Shown one piece after another: positions 1 through 47,841 of a DNA stretch of 47,841 bases (the first letter of the stretch is position 1; each line of letters begins with the position of its first letter). The translations under genes and the position numbers were made by a program. The notes beneath the pieces are model-generated. The model saw nothing but the letters and a program-made list of their open reading frames with translations, was not told the DNA's origin and did not search any database. The DNA lies in NCBI GenBank assembly GCA_041551115.1, contig JBFENN010000002.1, positions 1 through 47,841 on the forward strand. The letters run 5' to 3'. This DNA comes from Anaerolineales bacterium. GTDB lineage: Bacteria; Chloroflexota; Anaerolineae; Anaerolineales; UBA4823.

Positions 1-269
1 GGTGCATATACTGCCCAAGGTGAAGCACTGAATATATCTGCGCGCCCGCCAACTCCACTCCAAGCAGATTTTGCACCGTTATTGACCTCAACCGAGAAAC
101 GGCCAGATAGCGCGATGAGAGCCGCTTCTTCATCCTGAACTTCCGCTTGCCAGGTTTCGCCTGGTGCTAAACGTAGGATATCTAAGCCAAGCCAGGTAAT
201 CTCGTCCTCGCCAATTTGAAAAATGGATTGGTGTCCACTTTGAGGTTTAATATTTAGCTTTGTTATCAT
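1..269 (-). CDS. iolB: 5-deoxy-glucuronate isomerase (IolB/KduI family). Only the N-terminal 89 codons are present because the gene runs off the left edge.
   Basis: Own minus-strand translation from the ATG at 269-267: MITKLNIKPQSGHQSIFQIGEDEITWLGLDILRLAPGETWQAEVQDEEAALIALSGRFSVEVNNGAKSAWSGVGGRADIFSASPWAVYAP. The pattern (LxLxxGE ... E..hh.LxG.h.V ... hGxRxxhF ... YhP) matches remembered IolB N-termini. It is absent from the ORF track because it is open-ended. Confidence 0.6.
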   Translation of the reverse strand, partial: MITKLNIKPQSGHQSIFQIGEDEITWLGLDILRLAPGETWQAEVQDEEAALIALSGRFSVEVNNGAKSAWSGVGGRADIFSASPWAVYA

Positions 270-292
270 CGATCACCACTCCCATTAAATCT

Positions 293-1105
293 TCAACATG
301 TTATGCTTGCATTGTTTCTTGAGGCCCACAAAAGCGCGTTTTCTCCGCTTGCTAATGGGACGTACTCGAGTCCGATATACCCCTTAAAACCTGCGTTTTT
401 AATCACCGAGCAGAGATGCGTAAAGTCCAACTCACCGGTACCAGGTTCGTGGCGACCCGGAAAATCGGCAAACTGGATATGACCGATCCACTCGCTGTTT
501 TCAGCAATTTTCTGTGGTAGATCTCCCTCAATCATTTGTATATGATAGGTATCGAATTGGAAGCGAATATTTGGGTGGTTGACCACCTTGACTATCTCGA
601 TGCCCTCCTGGCTGGTCGTTAAAAAATATCCGGGATTATCCATCGGATTGAGGGCTTCAATTGTCAGCAACACTCCGGCATCAGCTGCCAATGGTGCTGC
701 ATACTCCAGGTTCTCGATCATGCAATCGCGCTGCTCCTGGCGTGGCTTATCCACCAACTCCACACCGGCAGGAAGCATGATTTTATTAACCGCTAGCCAG
801 CCAGCAATCCGCAGCGCTTCGTCGAATGTATGCCGGAACTCATCTCGTCGGGTTGGGTCAACCAAATAGCCCCGGTTCACACTATCCCACACTGGTACAT
901 CCTGATTGAATAATACGATATCCAAACCCAGTTCTTCCCTGGTAAAACGGAGTGAATCAAGATCAGCATGACTGGGAAATCCAAACTCAATGCCAGTAAA
1001 ACCCAGTTTTGCAACCTCGGCTGATCTTTCTTTGAAAGGCAACTCAGGAAATAACCAGCTGATGTTTGGGGCAAAGTCCAACATGGCAGGTTGCATGAAC
1101 TCCAA
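293..1105 (-). CDS. Hydroxypyruvate-isomerase-family (Hyi/OtnI-like) xylose-isomerase-like TIM-barrel enzyme
   Basis: 270-aa ORF. The N-terminus NISWLFPELPFKERSAEVAKLGFTGIEF is typical of Hyi-type TIM barrels (PF01261 fold). The track start at 1105 is a TTG; the ATG at 1096, just after GGAG, is an alternative start. Confidence 0.8.
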   Translation of the reverse strand: MEFMQPAMLDFAPNISWLFPELPFKERSAEVAKLGFTGIEFGFPSHADLDSLRFTREELGLDIVLFNQDVPVWDSVNRGYLVDPTRRDEFRHTFDEALRIAGWLAVNKIMLPAGVELVDKPRQEQRDCMIENLEYAAPLAADAGVLLTIEALNPMDNPGYFLTTSQEGIEIVKVVNHPNIRFQFDTYHIQMIEGDLPQKIAENSEWIGHIQFADFPGRHEPGTGELDFTHLCSVIKNAGFKGYIGLEYVPLASGENALLWASRNNASITC

Positions 1106-1201
1106 TACCTATCGCGGAATTATCATATCCTGCAGGCTGTAATGGCCACCAGGAGAAGAATACACCTGACGATATGGTTCGTAAAGAAGCGATTTGCTCT
1201 T

Positions 1202-2029
1202 TTAGATCAATTTACTTAAATACTCAAAACTGCGGATCGCATCAGGCACGTTGCCGCATTCAACACTAAATACAATATCATTTGGGCATTTCTTGACGCT
1301 GTTAATGACCCGATTCCAATCTACAACACCATCTCCACAAGCGCATCCGACCGGCGTTCCCGTCACTTTGCCACGCTCTTCATCGCTCTGTGAAAAGCTG
1401 ATGTCCTTTGCGTGCAGATGAACCAGGCGGTCAACAACATGATCCAGCCACTCGTAGGTGTCATCTGTTCCAGCAAGGTAGCTGTTACCCGTGTCATAAT
1501 TGATCCCAATGGCTGGAGATTTCACGAGATCGTAGATGCTGTCTAAACCCTTTAGAGATTTGGTGTATTGCTGATGAGGTTCCAATCCGATCTTGACGCC
1601 ATAACGCTCAGCGACCATCGAGGCTTCTGTGAGCGTGTAAGTCATCAATGAGTAGTCCATATCCTTGGTGGTCCATTCAGGCTTAGGCCCTTCATCCGTG
1701 TTCACCACAGGGGCTCCAGCATCTGATGCCCAGCGGACAGCTTGCTTCAAATACTCAACACTGATCTCCGGTTTGCAGAGAGGGGTATGGGACGATAGTC
1801 CGGACAATTTGATATTATTCGCGTCACACAACTCTTTTACCCAGCGAGGATCATCATACATTGATACACTATGGAAATAGCGCGCTTCACTGAGAAGCTC
1901 ACGTCCAAGATGGACCATGGGTTCAATGTATTGATAACCGATCTCAGCTGCTTTTTCAACACCCCAGGCAAATGGTTTGTCGTGGTGCCGAACGAATTCC
2001 ATGTTGATACCTAGATATATTCTTCCCAT
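1202..2029 (-). CDS. Sugar phosphate isomerase/epimerase-family TIM barrel (IolE/IolI-like candidate)
   Basis: 275 aa. It has the family blocks KIGLEPH, INYDTGNSYLAG, LVHLHAKD and FSVECG. A GAGGA RBS precedes the ATG at 2029. Confidence 0.75.
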   Translation of the reverse strand: MGRIYLGINMEFVRHHDKPFAWGVEKAAEIGYQYIEPMVHLGRELLSEARYFHSVSMYDDPRWVKELCDANNIKLSGLSSHTPLCKPEISVEYLKQAVRWASDAGAPVVNTDEGPKPEWTTKDMDYSLMTYTLTEASMVAERYGVKIGLEPHQQYTKSLKGLDSIYDLVKSPAIGINYDTGNSYLAGTDDTYEWLDHVVDRLVHLHAKDISFSQSDEERGKVTGTPVGCACGDGVVDWNRVINSVKKCPNDIVFSVECGNVPDAIRSFEYLSKLI

Positions 2030-2073
2030 GTAGTTGTCCTCAGCATTTGGTTGAAATTATGGTTTACCTTTTT

Positions 2074-2946
2074 CTATCCTGACATCCGTTTATTCGCGTC
2101 CGCGACAATTTCGCGCACAAAAGCAAGGCTTTGCTCGATCATGGGTCCACCCTGCCCTTCACATTCCAGGCTGACTACGCCATCGTAATTCATGTCAACG
2201 AGAATATCAAAGCACTTCTTAATATTCTCAACATTTACACCGTCTCCGATCGCACATTGGCTGACCGCGATCCCGGTTAACTCGCCGCGCAACGAGGCAG
2301 ATAGAGATTCACTCACGTCTTTCACATGCACATGACTGACTTTATGTTTAAATTTTTGCAGGAAAGCCACTGGATCTTGTCCAGCAATAAATGTATTTCC
2401 AGTATCCATATTCATACGAAGATATGGGCTATCAACAAAGGCAAGCATTTTTTCCATATACTCAGGTTTGGTGGTGTAGTAACCATGCGGTTCGATATTG
2501 ATGATCATCTTATAACGCTCTGCAACTTCCAAGATTTGACCATAAGATCGCTTCATCATTTCTAAAGCTTCGTCATTGGAAAGACCTTTCGGAGCGAAGC
2601 GGTCATCAGTGGTATCGATGTGCTTGCACCCCGCAAGATGTGCCCAGCGGATAGTGCGTATCGCATACTCCACCCCTAAAGATGAGCCTTCTGGCAATGA
2701 CATTGGGAACGCAGCGTCGATCTGTGAAAAACGAACCCCATATTCCGCGGCTTTTTCACGCCACATCATGGGTTCTTCCCACATGGCAACATGCGGTTGG
2801 TAACCCAGACCGTGAATCCAACTAACGCCATCAATCATGCCGCATTCGATCCAATGGACATCATTCTTTTGCGCCCACTGGAGGCACTGCTCAAAATTCC
2901 AATAGCTACTGTTAAACGCATCCGTATGAAAACCGATCTCGATCAT
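2074..2946 (-). CDS. Sugar phosphate isomerase/epimerase-family TIM barrel, paralog of 1202-2029
   Basis: 290 aa. It carries the same block order: INIEPHG, MNMDTGNTFIAG, VSHVHVKD and VSLECEG. An AAGGAG RBS lies upstream of 2946. Confidence 0.75.
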   Translation of the reverse strand: MIEIGFHTDAFNSSYWNFEQCLQWAQKNDVHWIECGMIDGVSWIHGLGYQPHVAMWEEPMMWREKAAEYGVRFSQIDAAFPMSLPEGSSLGVEYAIRTIRWAHLAGCKHIDTTDDRFAPKGLSNDEALEMMKRSYGQILEVAERYKMIINIEPHGYYTTKPEYMEKMLAFVDSPYLRMNMDTGNTFIAGQDPVAFLQKFKHKVSHVHVKDVSESLSASLRGELTGIAVSQCAIGDGVNVENIKKCFDILVDMNYDGVVSLECEGQGGPMIEQSLAFVREIVADANKRMSG

Positions 2947-2987
2947 GGATAACGAACTCCTTTCATGGTTACTCGTTTACTAAAAGA

Positions 2988-3018
2988 TTGAGCCCGCCCG
3001 AAAGTCGAGCGGGCTCAA
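2988..3018 (-). terminator. Rho-independent terminator or attenuator after the substrate-binding-protein gene
   Basis: 10-bp stem TTGAGCCCGC (2988-2997) pairs with GCGGGCTCAA (3009-3018) across an 11-nt loop. On the minus strand it is followed by TCTTTT. It sits between the SBP stop (3044) and the next gene start (2946). Confidence 0.6.
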
Positions 3019-3043
3019 ATCTAGAAAGCTGCCAAATTCAAAA

Positions 3044-4351
3044 TTATGGAGTGTCGACGTATTTGTTGATGTCGGGTGTCTTCCAGGAATCTGGGTAGTT
3101 CGTCATATCTTCGCACCCGCACAACGCATAGTGCAGCGGGGGCATTTCAGGATTTTCGTATTGATCCAAGTTGGCTGCAACGACATCCGGTTGGGGCAGG
3201 TACCAGCTATGCTGGACAGTCTCGCCCTGCAGGAACATGACGGCAGATAATACTGCTGTGCGCCACTGGAATGTTGGGAAGGTGGGAGCAATGGCAGTCA
3301 GGTTGTTTTCCTTCCAATACGCCAGGTAGTCTTGCTGATCTTCTCCAACCATTACCTTTGGATAGGGAGCCCCAGCATCCTTGAAGGCTTCCAGGATGGT
3401 TACAGCAGTACCGCCAGCATCCATCCAGACTGCATCAATGGTTCCGAATTTTGCTAGATAGTCGGAGACAACGGTGTTGGCTTTGAAGGAGTCATAACCG
3501 ACGAATTCTACACCAATGATGTTGAGTTGCGGGTTCTCTTCGAAAATCTTACGGGCTGCACCCCAACGGTGCTCTAGCACATCAACACCAGGAAGGATGC
3601 GGAAAGCAAGCACGTTACCGCCTTCAGGCAGGTTGTCTACGACAAACTGTGCACCAGAGATGCCGAAGGCATAACCACCAATTGTCCGTTCGGAAACGAC
3701 TGGGCAGTCGGTTTGAGCATAGCGGTCAAACTGGACGACAGGCATGACTTCGCAAGCTTTCTCAACGATAGGAGTCAGGGCTTCACTTGTGTTGGAGGCT
3801 ACGATTAAGACATCGCATTTACCAGGGGTATTAATGATATCCTGGATGTCAGAGATCTGCTTGGCATCGTTGCCCTGGGCATCTAAGTGATAGAAGTTAT
3901 TTACCAAACCCTCGGCTCGGAGTTCTTCAACCTGCTCTCGAATATCAATGTATCCAACTACACGCCAGGGATTGTTAACGCCAGCATTGGAGAAGCAGAC
4001 ATTGTATGGGGGTTCCTTCGCAGCGAAATCGGCATATTGAGGATATTCGCTGATGTCCGTAGAACTATCCACAAGGTATTGCAAGTAAATGGGGGCATCT
4101 GGATTCAGCGGCGAAGCACTCATCAGTTCTTTTTCTTTATTATATTCTTCTTCGCTCCAGAACTGCGGTGCTACAGTGGCTGACTCCATCTGAAGACCAG
4201 GATTTCCCGCTGCAGCTGGTTCTTCTACTGCAGGTTCCTCTACTACAGGTTCTTCTACTGCAGGGGCTTCAGTGGCAGCTGTCTGGCATGCCGCTAACAT
4301 CATGCTCATAGCAACTAACAACGAAACGATTAAGTACATACTCTTTTTCAT
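3044..4351 (-). CDS. Sugar ABC transporter substrate-binding lipoprotein (periplasmic-binding-protein type I, CUT2-associated)
   Basis: 435 aa. Lipoprotein signal MKKSMYLIVSLLVAMSMMLAAC, then an acidic linker EAPAVEEPVVEEPAVEEPAA, then a PBP-like body. A GGAGGAG RBS is present. It is adjacent to two RbsC-like permeases and a double ATPase. Confidence 0.85.
   Translation of the reverse strand: MKKSMYLIVSLLVAMSMMLAACQTAATEAPAVEEPVVEEPAVEEPAAAGNPGLQMESATVAPQFWSEEEYNKEKELMSASPLNPDAPIYLQYLVDSSTDISEYPQYADFAAKEPPYNVCFSNAGVNNPWRVVGYIDIREQVEELRAEGLVNNFYHLDAQGNDAKQISDIQDIINTPGKCDVLIVASNTSEALTPIVEKACEVMPVVQFDRYAQTDCPVVSERTIGGYAFGISGAQFVVDNLPEGGNVLAFRILPGVDVLEHRWGAARKIFEENPQLNIIGVEFVGYDSFKANTVVSDYLAKFGTIDAVWMDAGGTAVTILEAFKDAGAPYPKVMVGEDQQDYLAYWKENNLTAIAPTFPTFQWRTAVLSAVMFLQGETVQHSWYLPQPDVVAANLDQYENPEMPPLHYALCGCEDMTNYPDSWKTPDINKYVDTP
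4219..4263 (-). repeat. 3 x 15-bp tandem repeat encoding the (P-A/V-V-E-E)n linker of the lipoprotein
   Basis: gttcttctactgcag / gttcctctactacag / gttcttctactgcag on the plus strand. It is in frame within the SBP gene. Confidence 0.8.
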
Positions 4352-4506
4352 TTGTAAATCTCCTCCACAAATATCTAAGAATTTATATCAACCAATCTGT
4401 GCTTGCTTTACACAAACAATTTTTCTTATGCGCACCTCCTGTTTATACATCTGCTCTCGCTGGTAATTCTATCAGATCATTGGGGTTGCGAGGAGGTAAT
4501 ACCGAT

Positions 4507-5514
4507 TTACTGTTTCTTCTGTGAAGTCAAACCGACATAAGCAACAGCACCAATGATGATCATACCTTGAACAACATCTGTGTAAGGTTTGGGTAGTCCA
4601 AGCAAGTTGAGCAAGTTAACAATCGCTTGCAGGGTAAATGCACCAAAAATGACGTTGGGCACTGAGCCCTTGCCTCCACCTAACAAGACGCCACCAACTA
4701 CGCAGGCAGCTATTGCCTGCATTTCCAGTCCTTCCCCAATCGTAACATTCACACCACCATACCCGCCGATCATTATCCCTCCAATAATTGCAAAGGATGA
4801 ACAAACAATGAAGGTGATCACGCGTACCAACTTGACCCTTACGCCTGATAACAGGCTTGCACGGACATTGTCGCCTATAGCCAGGATTTGCTTTCCATAA
4901 TTTGTGCGGCTGAATATGATGTATGAAATGATCCCAATAACAATCATTATGATCAGTGCATAAGGGACCCTGCCAAATATAGGAACATTTTCAATGTAAT
5001 TTCTGCCAAAAGCACGCCAGTTATCCGTCAAATAGCCTTGCGGTGCTCCACCGACATAATACAAAGCACCACCACGAACAAGTAACATCATTCCAAGCGT
5101 GGTAATAAAAGAAGGAATCTTCAGAAAACTGACAATCAAACCATTCACCAGTCCAATTAATAGACCAAATCCCAACATGATCATTATGGCGGGAAATGCA
5201 TTCGCAGGATCATTTGCCAGCAGTTTTGAGCTCACCAGGACCACAAAAGTAACAATGGCTCCAACAGATAGATCGAAACCACCTATCGCTAGGACAAACA
5301 TCTCACCTATTGCAAGCACTGCCAAAGGCGAAGCCGTTCGGAAAAATGTCATAATCCCATTCATTGATTGATATTTAACAGGATTGAGAAATCCTAATAC
5401 AATAAAGATGAGAAAGAAGACGGGGTAGACTGGGGGGATTTTCTTAATCCCACCCCATGTATTCTGGAGGATATTAGATATCCCTCCTCGAGAAGTTACG
5501 GTAGATGTCGTCAT
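4507..5514 (-). CDS. Sugar ABC transporter permease (RbsC/AraH-like, BPD_transp_2 family)
   Basis: 335 aa, highly hydrophobic and polytopic, Gly-rich C-terminal segments (GGVLLGGGKGS) typical of ribose-type permeases. Operon context supports the call. Confidence 0.85.
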   Translation of the reverse strand: MTTSTVTSRGGISNILQNTWGGIKKIPPVYPVFFLIFIVLGFLNPVKYQSMNGIMTFFRTASPLAVLAIGEMFVLAIGGFDLSVGAIVTFVVLVSSKLLANDPANAFPAIMIMLGFGLLIGLVNGLIVSFLKIPSFITTLGMMLLVRGGALYYVGGAPQGYLTDNWRAFGRNYIENVPIFGRVPYALIIMIVIGIISYIIFSRTNYGKQILAIGDNVRASLLSGVRVKLVRVITFIVCSSFAIIGGIMIGGYGGVNVTIGEGLEMQAIAACVVGGVLLGGGKGSVPNVIFGAFTLQAIVNLLNLLGLPKPYTDVVQGMIIIGAVAYVGLTSQKKQ

Positions 5515-5527
5515 ATTCGATCCATTC

Positions 5528-6523
5528 CTAAGCCACTTCTGCCTTCGAGCGTATCGTGTAGCTTGCTACGGCTAAAACAATGATCGCACCTCGCAGGACC
5601 ATTTTGAGATATGGATTCACCCCCAGCTGGTTAAAAGTAGTGTCCAGAATGCCGAAGATCAAAACTCCGGCGAGCGTACCCCATACTCCTCCTTTCCCAC
5701 CGGAGAGAGCTGTTCCCCCAATAACCGTTGCGGCTATTGATTCCAGATCATATAATCCATTCGGCCCAACCCAGGGGGCCCCTGATCGCATGAGACTGAC
5801 TAAAAAAAATCCCGACACAACTGCGGTCATACTGCAAAAGACATGTGCGCCGATCAAGACACGATCGGTTCTAACACCGGAGAGGCGGGCAACCTCAGAA
5901 TTTCCACCGACACCATAAAGATGAGCCCCAAATTTTGTCCGGGCTAGCAGGAACCATCCCACCAGGACTACGATTAACATGATGATGATGGATACAGGTA
6001 TGGGACCAATGGTGCCGTAACCGAAGTATTCAAAACTTTGTGGAACACTGCCAGTATAGTTTGAAAATGTGGCATTGATGATCCCTTTGATGATCAAGGC
6101 TGTACCGAGAGTGGCAATAAAGGGGTTGACCTTTAGTTTCGTAATGATCAGCCCATTTGCCAGCCCGATAATCACTCCGATTCCTAAAACAGCAGGAATC
6201 GCTATTGGAACATTGGCGGTTTCACCCTGCATGATGTATGAGGACATTACGGCTGTGATGCTGATTGTAAAAGCGACAGAAAGGTCAATGGATGCACCAA
6301 TGATCACCAAGGTTTGGCCGACTGCAACAATTCCCAAGGCAACAGATCGGACAATGATGTTCAGCATAATTGCTGGATTTGATAGTATTTGACCATCTGA
6401 TAATATCTGATCCAACAACCCGCTGACCAAGAAAATAACGATCAAGAAAAGATAAACTGGGGGTATATGGATAGAACGCGTGGTTCGTCTTAACCAGCTA
6501 TTGGAGACAGTAGCGGTTGTCAT
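5528..6523 (-). CDS. Sugar ABC transporter permease (RbsC/AraH-like), second subunit
   Basis: 331 aa, a paralog of 4507-5514 (GGTALSGGKGG). It starts 1 nt after the ATPase stop. Confidence 0.85.
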   Translation of the reverse strand: MTTATVSNSWLRRTTRSIHIPPVYLFLIVIFLVSGLLDQILSDGQILSNPAIMLNIIVRSVALGIVAVGQTLVIIGASIDLSVAFTISITAVMSSYIMQGETANVPIAIPAVLGIGVIIGLANGLIITKLKVNPFIATLGTALIIKGIINATFSNYTGSVPQSFEYFGYGTIGPIPVSIIIMLIVVLVGWFLLARTKFGAHLYGVGGNSEVARLSGVRTDRVLIGAHVFCSMTAVVSGFFLVSLMRSGAPWVGPNGLYDLESIAATVIGGTALSGGKGGVWGTLAGVLIFGILDTTFNQLGVNPYLKMVLRGAIIVLAVASYTIRSKAEVA

Positions 6524-6524
6524 G

Positions 6525-8111
6525 TCATTCCCTTCCCACTGAGTTATTCATCTCTGAATGCTCATTGTTTATATGACCGGTAGCCAGCAGCATGATCTCT
6601 TGTTCACTAGAATTTGCGGGAAGTTCTCCAGCAACCCTATGATCTGCCATGACAAGTACTCGATCGCTCATCCCTATGATTTCTGGCAATTCAGACGATA
6701 TCATCAATACTGCTATGCCCTTTTTTGTCAATGCTCGAATCATATCGTGGATACCTGCCTTTGATTCCACATCGATACCGCGGGTTGGCTCATCAAAAAT
6801 GAACACCTCCGCATCTGAAGCCAACCACTTGGCAAGCACTACTTTTTGCTGATTTCCACCACTCAAGTATTGTGCTTCGCGATTAAATGAGTCGGTTCTA
6901 ATATCGACCTGTTCTCCTAGCATGGGGACGAGTTTACGAGAATTGCTGATCCCATTCCTGAAGATGAGGCCGAATAAAGGTTGAACAGCCCGGACGGTTA
7001 ATAGCATATTATCTCTAATCGATTGTCTTGGGGCAATTCCTTCCGATTTCCGGTCTTCGGTGACAAATCCCATCTTGTTCTTGATCGCCCTCGCAGGGCT
7101 TTTTACCGCGATGGCTTTGCCATAAAGCTCCATTTTGCCTGTTTTAAATGGCACCACACCAAATATTGATTGAGCCAATTCTGTACGTCCTGATCCCTGC
7201 AATCCCGCGACACCTAAAACCTCTCCTTTGCGAAGCTCAAAGCTGATGTCTGTTAATATTTGGTTGGAAGCGTCTTTAACCCTCAATACCACCTCGCCAA
7301 AATCCTCCGGGGCACCCAACGGAGGGAAGTAATGATCAAGCGTGCGACCGACCATCATGAACACAATCTGTTCTGGTGTCACATCTTTCGTCATGGCAGT
7401 GCCCACTAATTCCCCATCTTTTAAAACCGAGATCTTTTCGGCGATATCGAATACTTCTATCAAGCGATGGGAGATAAAAATTATCGCCATGCCACGAGCC
7501 TTCAGCTTTGCTATAAGGTCAGTGAGTATTTTCACTTCTACTGAAGTTAATGATGCTGTGGGCTCATCCATGATGAGGACTTTGGAATCAAACGAGATGG
7601 CCTTTGCAATCTCCACGATCTGTTGTTCTGCAACGGATAGTGTACTGCACAAGGCTGATGGCGAGATTATCTGATCTGCTCCCAGTTCTTTTAGGACTAC
7701 AGCTGCATTTTTATTTAACCCGCTAACATCCAGTACTCCGAATTTTCGCGGTTCTCTACCTAGGAATATGTTCTGAGCAACTGTTCGCTCGGGGAGTAAA
7801 TTAAACTCCTGGTATATGATGCTAACGCCCTGTTCTTGGGCTTCTTGCGGGTGAGAAAATGAGACTTTTTGGTCTTGAAGAATGATTTCCCCTGAATCAG
7901 GGATATATGCCCCCGCCATAATTTTCATCAAGGTGGATTTTCCCGCACCGTTCTCACCGACAATCGCGTGAACCTCGCCTGGAAAAAACTGCAGGGAGAC
8001 ATTATTCAATGCCTTAACGCCGGGAAACTGTTTGGAAATATCACGAGCTTCCATAATAGGCATTTGATTACTGGTTATTTCATTGTCTATATTGTAATTT
8101 TCAGGAATCAT
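6525..8111 (-). CDS. Sugar ABC transporter ATP-binding protein with duplicated ABC cassette (RbsA/MglA-like)
   Basis: 528 aa. Walker A GENGAGKST; signature and Walker B LSVAEQQ...LIMDEPT in the first cassette; LSGGNQQK...FIFDEPTRGID in the second. Confidence 0.9.
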   Translation of the reverse strand: MIPENYNIDNEITSNQMPIMEARDISKQFPGVKALNNVSLQFFPGEVHAIVGENGAGKSTLMKIMAGAYIPDSGEIILQDQKVSFSHPQEAQEQGVSIIYQEFNLLPERTVAQNIFLGREPRKFGVLDVSGLNKNAAVVLKELGADQIISPSALCSTLSVAEQQIVEIAKAISFDSKVLIMDEPTASLTSVEVKILTDLIAKLKARGMAIIFISHRLIEVFDIAEKISVLKDGELVGTAMTKDVTPEQIVFMMVGRTLDHYFPPLGAPEDFGEVVLRVKDASNQILTDISFELRKGEVLGVAGLQGSGRTELAQSIFGVVPFKTGKMELYGKAIAVKSPARAIKNKMGFVTEDRKSEGIAPRQSIRDNMLLTVRAVQPLFGLIFRNGISNSRKLVPMLGEQVDIRTDSFNREAQYLSGGNQQKVVLAKWLASDAEVFIFDEPTRGIDVESKAGIHDMIRALTKKGIAVLMISSELPEIIGMSDRVLVMADHRVAGELPANSSEQEIMLLATGHINNEHSEMNNSVGRE

Positions 8112-8138
8112 ATTAAACTCGTCTCATCAAGGTGCTGC

Positions 8139-8987
8139 TCAAGTCAGAAGGGAGTTTAGGAATTTCAATCCTTGCATAGCGATAGCATCCTGGCTTGGGG
8201 CAATCTCGCGCCAGATTGACACTGCGCGTGCAATTTCCTTTACCTGTGACGTGAATGATTCGATCACGACTGGTCCATCATAATTCACATCTTTCAAAGC
8301 CTTGGCAACCTCATTCCAATGCACTTGACCAGTACCGGGGACTCCCCGGTCATTCTCACAAGCATGGAAATGATAGATTTTCTCATTCGCCAGTCGGATA
8401 GCATCACCACTGTCTTTTTCTTCCAGGTGCATGTGAAAGGTATCCAGATGTAAGCCTACATTGTCCATACCGATCTGATCTATAAACTCAAGACCTTGCG
8501 AGACAACATTAAGCATGTCCGTCTCAAATCGGTTTAGTGTTTCGAGCGCGAGCTTGATATCTTTTGATTTGGCATATTGCGCCATTTGGCGAACACCATG
8601 CACAGAGAGATCCCATTCTGCTTTCCGAACATGTTCATCTTCGATATGCTCTTTACCGACAGCCGAATACATAGGCCCGCATACAACCGGAGAACCGATT
8701 TCGTCCGCCGTGTCAATGAGCCAGCGGATATAGACCTTGGCATTCTCAACGATTTGCGGGTCGCTGCTGCAAATATTCCGGTCTGGTCCAAAAGCACCAC
8801 AAACAATTGGCATTAAATGGTTCTGCTTCAAGTCATTTTTGACTTGTGAAGCATTAATTAACTCTGGGGTTTCGCAGGCAATCTCGAGTATATCAAAACC
8901 TAAATCCTTCACTTTGGGAGCCAGGTCTTTAACTGCAGATGTCGTGCAAGGTGATACCCAGACAAAAGTATTGACACCAAATTTCAT
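8139..8987 (-). CDS. Ketose 3-epimerase-like (D-psicose/D-tagatose 3-epimerase family) TIM barrel
   Basis: 282 aa. Blocks LALETLNRFE, LHLDTFHMHLEE, HFHACENDRGVPGTGQVHW and VVIESF follow the remembered DTEase pattern. An AGGAG RBS is present. Confidence 0.75.
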   Translation of the reverse strand: MKFGVNTFVWVSPCTTSAVKDLAPKVKDLGFDILEIACETPELINASQVKNDLKQNHLMPIVCGAFGPDRNICSSDPQIVENAKVYIRWLIDTADEIGSPVVCGPMYSAVGKEHIEDEHVRKAEWDLSVHGVRQMAQYAKSKDIKLALETLNRFETDMLNVVSQGLEFIDQIGMDNVGLHLDTFHMHLEEKDSGDAIRLANEKIYHFHACENDRGVPGTGQVHWNEVAKALKDVNYDGPVVIESFTSQVKEIARAVSIWREIAPSQDAIAMQGLKFLNSLLT

Positions 8988-9104
8988 TCCGTGCTCCTAG
9001 TAATCTCTTCTCCTACATGCTGTCTCTGCTTCATTCGAAGGTGACCTTATAATTCATGGTTCAATTAAGATGTCGCTATTTCCAGTATCTATCTATTTAT
9101 GAGA

Positions 9105-9120
9105 ACACATTTTACATACT
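9105..9120 (-). promoter_or_regulatory. Weak half-site copy of the candidate GntR operator, upstream of the transporter/epimerase operon
   Basis: The plus strand reads ACACATTTTACATACT. The minus strand reads TGTAAAATGTGT, which matches one arm plus the spacer of the TGTAA-N4-TTACA palindromes at 10081 and 11291. Confidence 0.35.
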
Positions 9121-9314
9121 GCGGGTCGAATGAAGCAATGGGTGGGTCTCTGAAACTGTAGTGTAATTAGGTTGATTCATTTCTTACTACTTATCAAATC
9201 AAAATCACCCAAAAAGGTCGAAAGGTTGGAGATTTACACCGCTGCCATTTATAACGGTTGATATTCCGCTAGCACTGGGCTATTGCGGTGAGATAGCATT
9301 TTACAATAAATCCA

Positions 9315-10019
9315 TTACAACTTGCCACCAAGATCCTCAATTAATTCAATCATTCGGTCTTTCACATTGACTATATGGGCTCTTAGGGCAGATTTCAACG
9401 CCTCGAGATCCTCTGCTTCAAGGGCTGTTACCATGGCTTGATGTTCAACCTGGGCTTGCAGTGCATTCTCAACTGTATCTGAGTAGTGGGCGCGAGCGAT
9501 GCGCATATGGATATTCAATTCATTGTAGATTGTGAAAAGGCGCTGATTGCCTAACTGCTCTACTATCAGTGTATGCAGGTCCCGGTCCCCGGAGATAAAT
9601 GCTTCATAATCAACATAATCGTCTTCTGAAATCGCTGCCTGCATACGGTCTAAGTATGGCGCGAATCCTTGGAGCAATTGTTGAACCTTGTTTTTTCTAA
9701 ACAATTCTTCAGCTGCATACAGTTCAATCAGCAGGCGGATTTCAAAAAGTTCAGCAACATCTCGTTTAGTGACTTCGGTTACAAAGGTTCCTCGGCGTGG
9801 GCGGATCTCTACCAAACCATCACCCTCTAACAGCTTGAGAGCGTTTACGACCGGCGTCCGGCTGACACCCAGCCCGCTGGCAACTGTCTCTACTGAAATT
9901 TTTTCACCCGGTTGCATTTGACGCTTTAGTATCCTTTCCCTTAAAATATTGTAGGCTTGATCTGTTAAATCCAAGCGATTAAGGGCGGGATACTCCACGG
10001 TTGTCGGGGGGTTATCCAT
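9315..10019 (-). CDS. GntR-family transcriptional regulator, FadR/FCD subfamily
   Basis: 234 aa. N-terminal winged HTH (SVETVASGLGVSRTPVVNALKLLEGDGLVEIRPRRGTFV) followed by an all-helical FCD-like C-terminal domain. It sits between the two catabolic operons. Confidence 0.9.
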   Translation of the reverse strand: MDNPPTTVEYPALNRLDLTDQAYNILRERILKRQMQPGEKISVETVASGLGVSRTPVVNALKLLEGDGLVEIRPRRGTFVTEVTKRDVAELFEIRLLIELYAAEELFRKNKVQQLLQGFAPYLDRMQAAISEDDYVDYEAFISGDRDLHTLIVEQLGNQRLFTIYNELNIHMRIARAHYSDTVENALQAQVEHQAMVTALEAEDLEALKSALRAHIVNVKDRMIELIEDLGGKL

Positions 10020-10073
10020 GGGATCTAGATATCGTCAAGATAGTGGATCAGGGCATACATAAAAAGAGAAGTT

Positions 10074-10108
10074 GGTAAAATGTAATATTTTACATGTGAT
10101 ATGTTACC
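10074..10108. promoter_or_regulatory. Candidate GntR operator cluster in the gntR / xdhC-like divergent region
   Basis: GGTAAAATGTAATATTTTACATGTGATATGTTACC. It contains the perfect palindrome TGTAA-TATT-TTACA (10081-10094), an overlapping ACAT-N5-ATGT, and the outer inverted repeat GGTAA...TTACC. Confidence 0.55.
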
Positions 10109-10189
10109 AAGATTTAATTGCATTGTCAATAGCTCACCCTAGAAGCGGCTATATTGAAACTATGGGAGACCAAAATTGAGAGAAACGAG

Positions 10190-11230
10190 ATGCTGGAAGT
10201 AATTGAAGATATCCGAAGGTGGCAAGAATCCGGTGAAGATGTGGCCCTGGCGACGGTGGTCAGTACCTGGGGATCATCACCACGCGGTGTTGGGGCGAAA
10301 ATGGCGTTTACCAGCAACACAAAAATCGCTGGCTCCGTTAGCGGCGGCTGCGTCGAAGGCGCAGTAATAGATGCTGGTATCCAAATTTTAACGACAGGAG
10401 ACTCAAAACTGTTGAATTTTGGTGTTGCCGACGAGACAGCCTTTGAGGTTGGTTTGGCATGCGGTGGCAGTATCGAAGTATTTGTTACCAAAGTCAATCC
10501 AGAATTGCTGATCGCCATTCAAAACCAGCTCAGTGCCAGCGTAGTAAGTGCCGTAGTTACCGTGATTGCAGGTCCCTTGGTGATGATCGGTAAAACCTTA
10601 CTCCATACCAAGGAACACACCTACGGCTCGATTAATCCTGATTTGGATGAGATCGCTATAAAAATTGCTGCAGAAGCTCTACTCAATAACCGTTCTGGTG
10701 ATCAAGAAGTAGAAACCGGAGCTGGCGAAAAAGTACGTTTGTTTATTGACGTGATCCCCCCTCCACCAGTGCTGGTGATGGTCGGTGGTGTGCATATCGC
10801 GATCACACTCAGCGCCCTAGCGAAGGCATTGGGCTACCATACGATCGTCATTGACCCACGCAAAGTATTCGGTTCCGAAGAGCGTTTCCCAGAGGTTGAC
10901 CAATTAATCCAAGCCTGGCCAAATCGTGCTCTGGAACAAATCTCTCTAAACAGCTCAACCGCGGTTGCAGTGCTGACGCACGACCCAAAGATCGATGACC
11001 CTGCGCTGAAAGTGGTACTGGAAAGTGACGTATTCTATATTGGGGTATTAGGCAGCCGTAAGACCCATGAAAAACGCCGGCAGCGGTTGCTTGCAGCAGG
11101 GATATCGCCAGCCCTACTCGACCAATTACATGCGCCGATTGGGATCGATTTAGGGGGGTGCACACCAGAGGAAACCGCCCTTGAAGTTATGGCACAAATC
11201 ACTTCCGTCAGACGTGGTCATACCGGCTAG
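10190..11230 (+). CDS. XdhC/CoxI-family protein (putative cofactor-insertion/accessory protein)
   Basis: ALATVVSTWGSSPRGVGAKMAF...GSVSGGCVEGAV forms the XdhC_CoxI N-domain. The Rossmann-like C-domain is VLVMVGGVHIA...VLTHDPKIDDPAL...IGVLGSRKT. The track ORF starts at TTG 10154; I prefer the ATG at 10190 (MLEVIEDIRRW). Confidence 0.8.
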   Translation: MLEVIEDIRRWQESGEDVALATVVSTWGSSPRGVGAKMAFTSNTKIAGSVSGGCVEGAVIDAGIQILTTGDSKLLNFGVADETAFEVGLACGGSIEVFVTKVNPELLIAIQNQLSASVVSAVVTVIAGPLVMIGKTLLHTKEHTYGSINPDLDEIAIKIAAEALLNNRSGDQEVETGAGEKVRLFIDVIPPPPVLVMVGGVHIAITLSALAKALGYHTIVIDPRKVFGSEERFPEVDQLIQAWPNRALEQISLNSSTAVAVLTHDPKIDDPALKVVLESDVFYIGVLGSRKTHEKRRQRLLAAGISPALLDQLHAPIGIDLGGCTPEETALEVMAQITSVRRGHTG

Positions 11231-11257
11231 AAAATTGGGCATATTGGGAGGGTGGTA

Positions 11258-11286
11258 TTGACAAAGAAAGCACCCCTCTTTATAAT
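11258..11286 (+). promoter_or_regulatory. Consensus sigma70-type promoter of the plus-strand catabolic operon
   Basis: TTGACA (11258-11263), exactly 17 bp of spacer, then TATAAT (11281-11286). Confidence 0.7.
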
Positions 11287-11290
11287 GAAT

Positions 11291-11319
11291 TGTAACATTT
11301 TACATTTTACATGTAACAT
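11291..11319. promoter_or_regulatory. Candidate GntR operator directly downstream of the -10 element
   Basis: TGTAA-CATT-TTACA (11291-11304), then the perfect 10-bp palindrome TTACATGTAA (11307-11316). The sequence ATTTTACATGT is shared with the 10081 site. Confidence 0.55.
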
Positions 11320-11430
11320 ATTAACACACGGGTCAGTTACCAGTTGCCCTACATTCTGGGCATGCCATTCCTTATCCATCAAACGCAGTATATACGTACA
11401 TACCGTTTCTCAGAAAGCAGGAGGCAGGTT

Positions 11431-12249
11431 ATGAACCCTGATGAGACCCGTAAAGCCCACTCACACACTTCTGTCCTGGAAAAACTATTCGGCCTAAGTG
11501 GCCGGGGTGCAATTGTCACCGGTGCTGGGCGCGGGTTAGGCAGGGCGATGGCAGCTGCATTAGCTCAAGCCGGTGCGGCTGTTGCCCTCTTTGATATTAA
11601 CTTGGAAGACGTTCAAGCTGCAGCTGCTGAGATCCAGGCCATGGGATGCAAAGCAGTTGCAGCCCAAATCAATGTAACGGAAGCTGAACAAGTCCAAGCT
11701 GGCATTAAGCTTGCGGTCGATACATTAGGACATATAGATATTCTCGTAAACAATGCCGGGGTCACTAGTCGAGCACCATTTGAAGAACTTGAAGAGGACG
11801 ACTGGGAGCGGGTGCTGCGGGTCAATTTGGGAGGCACTTACCAATGCACCCGTTGGATGGCGAAGCACTTAATCGACAATGCCAGCAGAGGATCAATCAT
11901 TAACATCGCCTCAATATCTGGACTGATCGGCAATCGCGGGGGCTACAACAGCCACTACTGCACAACAAAAGGCGGTGTAATAGCTATGACGCGCTCGCTT
12001 GCAGTTGAATGGGCTCCTCACGGCATTCGGGTCAATGCCATCGCACCAGGCTACATGGTCACCCCAATGACAGATCGCTTGAAGAATATTAATCGCGAAT
12101 TTTACGACGAATTGGTCGGGAGAGTTCCCATGGGACGATTTGGCGAAGGAACCGATTTGGCTGGTGCCGTCATCTATTTGGCTTCTCAGGCCTCAAAATT
12201 TGTGACCGGGAATATACTAGTTGTAGATGGCGGTTATACAGCCTGGTAA
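11431..12249 (+). CDS. Short-chain dehydrogenase/reductase (gluconate-5-dehydrogenase / KduD-like)
   Basis: VTGAGRGLG cofactor motif, LVNNAGV, and the catalytic YCTTK motif. An AGGAGG RBS lies 6 nt before the ATG at 11431. The track ORF from 11344 is an upstream extension. Confidence 0.9.
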   Translation: MNPDETRKAHSHTSVLEKLFGLSGRGAIVTGAGRGLGRAMAAALAQAGAAVALFDINLEDVQAAAAEIQAMGCKAVAAQINVTEAEQVQAGIKLAVDTLGHIDILVNNAGVTSRAPFEELEEDDWERVLRVNLGGTYQCTRWMAKHLIDNASRGSIINIASISGLIGNRGGYNSHYCTTKGGVIAMTRSLAVEWAPHGIRVNAIAPGYMVTPMTDRLKNINREFYDELVGRVPMGRFGEGTDLAGAVIYLASQASKFVTGNILVVDGGYTAW

Positions 12250-12289
12250 TCCATCATATCGAATACTACAAGAAAGTACGGAGAAAAAT

Positions 12290-13171
12290 ATGCTGCAACC
12301 ATATGGAATCATCCCCGCAATGGTGACCCCATTGACCGAGGCAGACAATATCAATGAATCCGCTCTTCGCAAGCTGACGAATTTCTTAATCAAGAACGGT
12401 GTCCATGGCGTTTTTGCGATCGGTAGCCAGGGCGAATTTTGGGCGTTTACAGCTGAGGAGAAGCAGCAGGTATGGGAAATTGTGGCAGAAGAGACCAATG
12501 GACGCGTACCTGTATACGCTGGGACAGCCGCGGTAACAACACGAGAAGCGATCAATCTTACCCAAAGAGCAGAGGCAATCGGCGTCGATGCGGTTTCTGT
12601 ACTGACGCCATTCTTTATAAATCCAAATGAGGAAGAGCTATATCAGCATTTCCGCGCGATTGCAGCAGCCACAAAATTGCCAATCTTACTTTATTCCAAT
12701 CCAGCCCGTACGGGTGTAAAAATGCCTGCCGGGTTGGTATCGAGGCTTGCTGAAATCGAGAATATCGTGGGAATGAAAGACTCAAGCGGGGATTTGACCT
12801 TAGCACAAGATTACTTGCGAGTAACCCAAGATGATTTTTCTCTAGTTATGGGGCGCGATACGCTGATCTTCTCTGGGCTGCTGCACGGTGCAAAAGGTGC
12901 TATCGCTGCAACTGCCAACGTTGTACCCGCATTAGTAGTAAAGATTTACGACCTCCTTCAGGACGGTGACCTCACCGGGGCATTAGCAGCCCAAGAGGAC
13001 CTGGCCCCGCTCAGGGGTGCTTTCACCTGGGGAACTTTCCCAGTTGTAATCAAAGAAGCATTGGATTTGATCGGTCTGGAAGGCGGCCCCAGCCGCGCAC
13101 CCGTTGGTCCAATGAGCCAACCGCAACGCGAGCGCTTACAGAACTTGCTCAAAGAACTGCAACTAATATAA
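12290..13171 (+). CDS. DapA/DHDPS-family class I aldolase (2-keto-3-deoxy-sugar-acid aldolase or dehydratase candidate)
   Basis: IIPAMVTPL, GVHGVFAIGSQGEF, YAGT, LYSNP, and the Schiff-base lysine context VGMKDSSGD. A GGAG RBS precedes the ATG at 12290. The track start at 12227 overlaps the SDR gene. Confidence 0.85.
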   Translation: MLQPYGIIPAMVTPLTEADNINESALRKLTNFLIKNGVHGVFAIGSQGEFWAFTAEEKQQVWEIVAEETNGRVPVYAGTAAVTTREAINLTQRAEAIGVDAVSVLTPFFINPNEEELYQHFRAIAAATKLPILLYSNPARTGVKMPAGLVSRLAEIENIVGMKDSSGDLTLAQDYLRVTQDDFSLVMGRDTLIFSGLLHGAKGAIAATANVVPALVVKIYDLLQDGDLTGALAAQEDLAPLRGAFTWGTFPVVIKEALDLIGLEGGPSRAPVGPMSQPQRERLQNLLKELQLI

Positions 13172-13200
13172 GAGCTACTATTCTATTAGGAGAACTACTG

Positions 13201-14253
13201 ATGGCTGAAAAAATGAAGGCGGTCAGGAAAATTAGATCCGCTCCGGGACTGGATCTGGTCGAGATCGATATCCCGGAAAACAAACCGGATGAAGTGCTGA
13301 TGAAGGTGGAGGCCACCGCGATATGCGGATCGGACCTCCATTTTTACAACTGGGATGCATTTGCCCAATCGAAGATCAAACCTCCACTCACGATCGGTCA
13401 TGAGTTTGCCGGCGAGATCGTTGCAGTGGGCCGGGAAGTGAAAGGATTTAAAGTTGGCGACTATGCGACCGCCGACAGTCATATCGTCTGTGGAAAATGC
13501 GGGGTATGTCAAATCGGTTTACAGCATATATGCCAAAACCTGAAAATATTTGGCAATGAAATAGATGGCAGCTTTGCAGAGTATATCGCTGTGCCTGAGA
13601 GCTCATTGTGGCGGCTATCTCGAGATGTTCCATCAGAAATCGGCGCCCTGCTCGAACCGGTTGGTGGTGCCGTCCAGGCGACATTAATCGAGCCAGTTAC
13701 TGCTCAATCCGTAGTAATCTTTGGTGATGGGCCTATCGGACTAGCGGCTGTGGCGGTAGCTAACGTTGCCGGTGCTAGCAGCGTATCGCTGGTTGGGATC
13801 GTGCCTTCACGGCTTGATGTTGCTCGCCAGATGGGTGCAGATGCCGTATATAATGCAGTAGAAGATAAAGAAATCGTCGAGAAAATTCTGGCCGAGACAA
13901 ATGGTATGGGTGTGGATGTGGTTTTGGAAATATCTGGCGCCCATGCAGCTTTGAAAGACGCTTTCGCAGTTGTGCGTAAAGGGGGGCGAGTTACACTCTT
14001 CGGGATCAGCCCCGGACCAGTTCCAGAGTTCGATTTCAATTTTAATGTGATCCTAAAACAAGTGCGCGTGCGTGGTGTTGCAGGACGGCACATGTGGGAT
14101 ACCTGGAAGGAGCTGGATGGTTTAATGCAAACCGGTAGGCTGAACATACGCCCGCTAATTACCGGTGAATTACCCCTGGGACAGTTTGAGACCGGATTTA
14201 AACAGTTAACGTCTGGGAGTCGAGATGCACTTAAGGTGATACTTCGCCCCTAG
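13201..14253 (+). CDS. tdh: L-threonine-3-dehydrogenase-like zinc-dependent (MDR) dehydrogenase
   Basis: By-eye colinear match to remembered E. coli Tdh. AICGSDLHFYNWDAFAQSKIKPPLTIGHEFAGEIVAVGREVKGFKVGD...HIVCGKCGVC aligns with ICGTDVHIYNWDEW...GHEYVGEVV...GFKIGD...HITCGHC. AGRHMWDTWKEL aligns with YGREMFETWYKM. An AGGAG RBS is present. Confidence 0.7.
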   Translation: MAEKMKAVRKIRSAPGLDLVEIDIPENKPDEVLMKVEATAICGSDLHFYNWDAFAQSKIKPPLTIGHEFAGEIVAVGREVKGFKVGDYATADSHIVCGKCGVCQIGLQHICQNLKIFGNEIDGSFAEYIAVPESSLWRLSRDVPSEIGALLEPVGGAVQATLIEPVTAQSVVIFGDGPIGLAAVAVANVAGASSVSLVGIVPSRLDVARQMGADAVYNAVEDKEIVEKILAETNGMGVDVVLEISGAHAALKDAFAVVRKGGRVTLFGISPGPVPEFDFNFNVILKQVRVRGVAGRHMWDTWKELDGLMQTGRLNIRPLITGELPLGQFETGFKQLTSGSRDALKVILRP

Positions 14254-14321
14254 GTGATTGATTGCTTCAAGTGAAGACAACATGAACATAAACATCAACT
14301 AAGAACTGTGAGGAGAGATCA

Positions 14322-15809
14322 ATGGAAGCCAATAAAGAAATCGAAGCCTACCCGATGATAATTGGCAGTGAAATTGTCAAAGGCGCCTCAGGAGAGTATG
14401 TAGAAGTTTTCAACCCATCAACAGAGTCAATCGTCGGGAAGGTGCCTATTGCCAGCCCAGAAGAGATTGACCTGGCAGTCAAGACTGCCCAAGCAGCTTT
14501 TCTTGATTGGCGCGATACGCCCGCTTCAGAGCGGGGAGCGCTGATGATGAAGCTCATCCAGGCTGTGCGCGACAATATCGATGAGATAGCAGGTATCCTT
14601 ACCCAAGAACAAGGTAAGCCAATTTGGGCGGCAAAGGGTGAAGTAAACGGTTTCTGCGCCGTTATGGAGTTTTATGCCCAGGAAGCACGCCGCATCACCG
14701 GTAAGGTCCTGGAGTCAGATGCGCGCGATAAGTTCGTGTACGTGCTGCGCCATCCTATGGGGGTTATCGCCGCCATACCCCCATGGAACGACCCGCTGCA
14801 CCTTCTCAGCCGGATGATCGGTCCAGCCCTGGCAGCTGGGTGTACTGTCGTAGCGAAACCATCATCCGATACCCCTCTGGCAACAATCCGCATGGCCCAA
14901 GCTGTATTGGAAGCTGGTTTTCCACCCGGCGTGCTGAACGTTGTTACCGGACCAGGAGGCCGTACCGGAGAAGCGCTGGTAAGACATCCTTTGATTCGAA
15001 AAGCTGCTCTTACCGGCAGTGTTGCTGGTGGGCAGCAGGTCATGAAGGCGGCAGCTGAGGATATCAAGCGCGTTACCTTGGAGCTAGGGGGGCAATGTCC
15101 ATGCATCGTTTGGAATGATGCCGATCTGGTAAAGGCAGCCGAAGCACTGACATTCCAGGCTTTCCGCAGTACCGGGCAAGTGTGCAATCGGGTGAACCGC
15201 GTCTATGCGCATGAAGACATTTACGATGAATTGGTGAATGACGTCGCCACATTGGCATCGAGAGTTGTCGTAGGTGATGGTTTCAATGATGGAGTGGATA
15301 TCGGTCCACTGGTAAATGGGCGCCAGCTCAAATGGGTTGCATCCCAGGTGGAAGATGCTAAAGACAAAGGCGCCAAGGTCCTCTGTGGTGGTGAACGCAT
15401 CGGTGAGCAAGGGTTCTACTATGCTCCGACTGTGCTGGGTGATTGCGACCACAGTATGGAAGTCATGCGCGAGGAGACGTTCGGTCCAGTACTGGCCTTC
15501 ATGAAGATCGATGACGATCTGGACAAAGCATTTGAATACGCCAATGACACCATATTTGGCCTAAGTTCTTACTTCTTTAGTGCAGATGCCCGGCGCTGCT
15601 ATTTGGCCGCGAAACGCATGGAGGCTGGATCGATTTGGATCAATGATATCCATGGTTCCATGCTGCAGGCACCCTATGGCGGCATGAAACAGAGCGGCAT
15701 TGGACGGGAGCAGGGCTCAATTGCGATTGATGAATACCTGGAGTGGAAGACGGTATACCAAGAGATGAGCAACGAGTCACGTGGACCGCGTATGTGTGTT
15801 CACCGCTAG
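14322..15809 (+). CDS. NAD(P)-dependent aldehyde dehydrogenase
   Basis: 495 aa. Motifs IPPWNDP, LELGGQCP and the catalytic-Cys block FRSTGQVCNRVNR, plus EETFGPV. A GAGGAG RBS is present. Confidence 0.9.
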   Translation: MEANKEIEAYPMIIGSEIVKGASGEYVEVFNPSTESIVGKVPIASPEEIDLAVKTAQAAFLDWRDTPASERGALMMKLIQAVRDNIDEIAGILTQEQGKPIWAAKGEVNGFCAVMEFYAQEARRITGKVLESDARDKFVYVLRHPMGVIAAIPPWNDPLHLLSRMIGPALAAGCTVVAKPSSDTPLATIRMAQAVLEAGFPPGVLNVVTGPGGRTGEALVRHPLIRKAALTGSVAGGQQVMKAAAEDIKRVTLELGGQCPCIVWNDADLVKAAEALTFQAFRSTGQVCNRVNRVYAHEDIYDELVNDVATLASRVVVGDGFNDGVDIGPLVNGRQLKWVASQVEDAKDKGAKVLCGGERIGEQGFYYAPTVLGDCDHSMEVMREETFGPVLAFMKIDDDLDKAFEYANDTIFGLSSYFFSADARRCYLAAKRMEAGSIWINDIHGSMLQAPYGGMKQSGIGREQGSIAIDEYLEWKTVYQEMSNESRGPRMCVHR

Positions 15810-15874
15810 GAAGGGATACGATTCTCGTGGGTAAACAGATTTCACACAACCGGCGAGAGCAGGAGGCAGCATAG

Positions 15875-16828
15875 ATGTCCAAACCGGTCGTACTGTTATT
15901 TGAACCTATCCATTCTCAAGCAGTTGAACTGCTCGCACAGCATGCCGAGGTGCGCATGGCAGACAGCTTGGAGCCGGAGTACCTGCTTAATAATGTCTCT
16001 GAGGTACAGGGCATCATCATCCGGGCAAACGGAAAGGTTGATCGAGGGCTGATGGAAGCCTCACCCAATCTAAAAGTAATTGCCCGGCACGGTACAGGGG
16101 TCGAAGCAATTGATTTGTATGCAGCCCAAGAGTTAGGCATCAAAGTCGTCAATACACCAGAAGCCAACGTTGAATCGGTAGCCGAGCAGTGCCTGGGCAT
16201 GATGATCATCCTGGCAAAGCGCATACTGCAAGCAGACCGAGACCTGCGCAATGGTGATTGGGACTCTCGCTACCGACTGACCGGAGTCGAGCTGCTGGGC
16301 AAGACATTGGGCGTCGTAGGCATTGGGCGGATTGGCTACCGGGTGGCTGAACTCTGCCATCGAGGATTACACATGCCGGTGCTCTACTACGATATCGTGT
16401 CCAATCCGGAGGCAGAACAAGGACTCGGGGCTGTACGGGTTGAACTTGAACAGCTGCTGGAAACGTCGGATTTCGTCTCCATTCACCTTCCGCTAGTACC
16501 TGCAACCCGAGAAATAATCAATGCACAAGCACTGAACAGAATGAAATCATCCGCCTTCCTGATCAATTCGTCACGCGGTGCGGTCGTTGATCAAGCAGCT
16601 TTGATCCTGGCACTGCAGCACGGTACAATTGCCGGGGCTGGATTGGATGTATATGCATCAGAACCTCTACCTGCCAATAATCCGCTCTTGCAGCTTGAAA
16701 ACGTGGTGGTGACCCCACATATGGCCGCGCATACCGAGGAAGCTTTACTGCGGATGGCTATGATCGTCGAAGACGTAATCGCCGTGCTTGAGGGAGACGA
16801 ACCGAAAAACCCTGTTTTGGCAGGTTAA
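15875..16828 (+). CDS. D-isomer-specific 2-hydroxyacid dehydrogenase (glyoxylate/hydroxypyruvate reductase or PGDH-like)
   Basis: 317 aa. NAD-binding motif GVVGIGRIGYRVA, then NSSRGAVVD and PHMAAHTEE. An AGGAGG RBS is present. Confidence 0.9.
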   Translation: MSKPVVLLFEPIHSQAVELLAQHAEVRMADSLEPEYLLNNVSEVQGIIIRANGKVDRGLMEASPNLKVIARHGTGVEAIDLYAAQELGIKVVNTPEANVESVAEQCLGMMIILAKRILQADRDLRNGDWDSRYRLTGVELLGKTLGVVGIGRIGYRVAELCHRGLHMPVLYYDIVSNPEAEQGLGAVRVELEQLLETSDFVSIHLPLVPATREIINAQALNRMKSSAFLINSSRGAVVDQAALILALQHGTIAGAGLDVYASEPLPANNPLLQLENVVVTPHMAAHTEEALLRMAMIVEDVIAVLEGDEPKNPVLAG

Positions 16829-16868
16829 GTACCAAATCAAGCGAATATTCTTCAAGGAGCTAATATAC

Positions 16869-17786
16869 ATGGATAAACATTGGGCAAATTACTGCACGCT
16901 GAGTATCGTGCATTTCATGGCTTTCCCCAACACAATTACCGGAGAGGGCCCAATTGCAGATACTGTTGCTAAAATAGCGGCTGACCCTTTCTTTGGAGCT
17001 ATTGAGATCGGCTGGATCAAGGATCCAGCTGAAAGGGCAGAAGTAAAGCAAATTGTGGAAACCGCCCACATCCAAGTCGGTCATGGGGCACAATCTGCAT
17101 TGCTGTTGGGCAAACTGAATCTAAATTCCTTGGATGATGGCGAAAGAATGCAAGCAGTAGAGCAGCTGTACCGAAATGTAGATGAAGCCAAGGAGATGGG
17201 TGCTGCCAGGGTCGCTTTCCTGTCTGGCGCTGACCCAGGTGATGCTGAACGACCTCAGGCTTTGGAAGCTTTACGTAAATCAGTTAAGCAGGTGGCTGCC
17301 TACGCCAAAGAAAAAGGAATTGCACTGACGCTAGAGACATTTGATCGCTCAATCGATAAGAAAGCCCTGATCGGCCCCAGTACTTTAGCAGCCGAATTCT
17401 GTCAAAGCATCCGGCTTGACTATCCGGACTTTGGGCTCATGTACGATCTAAGTCACATGCCGCTCTTATATGAGACACCTGCAACCTCGCTTTCACCACT
17501 GAAAGATTGCCTCGTACACATCCATGTCGGAAATTGCGTGCTTGACCCGCAAACTCCCGGTTATGGTGATATGCACCCCCGGTTTGGGTGGCCTGGCGGC
17601 AGCAATGATGTCCCCGAATTAACAGAGTTCCTGCGCGGGCTGTTTAAGATTGGCTACCTCAGAGAAAACACCGCTGAGCGTCCCTGGATTGGCTTCGAGG
17701 TCAAACCACAAAGCGCAAATGAATCTTCAGAAATGGTCATCGCGAATGCGAAACGAGTTTGGCAAGAAGCTTGGTCACGCGCATAA
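16869..17786 (+). CDS. Xylose-isomerase-like TIM-barrel protein, the fifth paralog class in the island
   Basis: Blocks ALTLETFD, LMYDLSHM, LVHIHVGN and IGFEVKP. An AAGGAG RBS precedes the ATG at 16869. The track ORF from 16788 overlaps the upstream gene. Confidence 0.7.
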   Translation: MDKHWANYCTLSIVHFMAFPNTITGEGPIADTVAKIAADPFFGAIEIGWIKDPAERAEVKQIVETAHIQVGHGAQSALLLGKLNLNSLDDGERMQAVEQLYRNVDEAKEMGAARVAFLSGADPGDAERPQALEALRKSVKQVAAYAKEKGIALTLETFDRSIDKKALIGPSTLAAEFCQSIRLDYPDFGLMYDLSHMPLLYETPATSLSPLKDCLVHIHVGNCVLDPQTPGYGDMHPRFGWPGGSNDVPELTEFLRGLFKIGYLRENTAERPWIGFEVKPQSANESSEMVIANAKRVWQEAWSRA

Positions 17787-17809
17787 AAATAACCTTGGAG
17801 GAGCACACG

Positions 17810-20167
17810 ATGGAAAGCAATCCAACGGATGCAATGGAAGAGAAATATGAACAGCTGGCACAAAATTTCGCTCATTGGGAAAAAATCAAGGATCTGATTG
17901 ACAACTTAATCGATGTCATTCTGAATTACCGCCAGAGCGGACATCCCGGCGGTTCACGATCAAAAGTTTACCCGCTGGTGACACTGTTATTAAGTGGTGC
18001 GATGCGCTGGGATATCCGTCATCCGGAGAAAAAGTTTGGCGACCGTTTTGTCCTTGCGGGAGGTCATACCATCCCTCTTTTGTACTGCACATTGGCATTA
18101 TTCAACGAAGCCATGCGGATTAAATTCGAGCAAACCAAAGACCAACGCTACCAGATTCACAAAGCAGAAGAACGTGCCTTGTACTGGGAAGATCTATTGC
18201 AATTCCGCCGGCGTGGAGGGCTGTCTGGGCATGCCGAGATGGAAGGAAAAACACTCTTTTTGAAGTTCAATACCGGTCCATCTGGGCACGGCAACCCCGC
18301 GGCTGCAGGTGAGGCGCTTGCCCTCAAGCGGGCAGGAGCAGCTGGAGTGAAAGTTTTCGCAGTAGAAGGGGAAGCCGGTTTAACTCCTGGCGTGGTTCAT
18401 GAAACTCAAAACTCAGCTTGGGGATTAGGTTTAGACAACTTGTATCTGCTGGTTGATTGGAACGATTACGGTATCGATCCCCACACGGTGAGTAGTGTTG
18501 TGTACGGAACACCAAAGGAATGGTTCGAAGCTCACGGATGGCGAGTAGTAGGTACAGAAAACGGCAGCGAATGGGAAGCGGTAACGCGCACAGTTGTAGC
18601 TCTAATCCTGGGTGAAAATGAAAAGAAAGTGCCGAACGCAGCCTGGTTTAAAACCCGCAAGGGACGCGGTTACTACAAATATGACAACGCTTCACACGGC
18701 GTCCCCCACAAGACGAACAGCGAACCTTTCTGGAAAATCAAGGGAGAGTTTGCCGAGAAATATGGTGTGGAGTTCATGAATTTCGGTGGTTCCGCCCCCA
18801 TTGACCCGCAAGCAAAACTGGGGGAGTTCCGCGCCAACTTAGAAGCTGTAATATCTGTTCTGCACAAAGACCAAGCGCTCGTCAACTATGTGGCAGAAAC
18901 ACTAGTGACTTTGGGAGACAGCGTCCCAACTGGCATCCCTTCATTCAAGCTCGGCCAGCGCGGCAATCCTTTTGAGGACGAGCGGTTGTATGATTACAAA
19001 AACTACCCTGAAGACATGTACGGTAAACCGGGAACAGCCATAGCCAATCGGGCAGCACTTGCCAGGTGGGGAGCATGGGTGAACACATTCGGGGCCAGGA
19101 ATTACGATCGGCCCTTATTTCTGGCTGCTTCCGCTGACCTGGCAGAGTCAACCAACATCGTTGGATTTGCCCATGGCGATGGGGATTTCCCCGGGTATGG
19201 CTGGTACCAGCGTGATTCAAACCAGAACGGAGTCCTGCTGCCACAGGAGATCACCGAGTTCGGGACAGCCGGAATACTGACAGGTATGGCTACGGTGAAT
19301 TTCTCGGATGATCCTGAAAATCATTTCGATGGATTCTGGGGAGCCTGCTCGACCTACGGCTCGTTCTCATACCTAAAATACGGTATGTTTCGACTGTTCA
19401 GTCAGCTTGCCCAGGACTGCCAACTGAAGGTTGGCAAAGTGATTTGGGTGGCAGGACACTCCGGACCCGAGACAGCGGATGACAGCCGAACCCACTTCGG
19501 CATTTTTGCACCCGGCGTGACACAGCTCTTCCCCGAAGGACAGGTCATCAATGTTCACCCCTGGGAGTACAACGAAGTGCCTGTTCTATTGGCGGCAGCT
19601 CTCCAGCAGCCAACCCCGATCGTGGCATTGCACCTGACAAGACCCCCGGTGGAGATTCCTGATCGCAATAGTCTGGGTATGGAATCGCACTTTGCAGCCG
19701 CCAATGGCGCCTATATAGTACGTGATTACCGACCTGGTGAACCGCAAGCCGGTACTTTCTACGTCCAAGGCACCAGTTCAATGGTTTCTATCCTGAAGGC
19801 GCTGCCAGAAATCGACAAACAGGCTCTCAACATCAAGATTGTATATATCGCTAGCACCCAACTATTTGCCTTACAACCCAAGACATACCGGGACAAGATT
19901 GTTACCCCAGCAGACCGCGTTAACTCAACGGTGATCACGACCCAAGCACGCTGGTTAATGCATGACTGGTTGTTCAACCGCCTATCTGATGAGTACGCAA
20001 TTTCATCAGATTGGGACAATCGCTGGCGTACAGGTGGTGATTTAACCGAAGTAATCGAAGAAGCTCATCTTTCTCCTGATTGGATTGTGAACGGGATCCA
20101 ACGCTTCACAATCGAGAAAGAAGACCGGCTGAAACGTTTGCGTGAGGAACTCACCGCACTGGCCTAG
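17810..20167 (+). CDS. Atypically long (785 aa) transketolase-family ThDP enzyme
   Basis: SGHPGGS, DRFVLAGGHTIPLLY and TGPSGHG in the PP domain. AASADLAESTN, EITEFG and GHSGPETADDSRTHFGIF in the Pyr domain. The C-terminal domain is present. A GGAGGAG RBS precedes the ATG at 17810. Confidence 0.8.
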   Translation: MESNPTDAMEEKYEQLAQNFAHWEKIKDLIDNLIDVILNYRQSGHPGGSRSKVYPLVTLLLSGAMRWDIRHPEKKFGDRFVLAGGHTIPLLYCTLALFNEAMRIKFEQTKDQRYQIHKAEERALYWEDLLQFRRRGGLSGHAEMEGKTLFLKFNTGPSGHGNPAAAGEALALKRAGAAGVKVFAVEGEAGLTPGVVHETQNSAWGLGLDNLYLLVDWNDYGIDPHTVSSVVYGTPKEWFEAHGWRVVGTENGSEWEAVTRTVVALILGENEKKVPNAAWFKTRKGRGYYKYDNASHGVPHKTNSEPFWKIKGEFAEKYGVEFMNFGGSAPIDPQAKLGEFRANLEAVISVLHKDQALVNYVAETLVTLGDSVPTGIPSFKLGQRGNPFEDERLYDYKNYPEDMYGKPGTAIANRAALARWGAWVNTFGARNYDRPLFLAASADLAESTNIVGFAHGDGDFPGYGWYQRDSNQNGVLLPQEITEFGTAGILTGMATVNFSDDPENHFDGFWGACSTYGSFSYLKYGMFRLFSQLAQDCQLKVGKVIWVAGHSGPETADDSRTHFGIFAPGVTQLFPEGQVINVHPWEYNEVPVLLAAALQQPTPIVALHLTRPPVEIPDRNSLGMESHFAAANGAYIVRDYRPGEPQAGTFYVQGTSSMVSILKALPEIDKQALNIKIVYIASTQLFALQPKTYRDKIVTPADRVNSTVITTQARWLMHDWLFNRLSDEYAISSDWDNRWRTGGDLTEVIEEAHLSPDWIVNGIQRFTIEKEDRLKRLREELTALA

Positions 20168-20243
20168 AATCGAAAGGATCAGTAGCTGAAGTTTCTCTTG
20201 GAAGAAAAACTAACCAAGACGGTTTCCGTTAGGTAAATAGTGT

Positions 20244-20276
20244 CCGGTGTGGAGGGTATCTCCACACCGGTTTTTT
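20244..20276 (+). terminator. Rho-independent terminator after the transketolase-like gene
   Basis: CCGGTGTGGAG (20244-20254), loop GGTAT, CTCCACACCGG (20260-20270), then TTTTTT (20271-20276). Confidence 0.85.
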
Positions 20277-20305
20277 CAGCAAAGGATCGAAAAAGAAAGG
20301 CGAAA

Positions 20306-21553
20306 ATGCATACTGAAGAAATGACTTACACATGCAGTGATAAGGCGTTAGATGATTTCATTCTATTTTGCCGGTCAAAAAGATATAAGAAATTCATGCT
20401 TGTATGTGATGCAAACACACATGCTGTTTTAGGCGAACGAATTGAGAACATCTTGGATGATCACGATTGGCAGGTCCACACAGTCATCTTGCAAGGTGAG
20501 GAAGTGATTGCAGATGAAGAATACCTGATCCAGGTGCTGATGCAGGCAGATACTGAACCATGTACCTATTTAGCGGTTGGATCAGGGACTATCACAGACA
20601 TCACCCGTTTCTGTAGCCACCGCACACGAAATCCATTCATCTCGCTGCCCACCGCGCCTTCTGTAGATGGCTTTGCCTCGCTCATTGCACCAGTAGTGAT
20701 TCGCCGATTTAAGGATACCGCCTACGCTCATGCACCACTAGCAATCTTCGCAGATATCCAAACCTTGTGCAAAGCTCCTCAAGACATGATTGCGGCTGGG
20801 TTTGGAGATATGCTTGGGAAGTACACCGCACTGGCAGACTGGCGCATCGCAAACCTGCTGCAAGATGAACCTTATAAACCGTTAATAGCCGAGCGAACAC
20901 GCCGCGCACTTGAGCGCTGTGCAAATAACACATCCGAGATCCACAAAGCCACACCCACTGGAATCACAATTATTCTTGACGGATTGGTTGAGTCGGGTAT
21001 CTGCATGATGCTGAACGGCAATTCAAGGCCAGCTTCTGGCGCCGAGCACCACCTCTCCCACTACTGGGAGATGAGACTCCTGCAGGAGCACCGCCCTGCC
21101 GTTCTGCACGGTGCAAAAGTTGGCATTGGTACAATCCATATTGCCCGGCAATACGAGCAAATTCGGAGGCTCAACCACGAACAGGTCGAGCATTATTTGG
21201 AGGCAAGCACCCTTCCAGAGCGGGAACTTGAGCTCCGGAAGATAAGGGCAGCCTTTGGCCCGGTCAGTACCGAAATTGAGCGTGAACAGCATCGCTTTCT
21301 CTCTATGACCGAGGAAGAATTTGCGATGCTCAAAGCCAGAATAGCCACCCAATGGGACAGCATCCTGGAGGTAGCCGCAAATGTGCCGTCCTCAGTTGAG
21401 GTCCGGGAGCTGTTGGAGCAAGTCGGTGCGCCTACCGATATCACAATGCTGGGCTTAGACAGCAAGGAAGAAGCAGAAGCACTCCAGTATGGCCATTACC
21501 TGCGCAGCCAATTCACGGTGACCAAGTTGGGACGTGTGCTCGGTTTGTGGTAG
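20306..21553 (+). CDS. AraM/EgsA-like sn-glycerol-1-phosphate dehydrogenase-family (Fe-ADH_2) enzyme
   Basis: VGSGTITDITRF, LPTAPSVDGFAS, AGFGDMLGK and SGAEHHLSHYWE follow the remembered AraM/G1PDH pattern. The track start at 20240 lies inside the terminator hairpin, so I chose the ATG at 20306. Confidence 0.7.
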   Translation: MHTEEMTYTCSDKALDDFILFCRSKRYKKFMLVCDANTHAVLGERIENILDDHDWQVHTVILQGEEVIADEEYLIQVLMQADTEPCTYLAVGSGTITDITRFCSHRTRNPFISLPTAPSVDGFASLIAPVVIRRFKDTAYAHAPLAIFADIQTLCKAPQDMIAAGFGDMLGKYTALADWRIANLLQDEPYKPLIAERTRRALERCANNTSEIHKATPTGITIILDGLVESGICMMLNGNSRPASGAEHHLSHYWEMRLLQEHRPAVLHGAKVGIGTIHIARQYEQIRRLNHEQVEHYLEASTLPERELELRKIRAAFGPVSTEIEREQHRFLSMTEEEFAMLKARIATQWDSILEVAANVPSSVEVRELLEQVGAPTDITMLGLDSKEEAEALQYGHYLRSQFTVTKLGRVLGLW

Positions 21554-21701
21554 CAATTCGGTCCGATCATTAGAGCAAACATAATCAATGTTAGAATTGT
21601 TCAATCACATAATTGGAACAAACTGAATAGAGGAATAGTCATGGGTGGTTGCCGCACAATACAACCGATTCACCTCGGTAAATAAAAAGTGAGGTCAGCA
21701 G

Positions 21702-24371
21702 ATGAAAACTTTTGGCATGCTTGGCAGAAAACTCATCCGGTTCATCTTCGTCTGGTTCGTCGACACGATCTCACTCTTATTTACCGCCTGGATACTACCA
21801 GGCATCATATTAGAACCAGTGGATGATATGTCGGTGCTGGTGGTTGCAACCGCGGCAGCATTTGTACTCGGGATTGTGAACTTTCTTGTCCGGCCATTGC
21901 TGCTCTTAATCACCTTGCCGCTGGGATGGATTGCGGTATTTGTGTTCGGTTTCTTCATCAATGGTATTGTGCTGTGGTTGTCAGCGGCTCTGCTGCCGGG
22001 ATTTGAGGTTAACGGATTCTGGGCAGCGTTCTTCGGCGGTCTCATCCTTTCGTTTGTAAACACGATAATTACCACCGTTCTGGCTATCGATGACGAAGAT
22101 TCTTTTTACGAGAACCTGGTTCAACGTCAAGCAGCTCGTCAGGCGGTAGATATCCAACCCGATTCGGGCCGCGGGTTAGTCATCTTGGAGACTGATGGGC
22201 TAAGCTATCAAAGAATATTAAAAGCGATTGATGAGGGGATGATGCCAACTTTGAAGGAGATGATAGATGAAGAAGGGTATCAGATCTCGCGAGTAGATTG
22301 CGGTTTACCCCCAACCACTCCAGCCTGCCAGGCTGGCATCCTGCAGGGCAATAACGATAATATTCCCGCCTTCCGTTGGTTAGAGAAGAGCTCAGGGCGG
22401 ATGCTTGAGGGCGGTGCAGCCGCATCTGAGATTGAGCCGCTTCTTTCCGATGGTAACGGGCTCTTACGGGGTGGTTCAAGTATTGGGAATATGTTCAGCG
22501 GTGATGCTGCCAAATCGATCTTAACTTTTTCAAAAATTTTGGCCGGCACTCCTGAAGACAAAAAACAGCGCGCCCGGGACATGTACATGCTAATGCGCAA
22601 CCCGTATTTCTTCACCCGCGTGCTGGTGCTGTTTTTTGGAGATGTATTTCTAGAAATATGGCAGGGCTGGCGGCAGCGAAGGCAGGGTATTGAGCCGCGG
22701 TTGAACCGGTTGCATAACGGTTATCCGCTCCTCCGGGCAGCTGTCAACGTCTTTTTGCGCGACATTGGCACCTATTTCACGATCCTGGATATCATACGCG
22801 GAGCCCCTGCCATCTACACCCTGTATGCCGGGTATGATGAAGTTGCTCACCATTCAGGTCCGTACAGTCCAGATACTAATCTCACCTTAAAGCAATTTGA
22901 CAAACAAGTGGCTCGATTAAGGCGTGTGATCGAAGAGAAAGCACCTCGACCGTATGAAATTTTGATCCTATCGGACCACGGACAATCCTTCGGCGCGACC
23001 TTCGAGCAGCGTTATGGGATCTCTATTCTAGAGTTCATCGAAGCAAATCTGCCTCAGGGCACCAGATTATCAGGCAGCGGGGGCGGTGACGACGGCACAA
23101 TTGGCGTGTCGGCGATGATGGATGAGATGCAAAACATCCAGGACCAGAAACAAGGCGGTATGATCGGTAACGCCATGATGAGCAACACCCAACGAGTTGT
23201 CAACAGCAGCCTGAAGAACCGGGAAGGATTTCAAGAACACAAACCAGCCGAAGTGACGTTGGCCTATGGCGGCAATGGCGCGATGGTTTACTTTGACCTG
23301 TTCCCACGCAAGATCACCTTGAACGAGCTGAATGCAGCCTACCCAGGCATGGTTGACAAATTGGTTCAGCATGAAGGCATCGGGTTCGTCGTCGCATATG
23401 AAGATGATTTCACCCCAGTAGCTTTTGGTAAACATGGCGCCCGAAATTTAAAGACCGGTGATGTTGTAGGAGATGATCCATTGGAACCATTCGGCGACGT
23501 TGTGCTACGCACATGGCAGCTGGCTCGAATGGCAAATTTTAAAGATGCTGGCGACTTAATCCTTAACAGTACGCTTTACCCAGATGGCACCGTGGCCGCG
23601 CTGGAAGAGCTGATCGGCAATCATGGCGGCTTAGGTGGTGAACAGACTGATTCTTACCTGTTCCACCCCGGCGACATGCAGGTACCAGAGACACGCGGCT
23701 CATTTGAGTTTAAAGCGATCCTGGATACCCGGCGAGGGTTGCCCGGAGCGCCGCCAAAACCAGAACGATTGCAGGAACCGGAGGTAAACCCATGGGCGCT
23801 CAGGTCTCTCGCTCGTGGGCTTGTCCAAGTTCAAACCTGGCTGGGACTAGCTGCAAGTGCAATCACGTTGGATAAAGATACCTATCGACAGATTGCCAAG
23901 AACGCTTATATGACAGGACCTGCGTTATTGATTGGCTTGCTCGCTGCATTGATCCAATCGTGGGAAGCAGACGGTTACATAAATATCCCCAATATCCTAT
24001 TAAGATTTGGGGGCTGGTTTCTGACTGCACAATTTTTAACTGGCACAGCTCGACTCCTGCGCGGCAAAGAGAAATTCACCGCGACACTGCGCGTATCGGG
24101 ATTCGCCCAAAGTGCCCACATTTTAGAGCTGTTGGCTTTCATCCCAGTGATTGGTCCCATTGCACGTTTCCTAGCGCTTCTATTGACTTTCTTCGGCGTA
24201 TGGATCGGCACATCGATTGCCAACGAGCTGCGCGGTTGGCGCACGATACTACTGCCAATAGTCTACCTTTTGGTGATTGTTCTTACCTTCGTTTTCCTGA
24301 TAACAATCATCGAAGGTACCGCTTTTACTGTCGATAGCCTGCTCACGGATTTGGGTGTTACAGGTGAATGA
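21702..24371 (+). CDS. Three-domain membrane protein: N-terminal 4-TM holin-superfamily-IV-like domain, alkaline-phosphatase/NPP-superfamily core, and C-terminal Yip1-like polytopic domain
   Basis: Residues ~10-125 look PF04020-like (LPGIILEP...FLVRPLLLLITLPLG...FFINGIVLWL...LPGFEVNGFW). The core has ETDGLS, GLPPTTPACQAGILQG, YDEVAHHSGP, ILSDHGQS and GNHGGLGG. The last ~190 aa are Yip1-like TM helices. Confidence 0.8.
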   Translation: MKTFGMLGRKLIRFIFVWFVDTISLLFTAWILPGIILEPVDDMSVLVVATAAAFVLGIVNFLVRPLLLLITLPLGWIAVFVFGFFINGIVLWLSAALLPGFEVNGFWAAFFGGLILSFVNTIITTVLAIDDEDSFYENLVQRQAARQAVDIQPDSGRGLVILETDGLSYQRILKAIDEGMMPTLKEMIDEEGYQISRVDCGLPPTTPACQAGILQGNNDNIPAFRWLEKSSGRMLEGGAAASEIEPLLSDGNGLLRGGSSIGNMFSGDAAKSILTFSKILAGTPEDKKQRARDMYMLMRNPYFFTRVLVLFFGDVFLEIWQGWRQRRQGIEPRLNRLHNGYPLLRAAVNVFLRDIGTYFTILDIIRGAPAIYTLYAGYDEVAHHSGPYSPDTNLTLKQFDKQVARLRRVIEEKAPRPYEILILSDHGQSFGATFEQRYGISILEFIEANLPQGTRLSGSGGGDDGTIGVSAMMDEMQNIQDQKQGGMIGNAMMSNTQRVVNSSLKNREGFQEHKPAEVTLAYGGNGAMVYFDLFPRKITLNELNAAYPGMVDKLVQHEGIGFVVAYEDDFTPVAFGKHGARNLKTGDVVGDDPLEPFGDVVLRTWQLARMANFKDAGDLILNSTLYPDGTVAALEELIGNHGGLGGEQTDSYLFHPGDMQVPETRGSFEFKAILDTRRGLPGAPPKPERLQEPEVNPWALRSLARGLVQVQTWLGLAASAITLDKDTYRQIAKNAYMTGPALLIGLLAALIQSWEADGYINIPNILLRFGGWFLTAQFLTGTARLLRGKEKFTATLRVSGFAQSAHILELLAFIPVIGPIARFLALLLTFFGVWIGTSIANELRGWRTILLPIVYLLVIVLTFVFLITIIEGTAFTVDSLLTDLGVTGE

Positions 24372-24500
24372 GAGAACATGAAAATACGCCCATTTCCTTT
24401 TGTGACAAACAATTTCAAGGATAGTTAATAATTGTAAATCTATCCTACCGCTTCTGTATTGACATTTCTTTTTGAGCAATTAGTACTTTCAACAGATCTT

Positions 24501-25335
24501 TCAGCCCAGAACTCCTGCTCGACCGAGAATTGCTGTAGCACGCTGTTGCGATCTCGCTTCGACTCCTACTTGAATGGCATCATTCCCACCTACATCTGGT
24601 AGATCAACCAACCAGGCAGCATTTTGCCAGACCTGCTCACGCCAGGGGGTAATCAGCCTCTAGGTAAGCCATTCATCCAGTGGGCCTATAAGCTTATCCA
24701 CAAGGTCCATTTCCAGGCTCCTCCATTCGATGACCTGGTTTTGGACACCCCTGATAGTTTCAAAAATGATCTGATTGACGTGACCATGAGCGCGATAACG
24801 AGATCGTAACTGAAATAGGCAATGACTCGTGGAATCAGGTTATGCAGCGAGTGTGTCTCGGGATCCTGGGCGGCATCAAAAACCTGTAGCTCCACTGCCG
24901 GAGTTTTCCCATCTTCTATTTCGTATGCTTCCAATGCAGTGAAATTGGTATCCGTAAAATGGTGCAGCAAAGTAGCCACAATTGTGCAATCCTCAACCTT
25001 ACCACGCTAAACAGTTACGAGTATATCGCCGGCCATCATCACAAAGCAGCTGAGGAAAACCGCGCCTGACTCTTGCTTTTGCTCACATCAACAAACCAAT
25101 TGCTCCATTCGGTCTGTTGCCGACTTGTTGTCTTCCATCATCGTGACCTCAATATTAAGGAAATGAACAAGCCTTGGGTTATTCTCTAACCATCTTGAGC
25201 AACGATCGCTTGATGTACTCAGCTGGGTAACTGCGCTCGGTCTCAGTTGAACGATCTGGGTAGATATCTGCATCACGTAATCTCCGATGGTGTAATGTTT
25301 ATCAAGTAAAATGAGCCTGTTGTCAGCAAAATATC
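24501..25335 (-). pseudogene. Decayed minus-strand gene of unknown family with at least four frame disruptions
   Basis: Protein-like segments occur in alternating minus-strand frames: FADNRLILLDKHYTIGDY / DADIYPDRSTETERSYPAEYIKRSLLKMVRE* / NNPRLVHFLNIEVTMMEDNKSATDRMEQLV / RGKVEDCTIVATLLHHFTDTNFTALEAYEIEDGKTPAVELQVFDAAQDPETHSLHNLIPRVIAYF / HGHVNQIIFETIRGVQNQVIEWRSLEMDLVDKLIGPLDEWLT* / LITPWREQVWQNAAWLVDLPDVGGNDAIQVGVEA. The longest intact piece is the 97-aa track ORF 24686-24979. Confidence 0.35.
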
Positions 25336-25357
25336 AAATGTCATCAAGGATGAACGC

Positions 25358-26971
25358 ATGAAGAATGGAACTGGTGGAGCGATCACCAAAATGTGGCAAG
25401 GTGCCGCAGACACCTTCAACGAATACCCGCGCCAGTTCTGGATCCTGATCGGGGGCACATTCATTGACCGATTGGGAGGTGCCTTGCTGTTCCCGTTCTT
25501 CACGCTCTACCTGACTAGCAAGTTTGGTATCGGCATGACGCAGGTGGGCGTGATATTCGGCATATTCGCTGTATCCGGTTTTGTTGGTGGGACAATTGGC
25601 GGTGCACTGACCGACCGCATCGGGCGCAAAATTATGCTGCTTTTCGGTTTGATCATGAGCGCCCTGGCCAGCATTTTGATGGGAGTGGTCAATGAGGTAT
25701 CACTTTTCATCGTTGTAACGCTTATCGTTGGCATCTTATCTGATATTGGCGGTCCAGCCCAGCAAGCGCTCGTCGCTGATCTGCTGCCGGAAAAGAAGCG
25801 AGCTGAAGGCTATGGTATCTTGCGCGTGGTCGCCAATCTGGCAGTCGTAATTGGACCCTTGATCGGGGGCATACTGGCAACCAGATCCTATATGCTGCTG
25901 TTTGTGAGCGATGCCGTCGCCAGCTTGATAACAGCTGCGATTGTCTACTTCGCTCTCAAGGAGACGCGGCCAGAACCCAAGGAAGGCGAGCCCGAAGAGA
26001 GTGTTGTGCAAACCTTCCGTGGTTATGCAGACGTGTTCAAAGATCCAGCATTTGTGTGGTTTCTCGGAGCATCGATATTAATGGTGCTCATGTATATGCA
26101 GATGAATACGACATTGGCCGTTTACCTACGAGATGAACATGGCGTTGGTGTACAGGGTTTCAGCTACATTTTAAGCATGAATGCAGCTATGGTTGTGCTG
26201 TTTCAATTCCCGATCACCCGGCGGATAAAGAAATTCCGGCCGTTGATGGTGATGACAGTAGGAACCCTGCTGTACGCATTTGGTTTTGCGATGTACGGAT
26301 TTGTCGCCATATTTGCTTTATTCTTGCTCGCGATGGTAATTATTACGATCGGTGAGATGCTGGTCAGTCCGGTTAGTCAGGCGATCGTCTCCCGGCTGGC
26401 ACCCGAAGACAAACGCGGCCGCTATATGGCTGTATATGGTTTCAGCTGGTTGATCCCAATTGCAGTTGGGCCGTTGCTGGCCGGATTGGTGATGGATAAT
26501 TACAACCCTGATCTGGTGTGGTACCTGGCAGGTGCTGTTGGCGTCGCATCCGCAGGCGCGTATTATGGATTGGAATGGTGGACCGAACGAGTGCGCTTTA
26601 AGGGCATCGCCAAGCGATTGGGGATCATGGAGCGCTTGGAAGAAGGTGAAATTAATGCTGAAGAAGCTAGTATGATGCTGACAGCAGTAAATGATGGCGC
26701 CTGGAGTAGTCTGACTGCACCAGCAGATGCCGTCCAGCAGCGTGAACTGCGCATCCGGGTAAGTGATACGGCAACCGGCACCATGAAAAGCGACCTGCGG
26801 ATACCAGCTGGACTGGTCAACGCAGTTATCCATAGTGGAGGAAGTATATCCGCCGATCTAGAGGGCTACGATCAAGTGGAACTTAAAAACTTGATTGCCC
26901 GGAGTTCGACCGGAAGCTCAACTCAGCAGATGGAGACAGGGGATGACCAGATCGAAATATCCATCAAGTGA
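25358..26971 (+). CDS. MFS transporter with a ~130-aa cytoplasmic C-terminal SHOCT-like extension
   Basis: 12-TM MFS body with the loop motif GALTDRIGRK. The tail is IMERLEEGEINAEEASMMLTAV (SHOCT-like helix pair) followed by a beta-rich segment LRIRVSDTATGTMKSDLRIPAGLVNAVI...QIEISIK. Confidence 0.85.
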   Translation: MKNGTGGAITKMWQGAADTFNEYPRQFWILIGGTFIDRLGGALLFPFFTLYLTSKFGIGMTQVGVIFGIFAVSGFVGGTIGGALTDRIGRKIMLLFGLIMSALASILMGVVNEVSLFIVVTLIVGILSDIGGPAQQALVADLLPEKKRAEGYGILRVVANLAVVIGPLIGGILATRSYMLLFVSDAVASLITAAIVYFALKETRPEPKEGEPEESVVQTFRGYADVFKDPAFVWFLGASILMVLMYMQMNTTLAVYLRDEHGVGVQGFSYILSMNAAMVVLFQFPITRRIKKFRPLMVMTVGTLLYAFGFAMYGFVAIFALFLLAMVIITIGEMLVSPVSQAIVSRLAPEDKRGRYMAVYGFSWLIPIAVGPLLAGLVMDNYNPDLVWYLAGAVGVASAGAYYGLEWWTERVRFKGIAKRLGIMERLEEGEINAEEASMMLTAVNDGAWSSLTAPADAVQQRELRIRVSDTATGTMKSDLRIPAGLVNAVIHSGGSISADLEGYDQVELKNLIARSSTGSSTQQMETGDDQIEISIK

Positions 26972-27005
26972 TTTGATCCGACCCTGTTCGAGTTCATAGA
27001 ATATA

Positions 27006-27043
27006 AACCGACCCCTTGACGTTGATAGGGGTCGGTTCTTTTT
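27006..27043 (+). terminator. Rho-independent terminator after the MFS gene
   Basis: AACCGACCCC (27006-27015), 12-nt loop, GGGGTCGGTT (27028-27037), then CTTTTT. Confidence 0.8.
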
Positions 27044-27195
27044 ATACGATTATCCTCACTAGTGTAAGCTAAGTCATAATTGGTATGTGTCACCGATCTT
27101 GTGCTAGCCAGAGGCACTTGCCCAAAGTATAAGGTGCCAAACATGTCTCCAGAGAGTATTATGCTGCCACCGTGGACGATAGTACCCTTTGGTGA

Positions 27196-27240
27196 TTGAC
27201 TCGAGCGATATTCTTTTGTATTATGTAGTTATACGACATA
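27196..27240 (+). promoter_or_regulatory. Near-consensus promoter with an overlapping inverted repeat (candidate PadR auto-operator)
   Basis: TTGACT (27196-27201), 17 bp of spacer, then TATTAT (27219-27224). The inverted repeat TATGT-N9-ACATA (27222-27240) overlaps the -10 element and resembles the ATGT/ACAT half-sites reported for PadR operators. Confidence 0.55.
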
Positions 27241-27260
27241 TAGCCAACCGCCATATTTGA

Positions 27261-27626
27261 ATGAGAGTGACAATGCACACAATCGAAGACATACAAGCCA
27301 ACCTACCCCTCACCGAAGTGACCTACTTTATTTTACTCAGCTTAGCATCTGCCCAAAAACATGGCTATGCCATTATGAAGGATATCGAAGCGATGAGCCA
27401 CAAACGCGTTTCGCTCAGTACGGGTACGTTGTATGGCGCTTTAAAACGATTGCTAGAACAAGGTTTGATCTTGCGCAGCGATGAGGGTGAGACCAATCAC
27501 TCAGGACGAACCCGTAAGAACTACCGCCTAACAGAGTTGGGTTACCGCGTTCTACAGGCAGAAGTGCACCGTTTGGACAACTTAGTAACCGCCGCCCAAC
27601 TGCGATCTATCCATGAAAGCGCGTAA
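27261..27626 (+). CDS. PadR-family transcriptional regulator
   Basis: LTEVTYFILLSLASAQKHGYAIMKDIEAMSHKRVSLSTGTLYGALKRLLEQGLI...KNYRLTELG is a classic PadR winged-helix pattern. The ATG at 27273 is an alternative start. Confidence 0.9.
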   Translation: MRVTMHTIEDIQANLPLTEVTYFILLSLASAQKHGYAIMKDIEAMSHKRVSLSTGTLYGALKRLLEQGLILRSDEGETNHSGRTRKNYRLTELGYRVLQAEVHRLDNLVTAAQLRSIHESA

Positions 27627-27686
27627 AATTCCACTCCTACAGCGTGCGTGTTATTAACCAAGGCATACTGATCAAGAAGGGCAATT

Positions 27687-28499
27687 ATGGTTTCTGATGG
27701 AATACCCCTCCCAAAATCTGAAACCTGGATCAGCACACTGGCTGCATTAGCTTTATTTACGGTGGCGGGTATTGTGTTAATCATGATGGAGATCCCACAC
27801 GAATGGGGATACGACGATCTTCTGCTGAGACTGAGACCTGTTTTTATCGGCTGGCTGTTGGTAACAGCAACTGGGTATTGTATTGGATGGATAAAGAAGT
27901 TCCCGCGCTGGTCATATCCCTATACCACGCAGATGGTTCTGTTTAGTCTTTACTTGATGCATGTTTCTACACCTGGACTGCGGATCTTCGGTTATACATT
28001 CGGAAGCAGTGACTCGTGGGGCTGGCGGGCATGGCTCCCGGCCATACTGGCCACGCTCATAGCTTTGCTTGTCACACGTTCACTCCAGCCGATTGGAGTA
28101 TTCCTCCAAAGCATTTGGGAAGATTGGACCCTAGGCGTTTTTGCTTCATACAGCCTGTTGCCGCTGATAATCTTTGTTATCTATGATGAGATGGACCGTT
28201 TGTACACCCTATACTGCATGGTCGCGCTTTCTCTGATGATTCTCGGAACTGTTCTGCTTTACATGCGCAGCCGTACTTTCCAGCAGCGGGCAATTACACT
28301 AGCCCTAGGTACGTTGCTAGCCGTTTCTTTCGCCTTTTTTTCGATTGAGGCCTATTGGTCCGGTCAAGGGAACACCAATTTTGACATTATTCGAACCGCT
28401 ATTACGATCCTAGTGATCTGCACATTCATATTTTCACCAGCAATTATCGGATTATTTCGGCGATTCAGCTTAAGAAGTTCAACAATAAAGGCGTTTTGA
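27687..28499 (+). CDS. Polytopic membrane protein of unknown function (FPRWS-motif family, member 1)
   Basis: 270 aa with ~8 hydrophobic helices. The motif GWIKKFPRWSYPY is shared with the next gene. It follows PadR by 60 bp. Confidence 0.6.
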   Translation: MVSDGIPLPKSETWISTLAALALFTVAGIVLIMMEIPHEWGYDDLLLRLRPVFIGWLLVTATGYCIGWIKKFPRWSYPYTTQMVLFSLYLMHVSTPGLRIFGYTFGSSDSWGWRAWLPAILATLIALLVTRSLQPIGVFLQSIWEDWTLGVFASYSLLPLIIFVIYDEMDRLYTLYCMVALSLMILGTVLLYMRSRTFQQRAITLALGTLLAVSFAFFSIEAYWSGQGNTNFDIIRTAITILVICTFIFSPAIIGLFRRFSLRSSTIKAF

Positions 28500-28500
28500 C

Positions 28501-29574
28501 ATGAAGCGTAACTGGTCATCCCAATTGTACAAATGCATCCTCTCCTTATTTCCCGACCGTTTCAAACTCGAGTTTGCAGAAGAAATGCAAGCCGTTTTTG
28601 ATCAAGCCCTGAATGATGCCAGCAAAAACGGTTGGCCTGCAGAAATTCACCTGCTCCTAAAGGAAATTGGCTGCTTGGCAAAGACCGCACTGAGCCAACG
28701 CTGGTGTGACACGCGCGATGATATCCTCCACCCGACATCCAGCGATACAGAAGTACACATCCCTACTTTACGGAAAGAGATTGTCTTAGCATTATTGGTT
28801 TTTGCCATACCCATAGTCAATGTATGGTTTAGAACTTCGTCGGATATCTCTATTGGGCTGCTTGCCGCGACCGCGTGCATCTTGTTTCTGGCGGGTTTAC
28901 TTAAGGGATTCCCACGCTGGTCGCTGCCCTCCTTGGGGTTGGCTTTATCAGCACTGAGTTTTGTTTTCCTTTTCCAGTGGCTAACCGACAGGCTCACTCC
29001 TACCTTCTTATACGAACATGACCTGTTTGCTCTGAACGCCAGCAACCAGGTATTGATTGGTGCATTATGGTCTGGCCTGATGTGGTTCAGCCTGTTCACC
29101 TTCACGCTTGTCATCATTGGGCTGATGGCGCTCATCCAGCGCTTCAGGCGATTTTTCTGGCAGGTGCGTAATGATTGGACATTGGTCTCATATATATTGT
29201 ACAGTGGGGCATTTTTCACCCTAGTCATGACATTCGATCAGTACCACGGTGAGAGGACCTATGCCATTGCCAGCCTATTTTGCTTAGCAACGGGTGCTTG
29301 GTTGTATCTGCTCAGCAAACGCCAGTGGCAGCGAACGATATCTCTGTTATCTGGTTTGACGCTCGCGATAGCAATTGTTATCTTAAACCAGTGGACGCTT
29401 ATCCCAAGCTCGGAGGGTAGGTATTGGTTAATCTGGACTAGCAGCACTAGTACAGCCTGGTCAGAGACTCGCCGGTTGCTGTTTGAATGGGGCTGGATGG
29501 TTGCAATCCTTATTGCACCAATTTGGCTGCGCTCCTTACCAAGGCCAAACCGGCACCGTCGACTGAGGCTGTAA
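28501..29574 (+). CDS. Polytopic membrane protein with an N-terminal 'permease prefix'-like cytoplasmic segment (FPRWS-motif family, member 2)
   Basis: The N-terminus ILSLFPDRFKLEFAEEMQAVFDQ resembles the prefix domain seen on PadR-linked permeases. The motif GLLKGFPRWSLPS is paralogous to the previous gene. The junction TGAcATG suggests coupling. Confidence 0.65.
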   Translation: MKRNWSSQLYKCILSLFPDRFKLEFAEEMQAVFDQALNDASKNGWPAEIHLLLKEIGCLAKTALSQRWCDTRDDILHPTSSDTEVHIPTLRKEIVLALLVFAIPIVNVWFRTSSDISIGLLAATACILFLAGLLKGFPRWSLPSLGLALSALSFVFLFQWLTDRLTPTFLYEHDLFALNASNQVLIGALWSGLMWFSLFTFTLVIIGLMALIQRFRRFFWQVRNDWTLVSYILYSGAFFTLVMTFDQYHGERTYAIASLFCLATGAWLYLLSKRQWQRTISLLSGLTLAIAIVILNQWTLIPSSEGRYWLIWTSSTSTAWSETRRLLFEWGWMVAILIAPIWLRSLPRPNRHRRLRL

Positions 29575-29606
29575 TAAAGAAAACTGTGTCGGGCGGATCG
29601 AATCTA

Positions 29607-30860
29607 ATGACAAGCCTACTTCTAGCAGTTGGTCTATTTGCGCTCATTGTCCCATCCCTTATCGTAGTCTTAGCCGCAGAGCGAATATCCACATTTGGGC
29701 AATCACAAAACGTCACCCGCAACAAGGTATTGTTCCTGCTTCTAGCAACCATCGGATTACTGTTGTTGTTCTTGGTCAACGCTGTAAGCTTTTCGGATGG
29801 GAGGTTCCAGTTGCCAGCGCTCATCTTGTTGCCAACCTTGGTAGGGTTGCTCGCCTTGTGCATCATCCGCTGGCGAGAATTTCTGAGTGTCTGGAAAAAG
29901 AACCGGGTGCTGATCTCAGGATTGCTACTTGTTACCATCGTTTTGATCATCAGCCTGGGAACAGCACCAGTGACAAATATTGTGCCCATCGTGATTCCAA
30001 TACTGGCATTGTTGACCGCTCTGAGCTGGGTAGCGATTCAGCAAGCAAGCTTCCGGATAGTGGAGGTCGGGGGGATATTGATTGCCGGATACCTATTCAT
30101 CGATGCAGTTGGCATAACCAGCAACCCCACATTCACCGCTGTAGACTGGCTGAATTCTTCATTGTCCTTTGCCCGGGCTCTGGGAGTACTCCTCGCTTTG
30201 ATCCTGATTGCTGCGCTGATCCACCGTATCCAGAACGACAGCAGCACTGACAGCAAGCCCTTCGCTTCAACCGCAACCGGGATAATAATTCTGTTGTTGT
30301 TAGCTTTAGCCAGCGTTGAAGTGCGCGATGGGGTATTGGCAAAAGCGACCGGACGGGCAGCGGAAGATCACGCCCCGCTCATTGAAATCCTGCTCGCGAT
30401 CCTCAACGGAATGATCTTAATAGGCGTGTCTTCAAAGCACAAGCGGTTCATTGCTATCGTATATACAATCCTGTTGCCAATACTTCTTCTTGGAGCATAC
30501 AGCGCAGGTTGGCAGCTTGAACCACAGGTGATCACACAATCAAGGGCCGATCACCTGGTGCAAGCGGTTGAGCGTTTCCAAAGTGAACAAGGTTTCTATC
30601 CAGACAATCTCAATGCCCTAACCCCCCACTATATGCCATATATCCTCGGTCCTTTAACCGGGCGCGGCCAGGTATGGTGCTACCAAAGCGGCGCAAATTT
30701 TTACCGCCTTGGATATGCTTATTACCAGCGTTATTATGGACCAACTTTTCCGGCAGGTTATTCAGAGGTACGCATACATGCTGCGGTCGGAGAGCCACCA
30801 GCAGGACCATGGATGTGTGATGAAGAATTAGCAAAAAACCAAACCAGATTAGGTTTATGA
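29607..30860 (+). CDS. Polytopic membrane protein with a C-terminal extracytoplasmic domain
   Basis: About 10 TM helices, then ADHLVQAVERFQSEQGFYPDNLNALTPHYMPYILGPLTGRGQVWCYQ...YRLGY, a pseudopilin-G-like 'Y..G.YP..L..L.P.Y' fold signature. I chose the ATG at 29607; the track ORF from 29487 overlaps the upstream gene. Confidence 0.6.
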   Translation: MTSLLLAVGLFALIVPSLIVVLAAERISTFGQSQNVTRNKVLFLLLATIGLLLLFLVNAVSFSDGRFQLPALILLPTLVGLLALCIIRWREFLSVWKKNRVLISGLLLVTIVLIISLGTAPVTNIVPIVIPILALLTALSWVAIQQASFRIVEVGGILIAGYLFIDAVGITSNPTFTAVDWLNSSLSFARALGVLLALILIAALIHRIQNDSSTDSKPFASTATGIIILLLLALASVEVRDGVLAKATGRAAEDHAPLIEILLAILNGMILIGVSSKHKRFIAIVYTILLPILLLGAYSAGWQLEPQVITQSRADHLVQAVERFQSEQGFYPDNLNALTPHYMPYILGPLTGRGQVWCYQSGANFYRLGYAYYQRYYGPTFPAGYSEVRIHAAVGEPPAGPWMCDEELAKNQTRLGL

Positions 30861-30917
30861 GTTAAGCAGTTCTGCCAGCTATCATGTGGCTGGGAACCAT
30901 GCTGAGAGTACAGATAA

Positions 30918-32489
30918 ATGTTAAGAGAAATCAACAGAATATTTGAAAAACTACCATTTTTAAATAGTCGTTTCCGCAGGTTTGACAACCAACCGCCAGG
31001 CGAGTTCGATTTACGGAAATGCTTGCTGAATGCCATTTTGATCGCGCTCTGGTTTTGGCTGTACCGCGGGGTTTACCCATACCTCGGGACGATTTTCTCC
31101 AAACAGGAATTCCGGATAAACCAAATTGTATTGTTAGGCGTGCTGGTTTTGGTTGGGATGCAGGTTAAAAAACGCGGATTGACCATCCGGCTGGATAGCT
31201 CCGCTCAGTTTTACACCCCAGCCATCGTCATGGTTCTCATTGGTTCAGCGTTATATCTGCTCAGCGAACGTTTCCTGGATATTAATACGCTGTCGGCAAC
31301 TTTATTCGGGTTGGCTAGCTATGGACTACTTGGGCTCTGGATGCAGCCAAATCACTGGCGTCGTGGTTTGCCGGCTGCCCTGCTCTTCATCGGAGCGCTA
31401 CCCTTCGGCGAGCATCTGCAAACCTTTGTCGGCTACCCGGTTCGCATCCTGACGGCAACCATCGTTGGCGACGGATTAACTAAACTGGGGATTGGCACAG
31501 TGGGTGTGGATACCATCCTGATCTTTGAGAACGGGATCTCGAAAATTGACCTGCCATGCAGCGGGGTAAAGAGTTTGTGGAGCGGTGGGCTATTTATGCT
31601 CGCTGCGACATGGATAGAACGCCGATCCATCAACATGCACTGGTTCTTGATTGGGACAACCTTCATCGTTATGCTCTTGGCAGCAAACCTTGCCCGCGTC
31701 GCAATTTTGGTCACCATCGGTCAAGTTGTCGGTTGGCATTTATTTGCCGAGATGCTGCATGTTCCGTTAGGTGTCTTGGGATTTGTTGCCGCGTGTTCGT
31801 TGCTTTTGGTCCTTCTGCGCTGGAGGGTTCCAGACCGGTTAGTAGTGAATAATCGCCCTGCGGATGATTACACATCCCCGATCCGTCCTGCCTGGTTAAC
31901 AACTCTGCTGGGGTTGATCATCCTGACAATGGCACTGCTCTACACGCCACGACCTCAGACCGCCCGTGCTCACCCATCTTCTGACGTTGAGTTCACTGCA
32001 GACTGGGATGCCACCCTCTGGGCACTCTCATCGGGTGAACAAGAATGGTTAGCCCGTAGTGGTGTCCAAGGGGCTCAGCGCTGGCGTTTCCGCTTTGGCG
32101 AGCTCTCAGGCTCGCTTCTTTTCGTCTCTAGTAATACCTGGCGTTCCCACCATCGACCTGAAAGATGTTTCGAAGTCTATGGATTGCAGACCGACAGATC
32201 ATACACGAGCCTGATCGCGAGTGACTTCCCAATCCGCGTGCTCACATTGAGTGGAGACCAAGGCAATCACCAGTTCTCCGCAGCCTACTGGCTCCAATCT
32301 GAGGACCAAACAACCGATGACTACGCCACCCGCATCTGGGACGATTTGACACCCGAGAGACAACCTTGGGTGTTGGTTACGATCTTGTTTGATGAAGTGA
32401 TTGATCCGCAATCGGGCGCAGCCACTGCTCTATTTCGCTCCCTAGAAGAGATTGTCGACAGTAGCTTCGCAGGAGGTATTCCCCAATGA
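30918..32489 (+). CDS. Exosortase-family transpeptidase fused to a C-terminal EpsI-like domain
   Basis: The catalytic-Cys context is KIDLPCSGVKSLWSGG (Cys214, nt 31557-31559). The N-x-x-R motif is AANLARVAILV and a downstream His lies in WHLFAEMLHVPLG. The C-terminal ~190 aa carry the EpsI-like motif HHRPERCFEVYGL and AAYWLQSEDQTTDDYATRIW. Confidence 0.8.
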   Translation: MLREINRIFEKLPFLNSRFRRFDNQPPGEFDLRKCLLNAILIALWFWLYRGVYPYLGTIFSKQEFRINQIVLLGVLVLVGMQVKKRGLTIRLDSSAQFYTPAIVMVLIGSALYLLSERFLDINTLSATLFGLASYGLLGLWMQPNHWRRGLPAALLFIGALPFGEHLQTFVGYPVRILTATIVGDGLTKLGIGTVGVDTILIFENGISKIDLPCSGVKSLWSGGLFMLAATWIERRSINMHWFLIGTTFIVMLLAANLARVAILVTIGQVVGWHLFAEMLHVPLGVLGFVAACSLLLVLLRWRVPDRLVVNNRPADDYTSPIRPAWLTTLLGLIILTMALLYTPRPQTARAHPSSDVEFTADWDATLWALSSGEQEWLARSGVQGAQRWRFRFGELSGSLLFVSSNTWRSHHRPERCFEVYGLQTDRSYTSLIASDFPIRVLTLSGDQGNHQFSAAYWLQSEDQTTDDYATRIWDDLTPERQPWVLVTILFDEVIDPQSGAATALFRSLEEIVDSSFAGGIPQ

Positions 32490-35374
32490 AAAATCAGAAG
32501 TCAAATTACGCCTTGATTGACTACTTTGCTTACGGGCTATTTTGGTCGTGGAACGTCATCTTCCTGGCCTTTATGGTATTGGGTTTTGCCCCCCAGGTCG
32601 TGCCCGAATTACTCGTTGAAGTACGTGCGGGCTTGATCCCGATCAATTTCCTGGTGTACGCCTCAGTGCTCAGCGTTATCCCGTTAATCGCCGTACTCTT
32701 AGGGGCAACCGTTCTACGTAAAAAACCACGTAAGCTTTTCGCCCTCGGCTATGTGGTCGAGGGACCGCTTATGCTGCTGCTTGCGATGCGTTTTTTCCTG
32801 ATCCGCCAAGCCCCGGCCTCCCTGACACTACTTTTAGCGGTTGCGTCCATAGGTATGGGGACTTTCCTATGGTATTTATTGGATACCCAAATCGAGAGGA
32901 GAGGTCGCCTGTTTGGCTATCTTCGTTTGATCGGGCTCACCATGATGTTGATCACAAGCCTGTATGCGGCTTTGTGGATCGCGTTTTATGCAATCCCAAT
33001 TACAGGTGCCGTCATAGATTGGTTTGTGAGGACGATCGCGAATGCACGTGAATTCATCACCAGTTTTAGATATGATCTTCAAAGCATACTCAGTGAGGGG
33101 TGGGCATTGATCCCCTTGATCGTACTAGGGTTTATTCTGCTTGTGTATACTGCAACGCTCTTTGTATTAGCGCCAATTGTTATCCCGGTGTTGAGTTGGC
33201 GATCATGGTGGCAGGATTTGCGGATCCAAAAAACCCTTCACGGGTGGGCAATACCGGCTTCAGCTTCAATATTGACTGTTGTTTGTGTCGCTTTACTCGC
33301 AATCTTTGCCAACCGACAACCGCAGCAGAAAGCTTTCGCTCTCTTAGAAACACCCCCCTCTTCACCCGAAGAAGTCCAGAAATTAATCGATCAGAGCGAT
33401 ACGATCCGCTCAGGGTTGTTGAACGCATACTTGTCTTCATTTCGTTACATGAGTGCTCAAGGCGAGGTACGCCATATTCGCGTTATGTACGAAGATACGT
33501 TTGACATGCCGCCTGAGAAAGCCTATCGCATCCAACGAGCATACGAAAGAGTTGCCAGCCCATTATTATACGATCCAATTCAGAAGCAACTCCCCAGCAG
33601 TTTGAGGGATAATTTGGCTTTCCAGCGTGAACCTCAAGCGGCGGCGAAACTATACCAAGAATTCTTTGATGCACCCATCATTGAGGGGGAGAAAGAAGAA
33701 GTGGTGCGCGCAGTCCGCGCTACTTGGTCGGGCAATCAAGCAGAAGCAGCTTGGCAAGCCGTGGATGACCGCGAAGTGCACTTGGTCCAACAGGGGATCA
33801 ACATAGAAGAACATGGTGACTGGGCTGAAGTAGAACTGTACGAGGTGTATCAAAACCAGACTACCGATCTTGAAGAAGTCATCTATTACTTCAATTTACC
33901 TGAGTCAGCTGTCCTGACAGGAGTTTGGTTGGGGAACAGCCCTGATCGAAACGAGCGGTTCAATCCCATCGTGGCACCACGTGGGGCTGCACAGGCAGTC
34001 TATCGTAATGAAACCCGGCAAAACCGTGACCCGGCATTATTAGAACAAATCGGACCACGGCAGTATCGTCTGCGCGCCTACCCTGTCCCCCGCATGCTCC
34101 TCACCCGTGCAGAAGACCAATCACAGCGACTAATTGAGCAAGCTGAACCATTACATCTCTGGTTGACGTATACAACCTTTGCCCAGGAAGATTCCTGGCC
34201 GCTTCCACAGATTTCAGACCAAAGAAATGTATATTGGGACAGCGGTACCGAGCGCCTAATCAATGGTGAGCCAGCCGTGGTCGAGGAGGATGCCTGGTTG
34301 CCTGCCTCCGTTCCAGCTTCCCAAGAAATCGTTATGACCACTCACCGGTATGATTTTCCCAATGGAATGAGTGTAACTGCAGAACCGGTATCCTATACCA
34401 ATCTGCCAACGAATGACCCCGATAAACAGTTTGCAGTTGTTGTAGACAGGTCTTTCAGCATGGCAGAACATGCCGACGCGGTGACAGAAACGCTCGCTGA
34501 GCTTGCGACATTGACCAGCCCAAATCATGAAATCGATGTCTATTTGACCGCCTCGTCTTTCCGAGGGGAAGACCCCACACGCACTACATTAGATGAACTT
34601 GCTCCGGAAGGTATCGTATATTTTGGTGGACAGAACGCTGCTGAATTGTTATCCCAGTTCGAGAACCTGCGTGCGGGAGATACCTATGATGCAGTTCTAG
34701 TCCTCACCGATGGTAGTGGTTATGAGCTGGGTTCTTCTGATGTTGAACTTCCAGTCCCAGAATCCCCGATTTGGATCGTTCACGTAGAGAGTGATATCCC
34801 CCTTGGTTATGATGACGAAACGCTGCAGGCTATCCAAGCGTCTGGCGGCGGTGTAGTACCAGATCTCGATCAAGCACTCGCCAGGGTTTACTTACCATCC
34901 GGGTCGGGTAACCAGTACAGCGACATCATCGATGGCTACTTATGGGTTGTGCTGCCCACAGAAGAGGCTGACTTGGAAGCAGGAGTGTCCCCCGAAGGCA
35001 TTAATGAATCCGGCTTCGAGGCAATGGCTGCCCGCCAATATATCAATGCTGAAATTCAAAACCAGCGCGGGGTCATAGATGAGCTCGCCACACTGGATGA
35101 GTTCCATGCTTTTGCAGAAGCGTACGAGATCGTAACACCGTACTCTTCGATGATCGTCCTGGTCAATCTACAGCAGGAGAACCTATTAGATCGCCTGGAA
35201 GAGGGTACCGATCGGTTTAAACGCGAGTTTGAAGAGCTGAATAACACAACCCCTGCCACACAAGTTCCATTGACAGGGGTGCCAGAGCCAGAAGAGTGGC
35301 TGCTGCTAAGCCTCGCCGCGACTTTATTGGTCTGGTATGCTTACCGGAAACGTCTGGCACCGCAAACCAGATAG
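32486..35374 (+). CDS. PEP-CTERM integral membrane protein: N-terminal polytopic region, VIT-like domain, vWA domain, and C-terminal PEP-CTERM sorting signal
   Basis: The first ~280 aa contain ~8 TM helices. VIT-like block EVIYYFNLPESAVLTGVWLG. The vWA MIDAS motif is VVVDRSFSM (DxSxS) with LVLTDGSG. The tail GVPEPEEWLLLSLAATLLVWYAYRKRLAPQTR (nt 35279-35371) has PEP, a TM helix and a basic cluster. An ATGA overlap joins it to the exosortase gene, and a GGAGG RBS is present. Confidence 0.85.
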   Translation: MKNQKSNYALIDYFAYGLFWSWNVIFLAFMVLGFAPQVVPELLVEVRAGLIPINFLVYASVLSVIPLIAVLLGATVLRKKPRKLFALGYVVEGPLMLLLAMRFFLIRQAPASLTLLLAVASIGMGTFLWYLLDTQIERRGRLFGYLRLIGLTMMLITSLYAALWIAFYAIPITGAVIDWFVRTIANAREFITSFRYDLQSILSEGWALIPLIVLGFILLVYTATLFVLAPIVIPVLSWRSWWQDLRIQKTLHGWAIPASASILTVVCVALLAIFANRQPQQKAFALLETPPSSPEEVQKLIDQSDTIRSGLLNAYLSSFRYMSAQGEVRHIRVMYEDTFDMPPEKAYRIQRAYERVASPLLYDPIQKQLPSSLRDNLAFQREPQAAAKLYQEFFDAPIIEGEKEEVVRAVRATWSGNQAEAAWQAVDDREVHLVQQGINIEEHGDWAEVELYEVYQNQTTDLEEVIYYFNLPESAVLTGVWLGNSPDRNERFNPIVAPRGAAQAVYRNETRQNRDPALLEQIGPRQYRLRAYPVPRMLLTRAEDQSQRLIEQAEPLHLWLTYTTFAQEDSWPLPQISDQRNVYWDSGTERLINGEPAVVEEDAWLPASVPASQEIVMTTHRYDFPNGMSVTAEPVSYTNLPTNDPDKQFAVVVDRSFSMAEHADAVTETLAELATLTSPNHEIDVYLTASSFRGEDPTRTTLDELAPEGIVYFGGQNAAELLSQFENLRAGDTYDAVLVLTDGSGYELGSSDVELPVPESPIWIVHVESDIPLGYDDETLQAIQASGGGVVPDLDQALARVYLPSGSGNQYSDIIDGYLWVVLPTEEADLEAGVSPEGINESGFEAMAARQYINAEIQNQRGVIDELATLDEFHAFAEAYEIVTPYSSMIVLVNLQQENLLDRLEEGTDRFKREFEELNNTTPATQVPLTGVPEPEEWLLLSLAATLLVWYAYRKRLAPQTR

Positions 35375-35467
35375 GAATCATCTGCCCTGGATATGCCCCT
35401 CTACCGTATCAAACAGAGGGTGACCATATGAGATCAATAAAGATGAAACCTGGAACCTACAGCCGCT

Positions 35468-36382
35468 TTACAAGGGAATCGAGCGGACAGCTGGTAGTAT
35501 GTGCTCAACCACATCCGATTCATCAACCGGTTGAGGGATATCATTAAACAAATACCATACTTCAACATGCTCAACATGCTCACCTGGTTCAAGCGTGATC
35601 AGCGGGGCAAGGGTTTCCAGTTCCAGGATATCGCTGTCCGTATAAATCTGGACATTGGCATTCATGTCTGGATAGCGCACATCCGGCTGGAAAGTATAGC
35701 GCTTTACGAATAAATGACCTGCACGCGCGTAAGCCGTCCAACCGTCCAAGGTATAGGCGCCTATCTTCTGTGGGCTGGATCGGGCAGGGTCTTGTCCAAG
35801 CAAAATAAATTGTGTTCCCGTTACAAGGAGCGGATCGGATAAATCCGTGTAAGCCCACAAGCTCAGTGTATTGACCGGAAGCAGATTTTCAGGGTGGGGA
35901 CCTCGTGGGGGTAAAGGGATGATACCAACACCATTTTGCGCCATGTCAGTCTGGCACCAGGGTGCCAGCTCAACCGGCCATAGACCGTGGTTACATAAGC
36001 GATGAAGGATTGTAACTATAGCCCCAGCCTCATCGATAGATATTTCCATCTCCTTTTGGATACCAGAGAGTGCTTCAACAGGTTGGATGAGGTGGATTTT
36101 ATTCTCCTTAACCTTCACTTCAATGGGAAGATTATCAGGTAAATATGAACGTGGTGCAGCCTCCGGAGCATGCCACAAGCGATGCCCACCATATGGGTGC
36201 CATAATTCACCACCGGTCTTGCCAACCTGGTCATCAAATTCATGAAACTCGTTTTCCTCCCCAATAAACCCGAACCGGATGATTCGTGGTCCGACATCTG
36301 TAGTGGCAATAAGATCAATTCGGTTATTGGCTAATCGATAGCAATTGTCCCAACCGCGATATGTGACTTTTTCAATATCCAC
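35468..36382 (-). CDS. Hypothetical protein, DUF4380 / mutarotase-like (low-confidence family call)
   Basis: WDNCYRLANNRIDLIATTDVGPRIIRF...GGHRLWHAPE recalls PF14315. AGGAGG lies 6 nt before the GTG at 36382 (VDIEKVTYRGW), so I prefer that start over the track ATG at 36415. Confidence 0.55.
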   Translation of the reverse strand: MDIEKVTYRGWDNCYRLANNRIDLIATTDVGPRIIRFGFIGEENEFHEFDDQVGKTGGELWHPYGGHRLWHAPEAAPRSYLPDNLPIEVKVKENKIHLIQPVEALSGIQKEMEISIDEAGAIVTILHRLCNHGLWPVELAPWCQTDMAQNGVGIIPLPPRGPHPENLLPVNTLSLWAYTDLSDPLLVTGTQFILLGQDPARSSPQKIGAYTLDGWTAYARAGHLFVKRYTFQPDVRYPDMNANVQIYTDSDILELETLAPLITLEPGEHVEHVEVWYLFNDIPQPVDESDVVEHILPAVRSIPL

Positions 36383-36573
36383 AAATGACCTCCTCATGCT
36401 TTGGTCAAGCAGCATTAAGTGATACTAGGCATAATAATAAATCATACTTTAGCCAGGAGACCCTGTAAATACAAATATTTATGCCAGGCCGCTTCTTGGA
36501 GGAATCTCATACGATATGCGAGAATAAATCGTAAGATACCCCATACCATCCCTGGTTTCAGTATAATTACTAT

Positions 36574-36714
36574 ATGCCAGGTCAAGGCTTCAACATCCAG
36601 TGCTTTTCAATCCACGATGGACCGGGTATCCGCACCAGCTTCTTCTTGAAAGGGTGCAACCTAAAATGTTATACAAAGATCCTGCCGGCAGATATGTGTA
36701 TCACCTATACATGA
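36574..36714 (+). pseudogene. 5' remnant of a glycyl-radical-enzyme activase (radical SAM) gene
   Basis: Own translation: [32 protein letters not shown]. This matches the activase N-terminal pattern ([23 protein letters not shown]) and then breaks off before the CxxxCxxC cluster is complete. The 46-codon ORF ends at 36714. Confidence 0.6.
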
Positions 36715-36977
36715 TCCAACTCAGTGAAGACCACCCAGTGCGTAAAAGCGATTTTATGTGGGAACTCTATACCCGGAGAGGGATAAAAGCTTGGTCGCAT
36801 TATATGCTTATTCATATTACTGAACCTTACCGTGCCCGTGGGCACCATGAGGAGGAGTGTCCCACAGCAGAAGAAGTCGTAACGAAGCACATTACCCTGC
36901 CAATTCACCCACGGCTTACCTTTGAAGCCATAGATTATATGTCAGAATGCATAATTGACTTGAGTAGAAAACAATAA
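36666..36977 (+). pseudogene. 3' remnant (about the last third) of a DegT/DnrJ/EryC1/StrS-family aminotransferase gene
   Basis: [10 protein letters not shown]...RKSDFMWELYTRRGIKAWSHY...CPTAEEVVTKHITLPIHPRLTFEAIDYMSECI follows the C-terminal third of the DegT pattern (HLY.I...GI....HY...P.AE......LP.HP.L). The PLP-lysine region is absent. Confidence 0.7.
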
Positions 36978-36986
36978 GAGACAGTC

Positions 36987-38276
36987 ATGTCATCAACGGA
37001 ATATATCACCGACATGTTAACCGGTAAAAATGCAAAAAGATATTACAGAAAACTATATGGAAGCGATCTCGGAATTATCGAAACCCAAACCCAACGCTAC
37101 CTGAGACTTGCAGATACTTTTTGCTTGGAATTTCCAAATCAAAGCAAACCCGATTTCTTCAGTGCTCCCGGTAGGACAGAGGTCGGTGGTAACCATACCG
37201 ACCATAATGCTGGGCGTATCCTGGCAGCCGCAGTAGACTTGGATATTGTTGCCGCTGCAGTCCCAAATAACGAGAATGCCATCCGTATGCATTCGAACGG
37301 CTTCCCACTTGACGAAATAGATCTAAATGATTTATCCATTCGCGAATCAGAAAGATACAGCTCGACAGCCATTATCCGAGGGGTTGCTGCTCGTTTCCAA
37401 CAGCTCGGATATCGCGTGGGAGGCTTTGATGCCACTGCAATTAGCTCAGTACCAAAAGGATCCGGTTTGAGTTCTTCTGCGGCATTTGAAGTATTAATCG
37501 GGCTCATACTCTCCCATTTTTACAACAATGGCGATCTAGACCCGGTATTACTCGCGAAGATCGGGCAATACGCAGAAAATGAATACTTCGGTAAGCCCTG
37601 TGGGTTAATGGACCAAACCACCAGCGCGGTTGGCGGATTCGTAACAATAGATTTCAACGACTTTGAAAATCCTATTGTAAAGCAAGTAAGTTCCGACTTC
37701 GCGGCTAGTGGATATTCGTTGGTGATCGTTGATACTCGGGGTGATCATGCTGATTTGAATGATGAATACACTGCACTTGAGAATGAGATGAAAGCAGTGG
37801 CCCATACGCTGGGTGGAAAAGTACTGCGGGAGTTCAACGACCATACCGTGCTTAACCAAATTGGATACCTAAGAAGCCGGGTCAGCGACAGAGCGATCTT
37901 GAGGGCTTTGCACTTCTACGGGGATGACCATCGGGTTGTTGAGCAAGTGCGGGCCCTCGAGGACAATGATTTCCCCCGTTTTCTTGATCTTATTATTGAA
38001 TCTGGGTCCAGTTCATGGATGTACTGCCAAAATGTATTTGCACCGTACGCAGTACAAAAACAAGAACTGGCAATTGCGCTGGCAGCCAGCCAGGGCTATC
38101 TTGAGGGTCGCGGCGCCTGGCGGGTCCATGGCGGTGGATTTGCAGGAACGATCCAGGCATTTATCCCCAATAACATTTTGCCTGGGTATATTGAGATGAT
38201 GGAAAATATTTTTGGAACTGGGGCTTGCCATCTACTGCGAGTGCGACCGGTTGGAGGAGTAAGGATGTTGGATTGA
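36987..38276 (+). CDS. galK: Galactokinase-family GHMP kinase (long form)
   Basis: PGRTEVGGNHTDHNAGRILAAAV (galactokinase signature variant), the GHMP ATP motif PKGSGLSSSAAFEV, and the C-terminal RVHGGGFAGT. Confidence 0.8.
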   Translation: MSSTEYITDMLTGKNAKRYYRKLYGSDLGIIETQTQRYLRLADTFCLEFPNQSKPDFFSAPGRTEVGGNHTDHNAGRILAAAVDLDIVAAAVPNNENAIRMHSNGFPLDEIDLNDLSIRESERYSSTAIIRGVAARFQQLGYRVGGFDATAISSVPKGSGLSSSAAFEVLIGLILSHFYNNGDLDPVLLAKIGQYAENEYFGKPCGLMDQTTSAVGGFVTIDFNDFENPIVKQVSSDFAASGYSLVIVDTRGDHADLNDEYTALENEMKAVAHTLGGKVLREFNDHTVLNQIGYLRSRVSDRAILRALHFYGDDHRVVEQVRALEDNDFPRFLDLIIESGSSSWMYCQNVFAPYAVQKQELAIALAASQGYLEGRGAWRVHGGGFAGTIQAFIPNNILPGYIEMMENIFGTGACHLLRVRPVGGVRMLD

Positions 38277-38326
38277 AATACCCCCAAACCTATGCCTAAA
38301 TTCATTCCATTTAAGCCCAAGCAAAT

Positions 38327-38363
38327 CCGCTGTCGACCATTGAAGATCGCCAGCGGGTTTTTT
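38327..38363 (+). terminator. Probable rho-independent terminator after galK
   Basis: CCGCTG (38327-38332) pairs with CAGCGG (38351-38356), with an extra inner CGA/TCG pairing. It is followed by GTTTTTT (38357-38363). Confidence 0.5.
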
Positions 38364-38593
38364 CATGAATCAGGTTGTTCATAATATAAAGCTTCTCCAT
38401 ACAGATGGGCAATGTTAACCTTACCGGGGAAAAGGGTTAGTCGTCTGTAAACCTTGCAGGATTGGTAACTCAATTTTCTAATTCTGATCTCGATAACAAT
38501 TAACGAACGGTCATTATAACCGTGTGATCTCTTTGGAAGAAGCGTAGATCCCATCAAAGTTGAATAAAGCACTGAACGAACGAGTCGATCAGG

Positions 38594-40156
38594 ATGAAAT
38601 CTGACTATCAAAACCTATTCCAGGTGCTGATTTTTACCAGCATGCTTTGCTTTTTACCGACCAAACCCGTCATTGGCGCGCGGGTGGGCGCTGATTCGCC
38701 AATACCAAAAACACAGCTGCTCTTGTTAAATGAGAACCACCATGTTCCCTTCTCGGGCGTGGTACAAGATAGTATCCTGCTAGGTGAACCTCTAGATGAA
38801 GACGGTCCATTGACTACCAACACATCTGGCGACCCAAATCCGGTTGAAGTTAATCAACCACTGGATATCAGCGCAACTGTTGACGATAGCTATTTTGGCG
38901 CCTCTCCCATCGCCTCCGCACAGTACAGCCTGGATAACGGTATTCATTGGTTTCCACTAAATGCCGTAGATGGAATATTCGATCAAGTTAGTGAGCAGGT
39001 ACAGGCAACCATCCAGGCACCTGCGGTAGCAGGAAATTATTCATTATGTGTGCGCGGTACCGATATCAATGGAAACACGGGAATGAGCGCATGCGCAAGT
39101 CTTGCGGTCTTTGTGCCGGACCTTCAAGGACCGCAAGTAATTGACCTAATGCTTGACCCCAACCCAGCGCTCACAGGTCAGTCGGTAACATTGTCAGCTG
39201 TAGTAAGCGACCAAACTACTGGTGGCTCATTGATTTCTGGTGCAGAGTACAGTCCAGATAATGGGGTGAATTGGCAGCCGCTTGCAGCTGTTGATGGTGA
39301 TTTCGATGCTGTCATCGAGCAGGTGTCCGTTGTTGTGCAAGCTCCCATGACCGCCATAAGTGTAGCCTATTGTGTGCGCGGCACGGATGAACCAGGCAAT
39401 ACCGGACAGAAATTCTGCATTACTCTGGGTGTCTATACATCCGATCAAGCTGGGCCTAGCACGATTAACCTAGTTGCAGATCCAAATCCTCAAGAGATCG
39501 GTCAAGAGCTATCAATTTCGGCAATTGTTGATGACCGGTTCACGGGCAATTCGCCGATCCAAAGCGCAGAATACAGCTTTGATAACGGGGTAAGCTGGCA
39601 TGCCATGCTGGTTGCCGATGGCGCCTGGGATGAGAGCATCGAAGGGGTATGGGCACAGGCAATTGCACCTGACCCGGCTGGATCCTACGAACTGTGTGTC
39701 CGCGGTCGCGACAGCAACGGTGATACAGGTCCCAAAACCTGTCTATCGCTGCTGACAATGACTCCAGACAATCAAGGACCGCTCTGCAGTGCAGTTTCAG
39801 CAGCACCCAATCCGGTTGAGGTGCAAACGCAGTTAACACTGACCGCAGCGGTTGATGAAACTAGCACGGGTGGGACATTGATCCAATCTGCCCAGTACAG
39901 CCTAGATAATGGGGTCTCCTGGTCAGAAATGAACCCCCAAGACGGTGCATTCGATGCGCTGCAGGAGAATGTCATTGTCAATATTACGGCACCGAATGAG
40001 GCAGATGTTTATGACCTGTGTGTGCGTGGTATCGATCAAAACGCTAATATTGGCGAGAGTGAATGCACCCAGGTTAGCGTATATGCCACCACAGCCCAGC
40101 AAGACCTCACTCATCGCTTGAGCTTCCCTTTATTGATGGCCAATTTTCAACACTAG
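38594..40156 (+). CDS. Secreted repeat protein with 4 x ~109-aa two-Cys beta-sandwich-like repeats
   Basis: Signal-like N-terminus. Four units start at DEDGPL, DLQGPQ, DQAGPS and DNQGPL. Each unit carries PNPv...ls.sA.VDD..tGgs.I.SAeYS.DNGv.W..m.a.DG.FD...E.V...i.AP...G.Y.LCVRG.D..GNtG...C..l.V. Confidence 0.75.
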   Translation: MKSDYQNLFQVLIFTSMLCFLPTKPVIGARVGADSPIPKTQLLLLNENHHVPFSGVVQDSILLGEPLDEDGPLTTNTSGDPNPVEVNQPLDISATVDDSYFGASPIASAQYSLDNGIHWFPLNAVDGIFDQVSEQVQATIQAPAVAGNYSLCVRGTDINGNTGMSACASLAVFVPDLQGPQVIDLMLDPNPALTGQSVTLSAVVSDQTTGGSLISGAEYSPDNGVNWQPLAAVDGDFDAVIEQVSVVVQAPMTAISVAYCVRGTDEPGNTGQKFCITLGVYTSDQAGPSTINLVADPNPQEIGQELSISAIVDDRFTGNSPIQSAEYSFDNGVSWHAMLVADGAWDESIEGVWAQAIAPDPAGSYELCVRGRDSNGDTGPKTCLSLLTMTPDNQGPLCSAVSAAPNPVEVQTQLTLTAAVDETSTGGTLIQSAQYSLDNGVSWSEMNPQDGAFDALQENVIVNITAPNEADVYDLCVRGIDQNANIGESECTQVSVYATTAQQDLTHRLSFPLLMANFQH

Positions 40157-40334
40157 CGATTGTCAATCAATGCCCACTCCCTTAGACAACTATTACCAGA
40201 AAAATGCAGCATGTTAGTGCCATGCTCAAGATGAAAATTAACGGTTATTCTTCAACCGTCAATAGGCACTATTACTGCACCGCCACAGAGATGAGTGTGT
40301 AATAACTTCTATATCTAGCTAGGAGAATAATTTA

Positions 40335-42692
40335 ATGAAAACTGCACAGAAAGCGTTTGTTATCCTTGTTATCATAGCCCTTTCAATCCCCATGGCTCCA
40401 ATGCAGCGTGTTTTCAGCGCACCAGACCCGGTTGTCAGCCCCGGTGTGGACTCGGATGCCATGTTGGTTGGCGCCGTTAAATATCGTGCCTTTACGGAGG
40501 GCACACCCACCACGACTACTGGTGTTTATTTAGGTATCCCGAACCTCAATAATAAACATTATCGATCCGAATTGGACTTGCAGTGGACCAACCAGAATGC
40601 AATCACGTTTACATACGATGTCGCCAGTGACTGGTTGACTGCCGAGGTCACCAATGCGAATGGGTCCTGGGCAACAATATACAACAATTTCTCAGCGAAC
40701 GTTACCAGCCGTGTATTCGGAGGCGATACTTCCACTGCAAACAATGTACTCGGTGGTTTGAATTACCTGGAGATCATCATTCAGCTGAGAAAAGACCAGC
40801 CAACTCTACTATCGCTGCATGATGTACACCTAATCGATGAACACTCCGACGATTACTCATTAGGCAATTTCATCGGTGACAAAAATGCAGATGCAAGTGA
40901 ATGGATGGTCACCGGGCACGACATATCAGGTGGTTTTGTCCTCACCGCTGACCTGCACTCGACAAATGTGATCGGTCCAGATGACCTAAACAATATCATG
41001 ATTAGCTTTGGCTACCAAGATCTTTACGGTCCAGTGACTTCTAATGTCGTCACATCTGCTAATCCCGTGGTAGTTAGCACAAGCATGACAGTAACTGCTA
41101 CAGTAGACGATACGACTACCGGTGGTTTGCCAATCCTGTCTGCAGAATACAGTCTCGATGGCGGTTTCACCTGGGGAGCAATGAATGCGGTTGATGGCTT
41201 ATTTGATGGAGTCAGTGAAGATGTCACTGTGACCAGACTGGCTCCAAGTAACACTGGCACATATGATCTCTGTGTCCGGGGAACGGATTCCGCCAACAAT
41301 ATTGGAGAAATGTCCTGTATATATCTATATGTCCTGCCTGTCTTCGATGATCAAGGACCGCTTGCCGAGAATGTAGATATAGATTCAAACCCGATAGTTC
41401 TCAGCAGCGTGATGACCATCACAGCTACGATTGATGACTCCACGACTGGCGGGTCACCAATCCAGTCATCTGAATTCTCTATGAACGGAGGCGCGACATG
41501 GAGCCCGATGGGCGCCGATGATGGCTCTTACGGTGATGTTACGCAAGATGTTATAGCATCTTCAACCTCACCGGATACGCCCGGCAACTATCAGCTCTGC
41601 GTCCGGGGTACCGATATGAGCGGTAATACTGGTGAAATGGAGTGCGTTACACTCTTCGTCACCCCAGCTGGCGATGTGACAGGTCCACTATCTGACCAGG
41701 TAATCGCATCCCCAAATCCTGTGGCTGTCGACACAAGCATGAATGTCACTGCTGCAGTGGACGACACAACCACCGGCGGATCACAAATCGCATTCGCCGA
41801 GTTCTCCCTGGATGGGGGCAGCACTTGGATTGACATGCAGGCAGTCGATGGCGCTTTTGACGAGGTAGCTGAAGATGTAACCGTATCTTCAACCTCACCC
41901 GATACGCCCGGCAACTATCAGCTCTGCGTCCGGGGTACCGATATGAGCGGAAATACTGGCGGTATGGCTTGCGTTACCCTCTTCGTTACCCCAGCTGGCG
42001 ATGTGACAGGTCCATTATCTGACCAGGTGAGCGCATCCCCAAATCCTGTGCTTGAGAGTGGGGCGCTGACTGTTTCTGCAAGCGTAGACGACATGACCAC
42101 CGGCGGATCACAAATCGCATCTGCCGAGGTCTCCCTGGATGGGGGCAGCACTTGGGCTGACATGCAGGCAGTCGATGGCGCTTTTGACGAAGTGACTGAA
42201 GATGTAACAGTATCCACGACCGCACCAGACATGAACGGCAATTACCTATTGTGCATCCGTGGTACCGATATGAGCGGTAATACTGGTGAAATGAAGTGCG
42301 TTACACTAGCAGTACATGCCGAAGACAATGAAGGACCATTAGTGAGTGACCTCGCTGCACTGCCAAATCCGGTAATAATCGATCACGTGTTCGAAGTCAG
42401 TGCGCTGATCGATGAGAGCACTACCGGCGGCGCTGATATCGCGGGTGCAGAATACAAATTTGACACGGGGCCTTGGGTAGCTATGGATGCGCAGGATGGC
42501 GATTTTAATGAAGTTTCTGAAGTTGCCATCGCGTCACACAATGCTCCCAACACACCGGGTGAGTACACCTTGTGTGTGCGCGGGAGTGATTCCTTTGGGA
42601 ACACCGGTAGTGCGGAATGTATTACCGTAACTGCTTATATTCCCAAGTTGTACTTACCTATCGTCGTGGTTGCTACAAGTGCTAGTGAGTGA
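40335..42692 (+). CDS. Secreted repeat protein with a ~200-aa unique N-terminal domain plus 5 x ~109-aa repeats of the same family
   Basis: AGGAG RBS and signal peptide MKTAQKAFVILVIIALSIPMAPMQRVFSAPD. The repeats start at D229 (nt 41019) with a period of 327 bp through ~42650. They share the consensus of 38594-40156. Confidence 0.8.
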   Translation: MKTAQKAFVILVIIALSIPMAPMQRVFSAPDPVVSPGVDSDAMLVGAVKYRAFTEGTPTTTTGVYLGIPNLNNKHYRSELDLQWTNQNAITFTYDVASDWLTAEVTNANGSWATIYNNFSANVTSRVFGGDTSTANNVLGGLNYLEIIIQLRKDQPTLLSLHDVHLIDEHSDDYSLGNFIGDKNADASEWMVTGHDISGGFVLTADLHSTNVIGPDDLNNIMISFGYQDLYGPVTSNVVTSANPVVVSTSMTVTATVDDTTTGGLPILSAEYSLDGGFTWGAMNAVDGLFDGVSEDVTVTRLAPSNTGTYDLCVRGTDSANNIGEMSCIYLYVLPVFDDQGPLAENVDIDSNPIVLSSVMTITATIDDSTTGGSPIQSSEFSMNGGATWSPMGADDGSYGDVTQDVIASSTSPDTPGNYQLCVRGTDMSGNTGEMECVTLFVTPAGDVTGPLSDQVIASPNPVAVDTSMNVTAAVDDTTTGGSQIAFAEFSLDGGSTWIDMQAVDGAFDEVAEDVTVSSTSPDTPGNYQLCVRGTDMSGNTGGMACVTLFVTPAGDVTGPLSDQVSASPNPVLESGALTVSASVDDMTTGGSQIASAEVSLDGGSTWADMQAVDGAFDEVTEDVTVSTTAPDMNGNYLLCIRGTDMSGNTGEMKCVTLAVHAEDNEGPLVSDLAALPNPVIIDHVFEVSALIDESTTGGADIAGAEYKFDTGPWVAMDAQDGDFNEVSEVAIASHNAPNTPGEYTLCVRGSDSFGNTGSAECITVTAYIPKLYLPIVVVATSASE
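41559..42212 (+). repeat. Two near-identical 327-bp tandem units inside the repeat-protein gene
   Basis: The unit at 41559-41885 matches 41886-42212 with long identical runs, for example gatacgcccggcaactatcagctctgcgtccggggtaccgatatgagcgg and ccagctggcgatgtgacaggtcca. The mirrored antisense ORFs 41591-41914 and 41918-42241 in the track confirm the period. Confidence 0.9.
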
Positions 42693-42797
42693 GGTGAGAT
42701 ATGCTCGGGAGCATACATATCTTTAGTACTCCCTATACAGAAGGAATCCGGATATTTCACTAGACATGGTTCCATAAATACGTGAGTTATCCATAAT

Positions 42798-42825
42798 AAA
42801 GACGAGCCCGTTGGGGCTCGTCTTT
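42798..42825. terminator. Bidirectional hairpin terminator between convergent genes
   Basis: AAAGACGAGCCC (42798-42809), loop GTTG, GGGCTCGTCTTT (42814-42825). A- and T-runs flank the stem on both sides. Confidence 0.7.
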
Positions 42826-42860
42826 AGATGACATCCAACAATATAGAATGTTCAGGGGAA

Positions 42861-43106
42861 TTACGCTTCAAAAACGGTTTGTGGGAGCATATCTTCAAGG
42901 ATGATTTCCAAAGCCATTGTATGGCTGCACCGTGCCCGGGTTTGGAAAAAATCGCAATCACAACGCCAGATACCATTGTCTATTTCGACTGTATGCGGGT
43001 TATTTTCCCCAGCAAATGTCACCCGTAATTGTTCAAAGGTAATCCGGTCTTTTTGCTCCGCATACCGTTTAGCCTTATCAATCTTTCCGATCATCCCATA
43101 ATCCAT
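42861..43106 (-). CDS. Small SWIM zinc-finger protein
   Basis: 81 aa. WRCDCDFFQTRARCSHTMAL fits the CxCx(n)CxH SWIM signature. An AAGGAG RBS lies about 10 nt upstream. Confidence 0.7.
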   Translation of the reverse strand: MDYGMIGKIDKAKRYAEQKDRITFEQLRVTFAGENNPHTVEIDNGIWRCDCDFFQTRARCSHTMALEIILEDMLPQTVFEA

Positions 43107-43143
43107 CTGTCATAATCTCCTTTCGTTTAAGATAAGTAATAAA

Positions 43144-43170
43144 CAGGCACGCGTTCAGTACGCGTGCCTG
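43144..43170 (-). terminator. Hairpin in the AT-rich spacer, possibly a minus-strand terminator
   Basis: CAGGCACGCG (43144-43153), 7-nt loop, CGCGTGCCTG (43161-43170). On the minus strand it is followed by TTTATTACTT. Confidence 0.4.
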
Positions 43171-43851
43171 CTAGAGCAAAGAAGATGTTCATTTGAAGGA
43201 ACTACTCTCATAACGGGAATCCTCCAATCAATTTCAGTATAAGCCGAGTCATATTGAATGTCAACGAAATCTTATAATTTGTTAGCGCAAAGTAGTAGAG
43301 TCCTAATTGTGCAAAGTTAATTTATCCAGTTATGAAGACTAACTCCAAGAGAGGCCAGAAACGAATTGGACGTACTTATAACTGTAAGCAGAAAAAGAAT
43401 CAAACTGCTCTGAAGTCATGCTGCTATGCGTGATCTATCAAACATAGTAGGATCATTGACATTCCTATCATACCCATTCCCATGTCCCAAATCAAAAATC
43501 TACACTTCCCCACCTAGAACACTTCCCAAAAACCAATTAATATGGTACAATTGTTCTAATAATTAATGTTATCATACCCACCTGTTCCCTTCTCCGCAGC
43601 GAATCATCGATCCACGCACTAGAAAAAATTTATTACTCAAAAATCAACCTGGACCTTACTATATTGCTCCTGCCTTATGCTGACTATTAACATGGATATT
43701 TGCAGAACATCGCTACCTCCTCACAGACACTACTTCTGCTATGGTGGGGAGTTTCTGCAATGGGACATCACTACTTTGCATTGACACAAAATCTAATTAT
43801 GGTCTACGGAACTTTAGATATTGCTGGATGCTGCAATGCCACACAGATGAT

Positions 43852-44862
43852 TTATTTGAATTTGAGTTCCATCCAAATCAATGTCTGTCGTTCGGTAAAG
43901 CCTGCATTGTGAATGGCTTTGGCAGCTTTCCCAGCGGGGAAATCCAATGTCAGCGGGCGGGAGAATGCGGAATGCTGACAAACATGCTGCAGGAGCTTTG
44001 TCAATGCTCCTGCTCCACTATCAACATCTGTGGCCAACCACAAGTGATCGGCGTAGTTGTAGGCGGATTGCCATGTCAGCACTCCTAGTAACCTCTGCTC
44101 ACGGTAAACCGACCAGTGCTGGACATGAATGTCCTTAAAAAACCGGTTGATAAATCCACTGATACCCGGACGGAAGGAGTGCGGTGAAATGGACACATGC
44201 CATCGTAGCTCTCTTGGGTAATTTATGTCCAACCATCGTTTTTGCATTGGCCATTCTGTAGAACGACGGCGCTGGACACGTGCACCTGGCAGAGAGAATT
44301 CCTGCAGTTGGTCGGGATCTAAATCTAATGAAATTGGATGGTCATGCTGATAATACCAATTGGTCCGTCGAGCACGCTCCGAGAAGCCAGCCTGGGTATA
44401 CATCGTAATTGCCCCGTCATTATCCTCGCGAACGTGCAGCCATACAGCGCGGGCACCACGCAAGCGAGCGTAATCTAGAGCCCGTGTAGTCATCTGCCGA
44501 GCAATCCCTCGCCTGCGGTAGTCTGGGTGAACTGCGACATTGGCAATAAGGTAATAACGATAATTCGGCGAGAAAAATGGGATCAACGTTAGATTGCCGA
44601 TTACTTTGCCATCTTGCTCCCACACGTATCCAGAGAGAGGCAGGGATGTCCCCCCAGCAATTGCTCGTGTCCATCGCAGGTAGCCCGGATCACGAGCCGC
44701 TGCCCGCATCTGCTGCAGATAGCGGTGACCATCCGGATCTAAAGTGTCTGCAAAACACAATTCAACCAGGTCTGCTACCGTGCGCAGATCGCGTTGCGTA
44801 TCGAACGGACGCAGATTTTCGGAGGGCTTAATATTTACCGTAAGATCAGAAATTGCAGTCAT
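43852..44862 (-). CDS. GNAT-family N-acetyltransferase (two-lobed, 336 aa)
   Basis: Acetyl-CoA motif A context VAVHPDYRRRGIARQMTTRALDYARLRGARAVWLHVREDNDGAITMYTQAGF. The C-terminal half looks like a second, degenerate GNAT-like lobe. Confidence 0.8.
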   Translation of the reverse strand: MTAISDLTVNIKPSENLRPFDTQRDLRTVADLVELCFADTLDPDGHRYLQQMRAAARDPGYLRWTRAIAGGTSLPLSGYVWEQDGKVIGNLTLIPFFSPNYRYYLIANVAVHPDYRRRGIARQMTTRALDYARLRGARAVWLHVREDNDGAITMYTQAGFSERARRTNWYYQHDHPISLDLDPDQLQEFSLPGARVQRRRSTEWPMQKRWLDINYPRELRWHVSISPHSFRPGISGFINRFFKDIHVQHWSVYREQRLLGVLTWQSAYNYADHLWLATDVDSGAGALTKLLQHVCQHSAFSRPLTLDFPAGKAAKAIHNAGFTERQTLIWMELKFK

Positions 44863-45087
44863 CAGACATGAGTCGCTTGCAAGAATATATCGCCCATTTT
44901 ACCCCACTACATAACGACGCCAGATTAGGGTAACAAAACTGCAAATCTGTCATCCTTTGTTTCAGAGAGGCATTACACAGCCACTTGTCGGTGGTGGGAA
45001 CCGGAAGTACAATATTCAAAACATATGTTCGTTTAATTTGAACTAAGAACAGCAGTTTACTGCACATCGAAGAAATGAGAATGCTTT

Positions 45088-46293
45088 ATGACCATTGATT
45101 TCCAACAGGTTCGCGAACAGGTGATCTTGTTCGGGGCAGAAGCCCCGCATCGAGAAAAAGAACAGCGGGACCGCTTCCAACAGGCGCTGGCACATGTTGA
45201 AACCTATGCTGCGGATGCTGAAGAGCTTTGTGAGAAAGTCAGACTCACCGTTGAGCAGTTTGAGCCCAGCCTGCGTACAGCGCGACCAGTTTGCACACCA
45301 AGTATCTTACCCACGCCTCTGGATGCTCGTTATGAATTGCCAGCCGCTCCTGTAGGGGTGACAATCCTGGCTGCCGACGGTTCCCAAATCAATTACGATC
45401 GCCATGCGCCTGTCGAATATGGGCTGATCAATATCGGTGCAATCCAAATAGTGAAGAACCTTGCTGAGAGTCCTAGGGTTGTCACCCAGAGCCAGCTGCT
45501 TTACGGTGACGAGATCGAACTTCACGGAAGTAAAATGACCGAAGCCCGGCTCGCCTTACGACGCGATATATGCGAACGCAGGATGCTTTCGGTTCTAGCT
45601 GCCGAAGCAAGTCCACCGGTGATCACATTAACCGATGGATCGATGGAACTGTGGGCAACGTTCGAACAAACCGGAGAAGCTCGTTCGGAATTTCAAGCCA
45701 GCCTGCAGGAATATATTACGGTCCTCGATGAACTCGCTAACCAACACGCAATTACCGCCGGCTACGTGGACAAACCTGGTGGTGCACTGGTTATAAGACT
45801 CCTGGAGATAGCTTGTGCCTCACAACTTCAACTCACATATATCAAGGATTACCATCCGCTAAAAGGTATCACCGACCGTTCACTTTTCGAAGCATTGCTC
45901 CGTCCCGGAGACCGCTCAGCGATATTTGCTCTCCAGTCACGTAGTAGCGCCAGCTATAAGGATAAACACGCCTTACATTTCTTCTATATCAATACCGGCT
46001 GGGAGAACCGGCCTGTGATCGCGCGTGTCGATATCCCCGCCTGGGTAGCTGAGGATAATAGCAGCGTCAACACACTCCATGCAGAATTAGTAAACCAATG
46101 CAGAGCAATGGGCAGCCAACCGTATCCTTACATATTGCATCGGGCTCATGAGGCCGCTCTAGTGACACTCGAGGAACGTCAAAAAGTTACTGATATGATG
46201 GTGTTGGAGCTCGGTCGGCACGGCATCCAGGCTGGACAAATTTCCAGCAAGCAGGCAGTCAAGGACCTAGGAGGTCGAAAAAGACATCGATGA
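45088..46293 (+). CDS. nurA: NurA-domain nuclease
   Basis: 401 aa. VTILAADGSQINYDRHAPVEYGLINIGAIQI carries the NurA DGS catalytic motif, and a second block ITLTDGSMELW follows. The size and layout fit PF09376 proteins. Confidence 0.7.
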   Translation: MTIDFQQVREQVILFGAEAPHREKEQRDRFQQALAHVETYAADAEELCEKVRLTVEQFEPSLRTARPVCTPSILPTPLDARYELPAAPVGVTILAADGSQINYDRHAPVEYGLINIGAIQIVKNLAESPRVVTQSQLLYGDEIELHGSKMTEARLALRRDICERRMLSVLAAEASPPVITLTDGSMELWATFEQTGEARSEFQASLQEYITVLDELANQHAITAGYVDKPGGALVIRLLEIACASQLQLTYIKDYHPLKGITDRSLFEALLRPGDRSAIFALQSRSSASYKDKHALHFFYINTGWENRPVIARVDIPAWVAEDNSSVNTLHAELVNQCRAMGSQPYPYILHRAHEAALVTLEERQKVTDMMVLELGRHGIQAGQISSKQAVKDLGGRKRHR

Positions 46294-46892
46294 AGAACCG
46301 GTTAGCAATTGGGTACCTGCTGAGAGCTTCGATATCAAGCTTTGTAGCGGGCTGCCAGGTTACCAATATTGATCTGCCGAGATTTGGCGCGTTGGTGCGA
46401 GTTCCACTGGACAGTGAACACCAAACTTATGGACTCATCTACGATATACATATTGATGATGACGGATTGGTCCGCCAGCTGGCAACTGCAGATACTATCA
46501 GCGAGGACATCGTAGCAGACAACCGATTGCACCGCAATGTGCCGTTGGAGATCAGCTTGTTAGCGGTCGGATTTCGCCATGACGATCAGATATCTCATTT
46601 ATCCCCCCCTCGCCCTCCGCTTAGTTTGGACATGATCTATCTATGTGGGGACCAAGAGATTTGTGATTTCACAACTGCTGGGCAATTTGGGTATTTTCGC
46701 CACATCCTTCGAGCTACCGACACAGCTTATGAAGAGCTGTTAGCCGCTCATCTCAAGCAAGCTCAACTGGCGCATAAAAGTATTGGCGATCTCGATTGGA
46801 TCAATCAAGCAACCCAGGAATTGATCATCTTGCTGCGCGACGATTATTCAACATTGATGAACGTTCTTGCTGCCATCAGGGATATTGAGTAA
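46290..46892 (+). CDS. Hypothetical 200-aa protein with an N-terminal half resembling a stand-alone HAS barrel (HerA N-domain paralog)
   Basis: ATGA overlap with nurA. AIGYLLRASISSFVAGCQV...RFGALVRVPLDSEHQTYGLIYDIHI...PLEISLLAVGF...PPRPPLSLDMIYLCGDQEICDF aligns by eye with the HerA N-terminus at 47337 (EIGYVVGGGL...EGSFVVIESGDWLYYGLVTDLRL...TIEVLPALML...PPHHASVRIAGAHDIAGIF). Confidence 0.5.
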   Translation: MKNRLAIGYLLRASISSFVAGCQVTNIDLPRFGALVRVPLDSEHQTYGLIYDIHIDDDGLVRQLATADTISEDIVADNRLHRNVPLEISLLAVGFRHDDQISHLSPPRPPLSLDMIYLCGDQEICDFTTAGQFGYFRHILRATDTAYEELLAAHLKQAQLAHKSIGDLDWINQATQELIILLRDDYSTLMNVLAAIRDIE

Positions 46893-47336
46893 ATCAAACA
46901 CAGAGGGAAAAATCATAAAGGAAGAGATGGTAGAACAACAGTAGAAATAGTGGTAAATAACCCTTGGGTTGTTGTCCAGGTTTAAAAGACATGGGGCTAG
47001 ACCTTATCATATAAGCAGATGAGTAATGCCCGTGTAAAAATAACATGAACTTTGTATTGAGGCGAAAACGCAGGTAAATTTACCCATTATTTAAAAATAT
47101 TTGATTTGGGATCAGATTTGAATAAATTATGAAAGTTTCCGTCAAATTAATGTTGGTTGTGGATATGATATCCACGCCTTATGAAGCTCAATGAATGACT
47201 CATAAATTAGTCGAAATTGAAGCAGATACTTTGAAAAATTCTTTTGATGTCACCACAAGGAAGATTTCAAATGCATGATCTTTTGAAAACATTTCGTAGA
47301 CTTCGTGCCCTTTAATGGAGAGGATAAGGAAGCAGA

Positions 47337-47841
47337 ATGAGTACTGATACAAAAGAGATCGGATACGTAGTTGGAGGCGGGCTCAGGGAAAACCTGACCG
47401 TGCGGCTAACTGTACCAGCACAGCAAGTACAAGAGGGCAGTTTTGTGGTTATCGAGAGTGGAGATTGGCTTTACTATGGTTTGGTCACGGATCTGCGCTT
47501 AGGAGCTACGGATATACGCTTCACCGATGAACAGAGCAACACCCGTTTACCACCCGAACTCTCCAAACTACTGCACGGCAACACCTTGTACACAACCATC
47601 GAAGTGCTGCCTGCCCTGATGCTTGAGCGCGGACCCGAACTAGATTCTCCTGATTATCCCGACTGGAGGCAAGCGATAGATAACGGTCTGAAGGAGGAGC
47701 CAAGGCCTTTACCCGTCAACACCATCCCCCCTCACCACGCAAGCGTTCGCATTGCAGGTGCTCATGACATTGCCGGAATATTTGGTGATGTAGAAAAGAA
47801 GTCCAATTTCGTGATTGGTTACACGCGGGAACAAGAGCACC
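47337..47841 (+). CDS. herA: HerA-like (FtsK-HerA superfamily) ATPase. Only the N-terminal 168 codons are present because the gene runs off the right edge.
   Basis: Own translation from the ATG at 47337, which has a GGAGAGGATAAGGA RBS region: MSTDTKEIGYVVGGGLRENLTVRLTVPAQQVQEGSFVVIESGDWLYYGLVTDLRLG...NFVIGYTREQEH. This is a HAS-barrel pattern preceding the expected P-loop, and NurA is a neighbour. Confidence 0.6.
   Translation, partial: MSTDTKEIGYVVGGGLRENLTVRLTVPAQQVQEGSFVVIESGDWLYYGLVTDLRLGATDIRFTDEQSNTRLPPELSKLLHGNTLYTTIEVLPALMLERGPELDSPDYPDWRQAIDNGLKEEPRPLPVNTIPPHHASVRIAGAHDIAGIFGDVEKKSNFVIGYTREQEH

Follow-up and report, generated by a model that had tools for sequence, protein, structure and literature searches.

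VIT/vWA homologues are known to bear GlyGly-CTERM, PEP-CTERM or LPXTG tails, and adjacency of enzyme and target genes has been found to mark dedicated sorting systems, multi-target systems being without it (Haft, 2011; PMC3237569). In one such case, each VIT/vWA protein of TIGR03788 has a single C-terminal sorting enzyme, the sortase TIGR03784, encoded next to it (PMC3237569). The sequence-only reading that preceded this analysis had cited TIGR03788 as the single dedicated target of a sortase in marine proteobacteria; the model is indeed entitled "marine proteobacterial sortase target protein".

Classical PEP-CTERM substrates of XrtA end in a PEP motif, a TM helix and a basic C-terminal cluster, and are paired with an EpsH-family enzyme with Cys, Arg and His residues. 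They are numerous per genome, carry a signal peptide but no internal TM helices, are encoded apart from the enzyme, and are associated with EPS loci and the outer membrane (PMC1569441). The sole exception reported among PEP-CTERM proteins was one three-member integral-membrane family (Haft, 2006; PMC1569441). This exception, for which the paper gives no accession, is probably the family now named TIGR02921. Both TIGR02921 and the exosortase O (XrtO) family TIGR04489 are already curated at NCBI, and the pair is thus a known kind of family, although an uncharacterised one: no experiments on any TIGR02921 or XrtO protein were found in the literature.

A further described system is that of the eukaryotic ITIH proteins, in which a C-terminal pro-domain is removed and, in a coupled step, the new C-terminus is ester-linked to a glycan, and in which ITIH1 chelates Mg2+ via D298/S300/S302/D403 (PMC7170535).

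The XrtO gene and the adjacent TIGR02921 gene

The window, that is, the whole 47.8-kb stretch of DNA analyzed, comes from a Chloroflexota (Anaerolineae-like) genome and contains an ORF at exactly 32486..35374 (+) encoding a protein of 962 aa, hereafter the target. The TIGR02921 profile, 922 positions long, matched it from position 9 to the end with 687.8 bits (cutoff 200), and the family named in the sequence-only reading was therefore the right one. The target is a full-length member of TIGR02921, with the same architecture and gene adjacency as the family, including the multiple TM segments ahead of the PEP-CTERM tail. The homologue search returned 930 homologues, full length in the top 120, and close relatives already carry a TIGR02921-type name in public records. 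None of the family descriptions found mentions that the outer domain as a whole folds like ITIH, that there are seven TM helices, that polar residues are conserved within the TM block or that Anaerolineae are strongly represented.

The gene directly upstream, which the sequence-only reading had overlooked, encodes XrtO (30918..32489, +; 523 aa; TIGR04489 368.2 bits, cutoff 250; Pfam Exosortase_EpsH 77 bits). The protein consists of a polytopic exosortase core at about residues 43-302, an extra TM helix and a soluble C-terminal domain of ~180 aa, and most of its length was also matched by the XrtT and XrtN profiles. Among 61 orthologues, the core residues P213-C214-S-G216, N257/R260 and H281-x-P-L-G285 were at least 97% conserved, as were H412/P414/E415/R416 in the C-terminal domain; the exosortase Cys/Arg/His set is kept as C214, R260 and H281. 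At the junction of the two genes (32471..32489, +), read from the sequence, AGGAGG (32471-32476) stands 9 nt ahead of the target ATG (32486), and the XrtO stop overlaps the target start by 4 nt (ATGA). Because of this overlap and the AGGAGG, the two genes are probably translationally coupled.

XrtO was found upstream of and on the same strand as the target in 75/75 testable Chloroflexota loci, as well as in 2 distant loci, and the genes overlapped or abutted across the loci compared. This adjacency supports the earlier idea of a dedicated exosortase. The target carries the only PEP-CTERM tail within the window, and in flanks of ~1.03 Mb with 807 ORFs, 75 of the 77 PEP-like tails belonged to the target family, the other 2 being doubtful. 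XrtO and the target are consequently regarded as a dedicated enzyme/substrate pair, the target being the presumed sole XrtO substrate as judged from flanking DNA. As a general exosortase, XrtO could instead serve many substrates encoded elsewhere in the genome, its position beside the target being incidental. The survey covered flanking DNA, and one possible extra PEP-like tail lies in one of the loci, ~3 kb downstream of the target homologue, both of which would suit such an enzyme. Very little credence is given to this explanation, against which stand the two doubtful tails as the only others in the flanks and an overlapping or abutting arrangement that is constant in the 75 testable Chloroflexota loci, recurs in two distant lineages and is typical of dedicated systems (Haft, 2011; PMC3237569).

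Upstream of XrtO, a possible further part of the transcription unit (27261..30860, +) has genes that all run in the same direction and either overlap or lie at most 60 nt apart. It comprises a PadR-family regulator (27261-27626, +; PF03551, 59 bits) and three polytopic membrane proteins with no family assigned (27687-28499, 28501-29574 and 29487-30860, +). The order PadR, 28501-like gene, XrtO and target recurs in about 20/81 loci, and it is possible that the PadR gene and the three membrane-protein genes belong to the XrtO-target unit. No polysaccharide (EPS) genes were present in the target neighbourhood, and therefore the association with EPS that exosortases usually show offers no hint as to an acceptor.

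Membrane block and topology of the target

An N-terminal multi-pass block of about eight helices had been proposed. The block itself was borne out, but its helices number seven, according to both the family-averaged hydropathy peaks (14-35, 50-76, 84-105, 111-132, 147-171, 205-237 and 254-275) and the helices of the AF2 model, which agree with them. The block spans residues 14-275 (32525..33310, +). Segments rich in K/R (the N-terminus, 77-83, 238-253 and the C-terminal tail) alternate with neutral ones, an alternation that places the acidic region of ~660 residues at 276-935 (net charge about -43 on average in the family) on the outer side and the N-terminus inside. Since such a layout needs an odd number of TM helices, seven fits. 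The anchoring of the protein at both ends before processing, described in the sequence-only reading as puzzling, is a real puzzle and agrees with this topology.

Within the helices, N23, E92 and R102 are near-invariant, which suggests that the TM block may be more than an anchor. No fold relative of the block was found in the PDB (best E 0.13, TM below 0.25), and the fold search returned no channel, transporter or receptor. Among the best 150 matches listed, the block occurred solely in the TIGR02921 architecture or in fragments.

The outer region and its likeness to ITIH1

Conservation of the target was analyzed in 105 representatives of the family with 29-51% identity. The first part of the outer region, residues 276-430 (33311..33775, +), is predicted to be a membrane-adjacent helical region (AF2 helices 279-426); its mean pairwise identity of 0.37 is above that of the TM block, and Q278 is present in 105/105 representatives. 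It had no Pfam match and is assignable to no known family. It is followed by a VIT-type beta-sandwich region at residues 431-640 (33776..34405, +), the most conserved part of the target family (mean pairwise identity 0.47). PF08487 matched residues 443-535 with 31.8 bits, above the gathering score of 26.5, and the sequence VIYYFNLPESAVLTGVWLG sits inside this match, so the VIT-like block pointed out earlier was confirmed.

The vWA domain with a DxSxS MIDAS motif that had also been claimed stood as to its fold and its conserved ligands, but not as to the Pfam threshold. The domain, residues 641-830 (34406..34975, +), is divergent and recognizable mainly by its fold: no Pfam vWA model matched the full protein at threshold, and VWA_2 gave 12.4 bits versus 27 (E = 0.26) on the isolated region of the target and matched 5/14 relatives, with a best E of 2.9e-4. 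In Foldseek, the outer domain matched ITIH1 (6FPY) with an E of 1.6e-12 over ~620 columns, covering the VIT region, the vWA domain and the C-terminal module. The global TM-scores of this match were low (0.23-0.33), which may reflect differing domain orientations. Further fold matches of the vWA region were the CMG2 vWA domain 1SHU (TM 0.47) and the Cav alpha2delta vWA, and its AF2 secondary structure follows an alternating beta/alpha order. The MIDAS ligands D654, S656 and S658 (34445-34459, +) and D742 (34709-34711, +) are kept in at least 103/105 representatives if the six that have Thr at position 656 are included as conservative replacements. A MIDAS Thr conserved among the representatives was not found, position 716 being variable. 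Assignment as a vWA domain thus rests on the fold match and these near-invariant residues, the Pfam sequence score being below threshold, and metal-dependent ligand binding by the predicted domain is plausible.

The outer domain is completed by a C-terminal module, residues 831-927 (34976..35266, +), in which S887/S888/M889/V891/L892 of the TPYSSMIVL motif are at least 93% conserved.

ITIH1 is the best structural match of the target, sharing the VIT, vWA and C-terminal modules and the same D-x-S-x-S...D ligands. Both proteins are made with a C-terminal segment, which is removed in ITIH and predicted to be removed in the target. However, identity between them is ~11%, ITIH proteins are secreted, eukaryotic and without a TM block, and the ITIH pro-domain is a soluble segment of ~240 aa as opposed to the PEP-CTERM helix, with unrelated processing chemistry and enzymes.

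The sorting tail and its putative processing

The tail of the target (35267..35371, +) has the layout GVPEP-EEWLLLSLAATLLVWYAY-RKR, with G931-V-P-E-P935 (PEP at 35282-35290), a helix at W938-Y953 and the basic R954-K-R956; its conserved form is GVPEPxEW, followed by the helix and RKR. TIGR02595 recognized the tail alone (18.2 bits, cutoff 16), whereas Pfam PF07589 remained below its threshold (13.7 versus 20.7 bits). P933, E934, P935 and W938 were kept in 102, 100, 100 and 91 of the 105 representatives, respectively. The VPEP tail noted earlier is therefore present, with PEP conserved across the family.

It could nevertheless be proposed that the C-terminal helix is a permanent, uncleaved second anchor, with XrtO as a stable partner or assembly factor. 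No literature reports of cleavage for the TIGR02921 family were found, and the 7-TM block already holds the target, so that membrane retention needs no removal of the tail. Conservation of P-E-P at such low identity would be unexpected of a plain anchor, however, and together with the conserved exosortase residues of XrtO and the match of the tail to the generic PEP-CTERM model it makes this proposal very unlikely.

We consider it likely that XrtO and its dedicated TIGR02921 substrate form a two-gene cassette in which the tail is processed by XrtO. The tail helix crosses the membrane once more, with RKR on the cytoplasmic side. By analogy with sortases and the archaeosortase ArtA, XrtO would recognize GVPEPxEW on the outer side of this membrane, the C-terminal helix would be cut off via a thioester on C214 of XrtO, and this intermediate would then be hydrolysed or the new C-terminus passed to an envelope nucleophile. 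Processing would release one of the two ends by which the target is anchored and leave it held by the other. As the 7-TM block stays as an anchor, the product, unlike ordinary PEP-CTERM proteins, could not leave the cell. Whether set free or attached anew, the VIT-vWA head may then bind a ligand via its metal site, in adhesion or in matrix or sheath contact.

Alternatively, XrtO might hydrolyse the intermediate without any transfer, and loss of the tail would be a maturation switch, the VIT-vWA head shifting its conformation in an integrin-like manner and altering a signalling or transport activity of the 7-TM block. ITIH1 has been described as integrin-like, with proposed MIDAS-dependent conformational effects (PMC7170535). 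The polar residues conserved inside the TM block and the absence of acceptor-synthesis genes nearby also favor such a switch, but the block has no relative among channel, transporter or receptor folds. Moreover, to our knowledge, sortases and the archaeosortase transfer rather than hydrolyse wherever tested. Hydrolysis without transfer is thus considered rather unlikely.

The target was also compared with the substrates of related sorting systems. It differs from classical PEP-CTERM substrates in being polytopic, encoded next to its enzyme, without EPS genes nearby and the one substrate seen in the flanks. It is not a member of TIGR03788 (21.9 bits, cutoff 551.65), with which it shares a weak local VIT similarity; there an LPXTG tail is paired with a sortase, here a PEP tail with an exosortase, and the VIT of TIGR03788 begins at profile position 4, hence without an N-terminal TM block. 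MSEP-CTERM (TIGR04286) gave a weak, collinear match of 26.4 bits, below its cutoff of 150, pairing TM6-7 (205-276) with profile positions 284-359 and the VIT (449-534) with 485-566 of 920. The VIT protein of the XrtN system (TIGR04477) gave 22 bits (cutoff 250), the C-terminal module and tail (871-956) aligning weakly and collinearly with positions 747-821 of 822. Both likenesses are profile matches, and the two families have other tail motifs and other partner exosortases.

The sequence-only reading had supposed that VIT-vWA modules may repeatedly recruit dedicated sorting enzymes. Such pairings exist and were already reported (Haft, 2011), but the MSEP-CTERM matches hint against repeated independent recruitment, and the exosortase-linked families might share an ancestral enzyme/substrate pair. 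A bolder proposal, which we regard as quite improbable, would have the new C-terminus of the cut target covalently joined to an envelope polymer while the 7-TM block sits in the cytoplasmic membrane. This would form a covalent membrane-to-wall or membrane-to-sheath staple in filamentous Chloroflexota and cyanobacteria, convergent with the ITIH glycan esters, and the XrtO-, MSEP-CTERM- and XrtN-linked families would be one ancient superfamily of polytopic staples.

The TIGR02921 protein and exosortase O

The ORF at 32486..35374 (+), referred to here as the target, encodes a protein of 962 aa, as the sequence-only reading had stated, and the motifs quoted there were all found: VIYYFNLPESAVLTGVWLG at residues 465-483, DRSFS at 654-658 and the tail GVPEPEEWLLLSLAATLLVWYAYRKRLAPQTR. 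The membership in TIGR02921, the PEP-CTERM integral membrane proteins, that had been suggested there was confirmed by an NCBIfam match of 687.8 bits (cutoff 200) that spans 9-922 of the 922 profile positions. Among 5.8 billion proteins searched, 930 homologues were found, the best 120 of which matched over the full length throughout at an identity of at least 52%; many homologues already carry the names "TIGR02921 family PEP-CTERM protein" or "putative PEP-CTERM system integral membrane protein". When a profile of residues 1-430 was used against 1.84 billion representatives, 478 clusters were recovered, and among the best 150 of these, nearly all proteins of 900-1000 aa or fragments, the N-terminal block was confined to the architecture of the target.

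Many members of the family belong to the Anaerolineae, and within Chloroflexota it extends to Ardenticatenia, Caldilineaceae and Thermoflexales; cyanobacteria, such as a Synechococcus MAG, also carry members. The compared locus closest to the window (L001, uncultured Chloroflexota MAG) encodes a target 85% identical and keeps synteny over nine genes. In this long-read MAG the exosortase gene and the target gene are each broken into several ORFs (L001:5393-9900), which reflects either assembly frameshift errors or real pseudogenes. A locus labelled as Roseobacter sp. MAG (L076, JAYTNY010000733.1) carries a pair 45-49% identical to the Chloroflexota proteins of the window, and this contig was probably wrongly binned.

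Directly upstream of the target lies the gene for exosortase O, XrtO (30918..32489, +; TIGR04489, 368.2 bits, cutoff 250). Its stop overlaps the start of the target in an ATGA junction, AGGAGG stands 9 nt upstream of that start, and the two genes are probably co-translated. Across 61 orthologues the exosortase signature of XrtO, PCSG (C214), N257...R260 and H281-x-PLG, was at least 97% conserved, and a number of positions in the soluble domain at its C-terminus were conserved to the same degree. Nothing credible was found for this domain in a Pfam scan; its motif H412-R-P-E-R-C may be reminiscent of EpsI.

Among 80 related loci, 75 have XrtO upstream of the target and in the same orientation; in the remaining five, the contig breaks off within 460 bp upstream of the target. 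The same order was observed in the distant members L081 and L082, the cluster of the latter including the Synechococcus MAG protein. In a single locus (L018:2818-7001) the two genes lie apart, with about 2.7 kb between them, and the insert contains a homologue of the 457-aa membrane protein of the window. Only one PEP-CTERM-like tail, that of the target, was found in the window, a complete NCBI contig of 47,841 bp, and 75 of the 77 such tails detected in the flanks (807 ORFs, about 1.03 Mb) belonged to the TIGR02921 family. In another locus (L030:10105-11625), an ORF of 506 aa that lies some 3 kb downstream from the target ends in ...LPPEPIFLLGLILYGVLLFTFAWWRLRRL and, from this ending, is a possible second PEP-CTERM substrate of that genome. 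Adjacency has been used to mark one-enzyme, one-target pairs (Haft 2011, PMC3237569), and by this criterion the gene arrangement marks XrtO and the target as a probable dedicated sorting system, in agreement with the dedicated exosortase initially proposed.

With two corrections, to the helix count and to the basis of the vWA domain, the sequence-only observation is confirmed; its interpretation is supported and was already present in databases and literature. As a classification the pair is ordinary, and the target and XrtO both belong to curated families. The three-member integral-membrane exception described by Haft 2006 (PMC1569441), without accession, is probably TIGR02921. No experimental studies of the TIGR02921/XrtO family were found in the literature, nor relevant papers on TIGR02921, XrtO, MSEP-CTERM, XrtN or exosortases in Chloroflexi.

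Membrane block, outer domain and tail

Hydropathy averaged over 31 homologues placed N-terminal helices at residues 14-35, 50-76, 84-105, 111-132, 147-171, 205-237 and 254-275, in agreement with the helices of an AF2 model (mean pLDDT 77.8, pTM 0.66). The block therefore has seven helices and not the approximately eight counted before; the tail helix is the eighth of the protein. For the soluble region and the PEP motif both to lie outside, the count has to be odd. K/R-rich segments (at the N-terminus, at 77-83 and 238-253, and in the tail) alternate with neutral segments, and from this pattern the N-terminus is predicted to lie inside and the stretch 276-935, with a family mean of 53 K+R versus 96 D+E, outside.

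Pairwise identity in the block was 0.31 for helices and 0.22 for loops, and the intramembrane residues N23 (94 of 105 representatives), E92 (89, plus 12 with Gln) and R102 (104) were kept, a conservation pattern which suggests that the block is more than a passive anchor. Modelled alone, it gave no fold relative in the PDB, the matches being GPCR-type noise (rmsd >20 Å), and its identification as a receptor, transporter or enzyme was dropped for lack of a meaningful match. A conserved helical linker (residues 276-430) follows, for which nothing credible and no known family was found in the Pfam scan.

The region 431-927 as a whole resembled inter-alpha-inhibitor heavy chain 1 (ITIH1, PDB 6FPY; Foldseek E = 1.6e-12, probability 1.00, about 620 columns), isolated vWA domains (CMG2, Cav alpha2delta) being weaker matches. 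A full-length profile search of the PDB (E up to 1) returned nothing, and one with the vWA region (E up to 10) only 3RAG, a weak, vWA-like match. The VIT domain noted earlier scored 31.8 bits in Pfam (threshold 26.5). The accompanying vWA claim held by fold and by the conserved D/S/S/D set, but not by the Pfam threshold: VWA_2 reached E = 0.26 in the target and matched 5 of 14 relatives (best 2.9e-4). Of 105 representatives at 29-51% identity, no fewer than 103 retained each of D654, S656, S658 and D742, with Thr in place of S656 accepted as conservative in six; these residues correspond to D298, S300, S302 and D403, which chelate Mg2+ in ITIH1 (PMC7170535). No conserved MIDAS Thr was found among the 105; Q716 (in GGQN) was considered as its substitute and dropped, since position 716 is variable in the broad family. 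For the C-terminal module of the outer domain the Pfam scan gave nothing credible.

The PEP-CTERM tail was also recovered by TIGR02595 when scanned alone (18.2 bits, cutoff 16), with P933 kept in 102, E934 in 100, P935 in 100 and W938 in 91 of the 105 representatives.

Relatives and proposed processing

VIT/vWA homologues are known to bear GlyGly-CTERM, PEP-CTERM or LPXTG tails, those with LPXTG having a dedicated sortase (Haft 2011, PMC3237569). The target scored far under the cutoffs of TIGR03788 (marine proteobacterial sortase target), TIGR04286 (MSEP-CTERM) and TIGR04477 (XrtN-system VIT protein) and is a member of none. TIGR04286 weakly matched helices 6-7 (residues 205-276, profile 284-359), as it did in 7 of 13 relatives (best E 4.9e-4), and, collinearly, the VIT domain (residues 449-534, profile 485-566). 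This suggests that MSEP-CTERM is a sister family sharing the polytopic, VIT and sorting-tail plan. The XrtT and XrtN models matched XrtO across most of its length. Taken together, these matches may point to the diversification of one ancestral enzyme/substrate pair and not to repeated independent recruitment of sorting enzymes; they are offered as a lead rather than as a finding.

If XrtO acts like sortase and archaeosortase, it would cleave the target at PEP or close to it, on the outer side of the membrane, by way of a thioester at C214, which would then be hydrolysed or resolved by transfer of the new C-terminus to an acceptor. Anchoring at both ends would become anchoring at one, and the ITIH-like head could bind a ligand through its metal site. 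The product would not be exportable, because the seven-helix block remains. The fold of the whole outer domain is common to ITIH, itself C-terminally cut and glycan-linked: its heavy chains lose a C-terminal pro-domain as the new C-terminus becomes ester-linked to chondroitin sulfate (PMC7170535). Transfer to a glycan is therefore a concrete, if hypothetical, possibility for the target, and the shared fold suggests a testable chemistry.

Classical exosortase substrates are many, diverse and exported, and so difficult to trace. XrtO and the target form a minimal system of one enzyme and one presumed substrate, and since the product should be retained in the membrane, it should be possible to recover its C-terminus after processing and to analyse it by mass spectrometry. 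The pair is thus well suited as a minimal model in which to study exosortase chemistry, its classification being unchanged.

Genomic neighbourhood

PEP-CTERM has been described as restricted to bacteria that possess both an outer membrane and EPS genes (Haft 2006, PMC1569441). No polysaccharide genes were found near the cassette in the window, its neighbours being an MFS transporter, a PadR regulator, membrane proteins of unknown family, a mutarotase and a galactokinase. The PadR-family gene and three polytopic membrane proteins (270, 357 and 457 aa), for which no family assignment was obtained, are tightly spaced at 27261-30860 (+), immediately preceding XrtO. About 20 of 81 loci show the same succession of PadR, 357-aa homologue, XrtO and target, so PadR may control the cassette in part of the family. 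ORF clustering had placed the 357-aa gene (28501-29574) together with XrtO; BLASTP between the two showed no homology, and the grouping was probably single-linkage chaining via merged ORF calls. Promoter and terminator scans (16 and 12 hits) were no better than shuffled controls (11.4±3.3 and 9.5±3.0) and therefore gave no operon boundaries.

Convergent with the target, 35468-38276 contains a TTE1925-type mutarotase-like gene (330 bits, cutoff 550) and then a GHMP-family galactokinase-like gene, a sugar-use context conserved in L001 only and unrelated to the cassette. At 21702-24371 (+), an 889-aa protein shows the odd combination of an N-terminal Phage_holin_4_2 (4 TM), a type I phosphodiesterase/nucleotide pyrophosphatase segment and a C-terminal Yip1. 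Finally, adjacent proteins of 520 and 785 aa (38594-42692, +) are mutually homologous and carry signatures of BNR/Asp-box, Y_Y_Y and Ig-like repeats; both are probably secreted or surface-located.
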